Shown here: positions 1 to 51,306 of the stretch, piece by piece
Position numbering within the stretch: the stretch's first letter is position 1
Layout of the letters: each line of letters starts with the position of its first letter
Assembly (NCBI GenBank): GCA_964464115.1
Contig: CAYXEW010000005.1
Location: 1-51,306 of the forward strand
Origin: an uncultured Verrucomicrobiota bacterium
GTDB lineage: Bacteria; Verrucomicrobiota; Kiritimatiellia; CAYTQP01; CAYXEW01
Length of the DNA stretch: 51,306 nt
Direction: 5' to 3'
Made by a program: the position numbers and the translations under genes
The notes under the pieces: model-generated
Told to the model about the DNA's origin: nothing
The model's input: the letters and a program-made list of their open reading frames with translations, nothing else
Databases searched by the model: none

Positions 1-64
1 ATGACACCGGCGTCATCTGTTTCTTTCTGTGATAGCTTGCCGACAAACACAATTTCAGAACTCC

Positions 65-532
65 TTACCCCGAGGAAGTTGAAGTGACGCCATTTTTCTG
101 TTTTGCGGAGCCGACGAAGTCGTAGACGAGCCTTAGATCGGTTCCCGGATAGATAATCTCAGCAGCGTTGAGATGCTCTAAAAGTTTGCTCATAGCCTGA
201 TCGGCGGCGGGCCTGGAGCCGCGATGCACGCTCACGAGCAGACGGTGGTTTTCGTGGTCGGGAAAGATGTCGGCCTCAGTGGCAAAGAGATCTTGTAACA
301 AGCGTCGGGCGGCAGCCGTATCGATAGCTTGTCCGGTCATAAGCGTGGCCATGGCCGTCTCGGCGCGATAAGCAATCATGCGGATGCTGTCCATCAGCCG
401 TTTGCGCCCGACGGCGGGTTTCTTGAAACGATCCTGCTCGTCCAGCTGATCCCAGTAGATATGCTTGTCCGTATCTTTGAGCCGAGCTTTCAGATCCGCA
501 AGATCTTGCTCGAAAGCTTGGATTTCTTCCAA
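65..532 (-). pseudogene. C-terminal fragment of a transposase-like protein (family not assignable without a search)
   Basis: The 155-aa ORF starts at a TTG. The frame stays open upstream only to a TGA at 602-604 with no ATG, so the N-terminus (..TLWEKRKAALLEEIQAFEQDL..) looks like the middle of a larger protein. The tail ..ADIFPDHENHRLLVSVHRGSRP..LLEHLNAAEIIYPGTDLRLVY resembles C-termini I associate with IS transposases (recollection only). Confidence 0.35.
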
Positions 533-805
533 GAGTGCGGCCTTCCTTTTCTCCCACAGGGTGACCTTTGATGGCTCCTCCTGCGTTGCGGGGTGCAGTC
601 GTCAACGACATTTTTACTTTCCCTTCAACGACAATTAAACTTCCCTAGTTCGGGGTGTAATAACTATAGCTGATTAATCTTCCTTTCCTGTAAAAGGGTC
701 AGCCCGCACTTTGCAACATGCTCGTTCGGATTTTCTTTGTCTGTCGCCCTTCATGACTATCAATTCTCTCAACAGCCCTTGTTATATTCATCCGGCACCC
801 CATAT

Positions 806-1027
806 TCAACATATCTGACCGTGAGTCAATATAGAGTGCTCCTTCAACAACCAGGCAACCGCTTGTTTCTTCAACTCGTTTTGCCGCATTGACCTTATAT
901 CCTCCTCAGTCACTTTCAACCGACTGAGAGCCGCGTTCAGCAATTCTCGCGCGCCTCTTTCGCCATGCTCAGTGCGTTGAGCTCCACGGAAGTTATCAGA
1001 ACCTTCTCCATCCAGCATGCTCAGCAT
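806..1027 (-). pseudogene. C-terminal tail of a REP-associated tyrosine transposase (RayT/IS200-like with DnaA-type HTH), catalytic domain missing
   Basis: The 73-aa ORF ..GARELLNAALSRLKVTEEDIRSMRQNELKKQAVAWLLKEHSILT.. matches the regulatory tail plus the start of the DnaA-like HTH seen in PVC-type RayT proteins. It stops inside the HTH and has no Y1 (HUH) domain upstream. REP-like palindromes lie next to it. Confidence 0.4.
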
Positions 1028-1178
1028 CCTGTCCCTGAACTCAGATCCACTCCAGTCCCCTCCTCATTTGCGTTTCTTTGCGCTCTCTCGCGGTTAAATA
1101 AGAAAAAGTTTCCAACCGTATATGAACCTGTCTGCGTGCGGCACGCACAGGCAGGCGTATATGCACATAGTTAAATCG

Positions 1179-1233
1179 GTTCCACCGCGAAGTAGCGGGA
1201 TGCCTGCTTGTTCAAAAATGGTCGCGGTGGAAC
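1179..1233. repeat. REP-like palindromic element
   Basis: Perfect 12-bp inverted repeat GTTCCACCGCGA (1179-1190) / TCGCGGTGGAAC (1222-1233) with a 31-nt spacer. A second small palindrome TGCGTGC-G-GCACGCA sits at 1133-1147. The region is non-coding and adjacent to the RayT-like remnant. Confidence 0.5.
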
Positions 1234-1399
1234 GCGACCCTCCACTCCTTTACATTTGTGTATACCTCATGATTTATTTAGTTGCTGCTTCAATGGACCT
1301 GTCCTTTAACCGCCACTATTTTTCATCTTTCACAAAATATTACGAAGAGCCCTATCTTTCTGATTTTGATCGGGAGATTAAGCGGCTGGAAGGCGGCAA

Positions 1400-1651
1400 A
1401 TGAACTTCCGAGTAGCAGACACCTTTACCGATAGCCTCGCCAAGCTAACGGGGGATGAGCAGAAGGCCGTCAAGACGACGGCATTTGATCTGCAGATGGA
1501 TCGGGCCGAGGATAAGAAATTTTGGTCGGTCCGGGTCAGTAGCGATTTGCGCATGATCGTCATTGCACAGATGTCAGCCTGGTGTTGTGTTCTGTCCACT
1601 ATATTTCTTTATTTGCGGCTTTGCCTCGCCAGTTTATCCATGATTGAATGA
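1400..1651 (+). pseudogene. Degraded N-terminal RelE/ParE-like module of the kind found at the start of some superfamily-1 helicases
   Basis: MNFRVADTFTDSLAKLTGDEQKAVKTTAFDLQ..DKKFWSVRVSSDLRMIV matches a conserved N-terminal module I recall from UvrD-type helicase/toxin-like proteins. About 12 residues appear deleted after DLQ, and the sequence turns into nonsense after about residue 55. No helicase domain follows because rph starts at 1670. Confidence 0.4.
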
Positions 1652-1669
1652 GTCAGGAGAATTTGAGTT

Positions 1670-2419
1670 ATGGAAAATGTTGATTTAAACAAGTTGCGCA
1701 ACGATATGCGTAAGGCAGATGAGTTGAGACCCGTTGTCATGGAGGCGGGCATTGCTCCATCTTCCTCCGGTTCGGTGCTTATTAAAATGGGTAATACTGA
1801 AGTGATTTGTGCTGCCAGTGTGGATGAGAATATTCCCCGCTGGATGCGTGCGCAGAATGTGCAGGGTGGATGGCTGACCGCCGAGTACCGCATGCTTCCC
1901 TATGCCACGGATCAGCGCAAACAACGGGCCTCTGCGGTCGGTAAAATAGATGGACGGACTCAGGAAATACAGCGTTTGATCGGCCGTTCGCTGAGGGCGG
2001 TTGTAGACCTAAAGAAGCTCGGCCCTCGTACTGTTTGGATCGATTGCGATGTCTTGCGGGCCGATGGCGGCACGCGCACGGCCTCGGTCACAGGTGCCTA
2101 TGTCGCAATGCGGCTGGCAGTTGATCAGCTTCTGAAAGATAAAAAGCTGGCGGTCGATCCGATACTGGACAGTGTGGCTGCCGTCAGTGTCGGTATTATT
2201 CATGGTCAAACACTGCTGGATCTATGCTATACGGAAGATTTTGAAGCGTCCGTCGATATGAATGTGGTGATGACCGGTAACGGGCGGTTTGTAGAGGTTC
2301 AGGGTACCGCTGAAGAGAGCCCTTATACACAGGCAGAGCTGGATGCTATGACTGCTCTCGCAGCTAAAGGTATCCGGGAATTGACGGTGATGCAGAACAA
2401 AACGGTTCAGGCAGGGTGA
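1670..2419 (+). CDS. rph: Ribonuclease PH
   Basis: Motifs ELRPV..GSVLIKMGNTEVICAASV, GWLTAEYRMLPYAT, GRTQEIQRLIGRSLRAVVD and DCDVLRADGGTRTASVTGAYVA. AGGAG lies 10 nt upstream of the ATG at 1670. An alternative ATG at 1706 has no SD. Confidence 0.95.
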   Translation: MENVDLNKLRNDMRKADELRPVVMEAGIAPSSSGSVLIKMGNTEVICAASVDENIPRWMRAQNVQGGWLTAEYRMLPYATDQRKQRASAVGKIDGRTQEIQRLIGRSLRAVVDLKKLGPRTVWIDCDVLRADGGTRTASVTGAYVAMRLAVDQLLKDKKLAVDPILDSVAAVSVGIIHGQTLLDLCYTEDFEASVDMNVVMTGNGRFVEVQGTAEESPYTQAELDAMTALAAKGIRELTVMQNKTVQAG

Positions 2420-2483
2420 TGGTGTTCATGCCGACTGTATGAGGTTTTGCCACTCCGCCCAGGACGTGGCGGCATTAGTCATG

Positions 2484-2630
2484 TCATTTCCTGATAAAGT
2501 CGTTCAGGTTCTTTTGTACTTTGTCCAGGATGTCTTTTTTAAAGTCTTCCGGCACGGTATAGTGGTGGGTGTGTTCTAGTTCCTGAAATACGCGCTGTGC
2601 TATTTCGTATGCAAAATCTTCCAGTTTCAT
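2484..2630 (-). CDS. Possible 48-aa small protein (below the ORF-track cutoff)
   Basis: My own translation of the minus strand gives MKLEDFAYEIAQRVFQELEHTHHYTVPEDFKKDILDKVQKNLNDFIRK*. It begins 13 nt after the stop of the 224-aa gene on the same strand. It is helical and charged, with no recognisable family. Confidence 0.2.
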   Translation of the reverse strand: MKLEDFAYEIAQRVFQELEHTHHYTVPEDFKKDILDKVQKNLNDFIRK

Positions 2631-2642
2631 CAGCCGTTTATG

Positions 2643-3317
2643 TTAGAGCTGCGTTGCCAGGAAATAGACGAGTACCGCCGAGGTCGCCACGGCAATGATC
2701 AGCAGTACGGCCAGCCCGGCCGGGGGTTCTTCTTCCTGCACGGCGCTCAGGTTCGGTGTTACCGTCATCATGGGGGGGGCTTCTTTTCTATTGGCCATTT
2801 TGAGATTGCCCTCTGCGCGCTCGGGGCTTGCTGTGGCGGACTGCCTTATTTGGCTCGTCTTGTTTTGTGAGCCGGCCTGTCCCAGAATACCGGTGGTCGT
2901 GCTAATTTTGCTGGTTGCACTCTTTGCCTCTTCGACGCTAATGCCTTTGACTTCCATGGTACCCACCGTAGACGGCGCTTTTTTAACGGTATCTTTAGTG
3001 AGGCGAATAGTGCCCGGTTTTTTCATCCCCGCCGTCGATTCTTCTTTTGGCTTGATATGGTTTCTGGTGATTTCTTCCACCATCGACAAATCAATAGGCA
3101 TGGTTTGATGTTTGGCCGTTTCTAATTGTTCTTCCGTGGGTTCGAAGCTGGAGAGGTCAATTGAAGAGGTATCTTTTTTGGCATCTTCGGCGTCGGCTCT
3201 GGTAGAGGTCTCCGCGGCATCTGTTTCTGCGAGGTCTATGCGAATGGGGGGGATTTTAGCATCCTTCTCATCCACAGATAAATTCGGCTTGTTTTTGTCA
3301 CTCATGTCTGCTGTCAT
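2643..3317 (-). CDS. Hypothetical tail-anchored membrane protein, largely disordered
   Basis: 224 aa, acidic/Ser/Thr/Lys-rich with low complexity. There is a single C-terminal TM helix (PPAGLAVLLIIAVATSAVLVYFLATQL) and recurring IDL motifs (IRIDLAE, SSIDLSSFE, MPIDLSMVE). Confidence 0.6.
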   Translation of the reverse strand: MTADMSDKNKPNLSVDEKDAKIPPIRIDLAETDAAETSTRADAEDAKKDTSSIDLSSFEPTEEQLETAKHQTMPIDLSMVEEITRNHIKPKEESTAGMKKPGTIRLTKDTVKKAPSTVGTMEVKGISVEEAKSATSKISTTTGILGQAGSQNKTSQIRQSATASPERAEGNLKMANRKEAPPMMTVTPNLSAVQEEEPPAGLAVLLIIAVATSAVLVYFLATQL

Positions 3318-3365
3318 CGCCTAAACTCCTGATATGATCTGCGTGTAAGATAGTAGGTTGAAGGG

Positions 3366-6245
3366 GTGGGGTCAAAGAAAAATAGCGCAAACGTTTGGTT
3401 GGACACGATGCCTGCAATACAACGGTTTAAATGGGTGGTTTTGATTGGTGCTGTGATGTTGAGCTATCCAGCCTCCCTCGACGCCGCGTCAGAATGCTCC
3501 CTGCTGACATCGCGAGACAGAGTTGGTATTGAAGCGGCCTTGGGGCATCTCTGTATGACGGAGCGGGATTTTCAGTTTCACAAGGATGTCGCCGATGCGT
3601 GTGATTCCCTGTGGACCATGCGCGAGATACTGCATGATCCAGTCGTGCTGACGGAAACGGCAGCCTACGTCGAGCGTGCGTTATCCAGCACCAACGGTGA
3701 GGATTTACTGATGACGGCCGCCCGGTTGCTGGAGTTTACACCGCTGGAACGCGCCCCTGTTGTTCGGGGGACTCCCGTTGCCGCGTTGCAGGATTATGCC
3801 GAATGCCCGGCCGAACTCAGGGTTGCGCTTGCGGCCTTTCTCCAAACAGCTCAGGCCGTTAAGGTACAGGCGAATGCGGCCTGCTCTGCTCTGACAACAA
3901 CGGACCGGCACTATCTCGCTGCAGCTGAATGGGGCAGCGTATTCAGGGTGGAAGACGTGCCGACCGTTCGCGAAAAACTTCTCGGCGCCGGCTTGAGTGG
4001 CGCGGCCATCGACACCTCTATCAGGGAAAGCTATGCTCTGGATCCCGAACCCTCTGCGCGTAAGAGAATAGACCTCTCAAATCGTGTGCAAATGCGTGAT
4101 TTACTGCAGGCCTCCGTATGGTACTGGCAGGCGCTGCAGGATCTCGCGGACCGTCTGTCTGCTTTTGATGAGTGGCCTGCGTCTCCTCTCGTGCTGGATA
4201 CAGAGGCGGGGCGGGTGGTGATCGGGACGACGGGCGCAGACACGTACAGGGATTCAGCGCTTTTGATTCTCGATCCGGGGGGCGACGATCTGTATACCGC
4301 CCGGGCCGGAGTTGCGAGCAGCCTGATCGATACACCGGTAGCGGCCATTATTGATCTGGATGGCAATGACCGCTATCAGTCTGAAGAACTCCTGGCCGCC
4401 GGTTCGGCTTTTATGGGCATTGCCATGGTGCTGGATGTCCGCGGTCATGACAGCTACACGAGCTCTTATGCGGGAAGTGCTTCCTCTTTTTGGGGTGTGA
4501 GCATGCTGGTTGATAGCGAGGGGGACGATGTTTATCGCGCCCGCGCGCTTTCACAGGGATATGCTTTTTATGGCGTCGGCCTGCTGCTGGATGTTGCCGG
4601 ACGGGATCTCTATGATGTCGGGTTTCTCGGGCAGGGCTGTGCCGGTTATCGCGGGGTAGGAGCGCTCCTCGACCACCATGGCAATGACAGCTACAGTGCC
4701 GGCGGAGTGGAGCCGGATTTCCATCGTGGGCCGGGCCGCTTTCTTTCGTTGGCCCAGGGTTTTTCGATAGGCATGCGCCCTTTTGCGGGTGGCGGGTATG
4801 GGGTGCTGTTGGATCGTGAGGGCTGTGATAGCTATCGGGCCGATATCTACGGGCAGGGTGCAGGGTATTGGTATGCTGCAGGCATGCTGCTGGATCAGAA
4901 GGGAAATGACCATTACCACGTACATCAATATGGTCAGGGAGCCGGTATACATTTGAGCGGCGGTCTGCTGGCGGATGGCGGTGGCGATGACGTGTATAGC
5001 GGCTACAGCCTGGCACAGGGTGCGGCCCATGATTATGCGGTGGGTATGCTGCTGGAAGGGGGCGGCAACGACACGTATACGGCGGATCATCACGCGCAGG
5101 GGCGCGCCATGAATAATGCATTGGCGCTCTTAATTGACCGCGGCGGGCGCGACACCTATTTTGCGCGCCGCCATGATCAATGCCAGGGCATGGGCAATGA
5201 TGGGGGAGAACGCGAATACGGCAGTCTGGCTATGTTGCTGGATCTCGACGGCCTCGATTACTATTCGGGGGGGGCTTCGAATGCCAGCCGCCGGCTTAAC
5301 CCTGACTACGGCATCGTACTGGATGCCTCGATGGCGACGGGTCTTTTGTATAACTCAACCCTTTTTTCTGATCGGAACAAACCCGTTATACCGCCCGCTG
5401 TATCGTTGGATGTGCAGAAAGATGAGCGCCCCGCAACCCAGCCCGCAGCGACCGTTTCTTTTCAAAGTGCCGCATACGATCGGGCGCTGATGGATGAGCT
5501 TATGTTTCATGCATCCCGCTATCCTTCCACGCCGGAAAAGCGCCGGAAAAAAGACGAGTCCAAAGAGAAGCTTTACGCGCACGAATCTCGGGCCCTGGCC
5601 TATTTGGTTGACCAGACCTCTTTAGATAACCTGTGGATGCATGTGTTTGCATTTGAACTCAACCGCTTATTGGAAGCTGAGGACTGTGTCCCCGTGCTGC
5701 TCAAGGCCCTTCAATCCCCCCGTTCCCGCGTGAGAAAAACGGCTCTGTATTTTCTGGGCTTTCATGAGACACCAGAACACGCTGAACGAGTGCGGCCTTT
5801 TCTCAGTGATATAAAGTGTGCCGGCGCCGCGCTGCGGACACTGGGAAAATGGCAGTACACCAATGCCGTCGAAGAGGTGTTGCGCTTTGCAGATGACGAT
5901 GATGAACGCCGCCGCGTTCTGGCGGTAAACGCCTTGGGCTCCATCGGGGCTCCTTCCTGTGTAGAGCCGCTGATTCAGAAACTGGAAGACCCCTTTTTTA
6001 CCGTTCGTGAGCGTGCCCGCTGGGCGCTTCAACAATATGGAACGGCCATTGAAAGAGACCTGTTGCGCCATCTCCCCGAAAGCGGAGGAATTAAACGCTG
6101 CCATCTCGTGCGCCTATTGGCCGAATGCGGTACCGAAAGGAGTCTCACACCGCTTCAGGATCTGTTGACATCCGAAAATGACGACTTAAAAAGAGATATT
6201 CAGACAGCCCTCTCGATGATTCGAGACCGCCGTGGTGGCGACTAA
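3366..6245 (+). CDS. Secreted repeat protein: 13 x G-x-D-x-Y (~26-aa) predicted beta-solenoid plus C-terminal HEAT/PBS-lyase-type repeats
   Basis: The ORF opens at GTG 3366, but ATG 3408 gives a cleaner signal peptide (MPAIQRFKWVVLIGAVMLSYPASLDA). The repeat block spans about 4233-5265. The HEAT-like tail is ..RVRKTALYFLG..VLAVNALGSIGAPSCVEPLIQKLEDPFFTVRERARWALQQYG... Confidence 0.85.
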   Translation: MGSKKNSANVWLDTMPAIQRFKWVVLIGAVMLSYPASLDAASECSLLTSRDRVGIEAALGHLCMTERDFQFHKDVADACDSLWTMREILHDPVVLTETAAYVERALSSTNGEDLLMTAARLLEFTPLERAPVVRGTPVAALQDYAECPAELRVALAAFLQTAQAVKVQANAACSALTTTDRHYLAAAEWGSVFRVEDVPTVREKLLGAGLSGAAIDTSIRESYALDPEPSARKRIDLSNRVQMRDLLQASVWYWQALQDLADRLSAFDEWPASPLVLDTEAGRVVIGTTGADTYRDSALLILDPGGDDLYTARAGVASSLIDTPVAAIIDLDGNDRYQSEELLAAGSAFMGIAMVLDVRGHDSYTSSYAGSASSFWGVSMLVDSEGDDVYRARALSQGYAFYGVGLLLDVAGRDLYDVGFLGQGCAGYRGVGALLDHHGNDSYSAGGVEPDFHRGPGRFLSLAQGFSIGMRPFAGGGYGVLLDREGCDSYRADIYGQGAGYWYAAGMLLDQKGNDHYHVHQYGQGAGIHLSGGLLADGGGDDVYSGYSLAQGAAHDYAVGMLLEGGGNDTYTADHHAQGRAMNNALALLIDRGGRDTYFARRHDQCQGMGNDGGEREYGSLAMLLDLDGLDYYSGGASNASRRLNPDYGIVLDASMATGLLYNSTLFSDRNKPVIPPAVSLDVQKDERPATQPAATVSFQSAAYDRALMDELMFHASRYPSTPEKRRKKDESKEKLYAHESRALAYLVDQTSLDNLWMHVFAFELNRLLEAEDCVPVLLKALQSPRSRVRKTALYFLGFHETPEHAERVRPFLSDIKCAGAALRTLGKWQYTNAVEEVLRFADDDDERRRVLAVNALGSIGAPSCVEPLIQKLEDPFFTVRERARWALQQYGTAIERDLLRHLPESGGIKRCHLVRLLAECGTERSLTPLQDLLTSENDDLKRDIQTALSMIRDRRGGD

Positions 6246-6306
6246 TGCAGGTGGTGAACTTCAAGTGCCGGGTACGGGTTGATACGAGCCATGGCGGGGT
6301 CTTATT

Positions 6307-7692
6307 TTATGCTATATGCACCTGCAGATAAGAGCGAACAGCCAACTCATCGGCGGCAATCATTTCCTGTCGGGTCGGTTTTCCCTCCAAGGCATCCAGA
6401 ATCTCATGATGAGCTGCTCGCCCGATGGCCTGCTCAATCGCTTTATTGAATTTAGCCGGGTGGGCTGTCGCCAGGCAGATCATGGGCACCTTGCCAGCAA
6501 ACGGTTCCGCGGCATGCACTCCCACAGCCGTGTGAGGATCCAGGATGTAGTGGTGCTGTTCAAAGTACCTTCGAATGACAGCCAGTGTCGCTTCTGTATG
6601 GCCCCTCCCTGCAGTAATCACATCGTCGACCGCATCGCCATCGACTACCGGCACGCTCAGTTGACCGGTCGTCTTGAAGGCCTCCATCATACTCTCTACG
6701 CGCTTGCCGTCACAACCCGCTTTGTAAAACAAATAACGCTCAAAATTACTGGCTACCTGTATGTCCATAGAGGGACTCAGGGTGGGCACGACCTCGCCGG
6801 TACTGTATACACCGGTTTGAAAAAACCGGTACAGAATATCGTTCTCGTTCGTGGCCAGTACGAGGCGTTCAATCGGCAGTCCCATGCGTTTGGCGTAATA
6901 GCCCGCAAGAATATCGCCAAAATTACCGGTGGGAACGGAAAACTGTATCCGGTCCGATCCCGTCTGTTTCATGACCTGAAAAGCGGCATAAAAGTAGTAT
7001 ACAATTTGTGCCAGTACACGGGCCCAGTTCACAGAATTGACGGCCCCCAACTCATGGTGCGTTTTAAAATCGACATCGCTGAAAATGGATTTCATGATGG
7101 TCTGGCAATCGTCAAAAGTGCCGTTGACGGCCAGGTTAAACACATTGTCGTCGAGTACGGACGTCATCTGTTTTTCCTGCAGAGGACTTACCCGTCCGTC
7201 CGGATGCATAACAAAAATCCGGATACGATCACGTCCCCTGACACCTTGAATAGCCGCGCTTCCCGTATCGCCGCTGGTCGCCGCCAGGATATTGAGATCG
7301 CGGTCCTGTCGGGCCAGTATATAGCTGAACATGTTACCGAGAAACTGGAGGGCAATATCTTTGAATGCCAGCGTGGGGCCGTGAAACAGTTCTAGTATAT
7401 AGAGTTCCCCGACAGGAATGGTGGGGGCCACCTCGGGATGACGAAACGCCGAGTAGCTCTTTTCCACAATTGTTTTCAGCTCAGCATCAGGCACATCGCT
7501 GAACAGGCGTATGATCTCAAAGGCCAGGTCGGCGTACGTGAGGTCGGCCCACGTCGCCAGTGTATCGGAAACGTCGGGAATGTGGCTGGGTATGAGCAGC
7601 CCGCCGTCCGGGGCCAGCCCCGTCATGACGGCCTCCTGAAAACCCATGGGCTCCGTTCGGCCCCGCGTGCTGATATATTGAATAGATTTCAT
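6307..7692 (-). CDS. thrC: Threonine synthase (long form)
   Basis: YISTRG..GFQEAVMTGLAPDGGLLIP, the PLP lysine motif FHGPTLAFKDIALQ, and ATSGDTGSAA. Length 461 aa. Confidence 0.95.
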   Translation of the reverse strand: MKSIQYISTRGRTEPMGFQEAVMTGLAPDGGLLIPSHIPDVSDTLATWADLTYADLAFEIIRLFSDVPDAELKTIVEKSYSAFRHPEVAPTIPVGELYILELFHGPTLAFKDIALQFLGNMFSYILARQDRDLNILAATSGDTGSAAIQGVRGRDRIRIFVMHPDGRVSPLQEKQMTSVLDDNVFNLAVNGTFDDCQTIMKSIFSDVDFKTHHELGAVNSVNWARVLAQIVYYFYAAFQVMKQTGSDRIQFSVPTGNFGDILAGYYAKRMGLPIERLVLATNENDILYRFFQTGVYSTGEVVPTLSPSMDIQVASNFERYLFYKAGCDGKRVESMMEAFKTTGQLSVPVVDGDAVDDVITAGRGHTEATLAVIRRYFEQHHYILDPHTAVGVHAAEPFAGKVPMICLATAHPAKFNKAIEQAIGRAAHHEILDALEGKPTRQEMIAADELAVRSYLQVHIA

Positions 7693-7715
7693 CAGCTCAG
7701 TTTACGGTGCCAGAA

Positions 7716-9251
7716 TCAACCATCATTGGTTCCGTGTTCTTTAGTGCCGGTGATGCAGGCCGGTCGTATACCAACCTGTTTGCGCTTATCGAGCTCGTCA
7801 AAGATTCGGCGCAGCAACTCCTTGCCATGCTCATTTTTTTCCGGGTTGTCACTGTCGACCATTTTGTGGGCATAGTAGATGGCGTGGTGAATCTCGTATC
7901 CATTGAGATTCGGTATATCCTCGGGATCTTTATCCGTAAACTCAAAGCCGTAACGCCAGTCTTTGGGTCCCGGTACGACCATTTCTTTTTCCTCGGGCAG
8001 TTCGTAACCCTTTGTGGCCTCGGCCAGTTCGGCGAGCACCTTGCGGGTCTCTTCAATTTCATTGAGGCACCAGTTCCGGTTGAATTCACAGGTCACGCGC
8101 GGCGGCGGCGGCCAGCGGCCGTCGGAGTTGGCGGAATTGGTCATATGGAACCAGAAACGCTCCACCAGATCTTTGAACGTGTCGATATTCTCGGGCGCTT
8201 CGACAATCGGCTGGTATCGCTGCTTGTACTCGTCGCGGTTGGCCTGCAGCAGCGGCTCCCATGCGCGCGCTTCCGGGGTGTTAGCCCAGGCGCTCGCATA
8301 GGTGCGGTGCCAGGCAAAACCGTCTTCTACAAAGAAAGGTTCTTCGACCGGTTCAATTGTTTCACAGGCCTCCTTGAACGTGATCATGTCGCCCTCTTTT
8401 TTGACGGCGGCAATGAGTTTGTCCAGCTTTTCGCCGGCGGTCGGATCTTCCTTGAAGGTCTGCGAGTAATCGCCTTTGTATTTGATGAAGTAGTAACCGG
8501 TGGTGCCGCAGTACTCGGCATCATCGGCAATAATAACGGTGGCGCCCTCATCCCTGTCACCCGTCCACTGCTTCATGTTGTCGACAAATTCCTCGACCGT
8601 CGTACTGCCGCGGAAATAGGACAGGTATTTATTGATCAGCCGGTCCGAACGGCAAAAGCCGCCCATGCCGGGCACCACGTTTTTAAATGGGCGGTGCAGG
8701 AATTTGCAGTTGGGATCCAGGTCGTACCAGGGCAGGTGTCCGCCCCAGTTCATATCATGGGTGCGGTTTCGCTCCGTCCATCCGTAATCCCGGTCGTTAC
8801 AAACCATGTATGATTCGAAATCGAGAGAGAGGTATTTGACTCCGGCGCGTGCGAAGGCGTTGGGAACGTACTGTTTCCAGGTACATTCGGGGTTCCAGAA
8901 ACTTTCGGCCCGCTGCCCCAGATATTTTTCATAGGTCCGCTGGGCAAACTCACAGGACCAGTAACCGTCCTCTTCGGGGATGTTGGCCATGATCGGGTGC
9001 GAGTAGGGGGCACCCATGAATTCGCACTGTCCGGATTCCATGGCGGCCTTCAGTTTTTCGAGCACGTCGGGCGTTACGCTGGCCATCTGTTCGATCGTGT
9101 AGCCCGATGCTTCAAAGATGTATTTGGCGTCCGGATGCTTGGCAAAGCTGTCGAAAATCACTTCATAGGAAGACCGTATGACCCGCTCATAGCTCTCCGG
9201 TATCAGGTACGCGTAATTCAGGTTGGCGTGAAACAATGCTATGTACTTCAT
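7716..9251 (-). CDS. Glycoside hydrolase family 57-like protein
   Basis: GH57-type conserved regions: GQCEFMGAPYSHPIM, FWNPECTW (candidate nucleophile Glu) and IIADDAEYCG (candidate acid/base Asp). I place the start at ATG 9251 (MKYIALFHANLNY) because GGAG lies 6 nt upstream. The ORF track starts 12 codons earlier, at 9287. Confidence 0.7.
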   Translation of the reverse strand: MKYIALFHANLNYAYLIPESYERVIRSSYEVIFDSFAKHPDAKYIFEASGYTIEQMASVTPDVLEKLKAAMESGQCEFMGAPYSHPIMANIPEEDGYWSCEFAQRTYEKYLGQRAESFWNPECTWKQYVPNAFARAGVKYLSLDFESYMVCNDRDYGWTERNRTHDMNWGGHLPWYDLDPNCKFLHRPFKNVVPGMGGFCRSDRLINKYLSYFRGSTTVEEFVDNMKQWTGDRDEGATVIIADDAEYCGTTGYYFIKYKGDYSQTFKEDPTAGEKLDKLIAAVKKEGDMITFKEACETIEPVEEPFFVEDGFAWHRTYASAWANTPEARAWEPLLQANRDEYKQRYQPIVEAPENIDTFKDLVERFWFHMTNSANSDGRWPPPPRVTCEFNRNWCLNEIEETRKVLAELAEATKGYELPEEKEMVVPGPKDWRYGFEFTDKDPEDIPNLNGYEIHHAIYYAHKMVDSDNPEKNEHGKELLRRIFDELDKRKQVGIRPACITGTKEHGTNDG

Positions 9252-9427
9252 CTTATTCTCCAGTTTGTCATTTATGAAACGGTCCATAACTTAATTTACC
9301 GCCACCGCATGGCAACCTTTTTTTTAACATTACTGCACCGGCGAACAGGGTACCGTTCCCGTTTGCTGAAAAGGCTTTTTGATCTTTAGCGTGGATTATG
9401 CATGCGTTCAAAATGCTGTATTTTCAA

Positions 9428-10654
9428 CTAAAACAGAAGGCGAGTTTTTACCGCCACATCGAGCGCATTGATTTCAACTTTAACTTTTCGTGAGACGCTT
9501 TGATCTATATCCATGATCAGGTAGCCGATACTGTCACGGGTTCCGAGGTATTGCGATTCAATATTGGCACCCGTCGCTGAAACCACGGTATTAATCTTCT
9601 GAAGCGCCCCGGGTTCATTGCGGTGAATATTCAACAGCCGATGGGCATTGTGAAGGACGGGCAGTTCGATCTCCGGGAAGTTCACGGCCCCGCCGCTGGC
9701 ACCCGTATCCGAGTATTTAATCAGGGCTGAAGCCACTTCAATGCCAATATTCTCCTGTGCTTCCTGTGTGCTGCCACCAATGTGCGGAGTGAGAATGACG
9801 TTTTCCAGTCCGCGCAATTCTGACTCAAACGGTTCCCGGTTGGACTTCGGTTCCAGCGGATAGACATCGGCGGCGGCACCAGCGAGATGTTCCGATTGCA
9901 GACTTTCTCTGAGTGCCGCAACATCCACCACGGAGCCCCGACTCAAGTTCAGCAGAAAAGAGCCCTGCTTCATCAGGTCGAGCTCTTTCCGCCCGATCAG
10001 GTTGTGCGTCCGGGGCGTTTCGGGGACGTGTAGCGTGACAAAGTCGGAGATGCGAAGCAATTCCTCCATCGCATTCAGCTGGCGCGCATTGCCCAGCGGC
10101 AGTTTCTTCAAAATATCGTAAAACACGACATTCATGCCAAATGACTCCGCCAGCAGGCCGATTTGAGGTCCAATGTGCCCATATCCTATGATACCCACGG
10201 TTTTGTGCCGCACCTCGTAACAGCCGCTGGCCGATTTATTCCAGATGCCGCCGTGAAGTTCCATGCTGCGCTGGACAGCTTTTCTCGAAAGCATGACGAT
10301 GTTGGCCATCGTCAGTTCGGCGACGCTGCGGGTATTGCTGTAGGGCGCATTAAAAACGGCGATACCCTGCCGCGTCGCAGCTTCGAGGTCGACCTGGTTT
10401 GTTCCGATGCAATAGCATCCGACCGCAATGAGGTTCTCAGCCCGTTCCAGTATGCGGGCGGTCAGTTGCGTTTTCGAACGGATCCCCAGTATGTGAAGGC
10501 CTCCGACACGGTCCAGCAGTTCATCTTCACTGAGGGCGTCCGGCTGATTGTCAACCGTGTAGCCAGCCTGTTGAAAACACTCAATCGCAGCGGGGTGCAC
10601 ACCTTCGAGCATTAGTACATTTATTTTGTCTTTAGGAAACGATGTTTTTTGCAT
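9428..10654 (-). CDS. serA: D-3-phosphoglycerate dehydrogenase (E. coli-type, with C-terminal ACT domain)
   Basis: Collinear with E. coli SerA: KINVLMLEGVHPAA.., AVGCYCIGTNQVDLEAA, FNAPYSNTRSVAEL, GIIGYGHIG. Length 408 aa. Confidence 0.95.
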   Translation of the reverse strand: MQKTSFPKDKINVLMLEGVHPAAIECFQQAGYTVDNQPDALSEDELLDRVGGLHILGIRSKTQLTARILERAENLIAVGCYCIGTNQVDLEAATRQGIAVFNAPYSNTRSVAELTMANIVMLSRKAVQRSMELHGGIWNKSASGCYEVRHKTVGIIGYGHIGPQIGLLAESFGMNVVFYDILKKLPLGNARQLNAMEELLRISDFVTLHVPETPRTHNLIGRKELDLMKQGSFLLNLSRGSVVDVAALRESLQSEHLAGAAADVYPLEPKSNREPFESELRGLENVILTPHIGGSTQEAQENIGIEVASALIKYSDTGASGGAVNFPEIELPVLHNAHRLLNIHRNEPGALQKINTVVSATGANIESQYLGTRDSIGYLIMDIDQSVSRKVKVEINALDVAVKTRLLF

Positions 10655-10811
10655 AGCATCACTATCTTCCAGACCTTGGAAAAATGAAAGGTAAAAAATT
10701 CCAGGGATTGGAAAGGGCTTTTGGACGCTCAGGAAATCCTAACAACAGAGTTTTTGCCAAACCATATTTTTAGTGTTAACGTTGCGGCAAACACGCTGGA
10801 GATTATAAATA

Positions 10812-13800
10812 ATGAGAAAAATATGTGCGGTTACACTGTCCTTCATCTTCTTACTGACGTTCATCTGTTCAGCGTCGGCCGGAAAGGTCATTCGCCTGAA
10901 TGCCCAGACCATCGACACCGATAAATCGTTTCCGTCGCACCGCATGCAGCTGAAGGCCTTTGATGGCAGGGCCCTGCATTTGGTGCAGTTTAATGAGTCC
11001 ATTCAGCCGGACTGGGTGAAGGAAATGGAAAAAGCCGGCCTGCAGGTGGTCGTCTACATACCTGATAACGCTTATCTGGTCTACGGTTCGTATGAGGCGC
11101 TCAAAGGTTACCAGCAAAAGGCGGCCGTCAAGTCATACGTCCAATGGAACGGCCGCTATCTGGCCGAAGACAAAATCCAGCCCTCCGCCCGATCTCAGGC
11201 GATGAAGCAGGGACGAAAGACAGCCCTCTTCAATACGGGCGATGAATACATGATTCAACTCGTGGCCGACGCCTCTGCCAATTCAAATACGCTGGCTCTG
11301 ATTGATACGCTGAAGAAGCGGCCGATCCTGCGGCAGAAAAAAGTGCTGCAGTATTACAATATAACGGTTGCGCTTCCGAAAGCAGCGGTGGAGGAGATTG
11401 CGGAGCAGCCCGATGTGGTGTCGGTGGCCGGTTATATTCCGCGCAAACTGTTTGACGAGAGGCAGGGTCAGATCGTGGCCGGGAATTTGGCGGGAACGTC
11501 ACCGTCGGGACCCGGCTATCTTTCATGGCTCCATTCCATGGGTTTTTCACAGTCCCAGTTTAACGCCTCTGGATTTGTGGTAGACGTTTGCGATTCCGGG
11601 GTGGATGACGGGACGACCAGTCCGAATCACTTCGGGCTCTATGTCACCGGTACGCTCAGCGCCGCCAGCCGCATGGTGTATAACCGCGTGGAGGGGTCGC
11701 CCAACAGCGGCAGTACGACATCCGGCTGTGACGGACACGGTAATATCAATGCCCACATCGTGGGCGGCTATAATAATCTTTCAGGCTTTCCGCATACGGA
11801 TGCGGCCGGGTATCGCTACGGTTTGGGGGTGGCACCCTTTGTGCGAATGGGCTCCTCGGTGATATTTGATCCGGACAGTTTCACCTATCCCGACTACAGC
11901 GACATGATTTCACGGGCCTACCGGGACAACGCCCGCATCAGCACCGACAGTTGGGGCGCCGATACCTATGGTGACTATGATGCGGACGCACAGGAATATG
12001 ACGCGTTGGTTCGTGACGCCCAACCCTCCGGGGCGGCGCAATCAGCGGCGGGAAACCAGGAGATGACCATTGTCTTTGCGGCCGGGAATGCAGGGCCCTC
12101 GTCGGGTTCCGTCGGTTCTCCGGGCACAGCCAAGAATGTGATTACGGTGGGGGCTGCGGAAAACGTGCATTCCCATTCAACGGCCAACGGCGGCAATGAT
12201 GCATCGGGAAATGACGGTTGCTTCACGGCCGATGATGAAGCCGACAGTGCGGACGATATAGCCTCGTTTTCCAGTCGCGGTCCCTGCAGTGACGGGCGGA
12301 CCAAACCGGAAATTGTCGCGCCGGGTACCCATATTACAGGGGGGGTGGCGCAGGACTCCCCGGCACCTTCACCCGCCTCAACCGGAAATGACCTGGCCTG
12401 TTTTGACGCGACCGGTGTGTGCGCGCTGCCGGGCGGCGGCACCGCCGGTGATCCCGACAATTTCTTTCCGACCAATCAGGAATTCTATTCGACCTCATCG
12501 GGTACGAGCCATTCTACACCTGCGGTCGCGGGTGGCGTGGCGTTGTTGAGGCAGTATTTTATTAACCAGGGGTGGAATCCGCCGAGTCCCGCGATGGTAA
12601 AAGCGTGGCTGGTCAATGCTGCCCGCTATATGTCGGGTACGTCGGCTAATGATGACCTCTGGTCCAATGATCAGGGCATGGGGGGGATGAACCTGGGCAT
12701 GGCTTTTGACGGGGTGAGTCGCATTCAACGGGACCAGGAGTCAGTGGATAAATTTACCGCCAGCGGGCAGACGAGGACTTTCAGCGGCACCGTGATTGAT
12801 GCAAACAACCCCGTGCGCATTACATTGGCGTGGACGGATGCCCCCGGCTCGACGAGCGGATCCGCCTATAACAACGACTTGAATCTCACGGTATCCATTG
12901 GCGGACAGACCTACAAGGGCAATGTCTTCAGCGGCGCCCACTCGGCCTCCGGCGGCACGGCTGACCCCCGCAATAATCTTGAAAGCGTTTTTCTGCCAAC
13001 GGGCGCGGTCGGGGCAGTGGTTATTCAGGTGGAAGCTTATAACATTACATCTGATGGCGTCCCGAACGAGGCACCGTCGCTGGACCAGGACTTTGCCCTG
13101 GTGGCCTACAACATCAGCGAGACTCCTGCGGCGGTCATTGTTGCAGACAGCGATTCGCTGGTTTCTGAATCGTGCGGCTTGGGCAATGGAGCCATTGATC
13201 CCGACGAAACCGTCACACTGCGCATCGGTCTGAAAAATGTCGGGACGCTGGACACCTCCAATGTAGTGGCCACCCTGCTCGAGCAGGACGGCGTTACCTC
13301 CGCCTCAGGGCCGGAAAGCTACGGGGCACTGACCTCAGGTATGGCGGCGGTAACCGCTGATTTCACTTTTACTGCCACAGGCGCCTGCGGCGGTGAAGTG
13401 ACAGCGACGCTGAGCTTGCAGGATGGAACGAACGACTTGGGAACGGTTTCTTTTGATTATATGCTGGGCGGGCAGACGCTTTCTTCTTCTGCTGTGGTGA
13501 ACACATCATCCATTCTGATTCCAGCCGGGGGCACGACGGAAGGAAAGGCTTCGGTCTATCCGTCAACGATGGCCGTGTCCGGGCTGCAGGGGCTTATCAG
13601 CAAGGTCTCCGTTGGATTGTTCGGTTTGAGCCATACCTATCCGGATGATATGGATTTCCTACTGGTCGGGCCGGGGGGCGAAAACTGTTTAATCCTTTCA
13701 GGGGTCGGCGGGAGCGACAGCATCAGCGGAATTAACCTGGTGATCGATGATGATGCCGGCTCCTACCTGCCCGGATCATCCCTCTCATCCGGCACCTATA

Positions 13801-16001
13801 AGCCCACACAGACCTACGGGAATAACCCGTCGGATACGCTGACTTCGCCGGCCCCGTCGGGACCCTACGGAACTGCACTGGCTGAATTTCAGGATACGCT
13901 CCCCAACGGCACGTGGTCGCTTTACATCTATGATGCCTATGCCGGGGATACCGGGTCGTTGGTCGACGGATGGAAGCTGAATATTGAGACCTTCGAACCC
14001 CTGTGCTGCGGCAGCAATCTGCCGCCCGTCCTGGGCAGCATAGGCGCAAAGTCGGTCGCCGTCAGCAATCTGCTCAGCTTTGAGGTAACGGCATCCGATC
14101 TCAACGACGGGGATGCCATCACACTGCTGGCCAGCAATCTTCCGCCCTGGGCCGCCTTCACTCCTGTCACCAATACGGCCCACGTCACCAATACCTTTAC
14201 CGGCACGCCGGTTAACGAAGGCGTCTACACAACCACCTTCTACGCCGTGGACAAGGATGGGTCGGATCAGGAAACTGTTATTATCACGGTCAATCCGGCG
14301 GGCGGCAGCGGAGGCGACTGCGGTCTCATTATATCGGAAGTTGTTGAGGGCGGTAGTTTTAACAAAGCCGTTGAGCTTTATAATGGCACCTCGGCTGACA
14401 TTGATCTCAGTGCGGGCAGCTACACGCTGGCATTCTATTTTAACGGAAACACCTCTCCCCTCACCACCATCAGTCTGACCGGAAGCATTCCCAGCGGGGA
14501 GACCTATGTGGTTGCCGACGATGGTGCCAATGCCGCCATTCTGGCAGTAGCCGATCAAACTGACAACGGATCCTTTTATAATGGCAACGATGCGCTCGTG
14601 CTGAAAGAGGGCAGTACGGTGGTGGACAGTCTGGGGCAAATTGGCAACGACGTCGATTACAATAAGGATGTCACCCTGATTCGCAAGCCCGACATAACGG
14701 AGGGGGATACCGTCACGGGTGACAGTTTTACGGTATCGGATGAGTGGTTTTCTCTTGCAAAGGACGTGGTGACAAACCTGGGAGAGCATGTCATGAACTG
14801 TTCCGGTGGCGGCGGGGGAGGTGCCCCGTCCATTTCCGTTGAGGGCGGCATCAATCAGTCCGTGACGGTCAGCAACCTGCTGAACTTTGACGTAACGGCC
14901 ACCGAAAGCGACGGCGATACGTTGACGTTGACGGATGTTGCATTGCCGGCCGGTTCCACCTTCAACGCCGTCACCGGGCTTTCCCCGCAAGTGGCGGCCT
15001 TCAACTGGACGCCCGCACAAACCGGTTTCTATCAGGCCGTCTTTTCCGCGACCGATGTCGATGGCGCCGCTACGCAGGTGGTGTTCATCACCGTGACGGA
15101 AGACACCCCGGCCGGTTCCAACCTGTGGATTAATGAGATTCATTATGATAATGCGGGTTCCGATTCAGGAGAAGGTGTGGAAGTGGCCGGACCTGCCGGC
15201 ACGGCCTTGAGCCGCTATTCTATTGTCGCGTACAACGGCTCCACAACCTATGCCTACTCAACCAACGCCTTTTCCGGCACGATCCCTGACGAAGGCTGCG
15301 GCTATGGCGCCGCCTGGGCGGCTATTTTGGGATTGCAGAACGGCGCCCCCGACGGCATAGCCCTGGTGCTGGATGGCTCCACCGTCATTCAGTTCCTCAG
15401 TTATGAGGGCACCTTCACGGCGGGCAACGGTCCGGCCGCGGGCATGACCTCCGTCGATATCGGCGTGAGCGAAGGCTCCGCGACCGCACCCGGCAACACC
15501 CTTCAGTTGCATGGCTCCGGCGACGCCTATACCGACTTCACATGGCAGGAGGCCACCAATGCGGCATCGGCGGGCTCCCTCAACAGCGGGCAGAGCATTG
15601 CGCCCTGCGGAAGCGGCTCGCCGGATTCCGACGGCGACGGCATCGATGACGACTGGGAGCTGGTCTACTATCCGGACCTGACCAATGCAAACGAAAGCAC
15701 AGACAGTGATGGCGACGGCTTTATAGACCTGCATGAATTTCTGGCGGGGACGATTCCAACGAATGCATCCTCCCTCCTGCGTTTGACGGATGTAACTATC
15801 GCTACGCCGGCGGCATCGAATGTAGTGATTGCGTGGACGAGTGAATCCAACAAGAGTTACCGTATTTTCTATTCATCCAATTTAATTGATGGCTTCGCGG
15901 GCTGGATGTCTAATATTTTGGCAACGCCGCCACAGAATATGGTGACCAATGACAACGCCGGCAGTCGCGGCTCCGGGTATTACAGAGTGGAGCTGGAGTA
16001 G
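10812..16001 (+). CDS. Secreted multidomain subtilisin-like (S8) serine protease with P-domain, Ig/cadherin-like domains, two lamin-tail-type domains and TSP3-like calcium-binding repeats
   Basis: Signal peptide MRKICAVTLSFIFLLTFICSASA. Catalytic triad motifs VVDVCDSGVDDG, GHGNINAHIVGG and SGTSHSTPAVAGG. P-domain signature SHTYPDDMDFLLVGPGG. LTD-like modules at about 14318-14760 (LIISEVVEGGSFNKAVELYNGT) and about 15115-15600 (LWINEIHYDNAGSDSGEGVEVAG..LQNGAPDGIALV..FLSYEG). DSDGDGIDDDWE and DSDGDGFIDLHEF at about 15624-15740. Confidence 0.95.
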   Translation: MRKICAVTLSFIFLLTFICSASAGKVIRLNAQTIDTDKSFPSHRMQLKAFDGRALHLVQFNESIQPDWVKEMEKAGLQVVVYIPDNAYLVYGSYEALKGYQQKAAVKSYVQWNGRYLAEDKIQPSARSQAMKQGRKTALFNTGDEYMIQLVADASANSNTLALIDTLKKRPILRQKKVLQYYNITVALPKAAVEEIAEQPDVVSVAGYIPRKLFDERQGQIVAGNLAGTSPSGPGYLSWLHSMGFSQSQFNASGFVVDVCDSGVDDGTTSPNHFGLYVTGTLSAASRMVYNRVEGSPNSGSTTSGCDGHGNINAHIVGGYNNLSGFPHTDAAGYRYGLGVAPFVRMGSSVIFDPDSFTYPDYSDMISRAYRDNARISTDSWGADTYGDYDADAQEYDALVRDAQPSGAAQSAAGNQEMTIVFAAGNAGPSSGSVGSPGTAKNVITVGAAENVHSHSTANGGNDASGNDGCFTADDEADSADDIASFSSRGPCSDGRTKPEIVAPGTHITGGVAQDSPAPSPASTGNDLACFDATGVCALPGGGTAGDPDNFFPTNQEFYSTSSGTSHSTPAVAGGVALLRQYFINQGWNPPSPAMVKAWLVNAARYMSGTSANDDLWSNDQGMGGMNLGMAFDGVSRIQRDQESVDKFTASGQTRTFSGTVIDANNPVRITLAWTDAPGSTSGSAYNNDLNLTVSIGGQTYKGNVFSGAHSASGGTADPRNNLESVFLPTGAVGAVVIQVEAYNITSDGVPNEAPSLDQDFALVAYNISETPAAVIVADSDSLVSESCGLGNGAIDPDETVTLRIGLKNVGTLDTSNVVATLLEQDGVTSASGPESYGALTSGMAAVTADFTFTATGACGGEVTATLSLQDGTNDLGTVSFDYMLGGQTLSSSAVVNTSSILIPAGGTTEGKASVYPSTMAVSGLQGLISKVSVGLFGLSHTYPDDMDFLLVGPGGENCLILSGVGGSDSISGINLVIDDDAGSYLPGSSLSSGTYKPTQTYGNNPSDTLTSPAPSGPYGTALAEFQDTLPNGTWSLYIYDAYAGDTGSLVDGWKLNIETFEPLCCGSNLPPVLGSIGAKSVAVSNLLSFEVTASDLNDGDAITLLASNLPPWAAFTPVTNTAHVTNTFTGTPVNEGVYTTTFYAVDKDGSDQETVIITVNPAGGSGGDCGLIISEVVEGGSFNKAVELYNGTSADIDLSAGSYTLAFYFNGNTSPLTTISLTGSIPSGETYVVADDGANAAILAVADQTDNGSFYNGNDALVLKEGSTVVDSLGQIGNDVDYNKDVTLIRKPDITEGDTVTGDSFTVSDEWFSLAKDVVTNLGEHVMNCSGGGGGGAPSISVEGGINQSVTVSNLLNFDVTATESDGDTLTLTDVALPAGSTFNAVTGLSPQVAAFNWTPAQTGFYQAVFSATDVDGAATQVVFITVTEDTPAGSNLWINEIHYDNAGSDSGEGVEVAGPAGTALSRYSIVAYNGSTTYAYSTNAFSGTIPDEGCGYGAAWAAILGLQNGAPDGIALVLDGSTVIQFLSYEGTFTAGNGPAAGMTSVDIGVSEGSATAPGNTLQLHGSGDAYTDFTWQEATNAASAGSLNSGQSIAPCGSGSPDSDGDGIDDDWELVYYPDLTNANESTDSDGDGFIDLHEFLAGTIPTNASSLLRLTDVTIATPAASNVVIAWTSESNKSYRIFYSSNLIDGFAGWMSNILATPPQNMVTNDNAGSRGSGYYRVELE

Positions 16002-16807
16002 TCTTTTCCAGATGGCTCTACGCCGTAATGATGTAAGCCGTCCACGACCCCAGCGGTATACTTTTGCGGACTGAAGTAGAGGTGAAGCGGAGCCCCTTTT
16101 TGGGTGGATGCCGCTTTCAGCTTTTGTTGAACCCATGCCGGTGTATTGGCGACGATGACAGCCTTATAGCCACTCATAAAAGCGGGGAGATCGTTGCCGG
16201 AGTCGCCGGCGTAGATCATTTTTTCAGGAGCCAGTTCAGTTATCTTCAGCAGATAGTGAAGCGCAAAATCTTTGGCGACCCCGACAGGCAGGATGTCAAT
16301 GAGGCCGATGTCCTTTTTGGAGTCGATACTGAAAATCACATTCCCGTGGATCGTGTGTCTTGCCAATACGGGCTCGATGAGCTGCTTTACGTCATCGCGG
16401 CTCAAACGGGCATCGCAGTAGAAGCTTGCCTTGAAGGGGGCCTGGCATTCTCTTTCCTGTGGTCTTACGTCTTTGCTGTCTTCAAAAGCAGACAAGACAT
16501 CATCCCCCCGGTGACCGCCCATACGTTTTTCCAGCAGGTCCTGGTAGGCTTCATCGTTTTGCCAGGTTCCCTTACTACGTGTATAAACGCTGGTACCCAC
16601 ATCACAAACACAGTAGTCCGGTTCCGGAAGCTGCCATTCCCCCACGCCTTGAAGGGCTAGCTCCAGCCGCCGCCCCGTCACGTAGGCTATAGCCATGTGA
16701 CAACGCCGCTTCAGTTCATGCAGCTGTTCGATGGCTTTTCGATAGGACGCTGCATCATCCAGCGGAATAACCGTTCCATCCATATCACTGGCGAGTAAAT
16801 AATTCAT
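15980..16807 (-). CDS. HAD-IIB family phosphatase, sucrose-6F-phosphate phosphohydrolase-like
   Basis: LLASDMDGTVIP (DxDxT nucleophile motif), ILPVGVAKDFALHYLL and IYAGDSGNDLPAF. It is divergent from the fructokinase/SPS/SuSy operon. Its 3' end overlaps the protease 3' end by 22 nt (convergent). Confidence 0.8.
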   Translation of the reverse strand: MNYLLASDMDGTVIPLDDAASYRKAIEQLHELKRRCHMAIAYVTGRRLELALQGVGEWQLPEPDYCVCDVGTSVYTRSKGTWQNDEAYQDLLEKRMGGHRGDDVLSAFEDSKDVRPQERECQAPFKASFYCDARLSRDDVKQLIEPVLARHTIHGNVIFSIDSKKDIGLIDILPVGVAKDFALHYLLKITELAPEKMIYAGDSGNDLPAFMSGYKAVIVANTPAWVQQKLKAASTQKGAPLHLYFSPQKYTAGVVDGLHHYGVEPSGKDYSSSTL

Positions 16808-16816
16808 GGCGATCCC

Positions 16817-16844
16817 TTGACTACACTAGCTGAAACTCTATTCT
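16817..16844 (+). promoter_or_regulatory. Candidate sigma70-like promoter of the sucrose operon
   Basis: TTGACT (16817-16822), a 16-nt spacer, then TATTCT (16839-16844), about 35 nt upstream of the fructokinase ATG. This is a pattern match only. Confidence 0.2.
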
Positions 16845-16879
16845 TAAATCGTTGCTGAAATTATAGTAAAGCTCATTGT

Positions 16880-17791
16880 ATGCTCGAAAATAAAGAAAAA
16901 AACAGGGTGCTCATCGTTGGGGAAGTACTGTTTGACTGCTTTTCAGACGGGCGCAAAGTGCTTGGTGGCGCTCCTTTTAATGTGGCTTGGCACCTAAAGG
17001 GAATGGGACTCGATCCCTTTTTTGCGAGTCGGGTCGGGGACGATGATCCCGGTCGTGAAATCCTGTTCCAGATGGAAAAGTGGGGTTTGGACCGCACCGG
17101 AATGCAGGAGGATGGTACGCGCCCGACCGGTCGCGTCGACGTCATCGAGCGGGGGAACGGTCATACCTTTGATATCGTTCGGGACTGCGCATACGATTGT
17201 ATGGATGCCGCGGCTGTTCTCAACACGATGCCGCCGCAGCCAGCGCTCCTTTACCACGGGTCACTGGCCTTTCGTTTTGAGCACAATCGGAACGTATTGC
17301 GGCAGCTGCGCGATGCTTGCGATGCTCCGGTATTCTGCGACATCAATCTTAGGGAACCCTGGTGGGAGCCCGAACACACAGCGCAGTTGCTGCGGGCTGC
17401 CTCTTACGTAAAACTGAACGATGAGGAGCTGGATATCCTCTCAGACGATGCGGTGGATACAACGGCCGATCTGGATGCGAAGGCCGCCCGTTTCTGCGAG
17501 CGATATGATCTCCAGTGGCTGATTGTTACCCGCGGAGCCGGTGGGGCGCTGCTCGTTGATCGCGAACATGGAATATGCAGGCATGATTTATCTCCGAATT
17601 CCACACCACCGGTCGATACAGTGGGGGCGGGTGATGCGTTTACGGCTGTTGTCATACGAGGTTTAACAGAAGGTGTTTTCGGTGCGCCGCTGTTGGCGGC
17701 CGCTTCGACACTGGCTTCTCGCATCTGTTCGATCCGGGGGGCGACCACGTTCGATTGGTCGCTTTACAAAGGGGTGTTGAACAATGAGTGA
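16880..17791 (+). CDS. PfkB-family carbohydrate kinase, probable fructokinase
   Basis: VLIVGEVLFDCF..GGAPFNVAWHLKGMG and DTVGAGDAFTAVVIRGL. It overlaps the SPS start by 8 nt. Confidence 0.85.
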   Translation: MLENKEKNRVLIVGEVLFDCFSDGRKVLGGAPFNVAWHLKGMGLDPFFASRVGDDDPGREILFQMEKWGLDRTGMQEDGTRPTGRVDVIERGNGHTFDIVRDCAYDCMDAAAVLNTMPPQPALLYHGSLAFRFEHNRNVLRQLRDACDAPVFCDINLREPWWEPEHTAQLLRAASYVKLNDEELDILSDDAVDTTADLDAKAARFCERYDLQWLIVTRGAGGALLVDREHGICRHDLSPNSTPPVDTVGAGDAFTAVVIRGLTEGVFGAPLLAAASTLASRICSIRGATTFDWSLYKGVLNNE

Positions 17792-19952
17792 AAAACGCTA
17801 TATAGCTATGTTCAGTGTGCACGGTCTCCTGCGCGGGTTCGATATGGAGCTGGGGCGTGATTCCGACACCGGCGGCCAGATTACCTATGTGGTCGAGTTG
17901 GCCCGGGCACTGCATGAGTGTGAGAGTGTCGGCCGCGTCGATCTATTTACGCGAAAAATCATCGATAAGAATATAGACGCCAGCTACAGCGTAGAACGGG
18001 AACCGCTGACGGACCGGGTGACCATCGTACGGATCCCATGCGGCCCCCGCCGCTATCTGAGAAAGGAAAGTCTGTGGCCGTATCTGCCGGGGTTTGTAGA
18101 CAATACGCTACAGTATTTTCGCAGCCGCCGCCGTGTGCCGGATATCATTCACGGACATTATGCAGACGCCGGCTATGTCGGGGGGCAGCTCGCCCGACTG
18201 CTGGGCGTGCCCTTTGTGTTCACAGGACACAGCCTCGGCAGAGTCAAGCGTGAGCGTATGGAGAAAAAAGGTGCCCGGATGGAGGTGGCCGATCGCAAGT
18301 TTAACTTTCCGCGCCGCATCGAAGCAGAAGAATTTGCTCTGGAAACGGCTTCACTGGTGGTGGCCAGTACCCGCCAGGAAGTGCGCGAGCAGTACGAAGT
18401 GTACCACCATTACAACCCTCACCGCATGCGGGTTATAGCGCCCGGCGTCGACCTCAAGCGGTTTTATCCTCCCGAGGGTCCGGTGAAAACGCGCATGAGC
18501 GAAGAATTGAAGCGTTTTTTGAAAGACCCTGAAAAGCCCATGATTCTGGCGATGGCCCGTCCCGATGATCGTAAGAATATAGCGACGCTGGTGCGTGCTT
18601 ATGCGGAAGATAAACAGCTCAGAGAATGGGCCAACCTGGTGCTGATCCTGGGCAGCCGTGATGATATTCAGAAAATGGAGCATTCGGCGCGGCGGGTCCT
18701 GGCTAATTTGTTTTATCTGTTCGATTTTTACGACTTGTACGGGTCCGTGGCTTTTCCCAAGAGCCATGCCGCTGAAGAAGTCCCGGACATCTACCGGTTG
18801 GGCACCGCTAGCAAAGGTGTTTTTGTAAATCCCGCCCTGACGGAGCCTTTTGGGCTGACGCTGATTGAAGCGGCGGCCTCGGGTATGCCGATTGTCGCCA
18901 CCAATAACGGCGGGCCCAATGATATCATCGAAACGCTGGACAATGGACTGTTGGTCGATCCACTTGACGGCGGCGCCATTGCTGCCGCCCTAAAAAAAAT
19001 TGTGTCAGACAGCGGGGCCTGGCAGACCTATTCCGAAAATGGTGTGGAGCGCTCCCGAACGGCCTACTCATGGAAGGCTCATGTCGATACATACATCGAC
19101 CGCCTGAATACGGTTTTTGAAGAAGAGGGGGAAAAGACAGCCGTAGTGCCTTCGCATCGGAGCCGCCTGCCCACGATCGACCGCGTCGTGGTGACGGATG
19201 TCGATAATACGCTGACAGGGGATGATGAAGGAACAGCCGCCTTTTTGAAAGCCCTCAGCGATGCGGGTGAGTTTACGGCCTTCGGTATTGCCACCGGAAG
19301 GAGCAAAGAGAGCGCGCTTGAAGCGCTGAACGAAGCGGGGGCCCCGGTGCCGGATATTATGATCACGTCCGCCGGCGCCGCGATTTATTACGGCGAAAAA
19401 TTGACGCCTGACGTGAGCTGGGAAAAGCACATTCATTACCGTTGGTATCCCGACTCCATACGCAATGCTCTGGATAAGTTACCGGGGCTGTACCCCCAGC
19501 CAAAGGAACAGCAGCATCCCTACAAATTGAGCTATACGATCAACCTCGAGGAATCCCCGCCGATCCACCGCGTCCGCAAATATCTTCGCGAGTGTGAGTT
19601 GCGGGCCAAAGTCATCTTTTCACTCGGTATGTATCTCGATATAATGCCGATCCGCGCGTCGACAGGCCTCGCCATTCGATACCTGGCATTCAAGTGGGGA
19701 CTTTCGCCGGATCATCTATTGGTGGCCGGTGACTCCGGTAATGATGAGGAGATGCTGGACGGACATACGCTAGGTGTGGTCGTCGGCAACTACAGTAGCG
19801 AACTTGAAAAACTGCGCGGTCGTCCCCGCATCTATTTTACTGAAGCCTGTCACGCCTGGGGCATTCTCGAAGGTATTCAACATTATAATTTTTTTGGTGA
19901 AATTAACATCCCTGTAAAAGACGAGGTATCCAATGAAACAGAATCTACTTGA
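17784..19952 (+). CDS. Sucrose-phosphate synthase with C-terminal SPP-like HAD domain
   Basis: IAMFSVHGLLRGFDMELGRDSDTGGQITYVVELARAL and the GT-B C-terminal motif EPFGLTLIEAAASGMPIVATNNGGP. The C-terminal HAD domain has VVVTDVDNTLTG, ATGRS and VAGDSGNDEEML. Length 722 aa. Confidence 0.93.
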   Translation: MSEKRYIAMFSVHGLLRGFDMELGRDSDTGGQITYVVELARALHECESVGRVDLFTRKIIDKNIDASYSVEREPLTDRVTIVRIPCGPRRYLRKESLWPYLPGFVDNTLQYFRSRRRVPDIIHGHYADAGYVGGQLARLLGVPFVFTGHSLGRVKRERMEKKGARMEVADRKFNFPRRIEAEEFALETASLVVASTRQEVREQYEVYHHYNPHRMRVIAPGVDLKRFYPPEGPVKTRMSEELKRFLKDPEKPMILAMARPDDRKNIATLVRAYAEDKQLREWANLVLILGSRDDIQKMEHSARRVLANLFYLFDFYDLYGSVAFPKSHAAEEVPDIYRLGTASKGVFVNPALTEPFGLTLIEAAASGMPIVATNNGGPNDIIETLDNGLLVDPLDGGAIAAALKKIVSDSGAWQTYSENGVERSRTAYSWKAHVDTYIDRLNTVFEEEGEKTAVVPSHRSRLPTIDRVVVTDVDNTLTGDDEGTAAFLKALSDAGEFTAFGIATGRSKESALEALNEAGAPVPDIMITSAGAAIYYGEKLTPDVSWEKHIHYRWYPDSIRNALDKLPGLYPQPKEQQHPYKLSYTINLEESPPIHRVRKYLRECELRAKVIFSLGMYLDIMPIRASTGLAIRYLAFKWGLSPDHLLVAGDSGNDEEMLDGHTLGVVVGNYSSELEKLRGRPRIYFTEACHAWGILEGIQHYNFFGEINIPVKDEVSNETEST

Positions 19953-22314
19953 GTATTCACTGCAGCATAAACCGGCTGTCTACCTATTCCTGAAACAGTG
20001 TGTGGAGGCCCATCGCGCATTTCTGCTCAAATCCGATTTGGTGGATATACTGGAGAACTGTAAAGAAAAGGATGGCGGAGCCGCCCTCAAAACATCGGTG
20101 TTTGAACAGGCCATCTACCATGCGGAAGAGGCCGCGGTTCAAGAGGGGTGGGTTTATCTTTCGGTCCGCTGGGATGTGGCCCATTGGGCCTACTGGCGCT
20201 TCCAGGTAGATCAGATTCTCTGCCAGGAGGTCTCGCCCACCGATTTCCTGGTGTTCAAGGAAAGCATTGTCGAAACGAAACAGCCGGATGATGCATGGGA
20301 CCTAGAGCTGGATGTGTCACCGTTCAAGCGCAATCTGCCGATGTTGCGACAGACTCGTTCCATCGGCCATGGGGTCGAATTTATGAACCGTCACCTGGCG
20401 AGGACCATGACAGATGCAAAAATGGAAGGGTTGCTTGAATTTCTCAAGGTGCATCAGTACCGCGATGTGCAGTTGCTGCTTAATGATCGCGTAAAAGACC
20501 TCGATATGCTGCAACAGGCCCTGCGTGATGCGCGAAACGTGATAAAGAAAATCGACCCCGCGACAGAGTGGTCGGATTTCGCCGGACAGTTGCCAAACAA
20601 CTGCTTTGAAGCCGGGTGGGGGCGGACGGCGGCCGGCGTGGTCGAGATGATGACGCTACTGCTCGACTTGATGGAGTCTCCCAGCAACAGTCTCCTCGAA
20701 GAATTTCTGTCCAGAATACCCATGATTTCCAAGCTGGCAGTCCTTTCCCCGCACGGATATTTCGGGCAATCCAATGTGCTGGGATTGCCGGACACCGGCG
20801 GACAGGTTGTGTACATCCTGGACCAGGTGCGCGCACTGGAAAAGCAGATGTGTGAAGACCTGTACCGCCAGGGTCTGGATGTCGATCCAAAAATTATTAT
20901 CGTGACGCGCCTGATTCCCGATGCGGGGGATACGACCTGTAACCAGCGCATCGAACCGATTCTCGGAACCAATCATACGTATATCCTGCGCGTACCGTTT
21001 CGGTATGAAAACGGGGAAGTGGTGTCGCACTGGATATCGCGTTTTGAAATTTGGCCGTTTCTGGAGCGCTACGCCCGCGACGTGCAGATCGAACTGCTCG
21101 GCGAACTGGGCGGTAAACCCGACCTGATTATCGGCAATTATTCTGACGGCAATCTGGTTGCGACACTGTTGTCCAGACAGTTGAATGTCACGCAATGCAC
21201 TATTGCTCATGCTCTGGAAAAGACCAAATACCTGTACTCCGCCCTGCACTGGAAAGAACACGAAGAGCAGTACCATTTCGCATGCCAGTTTACCGCTGAT
21301 TTGCTGGCTATGAATCATGCTGACTTCATCATAACCAGCACCTATCAGGAAATAGCCGGAACGGATGAAAGTGTCGGCCAGTATGAAAGTTATATGTCGT
21401 TTACCATGCCCGGTCTCTATCGCGTTTTAAACGGTGTGAATATCTATGATCCAAAATTTAATATTGTCAGCCCGGGGGCGGATGAAGAGGTCTACTTCCC
21501 GTATTTTGAACATGACCGCCGCCTGGTAAACCTGCATGATGATATACATGAAGTACTCTATGGACCGCCTCATGAAGGGGCGCGCGGACAGCTTACGGAC
21601 GCGGAAAAACCGTTGCTCTTCGTCATGTCGCGCATGGATTCTATCAAAAATGTGGCGGGTGTTGTGCAGTGGTATGCGGAAAACGAGGCACTGCAGGATG
21701 CGGCCTGTCTTTTTCTCGTCTCCGGCAAGGTGGACCCCGCCACCTCCAGTGATGCCGAAGAGCAGGCGCAGGCTCGCCTCATCCATCAGTTGATGGATGA
21801 ACACGGGCTGGATGATAAGGTCCGCTGGGTCAATTCGATGTCGGACCGTAATTTCAACGGTGAAATGTACCGTGTTGTTGCCGATAAAAAAGGCGCGTTT
21901 ATTCAGCCGGCGCTTTTTGAGGCCTTTGGTTTGACAGTGATCGAAGCCATGAGTTCCGGGCTCCCCGTGTTTGCAACCTGTTATGGAGGTCCGCTGGAAA
22001 TCATTGAGAACGGCGTTTCGGGTTTTCATATCGACCCAAATCGGGGGCAGGAGGCCGCGGAGATGATGGTCTCTTTTTATGAGGCTTGCCGTCAGGATTC
22101 GACCCACTGGGATACGATATCCCGGGGCGCCCTGAAGCGCGTAGAGGAGGCTTACACCTGGCGCCTTTATGCCAATCGACTTTTGACGCTGTCACGCATC
22201 TATGGCTTCTGGAAGCATATGTCCAATGTGGAATCAGAGCCGGTGGGGCGTTATCTGCAGATGTTCTACAGCTTGATGTATCGCCGCCTGGCTCAATCAG
22301 TGCCGGAAAAATAG
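19933..22314 (+). CDS. Sucrose synthase
   Basis: LSPHGYFGQSNVLGLPDTGGQVVYILDQVRALE, GNYSDGNLVA and EAFGLTVIEAMSSGLPVFATCYGGPLEII. Length 793 aa. It overlaps the SPS 3' end by 20 nt. Confidence 0.95.
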   Translation: MKQNLLEYSLQHKPAVYLFLKQCVEAHRAFLLKSDLVDILENCKEKDGGAALKTSVFEQAIYHAEEAAVQEGWVYLSVRWDVAHWAYWRFQVDQILCQEVSPTDFLVFKESIVETKQPDDAWDLELDVSPFKRNLPMLRQTRSIGHGVEFMNRHLARTMTDAKMEGLLEFLKVHQYRDVQLLLNDRVKDLDMLQQALRDARNVIKKIDPATEWSDFAGQLPNNCFEAGWGRTAAGVVEMMTLLLDLMESPSNSLLEEFLSRIPMISKLAVLSPHGYFGQSNVLGLPDTGGQVVYILDQVRALEKQMCEDLYRQGLDVDPKIIIVTRLIPDAGDTTCNQRIEPILGTNHTYILRVPFRYENGEVVSHWISRFEIWPFLERYARDVQIELLGELGGKPDLIIGNYSDGNLVATLLSRQLNVTQCTIAHALEKTKYLYSALHWKEHEEQYHFACQFTADLLAMNHADFIITSTYQEIAGTDESVGQYESYMSFTMPGLYRVLNGVNIYDPKFNIVSPGADEEVYFPYFEHDRRLVNLHDDIHEVLYGPPHEGARGQLTDAEKPLLFVMSRMDSIKNVAGVVQWYAENEALQDAACLFLVSGKVDPATSSDAEEQAQARLIHQLMDEHGLDDKVRWVNSMSDRNFNGEMYRVVADKKGAFIQPALFEAFGLTVIEAMSSGLPVFATCYGGPLEIIENGVSGFHIDPNRGQEAAEMMVSFYEACRQDSTHWDTISRGALKRVEEAYTWRLYANRLLTLSRIYGFWKHMSNVESEPVGRYLQMFYSLMYRRLAQSVPEK

Positions 22315-22550
22315 AAGAGCGCATGGTTACCTATCGGACGTTTGATCCGAAAAGGGGATGACTTTCAATGGTAGTTTGAATAAAAAGGGCTCATCCTGTC
22401 AATCATGAGGCCGCTTAAACTGAAAACAATTCCATAACAATACGCTATTAATAAGCTAACAATCGGGTCTCTATACTGGACGGCATAGAAATAGAAAGGC
22501 CTGTGTGTATACCAGGCTTCGCCCATTGTTTGAAAAAAACTGATTTCGCA

Positions 22551-25358
22551 ATGAAACGCCGAAAAAAAAGTATAGTGTGGCTCGTTGTGGCCCTCTGCTC
22601 GTCGTTGTACACGGCGGGTGCCGAGTACGACCTGGCGCCGCAGGACTTATACACAGCCGGGCTCGCGAAGTTCAGCGAGGGTGACTATATCGGCGCCCTT
22701 TCCTATTTTGAGACACTGGTCAACAAGTTTGGTGAAGAAGCTGAATTGCGCGAATCCCTCGAGCGCGTTCATTATGCGATGGGCTGCTGTTACTTCAATA
22801 ACGGCGATATGGAGGGGGCGGCTGAAGCCTTTGGTCGCTACATGAAAGAATATCCCAAAGCACGGTTCTACGACGAAGCGCTCTTCCGCGTCGGCTCCGC
22901 CTATCAGAACCTGGAAAATTATGATAAGGCCATCGACTATTTTCAGCGGTTGGAAGTAGACTTTCCGACGTCGCCGTTTACAGAGGACGGCCTCTTTCAG
23001 GTGGGACTCTGCCATACCTTTAAAGAAGACCATGAGCAGGCCGTGCAGAGTTATAAAAAATTTATTCGCTACTATCCCTCTTCCGATTTGGCACCGCATG
23101 CGTCTGTCCTGCTGGGACGTTCTTACCTGTCGCTGGGCACCTGGCGTGACGCGCTGGAAATTATCAAAGATGTGCGCGTCGAGTGGCAGTCGGCGGATTA
23201 TAAGGCACAGCTCAACTTTCTCGCCATGGAGATCGGGGATATTGCCTTCGACGAAACGGAGTATGACCTGGCCCTGCAGGCCTACCGGCGCGTACGTACT
23301 AAAGAACATTTGATTCGCACCCAGCGCGAATGGATGGACCTGCTGCAGCGCCGCCTCTCCTATATTAACCGCCAACGCATAGATCCCAAGACCATCAATG
23401 AGCATTTTCGCCTGAAACGCCGTATTCAGAGCTCCCTTTCCAGGGCGGGGAACACCCTGGATGAGTTGATTGAATCACCCAATCATGATGCCCTGCTCTA
23501 TCACCGCATCGGCCGATGCTTCTTTAATAATGAACGCTATTGGGAGGCGCGCGTGGCCTTTACCCGCGTGGTCGAAGACGCGGTCACCGAGGATGTCCGG
23601 GAGTCCGGCATGTTTGACCTCGTTATGGTGCTCGCCAGACAGCGGAAATTCCCCAAAACGATTGCCCAGGCCGACGTCTACCTCTCCGAATACGGCGAGG
23701 TTCAGAAATACATTGATAACAACCGAGTGCCGACGATTGGGTACATCCGGGCGGAAGCGTTTATCAATGACGAGCGGTTTGAAGAAGCGGAACCGGCCCT
23801 GCGCGATCTGATGAATCGGTTCCCCGAGCACAACCAACTGGCACGCATTGAGTTTTACCTGGCACTGTCTCTAGCCATGCAGGAGCAGTTTGCTGAATCT
23901 ATTGAGATGTTTGAGCGCTGGTTGCGTGACTATCCGAACCATATCATGCATTCCGATGTTCGCTATTGGCTCGCAGTGGCTCTCTATTACAGCGGCAATC
24001 ATGGCGCGGCCCTGCCGCGTTTTGTAGACTATGCGAATCAGAATCCGCTGTCGATCTATACGCCGGAGGCCGAATATCGCTCGGCCATGTGTATGTATTC
24101 GCTGGAGCAGTTTCAGCATGCTGCGGACACGCTGGAATCCTGGTTGCGGAGTTATCCCGACCATCACTTTGTATACGAAGCCCTCATCACGCGCGGTGAT
24201 GCGCTGGCGGCGATCGGCAAACTCGAAGAGGCTCGTGCGAGTTATCTGGAGGTGTCCCCGCTGGCCGGCCCTTATTATTACATGTCACTGCAACGCTGTG
24301 CTAAAGTGTACAAAGCCCTGGATGACCCCTTCTACTATAAAGAAATGGCGGCCATCTTTGAGCAGTTTATACACGAGCATCCGGATTCCCTGAACGTCGT
24401 GGATGCCGCCTATCAGGCGGGCTCCGCCCTGCGCCAGATTAATGAAATCGAGCGCGCCCGGAAACTCTACTGGGATAGTATTGAGCGGTATGGAAACCGA
24501 ACCGACTGGGAAGGGTTTACACCGCTGTTTGATGATTTGCGCCACCTCTACGGTGGTGATGCTGTGAGGGAGCTGGAACGACTCATCGAGAACGCCTACC
24601 GCGATGCCTACGCCGAAGGACTTTTCACTCTGGCGGTCCGCTACAAGTGGGCGCTGGCTCGTCTCAAGCCACTGGAAGGGGATGAGTTGGTGGCCGTGAA
24701 TGAAATCGAATCCAGGTTTGATAAGGAGCATATGGGGGCTGAAGAACTGGTAGCCATTTCGGAGACGCTGTTGGCGGCTGATCAGCGCGCCCGCGCCCGC
24801 CCTTATTACGAATACGTTTACAAAACCTTTCCGAAATCCCGCTATCTGGCGCTCGCCCTGATTAGAATGGCGGAAGATGCCCTGGCTGAAGAAAATGTGG
24901 AAACAGCCTTTGCGCTGGTCGATAATGCGCTTCAGCGGGCGATGGACCCCGAAGCACTGATAAGGGGGGTCTATGTGCGCGCCCGTTGCCTCCATGCCTT
25001 GGAGCGTTATGAGGATGCCATCCATGATTACACACAAATTTTGGCTCACCGCACAGCGCCGCGCCCTATGAAGCCCGAGGCCATGCTCGGCATTGCCGAC
25101 TGTTATGAAAAAAATGGCGAGCTGACCAAAGCGGTTCCTTATTACCAGCGCATTTATGTGCTCTATGGAGCCTTTAGCGATGCCGTTGCCAAGGCCTACT
25201 GGCGCAGCGGACAGGCGTTTGAAGAGATGAATGATTACACCGCAGCATCCCGGACGTATAGAGAAATGGTGGCGAACGAAGCACTGGCGGAGTATCCGGA
25301 GTTTGAAAAGGCCAAAGCCCGCCTGGCAGAATTGGGGGAGGCTGTTGATGCCGGTTAA
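22551..25358 (+). CDS. Large secreted TPR-repeat protein (YbgF/BamD-like TPR units)
   Basis: I place the start at ATG 22551 (MKRRKKSIVWLVVALCSSLYTAGA, signal peptide). The track ORF opens at GTG 22503. Repeated units resemble ..ALFRVGSAYQNLENYDKAIDYFQRLEVDFPTSPF... Confidence 0.85.
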   Translation: MKRRKKSIVWLVVALCSSLYTAGAEYDLAPQDLYTAGLAKFSEGDYIGALSYFETLVNKFGEEAELRESLERVHYAMGCCYFNNGDMEGAAEAFGRYMKEYPKARFYDEALFRVGSAYQNLENYDKAIDYFQRLEVDFPTSPFTEDGLFQVGLCHTFKEDHEQAVQSYKKFIRYYPSSDLAPHASVLLGRSYLSLGTWRDALEIIKDVRVEWQSADYKAQLNFLAMEIGDIAFDETEYDLALQAYRRVRTKEHLIRTQREWMDLLQRRLSYINRQRIDPKTINEHFRLKRRIQSSLSRAGNTLDELIESPNHDALLYHRIGRCFFNNERYWEARVAFTRVVEDAVTEDVRESGMFDLVMVLARQRKFPKTIAQADVYLSEYGEVQKYIDNNRVPTIGYIRAEAFINDERFEEAEPALRDLMNRFPEHNQLARIEFYLALSLAMQEQFAESIEMFERWLRDYPNHIMHSDVRYWLAVALYYSGNHGAALPRFVDYANQNPLSIYTPEAEYRSAMCMYSLEQFQHAADTLESWLRSYPDHHFVYEALITRGDALAAIGKLEEARASYLEVSPLAGPYYYMSLQRCAKVYKALDDPFYYKEMAAIFEQFIHEHPDSLNVVDAAYQAGSALRQINEIERARKLYWDSIERYGNRTDWEGFTPLFDDLRHLYGGDAVRELERLIENAYRDAYAEGLFTLAVRYKWALARLKPLEGDELVAVNEIESRFDKEHMGAEELVAISETLLAADQRARARPYYEYVYKTFPKSRYLALALIRMAEDALAEENVETAFALVDNALQRAMDPEALIRGVYVRARCLHALERYEDAIHDYTQILAHRTAPRPMKPEAMLGIADCYEKNGELTKAVPYYQRIYVLYGAFSDAVAKAYWRSGQAFEEMNDYTAASRTYREMVANEALAEYPEFEKAKARLAELGEAVDAG

Positions 25359-26268
25359 GCATGTCAGGACGCGGTGGGTACTGCTGGCAGGGCTGGTGCT
25401 GTTTGCCTGTGGTTCTTTTGCTCAGGATCGTGCGGACGGTCTCGGCCCCTTTACCATGCTGACCCGGCAAGGTGAGGTGACGGTCAAATTACTTCGCATG
25501 GACGATGATCTGGTCTGGATACTGCGCGAGATCAGTGCTGGCGATTGGCTGGAGACAGCAGTGGAAACGCGCGAAATTATAACCGTTCAGATGGAGCGGC
25601 CCACTGTTTTGAAAGCATTGGATGAAGAAGATGTCGAGCTCGATCCGGTGAAGGTGCATGTTTCGCTCAAGGAGCTGGTGGAGGGTCACGCCCCCTTCAA
25701 AACGCTTTCCGGCATGTATTACTATGAAGCCGCTTTTAAGAAGGCAATGCTGTACGAAAAGGGTGAAGACTGGAAGCGGGCACTGGCGCTTTACGAGCGT
25801 ATTTACCCTGATGAAGAAGCCCGCGAATGGGCCGATAAAGCGCGTGTTCATGCCGGTCTCTGTTATGCCAAAATGGGTGATGGAATCAAGGCACTGGATT
25901 TGATTGATCTGGATGCACTCAATGAAGACGACATAAAGCTGCTGTCGGATGGATACTATGCAGTGGGTAACGCCTTGTTTGAAAGCGGGCAGTACGAAGA
26001 AGCCCTGATGCATTATTTATATCTGGTTGTGTTTTATCCGTTTGTTGAAAACAATGAAATACGCTGCCTTTCGGCTTCACTCAGTTGTTATGAAAAAATG
26101 GAAGACTGGCCGGCCCTCGCCAAAGGTTTTACAGCTTTGCGCAGTCACTATCCCGAGACGCCTGAAACGGCTAAAGCGGAGGCGTGGATGTGGAAATATG
26201 AAGAACAGCTGGCCAATGAGGCCAATTTCAGTATTAAGGTTCTGGAAGGGGCCGCGACAGACGAATAA
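25348..26268 (+). CDS. Secreted or lipoprotein TPR-like protein
   Basis: I place the start at ATG 25348 (MPVKHVRTRWVLLAGLVLFACGS, signal peptide with a possible lipobox LFAC), which overlaps the upstream stop by 11 nt. The 39 extra codons in the track ORF (from 25231) lie inside the previous gene. Confidence 0.8.
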   Translation: MPVKHVRTRWVLLAGLVLFACGSFAQDRADGLGPFTMLTRQGEVTVKLLRMDDDLVWILREISAGDWLETAVETREIITVQMERPTVLKALDEEDVELDPVKVHVSLKELVEGHAPFKTLSGMYYYEAAFKKAMLYEKGEDWKRALALYERIYPDEEAREWADKARVHAGLCYAKMGDGIKALDLIDLDALNEDDIKLLSDGYYAVGNALFESGQYEEALMHYLYLVVFYPFVENNEIRCLSASLSCYEKMEDWPALAKGFTALRSHYPETPETAKAEAWMWKYEEQLANEANFSIKVLEGAATDE

Positions 26269-26316
26269 GGTGTTTTGCAGTTTATACAAGTAATTAGAAA
26301 GTGAGGAAAAATTAGT

Positions 26317-27075
26317 ATGATGAAACTGAATAAAGTGTGGAGCGTGATACTGCTATGTGTGTTCACGGTAATGGTGTGCGCCGTATTTGCACAGGAAGGC
26401 GGTGAAGCCGCTGCCGAAGCAGAGCAGAAACTATCCCTGTATGATCTCATTTCCCAGGGCGGTTGGGCGATGATTCCCCTCGGACTCTGTTCGTTGTTGC
26501 TGGTGTCTATGATTATTATGAATGCCAGACAGGTCAGCCAGAAAAAACTGATACCGGAAGAAGTTGTCGCTGACATTCATGCTTCCTCAAAAATGCAGGA
26601 CTTCGGTGCTGTTTGGAACAAAGTAAATGCGGTCGACTGCTTTTTTACACGGGGCCTGAAAGCGGGCCTACGCCACGTCAATGTGGATGACGTGGCTTCC
26701 TCTGTTCCACGCATGGAAGAGGCCATCGGCGAAGCTGTAAGCCGCGAAGAAGCCCAGATATCGTTTTGGATAAATTTTCTATCCCTGATTGCGGGTGTGG
26801 CACCGATGATCGGTCTGCTGGGTACGGTTTCCGGTATGATTGGAGCCTTTCAGCAGATTGCCTCCGGCGGTATGGGTAAGCCGGAGCTGTTGGCTGGCGA
26901 TATTGGTGAAGCGCTCATTACGACTGCGACCGGCCTGACAATTGCCATTCCTGCCGTATTCAGTTACTTCCTCTTTAGAAATATGCTGGGCCGTGTACTG
27001 GCCAGAGCGGAGGAGGAATACTCTATGGTTATGGATGAACTTGCGGGTACCGGAATTGTCGAAATGGAAGAGTAG
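26317..27075 (+). CDS. exbB: MotA/TolQ/ExbB proton-channel family protein
   Basis: LIAGVAPMIGLLGTVSGMIGAFQ and GDIGEALITTATGLTIAIPAVFSYFLFRN. It has an N-terminal signal-like helix plus 3 TM segments. Confidence 0.9.
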   Translation: MMKLNKVWSVILLCVFTVMVCAVFAQEGGEAAAEAEQKLSLYDLISQGGWAMIPLGLCSLLLVSMIIMNARQVSQKKLIPEEVVADIHASSKMQDFGAVWNKVNAVDCFFTRGLKAGLRHVNVDDVASSVPRMEEAIGEAVSREEAQISFWINFLSLIAGVAPMIGLLGTVSGMIGAFQQIASGGMGKPELLAGDIGEALITTATGLTIAIPAVFSYFLFRNMLGRVLARAEEEYSMVMDELAGTGIVEMEE

Positions 27076-27173
27076 ACAGATGACACTTCTCATGGGTGGT
27101 GGTGTTTCTGCACACGCTTAAGAACGCCGTTGAAACGCTGCCTTCCAGAGAATCGTGAATAAGATTTGTTCAT

Positions 27174-27632
27174 ATGAAATTAAAGCGTAAATCTAATATC
27201 GATGCCGAAGTCGACATGACACCCATGATTGACATGGTGTTTCTGTTGCTGGTCTTTTTCATGTGTGCGGCCACGATGTCAAAGGTGGATTTTACTCCTG
27301 AAATCAAGTTACCGATTGCCCCGAAAGCGGATGTGCCCGAGGATTTGCGGAATCGCGGCACCATTAATATCCTGCCGGTGGGCTTCATTACCGTCGACGG
27401 GGAAGAGGTTACGGAAGACAAGCCCTTTATGGTGTCGGGCAGTCTCGTCACGGCAGGTGACCTTGTAAAAATTATCGAAGAGCGCCGGACGGAAGATCCG
27501 GATGTCCGCGTATACATGCGGGTTGATCGCAATGTAGAATATTCACGGGTACAGGAAGCGATCAAGGCGGCCGCTGCCGGTGGAGTGTATGATATTATTT
27601 TCGCCTCTTACCAAAGTAAGGGTGGAGAGTAA
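27174..27632 (+). CDS. exbD: ExbD/TolR family biopolymer transport protein (copy 1)
   Basis: MKLKRKSNIDAEVDMTPMIDMVFLLLVFFM followed by a periplasmic domain ..VRVYMRVDRNVEYSRVQEAIKAAAAGG... Confidence 0.9.
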   Translation: MKLKRKSNIDAEVDMTPMIDMVFLLLVFFMCAATMSKVDFTPEIKLPIAPKADVPEDLRNRGTINILPVGFITVDGEEVTEDKPFMVSGSLVTAGDLVKIIEERRTEDPDVRVYMRVDRNVEYSRVQEAIKAAAAGGVYDIIFASYQSKGGE

Positions 27633-27662
27633 TGCTGAAAGCTGAAAGTGGAATGTTAAGTT

Positions 27663-28106
27663 TTGAAAATTAAGCGTAAAACATCTGATGATAAAGTGGA
27701 AATTGCGATCACACCGATGATCGATTGCGTATTTCTGTTGCTCATTTTCTTTATGGTCACATCGACGCTGCACCGGCAAGAGGCCGATATCAGCTTTGCC
27801 CTGCCGGGAGTGGCAGAGCAGTCAGACTCCGTGGACATCCCGGATGAACAGGTTATACAAATATCGCCGGAAGGTCGAGTTGCGCTGAATGATTTGGAAT
27901 ACGATACCCCCGAAGAGCCGGCCCTGCCGGAACTCACAGAAATGCTGACTCGCTTTAAAGCGACGGCGGAAGCCAACAAAGTAGAAGCGATGATCACCAT
28001 AGCGCCGGCCCTGACGGTCAAGCATCAGCGCATAGTCGACGTGCTCAACGCCTGTGCCGCCGCCAGAATAGAAAATGTGACGTTTGCGGTGGAGGAGGAA
28101 ATGTAA
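27663..28106 (+). CDS. exbD: ExbD/TolR family biopolymer transport protein (copy 2, TTG start)
   Basis: (TTG)KIKRKTSDDKVEIAITPMIDCVFLLLIFFMV is parallel to copy 1, and there is no in-frame ATG before the TM segment. ..ITIAPALTVKHQRIVDVLNACAAAR... Confidence 0.85.
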   Translation: MKIKRKTSDDKVEIAITPMIDCVFLLLIFFMVTSTLHRQEADISFALPGVAEQSDSVDIPDEQVIQISPEGRVALNDLEYDTPEEPALPELTEMLTRFKATAEANKVEAMITIAPALTVKHQRIVDVLNACAAARIENVTFAVEEEM

Positions 28107-29113
28107 TGGTTAAAAAAGCTGCCAAAACGCTTCCCCTCGTGAGCCTGATTACCAGTATCGTTGTGCATGCTATACTCGTGTCCGGCGCCGCTTACGTAAC
28201 GGTGCTGGTGGTGCAGGGTCGTCAAAAAGTGATGTTTGAAGCCAAGAAGACGCCGTCGATTCCTCCCAAAAAACTGGAACATACGATTCGCGTCAAGCAG
28301 ATGCAGCAGCAGGCCCGCAAACCGCAGTTGCTTTCCCGCCTGGCGGCCAATACGGCTTCCAAGGTGGCCCTGCCTGAAATTCCGGATCTGGCCCCGCCCG
28401 AGAAGAAAGATATGCGGGATCAGTGGATGGCGCAGCAGATTGCCGGAGATGCGCTGGGTAATGCCGGTGCTGGTGGAAAAGGGGCCGGCCGCGGTCTTAC
28501 GGGTTCGGGCGGATACTCCGACACTAAATTTTTCGGAGAGAATATCAGGACTCGCGCGATTGCTGTTCTCTTTGATGTGACGAGTACGGTATTTGATTCT
28601 GGGGCCATGGAGTATGCCCAGGAAGAGACGGCCCGCCTATTGAACTCGCTCAACCCGGCTACCAAGTTTACGACTATAGCCTTTACGGATGGGGCCCATC
28701 CCTTTTCCAGCAATATGGTGTTTGGACTGCAGAGCCGGAAGGAAGAAGTTATTCAGTGGGTCAAAGCCCTTAAAATGAATCAGCGCAATGCAAGTGATCC
28801 GCGTTACACCGGTTCGACTCCTTTTGAAAGTATTAAGCTGGCGGCCGAGTTGGGGGCTGAAACCATCTTTATTGTAACGGACGGCGACTTGCCTTATATC
28901 GCCCCCCGCGGGGAATATAAGAATAACGAGGTTAAGGGTCACCGTGAGGAAATGCTGCGATTTGCAAAGACCTTGGAAGTGAGTTTCGCGCGACCCATTA
29001 AAATCTATCCAGTGCTATGCTATCCGAAAGCCGACAAAGAATTTGATGAGGCAAAGGATTTTTACAAGAAGCTGGCCAGGGCCACCGGTGGTCGTTTTAA
29101 AATCGTCGATTAA
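28106..29113 (+). CDS. TonB/TolA-like N-terminal anchor fused to a vWA-like domain
   Basis: The TM helix LVSLITSIVVHAILVSGAAYV carries an S-x3-H motif. It is followed by a Lys/Pro-containing linker, a Gly-rich linker (GNAGAGGKGAGRGLTGSGG), and a C-terminal alpha/beta domain with AVLFDVTSTV (MIDAS-like D-x-T-x-T) and IFIVTDGDLPY. The ATG shares one base with the ExbD2 stop. Confidence 0.75.
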   Translation: MVKKAAKTLPLVSLITSIVVHAILVSGAAYVTVLVVQGRQKVMFEAKKTPSIPPKKLEHTIRVKQMQQQARKPQLLSRLAANTASKVALPEIPDLAPPEKKDMRDQWMAQQIAGDALGNAGAGGKGAGRGLTGSGGYSDTKFFGENIRTRAIAVLFDVTSTVFDSGAMEYAQEETARLLNSLNPATKFTTIAFTDGAHPFSSNMVFGLQSRKEEVIQWVKALKMNQRNASDPRYTGSTPFESIKLAAELGAETIFIVTDGDLPYIAPRGEYKNNEVKGHREEMLRFAKTLEVSFARPIKIYPVLCYPKADKEFDEAKDFYKKLARATGGRFKIVD

Positions 29114-29141
29114 TCGGTTGAGCATTTTGAATCAGCACAAT

Positions 29142-29235
29142 GGAGGGCGGACTTCCACGTCCGCCGAAAAGGTTGTGCGGGAGCACAACCCTCCAAGGTT
29201 CGCCGAAAAGGTTGTTCTGAACAGAACCCGTTCGC
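29142..29235 (+). other. Tandem stem-loop / direct-repeat element between the exb-vWA operon and glyA
   Basis: Hairpin GGCGGAC-TTCCAC-GTCCGCC (29146-29165) and hairpin GGTTGTGC-GGGA-GCACAACC (29171-29190) are both enclosed by GGAGGG (29142-29147) / CCCTCC (29189-29194). An exact 15-nt direct repeat CGCCGAAAAGGTTGT occurs at 29162-29176 and 29201-29215. A weaker third hairpin follows, then a T-run (about 29240-29249). Confidence 0.5.
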
Positions 29236-29324
29236 AATGTTTGTTTTTTGATTGTCCTTTTCATATACTTTCGGTTGAATGCATACATATTTCCATTTGA
29301 AGAAGCTGTATACTGGAGGCTGTT

Positions 29325-30851
29325 ATGATTAATGCTGTGCGTAATTACCTGAACGAAGTGCCGTCCGGAGATATAAATCCGGGTATGCTGGCCTACGTGG
29401 CCAGTTTGACCAAGGTGGCCGAGATATTCCCTGAGATTGCCGCATCGATCGTCAAAGAATTAGAGGATCAGCGCAGTTACCTGAAACTCATTGCCAGCGA
29501 AAACTACTGTTCTTTATCAACCCAGTTAGCGATGGGCAACCTGCTGACGGATAAGTATGCAGAGGGGTTTGCCAATCACCGGTTTTATGCTGGATGTGAT
29601 AATGTGGATGTGATTGAAACCCTCGCCTGCGAAGAGGCGAAAAAGCTGTTTGGTGCAGAGCATGCCTATGTGCAGGGACACAGTGGCGCGGATGCCAATC
29701 TGATTGCCTATTGGGCCATCCTGAGCACGCGTGTGCAGACACCGCTTCTCAAAGAACTGGGAGAAAAAAATCCCTCAAAACTTTCCCGCGAGCAGTGGGA
29801 ACGTATTCGTGGACAGACGGGTAATCAGAAACTGTTGGCGCTGGACTATTATTCAGGCGGCCACCTTACACACGGGTACCGGCATAATGTGTCAGCTCAG
29901 ATGTTTGATGCGCACAGTTATGCTGTCTCCGAAAAAGACGGGTTGCTCGACTATGATCAAATTGAAAAGCAGGCCATGGACCTCAAACCACTTATTCTGC
30001 TGGCGGGATACTCGGCTTATCCCCGGAAAATCAATTTTGCACGAATGCGCGAAATTGCGGATAAGGCGGGTTCGGTATTTATGGTGGATATGGCTCATTT
30101 TGCGGGGCTGGTGGCAGGCAAGGTGTTTACCGGTGAATTTGACCCGGTAAAACATGCCCATATTTGTACGGCCACCACGCACAAAACACTGCGGGGCCCG
30201 CGTGGCGGGCTCGTTTTATGCAAGGAGGAGTTTGCCGAAGACGTCAACAAAGGATGCCCACTTGTTATCGGTGGGCCGCTTCCGCATGTGATTGCGGCCA
30301 AAGCGGTAGCTTTTAAAGAAGCTAACCGTCCAGCTTTCCGCGAGTATTCGGCCCAGATTGTCAAAAATTCATCTGCTCTGGCTGAGGCCTGTGTGAGCGA
30401 AGGGCTTGATGTCGTGACGGGCGGGACCGACAACCATCTACTTTTGATCGATGTGCGACCGCTCAATATTACCGGCCGCCAAGCTGAAAGTGTAATGCGG
30501 GAGTGCGGTATAACACTGAATAGAAATTCGCTTCCATTCGATTCAAACGGCCCTTGGTACACCAGCGGGTTGCGCATCGGGACCCCTGCCGTTACAACCC
30601 TGGGGATGAAAGAAGATCAAATGCGGGAAATTGCTTCCATTATAAAAAGAGTGCTGGTGGAAACCAAAGCGGCTGCAATCAAATCCGGACCGAACGAGGG
30701 CGGAATCAGCAAGGCCAAATATCATATTGAAGACGATGCCCGGGATGAAGCTATGGCGCGGGTGAAAAACCTTCTCAAAAAGTTTCCCGTTTACCCGGAG
30801 CTGGATTTAGAGTTTCTCAAAGAACACTTCCAGAATATCGATGTTGGCTAA
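29325..30851 (+). CDS. glyA: Serine hydroxymethyltransferase (long form)
   Basis: LKLIASENY, TDKYAEGF..RFYAGC, GGHLTHG and the PLP lysine motif TTHKTLRGPRGG. GGAGG lies 6 nt upstream of the ATG. Length 508 aa, against about 417 aa in E. coli. Confidence 0.95.
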   Translation: MINAVRNYLNEVPSGDINPGMLAYVASLTKVAEIFPEIAASIVKELEDQRSYLKLIASENYCSLSTQLAMGNLLTDKYAEGFANHRFYAGCDNVDVIETLACEEAKKLFGAEHAYVQGHSGADANLIAYWAILSTRVQTPLLKELGEKNPSKLSREQWERIRGQTGNQKLLALDYYSGGHLTHGYRHNVSAQMFDAHSYAVSEKDGLLDYDQIEKQAMDLKPLILLAGYSAYPRKINFARMREIADKAGSVFMVDMAHFAGLVAGKVFTGEFDPVKHAHICTATTHKTLRGPRGGLVLCKEEFAEDVNKGCPLVIGGPLPHVIAAKAVAFKEANRPAFREYSAQIVKNSSALAEACVSEGLDVVTGGTDNHLLLIDVRPLNITGRQAESVMRECGITLNRNSLPFDSNGPWYTSGLRIGTPAVTTLGMKEDQMREIASIIKRVLVETKAAAIKSGPNEGGISKAKYHIEDDARDEAMARVKNLLKKFPVYPELDLEFLKEHFQNIDVG

Positions 30852-30854
30852 TCA

Positions 30855-31355
30855 ATGAATGCCGGTATGTCCAGACTGTTAGATAGGAAAGAGGCTGTCG
30901 ACGTAAGAGAGCAGCTTTCAAAAGAGGGAAAGAAAGTCGTCTTTACCAACGGTTGCTTCGATATTCTTCACACGGGCCACCTGCAGTATTTGACCTTTTC
31001 CCGTGAGCAGGGTGATGCCTTGATCGTAGGGGTAAATTCCGACGCCTCCGTGCGGCGCGCCAAAGGTGATAAACGGCCGGTTGTACCCCAGGAGGACAGA
31101 GCCCTTATGCTGCTGGGTTTGAGAGTCGTTGATTATGTTGTACTCTTTGAAGAAGACGAGCCTGAAGAGTTAATAGCGGCCCTCATTCCCGACGTGCTGG
31201 TCAAAGGTGAAGACTGGGCCCATTATGTTAGCGGCCGTGAAATAGTGGAAGCGCATGGCGGCAAAGTGGTTTTGGCTCAATTTGTAGAAGGCCGCTCGAC
31301 GTCGAATATTATTGAGCGTGTGCTCTCGGCATATGCTCAGACTACGTGCAGCTAA
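30855..31355 (+). CDS. rfaE2: D-glycero-beta-D-manno-heptose 1-phosphate adenylyltransferase (stand-alone RfaE domain II)
   Basis: VVFTNGCFDILHTGHLQYL, IVGVNSDASVRRAKGDKRPV and DVLVKGEDW. It starts 3 nt after the glyA stop. Confidence 0.9.
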   Translation: MNAGMSRLLDRKEAVDVREQLSKEGKKVVFTNGCFDILHTGHLQYLTFSREQGDALIVGVNSDASVRRAKGDKRPVVPQEDRALMLLGLRVVDYVVLFEEDEPEELIAALIPDVLVKGEDWAHYVSGREIVEAHGGKVVLAQFVEGRSTSNIIERVLSAYAQTTCS

Positions 31356-31412
31356 TAGAGTATGAGTGTGACGCGTGTTTTATGTGTTGGATAACGTTAT
31401 AGCGGGGCAGCG

Positions 31413-32384
31413 ATGAGTGAGTTGTTTGTAGTGACAGGCGGGGCCGGGTTCATCGGCAGTCATATTGTAAAGGCTCTGAATAAACGGGGGCACGATCGCA
31501 TTATTATTGTCGACGAGCTGGAGAAGGGCGACAAATGGAAAAATCTGCGGGGTCTTCATTATGAAGACGTCGTTCAGCCGGAGCCGTTTCGGCATACCTT
31601 TGTTGATGAGTTGTTGCCCGACGAGATTGATGCCGTCTTCCATATGGGGGCCTGCAGTGCAACCACCGAGACGGACGCCGATTACCTGCTCGACAACAAT
31701 TATAGGTATACCCGCGATCTATGCGAGTGGTGTCTGGGGCATGGGGTGCGTTTTATCTATGCTTCGAGTGCGGCAACGTACGGAGACGGAGCTCTTGGTT
31801 ACTCAGATGCCGATGAAAAAACGCCGCTCTATACACCCCTCAATATGTACGGCTATTCAAAGCATATGTTCGATATGTGGGCCCTGCGTCGCGGTCTGCT
31901 GAAACAGATTGCCGGGCTTAAATATTTCAATGTATATGGACCCGGTGAGGCCCACAAGGGCGATATGCGTTCCGTTATTCATAAGGCCTTCGGACAAATT
32001 CGGGAAACCGGAAAGGTGCAGCTCTTTAAATCTTATAGGCCCGAGTACGACGATGGCGGCCAGGTGAGAGATTTTGTGTATGTGAACGATGCTGTTGTCG
32101 AGACGCTGTACTTTTATGACAATCCGGATGTCAGCGGCCTTTTCAACTGCGGAACGGGCAAGGCCCGCACATGGAACGATTTAGTGAAGGCCGTCTTTGC
32201 CGCGATGGAGCGGGACCCCAATATTGAGTATATTGAAATGCCCGACCATCTGAAGGATAAATACCAATACCACACCGAAGCCGATATGAATAAAGTTCGC
32301 ACTACTGGGTTTGATTATGCATTTCACTCTCTTGAAGATGGTATTCAAGACTATGTGCGGGAGTATTTGATGACGGGTAAATAG
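31413..32384 (+). CDS. hldD: ADP-L-glycero-D-manno-heptose 6-epimerase
   Basis: FVVTGGAGFIGSHIVKALN..IIIVDEL, the YGYSK catalytic motif and LKYFNVYGPGE. Length 323 aa. Confidence 0.93.
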   Translation: MSELFVVTGGAGFIGSHIVKALNKRGHDRIIIVDELEKGDKWKNLRGLHYEDVVQPEPFRHTFVDELLPDEIDAVFHMGACSATTETDADYLLDNNYRYTRDLCEWCLGHGVRFIYASSAATYGDGALGYSDADEKTPLYTPLNMYGYSKHMFDMWALRRGLLKQIAGLKYFNVYGPGEAHKGDMRSVIHKAFGQIRETGKVQLFKSYRPEYDDGGQVRDFVYVNDAVVETLYFYDNPDVSGLFNCGTGKARTWNDLVKAVFAAMERDPNIEYIEMPDHLKDKYQYHTEADMNKVRTTGFDYAFHSLEDGIQDYVREYLMTGK

Positions 32385-32575
32385 TTGTTACTCACGTTCT
32401 TGATGCCGCCGCCGCACATGCCCCGATCACCACGGCTTTGCTGTGGGCGCTTCGCATACGTATGCACTAAAACGTAGCGGGATGATATCGAAAATACGGC
32501 AGAGATAAGCTGATGAACCAAACGAAAATAACGTATACGGGTCGATGAAATTCGCCTTCGAACTGATATGTTTTT

Positions 32576-32914
32576 TTACATCAGTCGGTCTGTTTTGGCT
32601 GCCATGATGAGATCGTTTTTGTGCAGATCGCCGATCTTGTGTGTCCACCACCGAACAGTTACTTTTCCCCACTCAGTCAGTAATGCCGGATGATGTCCTT
32701 CGGCTTCAGCCAGCCCGCCGACTTTGTTGGTGAAGGCCAGCGCCTCAGCAAAACTGCCAAATGCATACGTGCGCCTTAATTGAGGCATACCGTCTGTTTC
32801 TTCAATATTCCACTCAGGATGCTCAGCAAGAAATGTTTCCCGTTCTGCTGCTGTGGCTGGAGGTGCTCCCGCCCTGCACGCTTCGCATGTCAATGTTTCG
32901 TATAGCTCTGTCAT
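32576..32914 (-). CDS. Pterin-4-alpha-carbinolamine dehydratase
   Basis: ..[47 protein letters not shown]... I place the start at ATG 32914 (MTELYE). The track ORF extends to 33088 but would then overlap the permease gene. Confidence 0.85.
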
Positions 32915-32973
32915 AACGAGACCAGTATATCCCGATTTACGCTGTTTACAAGGAAGAGCCTGACTTATCACAG

Positions 32974-34416
32974 TCAGTGTGCAATATGGCCGCTGATCGT
33001 TTCGGGCATAAAGGGCATTAGAATCATGAGCAGTCCCCAGGCAATCAGACAAGCGACAAGAGAGGACAGTGCGCCGATCTTCAACCAATCAAAAAACCTG
33101 ATGCCGCCGTGAGATTGTTTTTCAAGCATACCGAGCGCGACAATATTGGCCGTACTTCCGATCAGCGTTATATTGCCGCCAAAACAGGCACCAAAAAGGA
33201 GGGCCCACCAAAGCGGCATGGCGTGCAGTGTTTTGCCAAGGGCTTCAATCACGGGGGAAAAGGCGGCAACGAAAATCACATTGTCCACAAAGGCAGAACC
33301 GATGGCGGTCGTCGCCATGATGGAAGGAATGAGTACAGCCATATTGGTTCCAAAGTTTGATACAAAGGCTTCGGCGATCAGTTCGGTGACACCAGTATAC
33401 TCAAGTGTGCCGGCGATAGCGAAAAGTAGCATAAAAAACAGTAGCGTCCACCAGTCCACCTCCGTTTCGACGTAATGCCTTGCGCGATCTCTTCGCGCTA
33501 TCATGATGAGCCCGGCGCAGGCCAGCGGAGCAACCAGCAGCATACTGTTAATTTCCAGCCCCATCATTTGTTCGAGCTGGTGGTGTGAGGCGATAAAAAC
33601 CAGCGTAAAGAGCAGCACGGCGAGGCCCCGCTTATAGGGCACTTTGACTTTGGGTACAAGGCTCAACTGGCGGTCGATGCGATCTTGGAGATTGGTGTCA
33701 AAGGCTTTTAGGTCATCCCTGAACCACCACATGGTAAGCGCAACGGTGGCTGCCAGTGAAGCCAACATGATGGGGAAAGCCCATTGGATAAAGTCTTCAA
33801 ATGTCAGCCCAGCCTGAGTCCCTATAAAGATGCCGACAGGATTTCCCATCATGGTTCCTGCGCTGCCCACATTGGTGCATAAAACACAAATAATGAGGTA
33901 GGGCGTGGGGTTCAACTTTAAACGGTTGCACACCTGGAATACCAGAGTGGCAATAAAGATAATGGAGGTCACCTCGTCGACCGCACAGGCGAGAAGAGCC
34001 GAAGACACAGCCGTCGCGGCTATAAACTTTCTGCCACTCATATGGGGTATGGAAATCAGGGCCTGCACCACCCATGTGAAAAATCCTAGATCTCTGAGGG
34101 CTCCCACCACAATCATCATGCCGACAAGAAACAGAATAACCGGTAGGGCGGCCGCCTCTACAAAATGCGGTATATTCAGCGACTTTGTAAAAATCAAAAC
34201 GCCGATCCCTAGAAACGCGATGGCCAACCGAAATGTCCAGAAAAAGAGTGTTCCGAGAATGATAGCCAGAAAGACGCTGGTGGCTATGCTCTGATGGGCT
34301 GTCAGTCCGATCTGTATCCCTCCAAAAGCAATGCCCCCGCTGATACCCAGTAATAGCAGGACGCGCAGAATTAATTGAGGGGTTGTCATGGTGGCGGTAC
34401 TGTTTTCAGAATGCAT
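32974..34416 (-). CDS. Ion-transporter-superfamily permease (ArsB/NhaD / SLC13-like)
   Basis: 480 aa, hydrophobic throughout with roughly 11-13 predicted TM segments. The family call is by overall resemblance only. Confidence 0.75.
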
Positions 34417-34536
34417 AGTTACCTCTCTCGAATTAAAGGATAAAATACAAAGGGTGGAAACGGATCAGTTGCATCGCTACATGATCTCCTGCCATCGTTC
34501 GTTATTGGCACCGTACAGATATCCATGGCTGTTCTC

Positions 34537-35457
34537 CTACTCCCAGAAAATTTGTGACGTAAAACGGCTGAGGCTCACAATTCCCAGCAGGTGAGAGCCC
34601 TCTGTGATCAGTATTTGCCGAACTTCATCCTTCAGGAATATTTTAGCCAGTTGTATCGCCGGCGTATCCGGGCCGACAGCGATATAGTCCTGGCTCAGAA
34701 AGTCAGCGACTTTTGTGCTCTGATCATTGCGCAGCAGTTCGGCAAACGGCTGAAAATTCATAATGGGCGACAAATCGTGCATCCAGAGCAAGTGCTCAGG
34801 GAGGCAGAGTTTCAGTAAGTCTTCCAGCGCAATGACCCCCCTGACATCCTCTTCCTCATCGATGACCGGAACGAGGCTTATTTTCTTGGCGCAAATCGTT
34901 TCAATCGCGTAGCCGAGCGTATCGCTCTCCTTCAGCGTGACGGGGCGGGCAATCATGACATCCCGCGCAGTCAGGTGCGCGGGTAGCGATGCAATACCGG
35001 AAGTCAGTACTTCTATCACCTCTTTCGGAGTTTCGCAGGAGGCCAGCCGTTTTGGAGCGGCCGGTTCGCTCAGCTCTTTCGAAAGGGTGGCCACCAGTTT
35101 TAAATAAGCAGATGGATCCGATTTAGGCGTTAATACCAGTATGATAACGTTCACGATATCACCATCGGCCGTTTCAAAATCAATACCCTCAAGCGATGTG
35201 CCAATGGCCACTACCGGCTTATCCATCGGTTCGATGCGGGCGTGAGGCAGGGCTATACCTTTTGAAATAACCGTTGGCGCCACCTTTTCCCGTTCTATGA
35301 TCGCCTGAAGCGCTTCCTGTTGATTAAAGCCGCCGATATTGGAATGCAGCAGCGTAATCAGCTGGGCCAGCACTGTGTCACGATCCCTGCCGGGAATTTT
35401 GCAAAGTATGTTGTCTTGTTTTATGAAATCAGTAAATCGAACGCTTTTCTGTATCAT
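34537..35457 (-). CDS. PTS EIIA(Ntr)-type domain fused to a CBS-pair domain (regulatory protein)
   Basis: The N-terminal half is EIIA type 2 / PtsN-like with the phosphorylatable His context KGIALPHARI and VNVIILVLTP. The C-terminal half has two CBS motifs (ARDVMIARPVTLKESDTLGYAIETICAKKISLVPVIDEEEDVRGVIALEDLL.. and ..VADFLSQDYIAVGPDTPAIQLAKIFLKDEVRQILITEGSHLLGIVS). Confidence 0.8.
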   Translation of the reverse strand: MIQKSVRFTDFIKQDNILCKIPGRDRDTVLAQLITLLHSNIGGFNQQEALQAIIEREKVAPTVISKGIALPHARIEPMDKPVVAIGTSLEGIDFETADGDIVNVIILVLTPKSDPSAYLKLVATLSKELSEPAAPKRLASCETPKEVIEVLTSGIASLPAHLTARDVMIARPVTLKESDTLGYAIETICAKKISLVPVIDEEEDVRGVIALEDLLKLCLPEHLLWMHDLSPIMNFQPFAELLRNDQSTKVADFLSQDYIAVGPDTPAIQLAKIFLKDEVRQILITEGSHLLGIVSLSRFTSQIFWE

Positions 35458-35627
35458 GATGATGGCTCCCGACTAGATGGACATTTTTGGACTATACAGG
35501 GCCGGATCATAACAAAAAAGTGGAAAACGGCTAAAATCATGAATATGAAGATCTCGCTGCACGGCGGGATGCTCCAATGTATGGAAACCTCGGGTTGTAA
35601 ACCTTGCAATGATTGGAATGTCAGTCT

Positions 35628-36032
35628 TTATGAGACGCTTGCAGTTAACTGCTGGAACTCATCTTCCGGCACCTGTCCGCTTTCCACATCACGATAGCTG
35701 TCTTCTTCAATATGATGCGTGGAAAACTCGATCAGTTCGCTGTCTTCCAGACCGGTAAAACGATGACGCTGTCCGATAGCAATGTGCTGCCGGTCACCCG
35801 GCACAAGCACCTTCTTTTCATCATCCATTTCCAGGAGGACGCGTCCCTTAATGACGTAAAAGGTTTCGTCTTTAATCCTGTGATGATGGATGCTGCAGCG
35901 GTAGCCTTTTTTTAAAACGAGTTTCTTGCCACAATAGTCTTGGTTAACAATCCAGTGTTCTTCGCCCCATACTTTAGGGTAAACCGGAATCGGTCCTGTC
36001 ATTGGTTCGGTCATAATTACACCTTTTTTCAA
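35628..36032 (-). CDS. Cupin-domain protein (type II phosphomannose-isomerase C-terminal-like)
   Basis: KVWGEEHWIV..YCGKKLVLKKGYRCSIHHHRIKDETFYVIKGRV..VPGDRQHIAIGQRHRF. Confidence 0.75.
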   Translation of the reverse strand: MKKGVIMTEPMTGPIPVYPKVWGEEHWIVNQDYCGKKLVLKKGYRCSIHHHRIKDETFYVIKGRVLLEMDDEKKVLVPGDRQHIAIGQRHRFTGLEDSELIEFSTHHIEEDSYRDVESGQVPEDEFQQLTASVS

Positions 36033-36258
36033 AGTAAATAACAGTTTAGGTCATCATCCTTTAAATCTGCTTATTGTCAACAGCATTGAGCGCTCGATTG
36101 AGTATAACCGGAACGATGCCCACCAAGGTGATCGATATGGCATGCCGTGCCCTTTCGTCTGTTATCGCTATCGCTCATAATGAAAGCATAATGTGTTCTT
36201 GCTATTTGGCGCGTCCGTTTTATGGTGAACGCAGGCGCAGAGAAAATGGTTGCAACGA

Positions 36259-37470
36259 ATGAAGATTTTATTCATAACGCCAAGACTGCCGCACAGCGGC
36301 GTCGTCAGCGGACACCTGCTTGTTCGGAAACGGATTAAGACGCTGCTTCGCAGGGGGCACCAGGTGGATTTAGTGACCTTTGTCACAGCTGAGGACGTTC
36401 AGTACATTGAAGAGGTTCGCTCTTTGGTCAATCAGCTTGAACTCGTGCAGCGTCCGCGCTTTAAATCCGGCCTGATCAATTTTCTGCAGTTCTGTTACAG
36501 TCACGTTCCACCCCCGTATATCAACGACCGCTCGCGCTCCATGAGCCGCTGCGTGGGCAATATGATGAATCGTGAAAAATATGATTTGATTATTGCGGAG
36601 TATTCGAAGATGGGACAGTTTCTTTATCGCAACCGCTACCTCTCATCGGTCCGTAAAATCATCTCCTGTCACCACTCGCCAACGGTTTCCATGCGAAAAA
36701 AGCTGCGGTTGTTCGGTCATGGCATAACCGCCATAGCAGATCAGTTGTTCATCAATAAAACGCAGCAGTATGAGTTTCAAATGTACCGCGAAATGGATCG
36801 CGTGCTCGTCCTCACGGCGGAGGAAAAGAACGAATTGCTGAGCTATGGACTGAATGTGCCGGTAAGTGTTATTCCCAACGGTGTGAATGTAGACTATTTT
36901 CGCCGCCCCGGCTCCGTCTGCGTGGAACATCCGAGCCTGTTGTTTACCGGCTTTTTTGCCGATTACGCCAATGCCGACGCCGCCCGCTGGTTTCTGAAAA
37001 AAGTGTGGCCGGCGCTGCGCTCCCGCCACCGGGATCTGCATATTTATCTGGTAGGCCCCGAACCGCCTCGCGAATTGCAGCAAATGGCGGCCCAAGATGA
37101 TCGCGTTGTCTTGACGGGCCGGCTCGACGATGTGAGGCCTTATTTGAATCGGGCGACGGTGTTTGTTTGCCCCATTCGAACGGGTTCGGGCATGCGCGGA
37201 AAAATCCTGGAGGCCATGGCGTCAAAAGTGCCGGTGGTGACGACCCGCATAGGCAGCGAGGGGATTGATACCAAGACGGGCTTCAACTGTTTTGTCGCTG
37301 ATCACGAGGATGAGATGGTTTCAGATATTGAGCTTTTGCTGCACGATTCGCTGTTGCGTGCCCGTATGGCGGACCGAGCCTATGAGATGGTGGCAGAGCG
37401 CTACACCTGGGAATACGGCGTCGATCGGCTCGAAGAGATTATGAAGGAAGTGACGGGCGACCGCCTGTAA
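36259..37470 (+). CDS. Glycosyltransferase family 4 (GT-B fold)
   Basis: MKILFITPRLPH.. at the N-terminus and the C-terminal E-x7-E region GSGMRGKILEAMASKVPVVTTRIGSEGI. The track ORF opens 3 codons earlier at TTG 36250. Confidence 0.85.
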   Translation: MKILFITPRLPHSGVVSGHLLVRKRIKTLLRRGHQVDLVTFVTAEDVQYIEEVRSLVNQLELVQRPRFKSGLINFLQFCYSHVPPPYINDRSRSMSRCVGNMMNREKYDLIIAEYSKMGQFLYRNRYLSSVRKIISCHHSPTVSMRKKLRLFGHGITAIADQLFINKTQQYEFQMYREMDRVLVLTAEEKNELLSYGLNVPVSVIPNGVNVDYFRRPGSVCVEHPSLLFTGFFADYANADAARWFLKKVWPALRSRHRDLHIYLVGPEPPRELQQMAAQDDRVVLTGRLDDVRPYLNRATVFVCPIRTGSGMRGKILEAMASKVPVVTTRIGSEGIDTKTGFNCFVADHEDEMVSDIELLLHDSLLRARMADRAYEMVAERYTWEYGVDRLEEIMKEVTGDRL

Positions 37471-37475
37471 CACTT

Positions 37476-38168
37476 TTACCGCTCCGGTAGACGGTCGCCG
37501 GCTGCTCCGTTCGTGTTGGATGGGTGAACAGCGCGCCCGGCCGGAAGGCTGACATAGATGTGATTGGTAACGTATTGCTTGCGCAGGTGGGTTACCAGTT
37601 GAATGCGGATCGCCTCCGGAAAACTGCCGTCACGATTAGTCCAGGCGGCCTTCCACTCATCGTTTTTAAACGTATCCACTTCGAGTTTCAGGGCCTTGCG
37701 GCACAGCGCGTTTGTTTGAAAACCTTTCATGGAGCCGGGGCCGGCCACGGCCCGCTCTTTCCTGAACAGCGTCAGCTCACCTTTTCTCCCAGGTTGGATA
37801 GTATAAGCGACTTCGGTGAACCGTACCCGAGGCAGCCCCTTTCGCCATATACCCGAAGTTCTGACAAAATGCAGAATATCTTCACCGCTCTGCTCGTATT
37901 CCGGTTCCAGCAGAAGGCCCTCCGGAAGATATGCGTGGGCTGTTACTTGTTTGAGATCATCCGCCATGCGGTGAAGGGCTGTCTGGGGTTCTGTCTTCTT
38001 ATGCTGATGCTGCTGACGAGTCCAGACATTACTGACGGTGGAAAAGGTGAACGCCAGCAACCCCAGCACAACGGCACCCAGCGCGATAGCTATCAACAGC
38101 TCAATTAACGTAAAACCCCCGCTCCGTTCAAAAGGCGGGCCGCCCCTCAGCTTTAGCTTACAGCACAT
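37476..38168 (-). CDS. Prepilin-type N-terminal cleavage/methylation domain protein (GspJ-like pseudopilin)
   Basis: ..RSGG/FTLIELLIAIALGAVVLGLLAFTF has the class III signal peptide with Glu at +5. At 230 aa it is larger than a major pseudopilin. Confidence 0.8.
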   Translation of the reverse strand: MCCKLKLRGGPPFERSGGFTLIELLIAIALGAVVLGLLAFTFSTVSNVWTRQQHQHKKTEPQTALHRMADDLKQVTAHAYLPEGLLLEPEYEQSGEDILHFVRTSGIWRKGLPRVRFTEVAYTIQPGRKGELTLFRKERAVAGPGSMKGFQTNALCRKALKLEVDTFKNDEWKAAWTNRDGSFPEAIRIQLVTHLRKQYVTNHIYVSLPAGRAVHPSNTNGAAGDRLPER

Positions 38169-38179
38169 GATCGGCTTTT

Positions 38180-38677
38180 TCAGGAGCAGAGAAAGAGCCG
38201 GTAAAGCAGAAACAGCACCGCGGCAACAGCCAGCGTTCCGACTACCGAAATCAATACAATCCAGAGCGTTTTTTTGCTCTTCCGTGTTCCGAAAGGCGAT
38301 ATGTTGTCAAATGCGGTGGGGGCCGTAGCGGGACCGCTGGACTCTTCAACCCGGGTGCCTGTTGAGACCTCTTCTTTAGGCACAACGGCATCGTTTGCAT
38401 CAAACATGAATTCAAGGTTGCCGAGTTGAACTAAATCTTTGGGTTTCAGATGGGCTTCTTCAACTTCCTGCCCGTTCACCCTCGTCCCATTGGTAGACTT
38501 CAGGTCTTTCAACGTGTACTGCTTGCCTTCTTTGGTGATCCTGGCATGGCTTCCGGATATGGTGGGGTGTTCAATGGTAATGATATTGTTGCTGTTGCGG
38601 CCGATGCTCACCCGCGATTCATTAAATTCAAAAATCTCACCTTTGATATCTGCTGACATACCTATTAACATGGCCAT
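38180..38677 (-). CDS. FHA-domain protein with C-terminal membrane anchor
   Basis: FHA core VSIGRNSNNIITIEHPTISGSHARI..YTLKDLKSTNGTRVNGQEV and a C-terminal TM segment LWIVLISVVGTLAVAAVLFLLY. It ends 11 nt before the pseudopilin gene. Confidence 0.85.
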   Translation of the reverse strand: MAMLIGMSADIKGEIFEFNESRVSIGRNSNNIITIEHPTISGSHARITKEGKQYTLKDLKSTNGTRVNGQEVEEAHLKPKDLVQLGNLEFMFDANDAVVPKEEVSTGTRVEESSGPATAPTAFDNISPFGTRKSKKTLWIVLISVVGTLAVAAVLFLLYRLFLCS

Positions 38678-38770
38678 AGCGGCAACCTCCGGTCTTTAAA
38701 ACCCAGTTTTTTATTGATGCATGTATGATTTATAACGATCACACAAAAATAAAGCAACCCACACTTTTTG

Positions 38771-40057
38771 TTAACTTTTTTCCTTCCAAACGTTGATACC
38801 TCGATAAAATGTGGCGACGCTGCGCCCTGTGAACCTTCGCCCCGCAAAGCAGCTGTTGGTGGAGCGCGAGGCGAACTGCGCCGGATCTACCTGCCATTCA
38901 TCCCGCAGATTCAGTAGCGCGATATGAGCCGGGGCCCCCGGCTGCAACGACGGCCGCTCCGTCTGTATGATGTCGGCCGGCGCTGTCGTCCATTTCTTCA
39001 CCCAGTCCAAAAGTGTCATTTGACCGGATTTTACCAGCGCCGTATACGTTGCACCAATAGCCGTTTCCAGCCCGACGACCCCGAAAGGAGCCTCTCTGAA
39101 TCCCCGCTGCTTCTGTTCATGGCTGTGTGGGGCGTGATCGGTGGCGAAGCAATCAATGACTCCGCTGACTATTCCCGCAGTCAGTTGCTCCTTGTCTGCA
39201 CGGGAACGGAGCGGGGGATTCATTTTAAAATTCGCGTCCTCACCAGGTATATCTTCATCGCAGAGTACCAGATGATGCGGCGTCAGCTCTGTCGTTATGC
39301 GAATGCCTCTTTCTTTGGCCTCGGCCAGCAGGAGAAGGCTGGCCCCCGCTGTTATATGCTGTATGTGCAGGTGACACCCCGTTTCTTCCGCCAGCTCGAT
39401 GTCCCGCCTGACCACATCCGTCTCTGCCGTGTCCGGAATGCCGGGCAACCCCTTTTTAGCGGAAACGGCACCCCTGTGCATCACCCCCGTTTTTTCAGCT
39501 TCTCTGGATTGTGCATGATCCATTACCGGCCGATTCAGCTCTGCCGCCCGCAGCATGGCGGCCTTCATCGTGCACCGATCCGTAACCGTGGAACCATCGT
39601 CGGTAAAGGCCACGGCACCCGCCTGAACCAGGGCTCCCAGGTCTGCCACTTCGCAGCCCTCCCTGCCGCGCGTAATACAGGCGGCGGGCAGCACTTCGGC
39701 GCAGCCGGCTTTGACGGATTCTCTGACCGACCATTCCAACAATTCCGGAGAGTCCATGGGGGGCGTTGTATTGGGCATTGTCACGACCCTCGAAAAGCCG
39801 CCCCGGGCTGCAGCCCGGCAGCCAGTCGCAATTGTTTCCGCCTCCTCGCGGCCCGGTTCGCGGAAGTGGACGTGTATATCAATGAAAGAGGGAACGGCCG
39901 TCAGGCCCGTTGCATCGATGACCTCGCAGCCGTCCGGCAAGCGTGCGGGCTTAGGCACAATCAGTCCCCCCTCAAAGTACAGGTCACCCGTATAAGTCTT
40001 GTCGGTGGCAGGGCACACACACACCGCATTTTTAAGCAATACCATTTTTGGCTCCAT
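38771..40057 (-). CDS. pyrC: Dihydroorotase
   Basis: IDIHVHFREPG, TMPNTTPP and FATDHAPH. I place the start at ATG 40057 (MEPKMVLLKN, 428 aa). The longer track ORF (to 40234) would overlap the divergent lipoprotein gene. Confidence 0.9.
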   Translation of the reverse strand: MEPKMVLLKNAVCVCPATDKTYTGDLYFEGGLIVPKPARLPDGCEVIDATGLTAVPSFIDIHVHFREPGREEAETIATGCRAAARGGFSRVVTMPNTTPPMDSPELLEWSVRESVKAGCAEVLPAACITRGREGCEVADLGALVQAGAVAFTDDGSTVTDRCTMKAAMLRAAELNRPVMDHAQSREAEKTGVMHRGAVSAKKGLPGIPDTAETDVVRRDIELAEETGCHLHIQHITAGASLLLLAEAKERGIRITTELTPHHLVLCDEDIPGEDANFKMNPPLRSRADKEQLTAGIVSGVIDCFATDHAPHSHEQKQRGFREAPFGVVGLETAIGATYTALVKSGQMTLLDWVKKWTTAPADIIQTERPSLQPGAPAHIALLNLRDEWQVDPAQFASRSTNSCFAGRRFTGRSVATFYRGINVWKEKS

Positions 40058-40163
40058 ATCAAATCCTCGGCTCTTTTGTGATAAAGGCTTGGCTGTTTCG
40101 TAACAACGTAGTATATACACCATTGTAACGCCGTTTCCATAAAGTTGTGAATGGATTTGAGAT

Positions 40164-40598
40164 ATGAAAAAACTGAGTTGTCTCTTGCTTGCGATCGTGT
40201 TCTTGGCCGGTTGCTCTACCACGTCTTCCCGCATTCATAAACATGCCGCCCTGTTTGATTCGCTGCCCCCCGAACAACAGGTTCAGATCAGGGCCGGCGA
40301 AGTTGCTGTCGGCTTTACAGAACCCATGGTGTTCATGGCGCTGGGGCATCCGTCCCGGCAGTATACCCGCGTTACGGCCGCCGGTGATTCAGTCATCTGG
40401 TCCTACGTCGGCTATCAGACGAAGACGGAGCGGCAACGGGTACAGGGCGGTTTGTTTCGGGTAAAGGCTTCCGATGGGAAATATTATACCGTTCGGGACG
40501 ATGCCTGGATTGATGTCGATACTCGCATTGAATATGAGATGACCCGGATCGAATTTGTTGAGGGGCGCGTCACCGCGGTTGAACAGGTGAGTCGCTGA
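40164..40598 (+). CDS. Lipoprotein, BamE/SmpA-OmlA-like
   Basis: The lipobox MKKLSCLLLAIVFLAGC, then ..IRAGEVAVGFTEPMVFMALGHPS.., which resembles the BamE-fold motif. Confidence 0.7.
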   Translation: MKKLSCLLLAIVFLAGCSTTSSRIHKHAALFDSLPPEQQVQIRAGEVAVGFTEPMVFMALGHPSRQYTRVTAAGDSVIWSYVGYQTKTERQRVQGGLFRVKASDGKYYTVRDDAWIDVDTRIEYEMTRIEFVEGRVTAVEQVSR

Positions 40599-40614
40599 GG
40601 TCGATTTCTTCGGT

Positions 40615-41931
40615 TCATGAATCAAACCGGAGCGGCTGACCCGTCGTTTCGTGAACGCTGATCCAGAGGTCGCTCTCCGGATCCACTACTTTCCTGTCTC
40701 GCGTCGCCAGCGCGATCGGGACGTGAATAAAATAATCGTTGAGCAGTCCAATCAGCATATCAGTTTTTCCGGCCATAGCGGCATGAACGGCATTTCTCGC
40801 GAGGCGGTCGCAGAGCAGGCTGTCATCGCTGTTGGCCGGTACGCTGCGGATAATATAACTCGGATCAAAATACTTCACCGTTACTTCCATACCGTTTTTA
40901 TCAAAGTAGTCTTTGATGATTCCTTTCAGATAAATGCCGATGTCCTGAAACACGACATTGCCCGAGGCATCAATCTGCGCATCCTTTTCGTCGAAGAGAT
41001 GCTGGCCCGCTCCCTCTGCGACAGCAATGACAGCATGACTTTTTCTGAACAAGCGTTTTTTCAGCAGTGCCAGAAAGCCGGAGGGGCCGTCCAGATTAAA
41101 AGGGATTTCAGGAACCAGGCAGAAGTTCACTTCCTGGCTCGCCAGTGTGGCTGCGGTCGCGATAAAGCCGGACTCGCGGCCCATCAGTTTGACCAGCCCA
41201 ATGCCGTTGGGGGCTCCCTTGGCTTCCACATGAGCGCAGTCCAGAACCTTGCGGGCCTCTTCGATAGCGGTGTTGAAACCGAACGTTCGTGAAACATAAA
41301 GAATGTCGTTGTCGATCGTTTTCGGGATGCCGATGACTGAAATCGGCGCTTTGCGCTCTGCTATTTCAGCGGCAATGGCATGAGCACCCCGCTGTGTGCC
41401 GTCACCGCCGATGCAAAAAAGAATCTGTATGTTGTGACTCTGTAGAAAATCGACTGATGTCGCGACGTCCTGATGCCCGCGCGATGAGCTGAGAATCGTT
41501 CCGCCGACCTTGTGGATATCCTCCACAATGTCGTGCGTCAGTGTGATGGGAGGTAGGCCGTATTTAGGGATAAGGCCACGAAAGCCGTGCTGGATGCCGT
41601 AGACTTCGCGCACCCCGTAAATATAGAGCTGGCGGAAAAGGGATCGGACAACATTATTGATGCCGGGGCAAAGCCCGCCGCAGGTGACAATGGCGGCGGT
41701 CGTTTGTCCGGGCACAAAAAAGAGATGTTTACGGGCTCCCGCCTTTTCAAAACAGATGTCCGGATCTCCGTCCTCGCCGTTGTTCTCCGTAATGTGATGG
41801 CGCACCCGGGCTTCATCCGGGGTGAAGTTGCCCACGCCGTCTCCTACAACTGTCGAGAGGGGCAGGGGCGACATGGTTTGTCCCTTTCCCAAATGGCTCA
41901 CTCGTACATCATCGTTAGTTAAATTCATCAT
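40615..41931 (-). CDS. 6-phosphofructokinase (long PfkA-family enzyme, probably ATP-dependent)
   Basis: AAIVTCGGLCPGINNVV, FCIGGDGTQRGA, IGIPKTIDNDI and VKLMGRESGFIA. Length 438 aa. Confidence 0.92.
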   Translation of the reverse strand: MMNLTNDDVRVSHLGKGQTMSPLPLSTVVGDGVGNFTPDEARVRHHITENNGEDGDPDICFEKAGARKHLFFVPGQTTAAIVTCGGLCPGINNVVRSLFRQLYIYGVREVYGIQHGFRGLIPKYGLPPITLTHDIVEDIHKVGGTILSSSRGHQDVATSVDFLQSHNIQILFCIGGDGTQRGAHAIAAEIAERKAPISVIGIPKTIDNDILYVSRTFGFNTAIEEARKVLDCAHVEAKGAPNGIGLVKLMGRESGFIATAATLASQEVNFCLVPEIPFNLDGPSGFLALLKKRLFRKSHAVIAVAEGAGQHLFDEKDAQIDASGNVVFQDIGIYLKGIIKDYFDKNGMEVTVKYFDPSYIIRSVPANSDDSLLCDRLARNAVHAAMAGKTDMLIGLLNDYFIHVPIALATRDRKVVDPESDLWISVHETTGQPLRFDS

Positions 41932-42039
41932 CTATCTCGCTTTTAAAAGTGCTCATCCTATCGATCCTATTAATTTTTGCAACAGTCGGATGGTTTGTTT
42001 TATATCAGGATGAGCGCGGGGCGCGCGTCTGTCGGAAAA

Positions 42040-42510
42040 CTATTCTGCCAGGGCCCAGAGGTGAAACCGGCTGTTTTTGTCGAGCTGATCGGCGCTTCGT
42101 ACACTGTACAGGTCTCCGCATACATCGCGAATCAGAATGCGTCCCCCCGGCATTTTTCTGGGCCACTCATCCAGCTCCGTTTGAAAAGTCCTGTAAACAC
42201 CATCAACCTCAACCTCCCACAGCCGAATTTCCAACTGCTTTCTGATGTTCAGAATGCGGGTGATTTCCAGGGTGTGGGCCCCGACTTCCAGGGCCTCCTG
42301 CAACAGCTCCCGGGATTCATCGTCCAGTTCAGAGATGTCGTCAACCAGTACCAGTTCACGACCTTCCAAATTAAAAATGGCAATATAGTGATGGGGCGCT
42401 TTCCATGGAAAACAACAGTAGGGCCGCACAGCGGTTTCCGGGCCATCCTGTTGCGCCATCATCAATTGCCCGTCAGCTCTTTTCGTAAATGTTGGTGTTG
42501 TATTACTCAT
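42040..42510 (-). CDS. DUF1854 family protein
   Basis: ..VRPYCCFPWKAPHHYIAIFNLEGRELVLVDDISELDDESRELLQEAL.. fits my recollection of DUF1854 proteins that follow a dedicated ABC exporter. I place the start at ATG 42510 (MSNTTPTF), 31 nt after the ABC stop. The track ORF runs to 42654, inside the ABC gene. Confidence 0.7.
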   Translation of the reverse strand: MSNTTPTFTKRADGQLMMAQQDGPETAVRPYCCFPWKAPHHYIAIFNLEGRELVLVDDISELDDESRELLQEALEVGAHTLEITRILNIRKQLEIRLWEVEVDGVYRTFQTELDEWPRKMPGGRILIRDVCGDLYSVRSADQLDKNSRFHLWALAE

Positions 42511-42541
42511 TTTTTCAGCACGGTTACTCCGTAATTTTATA

Positions 42542-44875
42542 CTATACCGCAAATTGTTCATGCAGTTGATGCTGTAATTCATAGAGATGCTTAAATACGC
42601 CATCTTCCATTTGCAGCAGTTCTTCATGTGTGCCGGATTCGACCAGTCGTCCATCTTTTAAAACCAGCAGGCGGTCGGCCCTTTTGAGTGTCGACAGCCT
42701 GTGGGCAATGGCAATAACAGTCCGCCCTTGAACCAGCCGTTGCAGCGCTTCCTGGATGTTGCGTTCCGTTTCAGTGTCCACGTTGCTGGTTGCCTCATCC
42801 AGGATGAGTATCTGCGGATTGTGCAGAATCGCGCGCGCGATGGAGATGCGCTGGCGCTCACCACCCGAGAGCGTTTGCCCCCGCTCTCCGACAGCGGTCT
42901 CGTAGCCCTCGGGAAGCTTGCAAATAAATTCATGGGCATTGGCCGCCCGTGCGGCTTCAATAATGGCGGCGGGGGACGGATCGTCCAGTCCGTAACCGAT
43001 GTTGTCCAGAATGGTCCCGTGAAAGAGATAGGGCTCCTGCAGGACAATGCCCACTTTTCTGCGATAGGTGCCGAGGTCGAGGTTCCTGATATCGTAACCG
43101 TCTATTTTGATTGACCCTTCCGAGACATCATAAAAGCGGGCAATCAGGTTGATAAGGGTACTCTTGCCGGCCCCTGACGGCCCGACTAAACCGATCATTT
43201 CGCCTGGTTTCACCGCGAAGTTGATGTCGTGAAGCACGCGCCGGACGCCGTCGTAGGAAAATCCGACGCCGGTAAATGTAATGCCTCCATCGAGGTGCTC
43301 GACCGGAACGGCATCACCCTGCTCCCGGATCTGTGGCTGTGTGTCCAGAATCTCGAACACGCGGTATGCCGAACTGACCGCTCTGTTCATCATGCGGGTA
43401 ATTTGTCCAATGACCTCGAGAGGGTGCATAAACATCATCACATAAAAAAGAAAGGCCACAAAGGTGCCCGGTGACAGCGTCGGGGACCCGTTGCCGAGAA
43501 CGCGCGGCAGTGCAAAAACCCAGACGGCGACCGTCATGGCATGAAATGAAAGCATCAGGCGCGGCCAGAAATTGGTCCATACCACATGAACATCATTGAA
43601 TACATTCATCGAATCGCGGTTGCGCTCGCCGAAACGTTTGATTTCACGAGCCTCCTGATTAAACGCTTTGACCACACGGATGCCGGGAATCGTGCCGGAT
43701 ACCAGTGCCGTCAGGTGAGACCACTTGCGCCACGCCCGCAGAAAGATCCGGCTGATTTTCTTGCTGTGCCGGTAAAAAGCCCAGAAATAGAAAGGTACGG
43801 GTACCACCATAAGCAGGCCCAGCTTCCAGTCCATATAGACCAGAACGCTTCCCAGCCCAATCAGCATGAGAATAGACATGCTCACTTCAATAATGCCGAA
43901 AGCAATAAAATCCCAAAGCCTGTCTGTATCCGAGCTGACTCGGCTGATGATGCTGCCCGTCTGTTTGCGCGAAAAGAAACGCATACTCAGGCTCTGTAGA
44001 TGATCGTACAGATCCCTGCGCAAGTCATGGGCCACGTACTCTCCGAGACGTGACATGGTGCGCAGCCGGATCCACAAACAGAGAGAGCGCACTGTGAATA
44101 CCGTTGCGAGCAGGGCAATACTGCCCCAGAGAATGCGGGCGGAATCGTCGCCGACCTCCGAAGGCTTACTAAGATAGTCAATAATAAAGCCCGTCAAGTA
44201 GGGGGGCACGAGGCTCACAATAGTTAGAATGATTGCCGCAATGGCTCCGATTATGAGTTGTCTTTTATAAGGTTTTAAATAGCCCAGCAGGCGCCAGATC
44301 ACGGCCATGTTATTGCCCGACACAGCGGCCTGCGCCTCGCGAATCGGTCCGGCAACAGCGTCGGCATAAAAATCATCCGGATAACCGTGTGATGCAATAG
44401 CCGATGAAGAGAGTCTGGAATCCAGCAGGGCTTTGATGCCCTCCATCGCTCTCTGCTGTCGCTGTGTATAAAACAACTCGGCGAGGGGGGGCGTGTCGGG
44501 TCCCTCCGTCAGTATGAGCTGGTGACAGCTCAGTCCGGTCGTTTCGTGGACGCGGTGAACACGGCTTCTCTCAAGCACCTGGAAGGTCATCCCATTCGGG
44601 TCCGCAAAAATGAGGAACTCTTTTGTAAGTATGACCCAGCAGGGGGATAAACGCAGGCTGGCATCGAGATCGGTCAGGGCATAGAGCAGCATCGGCCCGT
44701 CTTTAAGGGCTTCAACCTTTTTTTGAATGGCTGGGCTTACCCGCTCCGGCTGATTGGTAAAGCGACGAATAAGATCGCGATTGAAGTCGCCGGTATGCGT
44801 AAGGCTGTTTTCAACATCATTGTGCATAGGCCATTTATACCACATAAATGAAGCAATCAAAACCTGGGGACACAT
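42542..44875 (-). CDS. ABC exporter (fused permease/ATPase, ABCB-type) with an extra ~190-aa N-terminal cytoplasmic domain
   Basis: Walker A GPSGAGKST, signature LSGGERQRISIARA, Walker B ILILDEATSNVD and a six-TM exporter core. The start is uncertain (44875, 44846 or 44827). Confidence 0.92.
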   Translation of the reverse strand: MCPQVLIASFMWYKWPMHNDVENSLTHTGDFNRDLIRRFTNQPERVSPAIQKKVEALKDGPMLLYALTDLDASLRLSPCWVILTKEFLIFADPNGMTFQVLERSRVHRVHETTGLSCHQLILTEGPDTPPLAELFYTQRQQRAMEGIKALLDSRLSSSAIASHGYPDDFYADAVAGPIREAQAAVSGNNMAVIWRLLGYLKPYKRQLIIGAIAAIILTIVSLVPPYLTGFIIDYLSKPSEVGDDSARILWGSIALLATVFTVRSLCLWIRLRTMSRLGEYVAHDLRRDLYDHLQSLSMRFFSRKQTGSIISRVSSDTDRLWDFIAFGIIEVSMSILMLIGLGSVLVYMDWKLGLLMVVPVPFYFWAFYRHSKKISRIFLRAWRKWSHLTALVSGTIPGIRVVKAFNQEAREIKRFGERNRDSMNVFNDVHVVWTNFWPRLMLSFHAMTVAVWVFALPRVLGNGSPTLSPGTFVAFLFYVMMFMHPLEVIGQITRMMNRAVSSAYRVFEILDTQPQIREQGDAVPVEHLDGGITFTGVGFSYDGVRRVLHDINFAVKPGEMIGLVGPSGAGKSTLINLIARFYDVSEGSIKIDGYDIRNLDLGTYRRKVGIVLQEPYLFHGTILDNIGYGLDDPSPAAIIEAARAANAHEFICKLPEGYETAVGERGQTLSGGERQRISIARAILHNPQILILDEATSNVDTETERNIQEALQRLVQGRTVIAIAHRLSTLKRADRLLVLKDGRLVESGTHEELLQMEDGVFKHLYELQHQLHEQFAV

Positions 44876-45098
44876 ATTTCACGGCTACTGGATAATCAGC
44901 TTGTGGAATCCATAGCTGAAGGCTGGATAGGTGGAGCACATTCTGTGTTGGCGGTTCTCTGAGAGGTTGATGAAGTGCATCTCCGTGAAGTACCGTATTG
45001 AAGGCAACATGTTAACAATTTTTATTCAGAGCACACTTGCCTTGAATTGAACAGATGTGGTAACCATGAAAGCTCTTAGTATCTAAACCAGCTTCTTA

Positions 45099-45110
45099 GG
45101 GTACGTACCC
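45099..45110. promoter_or_regulatory. Perfect 12-bp palindrome upstream of PFOR (candidate operator)
   Basis: GGGTACGTACCC lies about 30 nt upstream of the PFOR ATG, in the 264-bp divergent intergenic region shared with the ABC exporter. Confidence 0.2.
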
Positions 45111-45139
45111 AAACAGTATATGAACGGAGAGAAGATAGC

Positions 45140-48100
45140 ATGAACAACCAGGAAGTCAAAATTATCGACGGCAACGAGGCAACTGCATACATTGCCCACA
45201 AGACAAATGAAGTATGCGCAATTTACCCGATTACACCGTCTTCCAATATGGGGGAATGGGCGGATCAGTGGTCATCCGAAGGTAAAACCAATATCTGGGG
45301 AACGATTCCGGATGTGGTTGAACTGCAGAGTGAGGGCGGGGCCAGTGGAGCCGTCCACGGAGCCCTGCAGGCCGGATCCCTTACCTCCACCTTTACAGCT
45401 TCACAGGGCCTCCTGCTGATGATCCCCAACATGTACAAGATCGCCGGCGAATTGACATCTACCGTTTTTCACGTTTCAGCCCGTTCTGTCGCCTGTCAGG
45501 CCTTGTCTATTTTCGGTGATCACTCCGATGTGATGGCGACCCGAAGCACCGGCTGGGCTATGCTCGCCTCGAGCTCTGTGCAGGAATCGATGGATAATGC
45601 TCTGATTGCCCAGGTGGCTACACTGGAATCACGCATTCCATTTTTGCATTTCTTTGACGGTTTTCGCACATCTCACGAAGTGTGCAAAATTAATATCATC
45701 CCTGATGACGTCATCAAGGCAATGATCGACGATGAACTGGTGATCGCCCATCGCGTCCGCGGTATGACACCTGAAAAACCAATTATTCGCGGTACGGCGC
45801 AGAATCCGGACGTTTTCTTCCAGGCCCGTGAAACGGTTAACAAGTTCTACGAGGCTACCCCGGAAATTGTTCAGAAAGCCATGGATAAATTTGCCAAACT
45901 GAGCGGCCGCCAGTACAAGCTGTTTGACTACTACGGTGCTGAAGACGCGGATCGTATTATTGTGCTGATGGGCTCGGGTGCCGAGACGGCCATAGAGGCG
46001 GTAAACCACATGGTAGCGCAGGGTGAAAAAGTGGGCATGGTTCAGATTCACCTGTACCGTCCATTTTCCATGAAGCACTTGATGGGGGCCATTCCCGCCA
46101 CCTGCAAGAAAATTTCCGTTCTTGATCGCACTAAAGAGCCGGGTTGCGAAGGTGAGCCTCTATATAAGGACGTGGTCACAGCTGTTAGCGAAGCACAGTC
46201 CGTCGGCCTTCTACCCATGCAGGAAAAGCCGGTTATCGTCGGTGGTCGTTATGGTCTTTCTTCCAAGGAATTCACACCAGCTATGATCAAAGGTGTGTTT
46301 GATGACCTGAATAAGGAAAAACCCATGAATAATTTCGTGGTGGGTATTCATGACGATGTTTCAAACCGCAGTATTGCATATGACCCATCCTACATCACCG
46401 AGCCCGACAGTGTCTTTCGCGGCATGTTCTTCGGCCTGGGTGCGGACGGCACCGTGGGCGCCAATAAAAATTCGATTAAGATTATCGGGCAAGAAACGGA
46501 TAACTATGCACAGGGATACTTTGTGTATGACTCCAAAAAAGCCGGTTCTCGGACCGTCTCTCACCTGCGATTTGGACCGAACCCGATTCATTCAACCTAT
46601 CTGATTCAGTCTGCCAACTTTGTGGCCTGCCATCAGTTTGTATTCCTGCAGCAGACCGATGTGCTGAAAAATGCGGCCGAAGGTGCCGTCTTCCTTCTGA
46701 ACAGCACGTACGATAAAGACCAAGTCTGGGACAAGTTGCCCAAAAAGGTGCAGCAGCAGATGATTGACAAAAAATTGAAATTCTATGTGATTGACGCCTA
46801 CAAAGTAGCCGGTGAAACCGGCATGGGGTCCCGCGTGAATACCATCATGCAGACCTGTTTCTTCGCTATCTCGGGCATTTTACCCAAGGATGAAGCCATA
46901 GCGAAAATCAAAGGGGCCATCAAAAAGACCTATGGCCTCAAAGGTGAGGAAATCGTCAATAAGAATTTCAACGCGGTCGATCAGTCGCTGGCCAACCTGC
47001 ATGAGGTGGAAGTGCCGGACCAAGTGACCAGCCAGATTGAAATGCCGCCGATTGTCGCCAACGAGGCTCCGGAATTTGTGAAATCGGTGACAGCCGAAAT
47101 TATGGCCGGCCGCGGTGACGACCTGCCCGTGAGCGCCTTCCCCAATGACGGTACATATCCGACGGCAACGACCCAGTGGGAAAAACGCAATATATCATTG
47201 CAGGTACCTGTTTGGGAAGAAGATCTGTGTATCCAGTGCGGCAACTGCAGCCTCGTTTGTCCGCACAGTGTTATCCGCGCCAAGATCTGTCATAAGGATG
47301 CTTTGAAAGATGCTCCCGAAAGCTTTAAAGCGATCGAGCTTAAAGGCAAAGATATTCCTGAGGGTACGATGTATGTCCTGCAATCGTCCGTGGAAGACTG
47401 CACCGGTTGTGGTCTCTGCGTCGAAGCCTGTCCGAAAAAGAGTAAATCAGAAGTCGGTAAAAAAGCCATAAATATGGGTGCCAAAGAGCCCATTCTTGAG
47501 GAAGAGCGCAAGAATTGGGCGTTCTTCCAGTCGCTTCCTGATGTGGACCGGACGACGCTGAAAATGGACTCTGTCAAAGATATCCAGTACACGCGTCCGC
47601 TATTTGAGTTCTCCGGGGCCTGTACGGGTTGTGGTGAAACACCTTATGTCAAGTTGCTGAGCCAGATGTTCGGCGACCGCGCTCTGATTGCCAATGCTAC
47701 GGGTTGCTCGTCCATCTATGGCGGCAATCTGCCGACGACCCCCTGGTCGCAGGATGCCAATGGCCGCGGGCCGACGTGGTCTAACTCACTCTTCGAAGAC
47801 AATGCTGAATTTGGGTTTGGCTTCCGTTTGACAATCGACAAGCAGCGCGAGTTTGCGTGCGAACTGATGTTGAAGATGAAAGCTGAACTCGGAGTTGATC
47901 TGGTGGACGCCCTGATAAACGCCGATCAGAATACAGAGGCCGGGATCGCTGAACAGCGCGCCCGCATCGATCAGCTCAAGACGAAGCTGGCGGGAATGAA
48001 AACGATGGAAGCCCGTCACTTGGAATCCATCTGCAATCAATTAGTAAAACGGAGTGTATGGCTGCTGGGTGGCGATGGATGGGCCTATGACATCGGTTAT

Positions 48101-48688
48101 GGAGGCCTCGATCACGTACTGGCTTCAGGACGGAACGTGAACACGCTCGTACTGGACACCGAAGTGTATTCCAACACGGGTGGACAGGCGTCCAAATCAA
48201 CCCCGCGCGGTGCGGTGGCCAAGTTTGCTGCAGGCGGTAAGCCGGCCGGCAAGAAGGACCTCGGTATGATGGCGATGTGTTATGGCAATATCTACGTTGC
48301 CCGCGTTGCCCTGGGTTCGAATCCGCGCCAGACGCTTAAAGCCTTTCAGGAAGCGGAGGCCTATGACGGGCCCTCTCTCATTCTGGCTTACTCGCATTGT
48401 ATTGCGCACGGTATCAACATGCAGAAGGGCCTCGACCAGCAGAAAAAAGCGGTCGACAGTGGTCACTGGATGCTTTACCGCTATAATCCCAACCTCGAGG
48501 AAAAGGGCGAAAACCCGTTGCAGATCGATTCAAAGCCCCCGTCCATTTCAATGGAGGATTATGCCTACAGCGAAATCCGTTACAAGATGCTTACGCTGAG
48601 CAAGCCCGAAGAAGCGGCGAAATTGATGGAGCTTGCAAAAGCCGATACACGGAAGCGCTGGGATCTCTACCAGAAGTGGGCAGGCTGA
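45140..48688 (+). CDS. nifJ: Pyruvate:ferredoxin (flavodoxin) oxidoreductase, single-polypeptide type
   Basis: 1182 aa. IDGNEATAYIAHK..AIYPITPSS, the ferredoxin-like insert CIQCGNCSLVCPH / CTGCGLCVEACP, and the TPP motif GGDGWAYDIGYGGLDH. GGAGAG lies upstream of the ATG. Confidence 0.97.
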   Translation: MNNQEVKIIDGNEATAYIAHKTNEVCAIYPITPSSNMGEWADQWSSEGKTNIWGTIPDVVELQSEGGASGAVHGALQAGSLTSTFTASQGLLLMIPNMYKIAGELTSTVFHVSARSVACQALSIFGDHSDVMATRSTGWAMLASSSVQESMDNALIAQVATLESRIPFLHFFDGFRTSHEVCKINIIPDDVIKAMIDDELVIAHRVRGMTPEKPIIRGTAQNPDVFFQARETVNKFYEATPEIVQKAMDKFAKLSGRQYKLFDYYGAEDADRIIVLMGSGAETAIEAVNHMVAQGEKVGMVQIHLYRPFSMKHLMGAIPATCKKISVLDRTKEPGCEGEPLYKDVVTAVSEAQSVGLLPMQEKPVIVGGRYGLSSKEFTPAMIKGVFDDLNKEKPMNNFVVGIHDDVSNRSIAYDPSYITEPDSVFRGMFFGLGADGTVGANKNSIKIIGQETDNYAQGYFVYDSKKAGSRTVSHLRFGPNPIHSTYLIQSANFVACHQFVFLQQTDVLKNAAEGAVFLLNSTYDKDQVWDKLPKKVQQQMIDKKLKFYVIDAYKVAGETGMGSRVNTIMQTCFFAISGILPKDEAIAKIKGAIKKTYGLKGEEIVNKNFNAVDQSLANLHEVEVPDQVTSQIEMPPIVANEAPEFVKSVTAEIMAGRGDDLPVSAFPNDGTYPTATTQWEKRNISLQVPVWEEDLCIQCGNCSLVCPHSVIRAKICHKDALKDAPESFKAIELKGKDIPEGTMYVLQSSVEDCTGCGLCVEACPKKSKSEVGKKAINMGAKEPILEEERKNWAFFQSLPDVDRTTLKMDSVKDIQYTRPLFEFSGACTGCGETPYVKLLSQMFGDRALIANATGCSSIYGGNLPTTPWSQDANGRGPTWSNSLFEDNAEFGFGFRLTIDKQREFACELMLKMKAELGVDLVDALINADQNTEAGIAEQRARIDQLKTKLAGMKTMEARHLESICNQLVKRSVWLLGGDGWAYDIGYGGLDHVLASGRNVNTLVLDTEVYSNTGGQASKSTPRGAVAKFAAGGKPAGKKDLGMMAMCYGNIYVARVALGSNPRQTLKAFQEAEAYDGPSLILAYSHCIAHGINMQKGLDQQKKAVDSGHWMLYRYNPNLEEKGENPLQIDSKPPSISMEDYAYSEIRYKMLTLSKPEEAAKLMELAKADTRKRWDLYQKWAG

Positions 48689-48767
48689 GCGAATCGTGAA
48701 TCAATACAATATACGTGATAAGTCTTTACTGAAAGTGTACAGGAAAATACGAAAGGAAAAATAAACC

Positions 48768-49775
48768 ATGGATCTTCGCACCAACTACATGGGATTAGAG
48801 TTAAAAAATCCGCTGGTGCCCTCCGCATCTCCCCTCTCTCAGCATGTCGATGACATTAAGAAGATGGAAGATGCCGGGGCTTCAGCCGTTGTTATGTTCT
48901 CTATTTTTGAGGAACAAGTTCGCCACGAAGAAGAACAACTGAATTACCAGTTGGATGCCGGCACAGAAAGTTTTGCCGAGTCGACGTCGTACTTCCCTGA
49001 TCTCGGAGAATATAACGTAGGCCCCGAACAGTATATTGAGCTCGTTCGGAATGCCGTTCAAGCGGTGGATATCCCGATTATCGGCAGTTTGAATGGAATT
49101 TCCAATACCGGGTGGATCGACTATGCCAAACGCCTGGAAGAGGCCGGCGTCAAAGGTATTGAGCTCAACGTCTATTACATTCCGACAGCGCTGGATCTCG
49201 ATGCGGCCGCTGTTGAAGGCATGTACCTGGATGTGCTCAAAGCGGTCAAACAGGCCGTCAGTGTACCGGTGGCCATCAAGCTTAACCCATTCTTCAATGC
49301 CATGGCAAACACGGCAAAAAAACTTGATGATGCCGGCGCGGACGCTCTGGTGATGTTCAATCGTTTTTATCAGCCGGATATCGATCTTGATAAAATGGAA
49401 GTGGAAGCCGGGTTGAAGTTGAGTACGGCTGATGAAATGCGCCTGCCTTTACGGTGGATTGCCATTCTCTGCGGTAATCTCAATGCGTCCATTGCCGCGA
49501 CAACAGGTGTTCACACGGGCATGGATATTGCCAAATACCTGCTGGCCGGTTCTGATGCAGTGATGACCACATCAGCACTGCTGAAAAACGGTATTGGTCA
49601 CATTGAGACGATGCTTAATGAATTGACGAAATGGATGGAGTCCAAAGAATATGGATCTGTTGCCGAAATGAAGGGGGCCATGAGTCAGAAGTCAGTGGCC
49701 GATCCGGCCGCTTTTGAACGCGCCAACTACATCAAGGCATTGGAAGATTACAAAAGTAAATACGTAAGCGCATAA
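48768..49775 (+). CDS. Dihydroorotate dehydrogenase-like TIM-barrel flavoprotein (non-canonical)
   Basis: It has a class-1 DHOD-like layout (GLELKNPLVPSASP.., GIELN.., AIKLNPF, ATTGVHTG). The canonical catalytic loop N-x-S-C-P-N is replaced by ELNVYYIPT. Confidence 0.85.
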   Translation: MDLRTNYMGLELKNPLVPSASPLSQHVDDIKKMEDAGASAVVMFSIFEEQVRHEEEQLNYQLDAGTESFAESTSYFPDLGEYNVGPEQYIELVRNAVQAVDIPIIGSLNGISNTGWIDYAKRLEEAGVKGIELNVYYIPTALDLDAAAVEGMYLDVLKAVKQAVSVPVAIKLNPFFNAMANTAKKLDDAGADALVMFNRFYQPDIDLDKMEVEAGLKLSTADEMRLPLRWIAILCGNLNASIAATTGVHTGMDIAKYLLAGSDAVMTTSALLKNGIGHIETMLNELTKWMESKEYGSVAEMKGAMSQKSVADPAAFERANYIKALEDYKSKYVSA

Positions 49776-49799
49776 CCGAAAATAAGAGGAGAGAAAAAA

Positions 49800-49988
49800 A
49801 TGAAAGTTAAAATTGATGCCGATTCCTGCACAGGTTGCGAACTGTGTGTAGATACATGTCCTGAAGTATTCGAAATGGCTGATGACGTGGCTGTTGCTAA
49901 AGCAGCTGAAGTCCCGGCTGATGTAGAAGAATCTGCCCGCGAAGCAGCTGAAAGCTGCCCGGTCGAATGCATTGAAATAGAAGATTAA
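49800..49988 (+). CDS. Small single-cluster ferredoxin
   Basis: 62 aa with CTGCELCVDTCP plus a distal CPVECI. It starts 24 nt after the DHOD-like gene, with GAGGAG upstream. Confidence 0.9.
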   Translation: MKVKIDADSCTGCELCVDTCPEVFEMADDVAVAKAAEVPADVEESAREAAESCPVECIEIED

Positions 49989-50015
49989 AAGGAAACCCCT
50001 TTTTTTCATGAAAAG

Positions 50016-50041
50016 CGCGGTCAAGTGACCGCGTTTTTTTT
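50016..50041 (+). terminator. Rho-independent terminator of the PFOR/DHOD-like/ferredoxin operon
   Basis: CGCGGTC (50016-50022), loop AAGT, GACCGCG (50027-50033), followed by eight T (50034-50041). An A-run precedes the stem. Confidence 0.8.
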
Positions 50042-50147
50042 GGTTCCCGTTAGATTCAGGGGGGCAGGTCCTTACTGACAGCCTTTCGTGAATCTTTTTT
50101 TTGACGTAAAACCATTACCGCTCGAAAACCAACGGGTAAAATTTAAA

Positions 50148-50234
50148 ATTGTAGGGCTGGAACGGTCGCAGACCTTCCAGCCGCACCTCCATCGACAACG
50201 GCGCGAAGGCTTGCAGCCATTGGTGCCCTACAAT
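50148..50234. repeat. Nested palindromic element in a non-coding region
   Basis: A 10-bp perfect inverted repeat ATTGTAGGGC (50148-50157) / GCCCTACAAT (50225-50234) encloses a strong hairpin GGCTGGAA-C-GGTC-GCA-GACC-TTCCAGCC (50155-50182). Confidence 0.45.
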
Positions 50235-50461
50235 GCGATCCACCATTTTGTAGCGTCCGGCGAATTACCAGAAGAGCGGGAATATATGCCGGCAAAAAGC
50301 GCGAAGGGGGGTGAAATGTTTTCTTGTGTTTAGCGGGGGGACCTCTTCGGCCAATTCTCAACACCATTTCCAAGCTGGGACAATCCGCACCGTCCCAGCA
50401 TCAGTATTGATGACTTCTTCCTGTCGTTATGGCGTTTTTTATGAATAATACAGGTTACAGA

Positions 50462-50623
50462 ATGAAAAGATCCCAAAACCCCGAAAAAATTTGTCCGGTA
50501 TGCGGCCGGCCGTTTGTATGGCGGCGCAAGTGGAAACTAAACTGGCAGAACGTTATTTATTGCAGTGAACGATGCAGGAGAACCCGAAAGACTCCGGCCT
50601 CGTCTGGTTCACAACAAACCTGA
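50462..50623 (+). CDS. DUF2256 zinc-ribbon protein
   Basis: KICPVCGRPFVWRRKWKLNWQNVIYCSERCR matches the DUF2256 signature as I recall it. The start is probably ATG 50462 (MKRSQNPEK); the track ORF opens at 50429. Confidence 0.7.
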   Translation: MKRSQNPEKICPVCGRPFVWRRKWKLNWQNVIYCSERCRRTRKTPASSGSQQT

Positions 50624-50808
50624 GAGTGAACGACAAGATGGCGCTTTTTCGCGCGGTGCAGGATCATCATCGGATTGCCGCGGTGGTTTGTTTTGACCCT
50701 CACCGCCCACGGAGTAACTTAATTTTTCATTTTACGGGAGAGCCCGCGGCCTCGCGGGCAAGTTCTGTGTGCGGACGCCGGCCCCCAGTATCTCAATGCT
50801 ATAAATGA
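50572..50808 (+). pseudogene. Truncated cryptochrome/photolyase-family gene (N-terminal ~45 codons only)
   Basis: GLVWFTTNLRVNDKMALFRAVQDHHRIAAVVCFDP is the typical photolyase N-terminal motif (VWFRxDLRxxDNxAL...DP). After about 50705 the frame carries no photolyase-like sequence and runs into repeats. Confidence 0.55.
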
Positions 50809-51061
50809 CCCACGGATAGCAGGGCCGACCCACGGATGGGGAAAGGGCTTCTCATCCCGCTCAATATTTGTTTGGAGTGCGGCAATCTGAATTGCCGCTT
50901 TAGGGGGAGCGGAGCGATGGGACCCAGTATTTCAATGCGATAAATGACCCACGGATGGCAAGGCCGTCCCACGGATGGAGGAAGGGCTCGTCACCGCACT
51001 TGTTTGTTTGGAGTGCGGCAATCTGAATTGCCGCTTTGGGGGAGCAGAGCGACGGAGAAAA
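50784..51061. repeat. Two-copy tandem repeat (~139 bp unit)
   Basis: Copy 1 starts at 50784 (CCCAGTATCTCAATGC..) and copy 2 at 50923 (CCCAGTATTTCAATGC..). Each holds two CCCACGGAT 9-mers 20 nt apart (50809, 50829; 50948, 50968). Each also holds a perfect hairpin GCGGCAAT-CTGA-ATTGCCGC (50879-50898; 51015-51034). Confidence 0.85.
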
Positions 51062-51306
51062 TGGAAAAAGGGCTTACCCCGTTTCCTTTTCTGATTTTCT
51101 TGCTGGCGGCATGGTCTACAAGACGGTCTTTGCGCGGATTAAGTATTTGAAGAAGAGGATGAGCAAGGATGCATCGCTGAGGAATGTTTATGAACAATGC
51201 AAGAGCTGTTTATCGATTATCGAGACGTGAGCCCTATTATATATTGTTGCATTGGTAACAGTTTAGCTGGTATTGACATTGGTTTGCTCAATTAATTTCA
51301 CATTGT

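Follow-up and report, generated by a model that had tools for sequence, protein, structure and literature searches.

A six-gene operon encoding a probable proton-driven envelope machine of the vWA force transducer class in an uncultured Verrucomicrobiota bacterium

The closest described systems to the locus reported here are the "vWA force transducers", which are encoded 3′ of TPR-tolQ-tolR-tolR genes in PVC bacteria, with Tichowtungia aerotolerans as type example (Williams-Jones et al. 2025, Mol Biol Evol, msaf138; PMC12204202). According to the supplementary information of the same study, Kiritimatiella possesses tolB-pal but no recognisable TolA, and Tichowtungia possesses neither TolA nor TonB. 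[quoted passage not shown] We analysed a window of 51,306 nucleotides, the term window referring to this whole stretch of DNA. It harbours, at 22551-29113, an operon that is assigned by sequence comparison to the vWA force transducer class, known from genome analysis alone: hhalign of the family profile against the Tichowtungia aerotolerans transducer gave a probability of 98.9% (E 1.8e-17), spanning the transmembrane helix, the box behind it and the vWA domain. The original prediction knew of no characterised example, which is true at the experimental level; the architecture itself had already been described by genome analysis (PMC12204202), so the novelty implied by that prediction is largely gone.

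All six ORFs were present on the forward strand and form one operon, with the order TPR-TPR-TolQ/ExbB-ExbD-ExbD-vWA. The two TPR genes overlap by 11 nt, the ATG of TPR2 (25348-25350) preceding the TAA of TPR1 (25356-25358), and ExbD2 and the vWA gene overlap by one base of stop and start in TAATG (28104-28108); both junctions were read in the sequence as predicted, with GGGGGAGG upstream of the TPR2 start at 25348 and GGAGGAGG upstream of the vWA gene start. The ATG starts at 22551 and 25348 agree better with signal peptides and homolog N-termini than GTG 22503 and ATG 25231, where the mechanically called ORFs of TPR1 and TPR2 open. A search by tblastn with the window proteins covered 53 related genome loci (Kiritimatiellia-type, one genome per species), and the same order of all six genes was found in 38 of them, which exceeds a chance arrangement. 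Three other loci possess ExbB-ExbD-ExbD-vWA without the upstream TPR match, and the remaining ones are interrupted by contig ends. In every related locus with sufficient upstream DNA, the vWA gene is preceded by ExbD2, with a small 23S_rRNA_IVP gene between the two in several loci. Distant vWA relatives likewise adjoin ExbD genes, including one with the order TPR - 299 aa - MotA_ExbB - ExbD - ExbD - vWA. Both TPR genes are co-encoded and co-conserved with the motor and transducer genes, and the unit proposed by the original prediction is thus retained in related genomes.

The 236-nt gap 5′ of the operon contains a weakly supported sigma-70-like promoter candidate (22448..22477, forward strand; TTAATA-18-TATACT, 9/12 matches), which is regarded as no more than that, because promoter-like sites in this region are not enriched over shuffled sequence. 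Directly 3′ of the vWA stop codon, GC-rich nested hairpins (29141..29195, forward strand; MFE -48.6 kcal/mol, z = -2.15) are followed by a T-run near 29240 and probably mark the end of the transcription unit. A consensus scan did not identify these hairpins as a canonical intrinsic terminator.

The motor is represented by a TolQ/ExbB-type proton channel subunit (26317..27075; MotA_ExbB PF01618, 3.8e-28) and two ExbD/TolR paralogs, ExbD1 of 152 aa (27174..27632; ExbD PF02472, 7e-19) and ExbD2 of 147 aa with a TTG start (27663..28106; ExbD PF02472, 7e-22), all on the forward strand. The channel protein has three transmembrane segments and an N-terminal signal peptide that looks cleavable, and its T170, E198 and T203 align with T145, E173 and T178 of TolQ. 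Its best NCBIfam match is TolQ (86.6 bits, under the cutoff), and its best PDB matches are TolQ 8odt (1.8e-11), then ExbB 5sv0 (1.5e-9). ExbD1 has ExbD as its best PDB match, aligned to Serratia ExbD 7ajq_F (TPMID vs TPFID), and ExbD2 has E. coli TolR 9ddm_Y, with the Asp aligned. ExbD1 orthologs are 50-70% identical and ExbD2 orthologs 61-78%, whereas ExbD1 shares only 25-55% (mostly about 30%) with paralog 2. The transmembrane Asp, which carries the proton, is kept in both, as Asp21 of ExbD1 (nt 27234-27236) and Asp21 of ExbD2 (nt 27723-27725).

The last gene (28106..29113, forward strand) encodes the putative vWA force transducer, a protein of 335 aa with a TonB/TolA-like N-terminal anchor, a conserved linker and a C-terminal vWA domain. 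The nearest public homolog shares only 49% identity with it. The anchor is a single hydrophobic helix (residues 9-37; 28130..28216, forward strand) with S17-x3-H21-x6-A28-x3-T32, the spacing of the SHLS motif of TonB/TolA; S17 is found in 114 of 120 homologs, and H21, A28 and T32 in all 120. This helix has Ser and His and no Asp, and judging by the spacing it carries the Ser/His face by which TonB and TolA dock outside the ExbB/TolQ pentamer. In E. coli ExbB/TolQ, the partners of the Ser/His face are Ser and Trp of TM1; these have no obvious counterparts in matching register here, and the channel family conserves W50 and S60 instead.

Behind the helix, the transducer possesses a post-membrane box (residues 38-80; 28217..28345, forward strand; K-x-MFE-x-KK...KLEH-x-IRVKQ...RKPQ), which aligns with the Tichowtungia region named stator box in the supplementary information of Williams-Jones et al. 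At least 98% invariance was found at 37% of the box positions, compared with 11% in the vWA core. The best-conserved stretch of the protein is a Gly-rich segment with an FFG motif (residues 118-150; 28457..28555, forward strand), where 52% of the positions reach an invariance of 98% or more, and which runs into the vWA fold, strands 138-149 being modelled within that domain by AF2. As estimated from the homologs, conservation is higher in the box and the Gly-rich/FFG segment than in the vWA head, a feature that is new relative to the published class. The linker comprises about 100 residues, with 8 Pro in 100, and was modelled by AF2 with pLDDT below 50.

The original prediction had placed a membrane-anchored vWA protein in the tonB/tolA slot. 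Searching Pfam and NCBIfam with the 335-aa sequence could not confirm this, because it gave zero matches even at E=10; the same hmmscan check recovered the TPR, MotA_ExbB and ExbD domains of the other proteins. The vWA assignment comes from the fold and from homologs. AF2 modelled residues 138-335 (28517..29110, forward strand) with pLDDT mostly 75-95, and among the best 50 Foldseek PDB matches of the model, vWA domains were at the top, the matches including ITIH1 (3.5e-7), CLCA1 VWA, Cav alpha2delta, vWF A1/A3 and integrin I domains. The family profile matched the ITIH4 vWA at 3.9e-4, and VWA_3 was matched by 21 of the 36 homologs. The C-terminal domain thus has a vWA fold and not that of TonB_C or TolA-III. 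Its metal-ion-dependent adhesion site (MIDAS) is complete, consisting of D157-x-T159-x-T161 (nt 28574-28588), T238 and D259/D261, and all positions are kept by each of 120 close homologs and by about 133 of 140 distant representatives.

TPR1 (22551..25358, forward strand) is a secreted protein of 935 aa with CpoB/YbgF- and BamD-like repeats. It was matched by many TPR families (TPR_6 at 4e-46), by TIGR02795 tol_pal_ybgF with 206 bits across 6 stretches, and by YfiO/BamD. Its orthologs in the 38 loci are 39-47% identical, and in many relatives its counterpart consists of two genes of roughly 400 and 800 aa. TPR2 (25348..26268, forward strand; 306 aa) is also secreted. Its N-terminal domain of about 80 aa (G-x-GPF...VRLLRRD...VW) is conserved and of unknown type, and its C-terminal region has weak TPR matches, in agreement with the expanded, two-protein YbgF/CpoB-like component proposed originally. 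The signal peptide of TPR1 covers approximately residues 1-24, and its homologs have type-I signal peptides (AxA|Q) without lipobox. The Cys in the TPR2 signal peptide is not conserved and homolog signal peptides end in AxA|Q; TPR2 is therefore probably soluble in the periplasm and not a lipoprotein. The apparent soluble, periplasmic state of both TPR proteins is new relative to the published class.

We consider it likely that the six genes encode one proton-motive-force-driven envelope machine of the vWA force transducer class. In such a machine, proton flow through a stator of ExbB5 and an ExbD1/ExbD2 heterodimer would drive rotation, and the ExbD periplasmic domains would capture the invariant box just past the transducer helix, which by analogy with the TonB D-box and the TolA R-box we infer to bind ExbD. 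The linker would then be pulled, and the vWA head would grip an acidic residue of a partner via the MIDAS metal, exerting tensile force on that partner in the periplasm or outer membrane. The probable binding target of the TPR proteins is either the partner or the linker, whose conservation is unusual. As originally predicted, none of the substantial ORFs in the window has a TonB_C, TolA, TolB, Pal/OmpA or TonB-dependent receptor domain, and the surroundings of the operon, both in the window and in the 53 related loci, contain no gene for TolB, Pal or any candidate outer-membrane partner. The original interpretation of a machine moving a periplasmic vWA domain is supported, and we infer a task other than opening TonB-dependent receptors. 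Tentatively, this could be Tol-like envelope maintenance or division in a lineage where TolA is not found, a role suggested by the TolQ and TolR matches of the channel and ExbD2 and the CpoB-like TPR proteins. This preference for Tol is weak, because all TolQ/TolR-type matches are below equivalog cutoffs and ExbD1 matches ExbD best.

TonB-type nutrient import and gliding seem to be less likely roles. The vWA head might replace TonB, binding TonB-dependent or analogous outer-membrane transporters and powering the import of, for example, polysaccharide fragments, in which case the machine would work as a Ton system whose head is different. The layout of exbB-exbD-exbD-tonB operons, the TonB-like helix, the nearest solved relative of ExbD1 and the TonB-dependent transporter genes reported in Pontiella, of the same phylum, agree with this. 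Nevertheless, we regard it as unlikely: the window has no TonB-dependent receptor gene and none is conserved around the operon in the 53 loci, the co-encoded TPR proteins resemble a Tol-Pal component, and TonB_C binds the TonB box by beta-strand augmentation, unlike MIDAS coordination. In K. glycovorans, no TonB-dependent uptake genes were detected.

A vWA protein acting like CglB in motor-driven gliding or adhesion, a speculation of the 2025 paper, is less probable still. As cited in that paper, the Myxococcus vWA adhesin CglB acts with the TolQR-like Agl motor (see also PMC9946355). The inner-membrane anchor and a linker of only about 100 residues preclude surface exposure of the transducer, Glt-like genes are neither in the window nor conserved nearby, K. 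glycovorans is described as a non-motile coccus, motility was not seen in Pontiella agarivorans, and the operon lies among housekeeping genes, all of which counts against this role, despite the use of vWA domains as adhesion modules. Very improbable is a coincidental neighbourhood, in which the true partner of ExbBD would be a canonical TonB or TolA from another locus and the 335-aa protein would be a BatA/BatB-like membrane vWA protein unrelated to the motor. Bat-type operons also join membrane vWA and TPR proteins, and the transducer has no family match of its own; however, the TAATG overlap, the position of ExbD2 in all judgeable loci, the ExbD neighbours of distant relatives, the Ser/His/Ala/Thr face at SHLS spacing and the lack of MoxR, DUF58 or BatA domains nearby argue against it. 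In other bacteria, tonB frequently lies apart from exbBD (Williams-Jones et al. 2025, PMC12204202), which would fit such a coincidence. Almost all related genomes recovered (53 loci, one genome per species) have the operon at one locus only, in a setting of housekeeping genes and uniform GC, and its distribution is not of the patchy, island-like kind expected of a defence system. Zorya systems use MotAB-like stators and vWA domains are found in some conflict systems, but a MotAB/Zorya-type anti-phage defence with the proton-driven stator as sensor is hardly credible given this setting, the absence of nuclease or effector genes and the lack of any PADLOC model match for the six proteins.

Similar to the Ton system, the operon combines 5:2-type motor components with a transducer gene in the tonB position, and the transducer has a single N-terminal helix with the S-x3-H face and, few residues past it, a conserved motif at the place of the D-box. 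Unlike the Ton system, it lacks TonB_C and nearby TonB-dependent receptors, and its linker is not proline-rich and is highly conserved instead of variable. It resembles Tol-Pal in the channel and ExbD2, whose nearest solved structures are TolQ and TolR, in the CpoB/YbgF-like repeats and in the TolA-like helix face. In contrast to Tol-Pal, TolA domain III is absent, as are tolB and pal in the window and related loci, two TolR paralogs are present instead of one, and the TPR component comprises about 1240 aa in two proteins, compared with the 263-aa CpoB. With Agl-Glt of Myxococcus xanthus it shares a TolQR-type motor functionally linked to a vWA-domain protein; however, CglB is an outer-membrane lipoprotein, the window transducer is a TonB-like inner-membrane protein, and the many Glt components are absent from the window.

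The TolQ-only/transpore-helix vWA family (Idiomarina example, same 2025 paper) shares a membrane-tethered vWA coupled genetically to a TolQ-like channel, but it has no exbD/tolR and carries the proton-binding Asp in the own helix of the vWA protein, whereas the window has two ExbD genes. [quoted passage not shown] The published class is mentioned with one TPR gene, whereas the window has two, translationally coupled. Tichowtungia possesses two tandem transducers of 474-476 aa, both largely extended at the C-terminus, compared with one of 335 aa in the window. The MIDAS of Tichowtungia is degenerate (D-A-D/N-K-R/L, with the later Thr and Asp missing), while the window family has the full set (D-x-S/T-x-S/T, T, D), and this intact MIDAS is new with respect to Tichowtungia.

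Six consecutive open reading frames (22551-29113) occupy the + strand from 22.5 to 29.1 kb and encode two TPR proteins, an ExbB/TolQ-like channel, two ExbD paralogs and a vWA force transducer. TPR1 (22551-25358, 935 aa) matches TPR_6 (4e-46), and BamD/YfiO-like families in Pfam and NCBIfam as well; against TIGR02795 (tol_pal_ybgF, cutoff 90) it scores 206 bits over six stretches, a value reached only by summing six repeats. TPR2 (25348-26268) is a second TPR protein with weaker matches. The channel (26317-27075) was assigned to MotA_ExbB (3.8e-28), and the two paralogs ExbD1 (27174-27632) and ExbD2 (27663-28106) to ExbD (7e-19 and 7e-22, respectively). The last gene (28106-29113) encodes the 335-aa vWA transducer. 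TPR1 and TPR2 overlap by 11 nt, the ATG at 25348 lying before the TAA at 25356-25358 (upstream sequence GGGGGAGG), and ExbD2 is joined to the vWA gene by a TAATG at 28104-28108 (upstream sequence GGAGGAGG). The gene set and both junctions are as described in the original prediction, a Tol/Ton-like motor with a vWA protein in the TonB/TolA slot, and the analysis supports this interpretation overall. An AT-rich gap of 236 nt precedes TPR1, and nested GC-rich hairpins follow the stop of the vWA gene. Scans for promoter and terminator consensus sequences gave no excess over shuffled expectation, and the Rfam search returned no match.

Outside the operon, the window possesses ordinary chromosomal housekeeping genes, including those for sucrose synthesis, SHMT, PFK, PFOR and threonine synthase, and its GC content is uniform. 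A complete sucrose cluster (15980-22314) lies directly upstream of the operon, comprising a sucrose-6-phosphate phosphatase on the - strand, a PfkB sugar kinase, a sucrose-phosphate synthase to which an SPP-like domain is fused, and a sucrose synthase (TIGR02470, 1114 bits) whose gene overlaps that of the sucrose-phosphate synthase by 20 nt. The SHMT reading frame at 29325-30851 is listed with 508 aa, some 90 aa more than is usual for SHMTs, and its Pfam match falls in two stretches; the extra length may come from an insertion or from a start called too far upstream. A 1729-aa subtilase with a lamin-tail domain (10812-16001; Peptidase_S8 1.3e-48, LTD 3.3e-15) was also found. The reading frame at 65-532 (- strand), which lies at the window's left end, encodes the C-terminal portion of a protein of the Transposase_29 family (1.3e-29); as no more than positions 423-561 of the 562-position profile are covered, the gene is apparently truncated. 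Near the other end, a composite repeat (50784-51042) occurs twice in tandem at a spacing of about 139 nt, with a 78-nt part that is 85% identical and a hairpin-containing 40-nt part that is 98% identical between the copies. It sits in a 1.5-kb stretch (49776-51306) with very small reading frames only, including a 62-aa ferredoxin-like gene (49800-49988), and no Rfam or tRNA match was detected in this region near 51 kb.

The C-terminus of the 335-aa protein had been predicted to be a vWA domain and not TonB_C. Searches with hmmscan against Pfam (up to E = 10) and NCBIfam gave no match, so that the family search alone did not recover a vWA domain, which emerged from the fold and the homologs. 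The homolog search yielded 187 clusters, the best being 49% identical, all of them unnamed proteins from MAGs labelled Kiritimatiellia, Verrucomicrobia or Lentisphaerae. An AF2 model built on 36 homologs has a confident helix (residues 9-37), a low-confidence linker and a confident alpha/beta domain from about residue 138 to 335. Among the top 50 Foldseek hits in the PDB, vWA domains lead, including ITIH1 (3.5e-7), the CLCA1 VWA domain, Cav alpha2delta, vWF A1/A3 and integrin I domains. The family profile matches the ITIH4 vWA region (3.9e-4), and 21 of the 36 homologs match VWA_3. All MIDAS positions (D157, S/T159, S/T161, T/S238 and D259/D261) are kept in 120 of 120 close homologs, and the D-x-S-x-S part in about 133 of 140 distant representatives. 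Together, the modelled fold, the profile match and the MIDAS conservation identify the C-terminal domain as a vWA domain, predicted to bind metal, and not as TonB_C or TolA-III.

The single hydrophobic helix of the transducer (residues ~9-37, LVSLITSIVVHAILVSGAAYVTVLVV) contains the pattern S17-x3-H21-x6-A28-x3-T32, with S17 present in 114 of 120 homologs and H21, A28 and T32 in all 120. Its spacing matches exactly the SHLS motif of TonB and TolA, Ser-X3-His-X6-Leu-X3-Ser, whose Ser and His contact TM1 of ExbB/TolQ in E. coli cryo-EM structures (PMC12215075). The linker (residues 38-137) contains eight prolines and is rich in K, Q, R and G. Directly after the helix it possesses a box of the form K-x-MFE-x-KK ... 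KLEH-x-IRVKQ ... RKPQ, in which 37% of the positions are at least 98% invariant, and whose invariant residues 41-74 align with the 'stator box' region of the Tichowtungia transducer. A Gly-rich/FFG segment preceding the vWA fold reaches 52% by the same measure, compared with only 11% in the vWA core. These segments, within residues 38-150 (28217-28555), are the most conserved parts of the transducer, yet were modelled with very low AF2 confidence. In TonB and TolA, the D-box or R-box that binds ExbD or TolR lies 10-15 residues after the helix (PMC12905483), which the position of the box fits, making it a putative ExbD-binding site.

The transmembrane Asp (D21) is retained in ExbD1 and ExbD2 alike, aligned with that of Serratia ExbD and E. 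coli TolR. Orthologs are 50-78% identical between genomes, whereas paralog 1 and paralog 2 mostly share only about 30%, a pattern indicative of a heterodimer that is old and has been maintained. The best PDB match of the channel is E. coli TolQ (8odt, 1.8e-11), followed by ExbB (5sv0, 1.5e-9), and its residues T170, E198 and T203 align opposite TolQ T145, E173 and T178. TM1 of the channel family has conserved W50 and S60 instead of the Ser-x3-Trp of E. coli ExbB/TolQ, and alignment gave no reliable placement of the TM1 Ser/Trp partners of the SHLS face. The N-terminus of the channel (26317-26391) has a signal-peptide-like segment (…CAVFA|QEGGE) before the first membrane helix, which resembles the 'long' ExbBs reported from Serratia (PMC9008036).

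TPR1, TPR2 and their homologs possess type-I signal peptides ending in AxA|Q, which suggests that both proteins are probably soluble and periplasmic and not lipoproteins. A lipoprotein assignment of TPR2, considered for the LFAC in the signal peptide encoded in the window, was rejected, as the Cys is not conserved and the homologs end in AxA|Q; the same evidence excluded it for TPR1. Many relatives have two genes in place of TPR1, one of about 400 aa that matches residues 1-381 and one of about 800 aa that matches residues 393-929 and has additional N-terminal sequence (for example 3749-4951 and the next gene in related locus L002). The single 935-aa gene as against two genes is a gene fusion or fission inside the operon.

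Conservation of the six-gene order, anticipated in the original prediction, was borne out by a tblastn comparison of the window proteins with 53 loci, one genome per species and all from PVC-type MAGs. The order TPR1-TPR2-ExbB-ExbD1-ExbD2-vWA was found in 38 of these loci; three (L010, L041 and L043) have the last four genes and no upstream TPR match, and the remaining 12 are cut by contig ends. The genes downstream of the operon are not conserved, and clustering of the reading frames of the 53 loci revealed no seventh component, only antisense shadow frames, a nitrilase-family neighbour in one clade and, in some loci, a 23S_rRNA_IVP gene. A profile search of 1.84 billion representatives detected 1675 relatives at E <= 1e-3, many of them full length with helix, linker and vWA domain. 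Three distant relatives were checked and all adjoin ExbD genes; in one of them, L056, the whole layout is repeated as TPR, a 299-aa protein, ExbB, ExbD, ExbD and vWA.

The 23S rRNA intervening-sequence protein gene (about 140 aa, PF05635, 3e-15) is located in one clade between exbD2 and the vWA gene (L016:984-1409, L019:9433-9852, L020:89-535, L024:9469-9861, L032:9406-9849, L033:9382-9876, L034:2209-2652, L037:2456-2899 and L051:9466-9834). It breaks the tight exbD2-vWA coupling found in the window, and some of these loci have similar-sized gaps between exbB and exbD1.

A class of inner-membrane-tethered vWA force transducers, with an SHLS-type helix containing a conserved His, a motor-box linker and a vWA C-terminal domain, was defined by Williams-Jones et al. 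2025 (Mol Biol Evol, msaf138), who gave its function as unknown and reported no deletion phenotypes. Its type example, Tichowtungia aerotolerans (Kiritimatiellota), was chosen because a recognisable TolA or TonB is absent, and encodes two transducers in tandem (476 and 474 aa) according to the supplement (msaf138). The window protein has the SHLS-type helix with its His, a linker of about 100 residues (domain II) with a motor/stator box, presumed to bind ExbD, soon after the helix, and a vWA fold replacing the TonB/TolA C-terminal domain; the gene context is shared by the window, the 38 loci and L056. Alignment of the family profile of the window protein with the first Tichowtungia transducer by hhalign (probability 98.9%, E 1.8e-17, 230 aligned columns) spans helix and box and extends over two thirds of the vWA domain; the Tichowtungia sequence was transcribed from the supplement, with one or two residues lost. 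All five class-defining features are thus present in the window. The operon is a divergent and not previously described member of a class defined in 2025, and its novelty is modest. The novelty implied by the original prediction does not hold for the architecture, which was already published (msaf138), although the class is known from genome analysis alone. A 2026 review of Ton and Tol motors cites Williams-Jones et al. without mentioning the vWA proteins (PMC12905483), and a literature text search found no other paper combining the vWA transducer terms.

Regarding function, our preferred reading, of low confidence, is a Tol-like role in the envelope. Both the channel and ExbD2 lean to TolQ/TolR, as do the best PDB matches of the motor proteins except that of ExbD1, and the TPR proteins are CpoB-like. 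In addition, Kiritimatiella glycovorans has tolB-pal and no recognisable TolA (msaf138, supplement), and TonB-dependent uptake genes were not detected in it. Against this role, the leaning to TolQ/TolR is weak, with scores under the curated NCBIfam cutoffs (channel 86.6 bits against 221 for TolQ; ExbD paralogs 49.9 and 57.4 bits against 127 for TolR), ExbD1 leans towards ExbD, no partner gene linked to the operon was found, and TonB-dependent transporter genes are reported in Pontiella. Gliding, a role raised by the authors of msaf138, is weakened as an explanation because K. glycovorans is described as a non-motile coccus and motility was not observed in Pontiella agarivorans, observations which also favour the Tol-like role. 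Anti-phage defence, as in Zorya, is unlikely, since PADLOC models gave 0 matches to all six proteins and the operon occurs in a single copy among housekeeping genes.

Within the Tol-like role, it is conceivable, if rather doubtful, that the vWA transducer takes the place of the missing TolA in Kiritimatiellota. The proton-driven stator (TolQ-TolR1/TolR2) would then pull, via the unusually sequence-constrained linker, on a MIDAS metal-ion clamp; the two periplasmic TPR proteins would bind this linker, and the clamp would grip its outer-membrane partner, be it TolB, Pal or a different protein, at an acidic residue. To our knowledge, every characterised TonB and TolA uses beta-strand augmentation, which a force-bearing, integrin-like catch would replace. 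Ton and Tol are the only well-understood means of energy delivery to the diderm outer membrane, and both share the same kind of C-terminal head. A metal-dependent vWA domain would be a third type of head for this motor, implying that force transduction powered by protons was rewired to another binding chemistry in lineages in which neither TolA nor TonB has been found. To a class known from genomes, the window member adds specific testable features as experimental handles: a MIDAS that is intact and invariant, a linker whose conservation exceeds that of the head, and two predicted soluble periplasmic TPR partners.

Compared with the TonB family, the 335-aa protein lacks PF03544, having a vWA fold instead, and has a highly conserved linker in place of the Pro-rich periplasmic spacer; no TonB_C or TonB-dependent receptor domains were found in the 51-kb window, and no TonB-dependent outer-membrane transporters are conserved near the related loci. 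Tol-Pal systems differ by TolA domain III and adjacent tolB-pal, which are absent at the operon; no TolA, TolB or Pal/OmpA domain was detected in the window, and no flanking genes are conserved in the related loci. Bat (aerotolerance-type) operons combine BatA/BatB domains with neighbouring genes for a MoxR ATPase and DUF58; such a vWA/TPR operon was rejected, as no BatA, AAA/MoxR or DUF58 match occurs in the operon or the window. The TolQ-only transpore-helix vWA family (msaf138) has no exbD/tolR genes and carries an Asp in the helix of the vWA protein itself, whereas the operon possesses two ExbD genes and a vWA helix without Asp. In relation to Tichowtungia, the window encodes one short transducer instead of two longer ones, together with two translationally coupled TPR genes. 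Its MIDAS is complete, whereas the Tichowtungia proteins read D-A-D/N-K-R/L and have neither the later Thr nor the later Asp, which makes the type example unrepresentative of the superfamily in this respect. Finally, the window transducer is most conserved in its linker, in contrast to the variable spacers of TonB and TolA.

Follow-up and report, generated by a model that had tools for sequence, protein, structure and literature searches.

A vWA protein with a TonB/TolA-type membrane anchor, encoded behind an ExbB-ExbD-ExbD motor in a Kiritimatiellia genome, as a probable force transducer

The window analyzed here is a 51,306-nucleotide stretch of contig CAYXEW010000005.1 (GenBank assembly GCA_964464115.1) from an uncultured bacterium of the Kiritimatiellia (Verrucomicrobiota). 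It carries a six-gene module in the order TPR, TPR, ExbB/TolQ, ExbD, ExbD and, as the last gene, the vWA-type gene that is the subject of this report (Table 1). The peptides on which a first-pass annotation of this gene was based are all found in the 335-aa translation: LITSIVVHAILVSGAAYV occupies residues 14–31, with Ser17 encoded by AGT at 28154–28156 and His21 by CAT at 28166–28168; KKTPSIPPKK is residues 47–56; PEIPDLAPPEKK is residues 90–101; GNAGAGGKGAGRGLTGSGG is residues 118–136; AVLFDVTSTV is residues 153–162, with Asp157 encoded by GAT at 28574–28576; and IFIVTDGD is residues 254–261. A second 335-aa open reading frame in the window (48768–49775) was considered as a paralog and rejected, as it encodes a dihydroorotate dehydrogenase.

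Table 1. Positions in the window of the module genes and of the segments of the vWA protein.
Feature	Position	Strand	Basis
Large TPR protein, first gene of module	22503..25358	+	Pfam TPR_6 4e-46, many other TPR families
Small TPR protein, about 306 aa from MPVKHVRTRW...	25348..26268	+	Overlaps large TPR stop; same-position orthologs
ExbB/TolQ-type proton-channel subunit, 252 aa, N-terminal signal-like extension	26317..27075	+	PF01618 MotA_ExbB 3.8e-28
ExbD/TolR paralog 1, 152 aa, transmembrane Asp20 retained (TPMIDMVFLLL)	27174..27632	+	PF02472 ExbD 7.4e-19
ExbD/TolR paralog 2, 147 aa, TTG start, transmembrane Asp21 retained (TPMIDCVFLLL)	27663..28106	+	PF02472 ExbD 6.8e-22
vWA-type force transducer (probable), 335 aa	28106..29113	+	Translation, AF2, Foldseek, profiles, homology to Tichowtungia exemplar
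Transmembrane anchor, residues 10-38, S17-x3-H21-x6-A28-x3-T32	28133..28219	+	AF2 helix, clade conservation
D-box or "motor box"-like segment, residues 41-50 (KVMFEAKKTP)	28226..28255	+	Conservation, position after anchor
Domain-II block, residues 55-93 (KKLEHTIRVKQMQQQARKPQ...ALPEIP)	28268..28384	+	Clade and distant conservation, AF2
Gly-rich segment, residues 114-137	28445..28516	+	Invariant glycines, AF2
vWA domain (predicted), residues 138-335	28517..29110	+	Foldseek, ITIH4/ITIH1 profile match, conservation

The large TPR gene is a 951-aa open reading frame with an N-terminal signal-like sequence, whose start is likely Met17 at 22551 (MKRRKKSIVWLVV...); it contains NCBIfam tol_pal_ybgF (CpoB) repeats in 9 stretches (1.7e-61). 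The small TPR protein has a cleavable signal peptide, cut between GSFA and QD, followed by the conserved motif [LIV]GP[FYW] and by an N-terminal domain of non-TPR type. A lipoprotein reading of this protein, based on LFAC in the window, was rejected because the orthologs recovered (23/49 loci) have cleavable signal peptides that end in A-x-A before Q, and lack a conserved Cys. Against NCBIfam, the ExbB/TolQ product matches TolQ (2e-24) and ExbB (1.6e-14), both under the equivalog cut-offs; for the motor subunits of the operon the TolQ/TolR models outscore the ExbB/ExbD models, and TolQ, TolR and CpoB model scores all lie far under equivalog cut-offs. The stop codon of the second ExbD gene overlaps the ATG of the vWA gene (ATGTAATGG). 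A promoter and terminator scan of 22200–29400 remained at background level and is uninformative on operon boundaries, and an Rfam search of the downstream intergenic region gave no match.

Gene order was compared in 55 species-level genomes whose flanking genes differ. The ExbD pair lies upstream of the vWA homolog in 47/47 and ExbB in 44/44 of these genomes, and both TPR genes stand upstream of the motor in 37 of the 39 genomes with enough flank, falling below threshold in the other two, the rumen metagenome-assembled genomes (MAGs) L015 and L047. The vWA gene is translationally coupled to exbB-exbD-exbD and always follows it. The same module recurs in relatives at 24–26% identity, and ExbD is also found upstream of a 446-aa relative type. 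In 10 loci an extra open reading frame separates the second ExbD gene from the vWA gene; its product presumably resembles the four-helix-bundle proteins of the 23S rRNA IVS type. All genomes that the contig scan recovered are MAGs, none from a cultured isolate; its search patterns were specific to the clade and therefore missed Tichowtungia, for which sequences were taken from the supplement of an earlier study (PMC12204202).

The AF2 model of the vWA protein contains a single long hydrophobic helix (residues 10–38, pLDDT 86–93). The spacing of its conserved residues, S-x3-H-x6-A-x3-T, is that of the SHLS motif of TonB and TolA. The proposal that this helix is a TonB/TolA-type S-x3-H anchor was borne out by the alignment suggested as its check: among 43 homologs at 38–49% identity, Ser17 is kept in 42/43 and His21 in 43/43, and the gene overlaps the stop of the second ExbD gene downstream of the ExbB/TolQ gene. 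The first-pass annotation also held that the later Leu and Ser of SHLS were not obviously conserved, which does not stand, as the equivalent positions are Ala28 and Thr32, each present in 43/43. Beyond the clade, His21 is kept in 93 of 118 superfamily representatives. The S-x3-H pattern is above chance: 11 further hydrophobic 23-mers, taken from the window's membrane proteins, all lack it, and just one of them contains a His. Ser17 and His21 align with S31 and H35 of the Tichowtungia transducer, whose helix meets the motor through His35 in AF3 models (PMC12204202). A natural control is provided by three relatives, on three short contigs, with Ala/Gln in place of Ser/His; no ExbD lies within 196–509 bp upstream of them, so that the pair and the neighboring motor genes may have been lost together.

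The same helix bears on whether the protein could be a stator rather than a transducer. TPH-vWA stators, a second published family, are defined by a transmembrane Asp and absent tolR/exbD genes, and their helix sits inside the TolQ pentamer, replacing TolR/ExbD (PMC12204202). A vWA head and association with a TolQ-like gene are common to these proteins and to the one described here, but the anchor helix (residues 10–38) contains no Asp and two ExbD genes are present, each with its Asp retained, which makes insertion of this protein into the TolQ pentamer in place of TolR/ExbD extremely improbable.

Between anchor and head lies a domain II of about 100 residues (39–137, from the helix to the first vWA strand). 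Its parts had been described as Pro/Lys- and Gly-rich linkers; the sequences are present, but they are among the most conserved blocks of the protein and not low-complexity spacers. Residues 41–50 occupy the position of the D-box of TonB, the segment immediately past the membrane anchor (PMC10907165), and of the "stator box" of vWA transducers (PMC12204202). Within this segment, F44 is found in 43/43 of the clade and in 38/41 distant relatives, and P50 in 43/43 of the clade; KVMFEAKK-P is coil in the AF2 model (pLDDT about 53). By analogy, we infer that the segment may bind ExbD. In the domain-II block, the clade shows no variation at L57, H59, I61–Q65, Q69, R71, P73, Q74, L89 and P90; P73, L89, P90 and P93 are each kept in at least 38 of 41 distant relatives, and AF2 predicts a helix at residues 54–82 (pLDDT about 70). 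The Gly-rich segment (pLDDT < 50) has invariant glycines at G118, G124, G126, G128, G130, G133 and G136, and P98, S138, D139, F142, F143, G144, R148 and T149 are further invariant residues of the clade.

The C-terminal 200 residues are, as modeled, a vWA domain. Direct scans were silent, with zero Pfam and NCBIfam matches at E <= 1 and noise only in a PDB search with the single sequence, and the domain became detectable through family profiles and the structure model. The Foldseek comparison that had been put forward as a check upheld the vWA-like fold: the best 50 PDB matches each contain a domain of the vWA or integrin-I type, with probability 1.00 and E-values down to 5e-7. The family profile matches the vWA domains of ITIH4 (E = 1.4e-15) and ITIH1 (5e-13), Pfam VWA is matched by 20 of 41 distant relatives, and the FFG motif (142–144) is found superfamily-wide.

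The predicted MIDAS comprises D157-x-T159-x-T161, T238 and D259, all five positions being conserved. The expectation that D/T/T/D metal ligands would be kept among homologs was confirmed in the clade (D157 43/43, T238 42/43, D259 43/43), and positions 159 and 161 are each Ser or Thr in 43/43, both Ser positions of x-S-x-S being occupied by Thr, as here, in 5/43. D157 aligns to D298 of ITIH1, the residue altered in the deposited D298A entry 6fpz. Across the superfamily, alignment shows a seemingly intact MIDAS to be the rule, D-x-[ST]-x-[ST] and D259 being present in 110/125 representatives. In the published Tichowtungia exemplars the MIDAS is degenerate (D-A-N-K-L or D-A-D-K-R, and C-S-G), and metal-dependent binding is therefore not essential for every member.

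Other vWA proteins have the same fold or a similar setting. The vWA domains of ITIH1/ITIH4 and the integrin I-domains share the fold of the head and carry D-x-S-x-S and T-D-G motifs in the same columns, but they are eukaryotic and extracellular, lack a membrane anchor or motor coupling, and have about 13% pairwise identity with the protein. BatA/BatB are bacterial membrane-anchored vWA proteins encoded in operons with TPR proteins (BatC), as here, although they have neither an ExbBD motor nor an SHLS-type helix. The Bat operon is linked to MoxR/DUF58. That the protein is of the BatA/BatB type, with a role in aerotolerance or with MoxR and only incidental proximity to exbBD, is very improbable: the family profile does match the BatB vWA structures 3ibs (2e-4) and 4jdu (5e-4) weakly, over about 58 residues, but the window open reading frames scanned and loci L001–L005 showed neither a MoxR ATPase nor a DUF58 gene, ExbD adjacency is 47/47 and the S-x3-H helix is conserved.

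The gene had initially been described as encoding a chimeric protein; anchor and head were both upheld, but the protein is no one-off fusion and belongs to an extensive, conserved family, in which a cut-off of E <= 1e-3 yields 1,660 representatives. Its architecture is already known. "vWA force transducers" with the same architecture and gene order were described computationally in a 2025 paper in MBE seeded with Tichowtungia aerotolerans (PMC12204202), and the protein is another member of that group. It matches the Tichowtungia exemplar with a BLASTP E of 7e-15 over 285 columns (21% identity) and an hhalign probability of 99.7% (E = 2.6e-27). Common to both are an SHLS-type helix with the key His, a domain II of about 100 residues, a C-terminal vWA domain, and a gene context of ExbB, an ExbD pair and TPR genes; residues 41–50, just past the membrane, are a candidate counterpart of the motor/stator box of the exemplar. 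The Kiritimatiellia protein is shorter, 335 aa vs. about 475 aa, lacking a C-terminal elaboration of about 140 residues; it is encoded by one gene in the window operon vs. two in tandem; and its MIDAS is intact (D-V-T-S-T, T-D-G) where that of the exemplars is degenerate. According to the paper, a deletion phenotype of vWA force transducers had yet to be reported; it makes no mention of MIDAS or metal ions (PMC12204202).

Like TonB and TolA of E. coli, the protein has one N-terminal anchor, with a four-residue step from Ser to His and conserved small or polar side chains at +7 and +11 as well; a strand-prone, Pro-flanked segment past the membrane (compare the D-box, PMC10907165); a three-domain layout; and a gene clustered with exbB/exbD (tolQ/tolR). 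It differs from them in having invariant Ala and Thr where SHLS has L and S, invariant blocks in domain II instead of Pro-rich or Ala/Lys-rich repeats, two different ExbD paralogs beside its gene, and, in place of a beta-strand-addition domain, a vWA head with a predicted metal site.

We consider it probable (roughly 0.7), on these sequence features and gene neighborhoods, that the protein transduces force as the counterpart of TonB/TolA in a proton motive force (PMF)-driven motor composed of ExbB/TolQ and two different ExbD/TolR paralogs. The anchor helix would dock outside the ExbB pentamer via His21, as in TonB and TolA; the ExbD heterodimer may capture the Pro-flanked VMFEAK segment, like a D-box, with its periplasmic domains; domain II, at roughly 100 residues, would span the periplasm; and the vWA head could hold a periplasmic or outer-membrane partner by an acidic residue, via a MIDAS-bound divalent cation, so that motor rotation would pull on the partner held in this way. 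The best candidates for the partner, or for an adaptor, are the two upstream TPR proteins with their signal peptides. A scaffold or regulator that transmits no force, with a head that recruits or assembles TPR proteins near ExbBD or gates the motor, is an unlikely alternative in view of the conserved SHLS-type face, the D-box-like segment and the domain II of about 100 residues, which parallel the force-bearing TonB and TolA, and of the lack of any other transducer gene in the operon (loci L001–L005); it would accord with the generic use of vWA domains as protein-interaction modules and with the conserved predicted helix 54–82, which may be a binding surface and is not a Pro-rich rod.

If the protein does transduce force, an envelope-maintenance (Tol-like) role is favored over nutrient import or gliding, as suggested by the CpoB/YbgF-like repeats in the TPR proteins and by TolQ/TolR scores above those of ExbB/ExbD. 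In TonB, the Ton box is bound through the TonB_C domain, by addition of a beta-strand. Neither TonB_C (PF03544, E <= 1) nor TolA domain III (PF06519) was matched in Pfam/NCBIfam searches of the protein, the fold of the head being vWA, and genes for TolB or Pal are missing from the window open reading frames scanned and from loci L001–L005. A TonB substitute whose vWA head engages TonB-dependent transporters or an equivalent gated porin, for example in uptake of polysaccharide fragments, appears distinctly unlikely, given the missing TonB_C signal, the absence of a linked transporter gene in the window or loci L001–L005, and the nature of the co-conserved partners, TPR proteins that carry CpoB-like repeats; in its favor, the anchor and motor setting would suit it just as well, and no recognizable TonB or TolA was found in Tichowtungia aerotolerans (PMC12204202), where something else might power import.

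A broader proposal is tentative and more doubtful than the assignment of the protein itself. The operon may represent, in Kiritimatiellia, a third PMF-powered trans-envelope machine that replaces Tol and/or Ton, in which a heteromeric ExbD motor would pull on a MIDAS metal-ion bond, the equivalent in prokaryotes of the load-carrying A-domain bond of integrins and VWF. Either of the two secreted TPR proteins conserved with it, or an outer-membrane partner, would supply an acidic residue as ligand, and the degenerate MIDAS of Tichowtungia would mark a derived, metal-independent offshoot.

To our knowledge, TonB and TolA were long the sole known carriers of inner-membrane proton energy to the outer envelope in diderms, and we know of no classical TolA or TonB recognized in the phylum to which this bacterium belongs. 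New here is a compact, 335-aa Kiritimatiellia subfamily in a six-gene module (TPR genes in 37/39). Two observations extend the published description (PMC12204202): the MIDAS appears intact as a rule across the superfamily (110/125), and relatives lacking the Ser/His pair also lack an adjacent ExbD (three short contigs). A motor-docking anchor that is apparently kept while the head is swapped for a putative metal-dependent adhesion domain would imply another class of energized periplasmic process.

The 335-residue product of the terminal gene of the module belongs, by sequence homology, to the published family of vWA force transducers, because it is related to two Tichowtungia transducers taken from the supplement of PMC12204202 (BLASTP E = 7e-15, 21% identity over 285 columns; hhalign probability 99.7%) and its Ser17 and His21 align with their S31 and H35. 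The ORF is real, and all peptides quoted in the first-pass annotation were found where it placed them. Members of this family, seeded from Tichowtungia aerotolerans (Kiritimatiellota), combine a helix of SHLS type with a motor box, a domain II of ~100 residues and a C-terminal vWA domain; in AF3 models the helix sits on the motor via His35, and the authors describe the function as unknown, with no reported deletion phenotype and gliding motility as speculation (PMC12204202). The architecture is already known from that work and will not surprise a specialist familiar with it; in the later literature, no paper characterizing a vWA transducer system was found. The overall first-pass reading, a TonB-type anchor joined to a vWA-like head, was confirmed as an observation and supported as an interpretation.

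An AF2 model was built with a 43-sequence clade alignment (mean pLDDT 72, about 80–94 across residues 138–335); its single long hydrophobic helix (residues 10–38) bears both Ser17 and His21. Hydrophobic segments of the window's membrane proteins seldom contain His: of 11 further 23-mers of this kind, only one has any, and none has S-x3-H. The pair, noted at first as lying four residues apart in the sole transmembrane helix, is conserved in the clade (Ser17 in 42/43 sequences, His21 in 43/43), as are Ala28 and Thr32 (each 43/43), giving the motif S-x3-H-x6-A-x3-T. In E. coli TonB, the SHLS motif comprises S16, H20, L27, and S31, a spacing identical to that of the clade motif. The remark that the later Leu/Ser positions were not obviously conserved was wrong in detail, because those positions are invariant, as Ala and Thr.

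Residues 138–335 are modeled as alternating β and α elements, and the best 50 Foldseek matches in the PDB all have a vWA or integrin-I-type domain (probability 1.00, E down to 5e-7); Foldseek matches include ITIH1, ITIH4, CLCA1, VWF A1, CMG2, integrin I-domains, alpha2-delta, and Rpn10. By sequence, a profile of 41 distant relatives, 20 of which have a Pfam VWA match, matched ITIH4 (1.4e-15) and ITIH1 (5.2e-13). The D-x-T-x-T assigned to the MIDAS position held up: the clade keeps all five positions (D157 in 43/43 sequences; S/T at 159 and at 161, each 43/43; T238, 42/43; D259, 43/43), with Thr instead of Ser at both 159 and 161 in 5/43, the window protein included. Invariant D157 shares an alignment column with ITIH1 D298, the residue altered in the deposited D298A entry 6fpz. 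Because the MIDAS is intact in the window protein and in 110 of 125 superfamily representatives (D-x-[ST]-x-[ST] plus D259), whereas it is degenerate in the Tichowtungia exemplars (D-A-N-K-L or D-A-D-K-R, with C-S-G replacing [ST]-D-G), metal-dependent ligand capture is probably the ancestral and usual mode of the superfamily; PMC12204202 makes no mention of MIDAS or metal ions.

The stretches between anchor and head, initially taken for linkers, hold some of the most conserved blocks of the protein in the clade alignment: KVMF44EAKK-P50, KL57EH59xI61RVKQ65MQKQ69xR71KP73Q74, AL89P90ExP93, a glycine-rich block where seven Gly are invariant, and YS138D139TKF142F143G144ENxR148T149. The second (residues 55–78, window 28268–28339) is invariant in the Kiritimatiellia clade and predicted helical; judging from the alignment, it is conserved far beyond the needs of a periplasmic spacer, and the published family description offers no explanation for a domain-II block of this type (PMC12204202). 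The window protein exemplifies a compact Kiritimatiellia subfamily (335 aa), characterized by a single transducer gene and this invariant block.

Gene context, left unused in the first-pass annotation, is decisive for interpretation. On both sides the module borders housekeeping genes unrelated to it: upstream a cluster for sucrose metabolism, downstream genes for SHMT, a cytidylyltransferase, and an epimerase.

Genes of the transducer module in the window
Feature	Coordinates	Strand	Remark
Large TPR protein	22503..25358	+	upstream of motor genes
Small TPR protein	25348..26268	+	start corrected; upstream of motor genes
ExbB/TolQ	26317..27075	+	Pfam E 3.8e-28
ExbD (first)	27174..27632	+	Pfam E 7.4e-19
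ExbD (directly upstream of vWA gene)	27663..28106	+	Pfam E 6.8e-22
vWA transducer	28106..29113	+	ATG overlaps stop codon of preceding ExbD gene

The protein alone had no match in Pfam, NCBIfam, or PDB sequences; a word-indexed search returned 187 homologs (38–49% identity), every one annotated "hypothetical" and originating from MAGs of Kiritimatiellia, Verrucomicrobiota, and Lentisphaerota. Among 55 sampled species-level genome loci, counting those with enough flank, the ExbD pair lies upstream of the homolog in 47/47; the corresponding counts are 44/44 for ExbB and 37/39 for the two TPR genes together. Three divergent homologs looked up singly have the same module amid entirely different flanking genes. 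An exhaustive profile search gave 1,660 representatives at E ≤ 1e-3; the module also surrounds relatives at about 24–26% identity, and a 446-aa type is likewise located after an ExbD gene. In 10/55 genomes (loci L021, L025 [7424–7849], L030, L036, L038, L039, L040, L044, L057, and L060) a ~140-aa ORF lies between the second ExbD gene and the vWA gene; its putative kinship is with four-helix-bundle proteins of the type encoded in 23S rRNA intervening sequences. In some relatives (loci L001:2989–5241 and L003:2723–5185) the large TPR protein is divided between two genes, the second with a staphylococcal-nuclease-like PF00565 domain undetected in the large TPR protein of the window.

Of 125 representatives, 118 have an aligned N-terminus; 93 of these carry His21, and in 12/118 Ala/Gln replaces Ser17/His21 while the KLEH, LPxxP, FxG, and MIDAS motifs are retained. 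No ExbD gene was found in the 196–509 bp visible upstream of three such variants on short contigs (L064:510–1529, L066:260–1327, L067:197–1216); a DUF374 gene lies downstream in two of the three. These sequences may be a motor-independent offshoot and, on three short contigs, are suggestive of a natural control tying Ser/His to motor adjacency.

A conserved anchor face, an obligate motor neighborhood, a vWA fold, and conserved MIDAS residues are established for the protein. By analogy with TonB/TolA (PMC12204202; PMC10907165), His21 would dock the helix onto the ExbB pentamer, the ExbD heterodimer would capture the Pro-flanked VMFEAK segment, domain II would bridge the periplasm, and the MIDAS would grip an acidic residue of a partner that would then be pulled. 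The small TPR protein is predicted to be secreted through a cleavable signal peptide (..GSFA/QD); right after this peptide lie a conserved motif, [LIV]GP[FYW], and a domain of non-TPR type (VKLLRMDDDLVWI...). Orthologs carry the motif where their mature chain is predicted to start, and it is a candidate for the peptide that the vWA head would bind. Tol-like envelope maintenance is the favored output, because CpoB/YbgF-like repeats occur in the large TPR protein (1.7e-61) and the motor subunits score higher against TolQ/TolR than against ExbB/ExbD models. All these scores are below equivalog cut-offs, and no linked TolB or Pal gene was found in the window or in the loci looked up; the output is the weakest part of the explanation.

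Other features of the window were also recorded. ExbB carries a signal-peptide-like N-terminal extension (26317–26440; MMKLNKVWSVILLCVFTVMVCAVFA/QEGGEAAAEAEQK) before its first transmembrane helix, reminiscent of Serratia "long ExbB" proteins (PMC9008036). An intergenic 25-nt direct repeat (29152–29176 and 29191–29215, 84% identical) lies 3′ of the vWA gene; by eye a short hairpin seems to follow each copy, a computed repeat search at 29152–29215 reported no inverted repeats, and an Rfam search of this downstream region gave no match. A 1,729-aa protein (10812–16001) combines subtilase (S8) and lamin-tail domains. The sucrose cluster (15980–22314), of a kind unusual outside cyanobacteria and plants, encodes sucrose-6-phosphate phosphatase, a PfkB kinase, a fused sucrose-phosphate synthase/phosphatase, and sucrose synthase, and may indicate compatible-solute metabolism.

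Beyond the published description (PMC12204202), the family gains an intact MIDAS as the rule, a compact subfamily, a possible natural control for the Ser/His pair, and a small TPR protein predicted to be secreted; through the intact MIDAS, an unexplored system driven by PMF becomes directly accessible to experiment.
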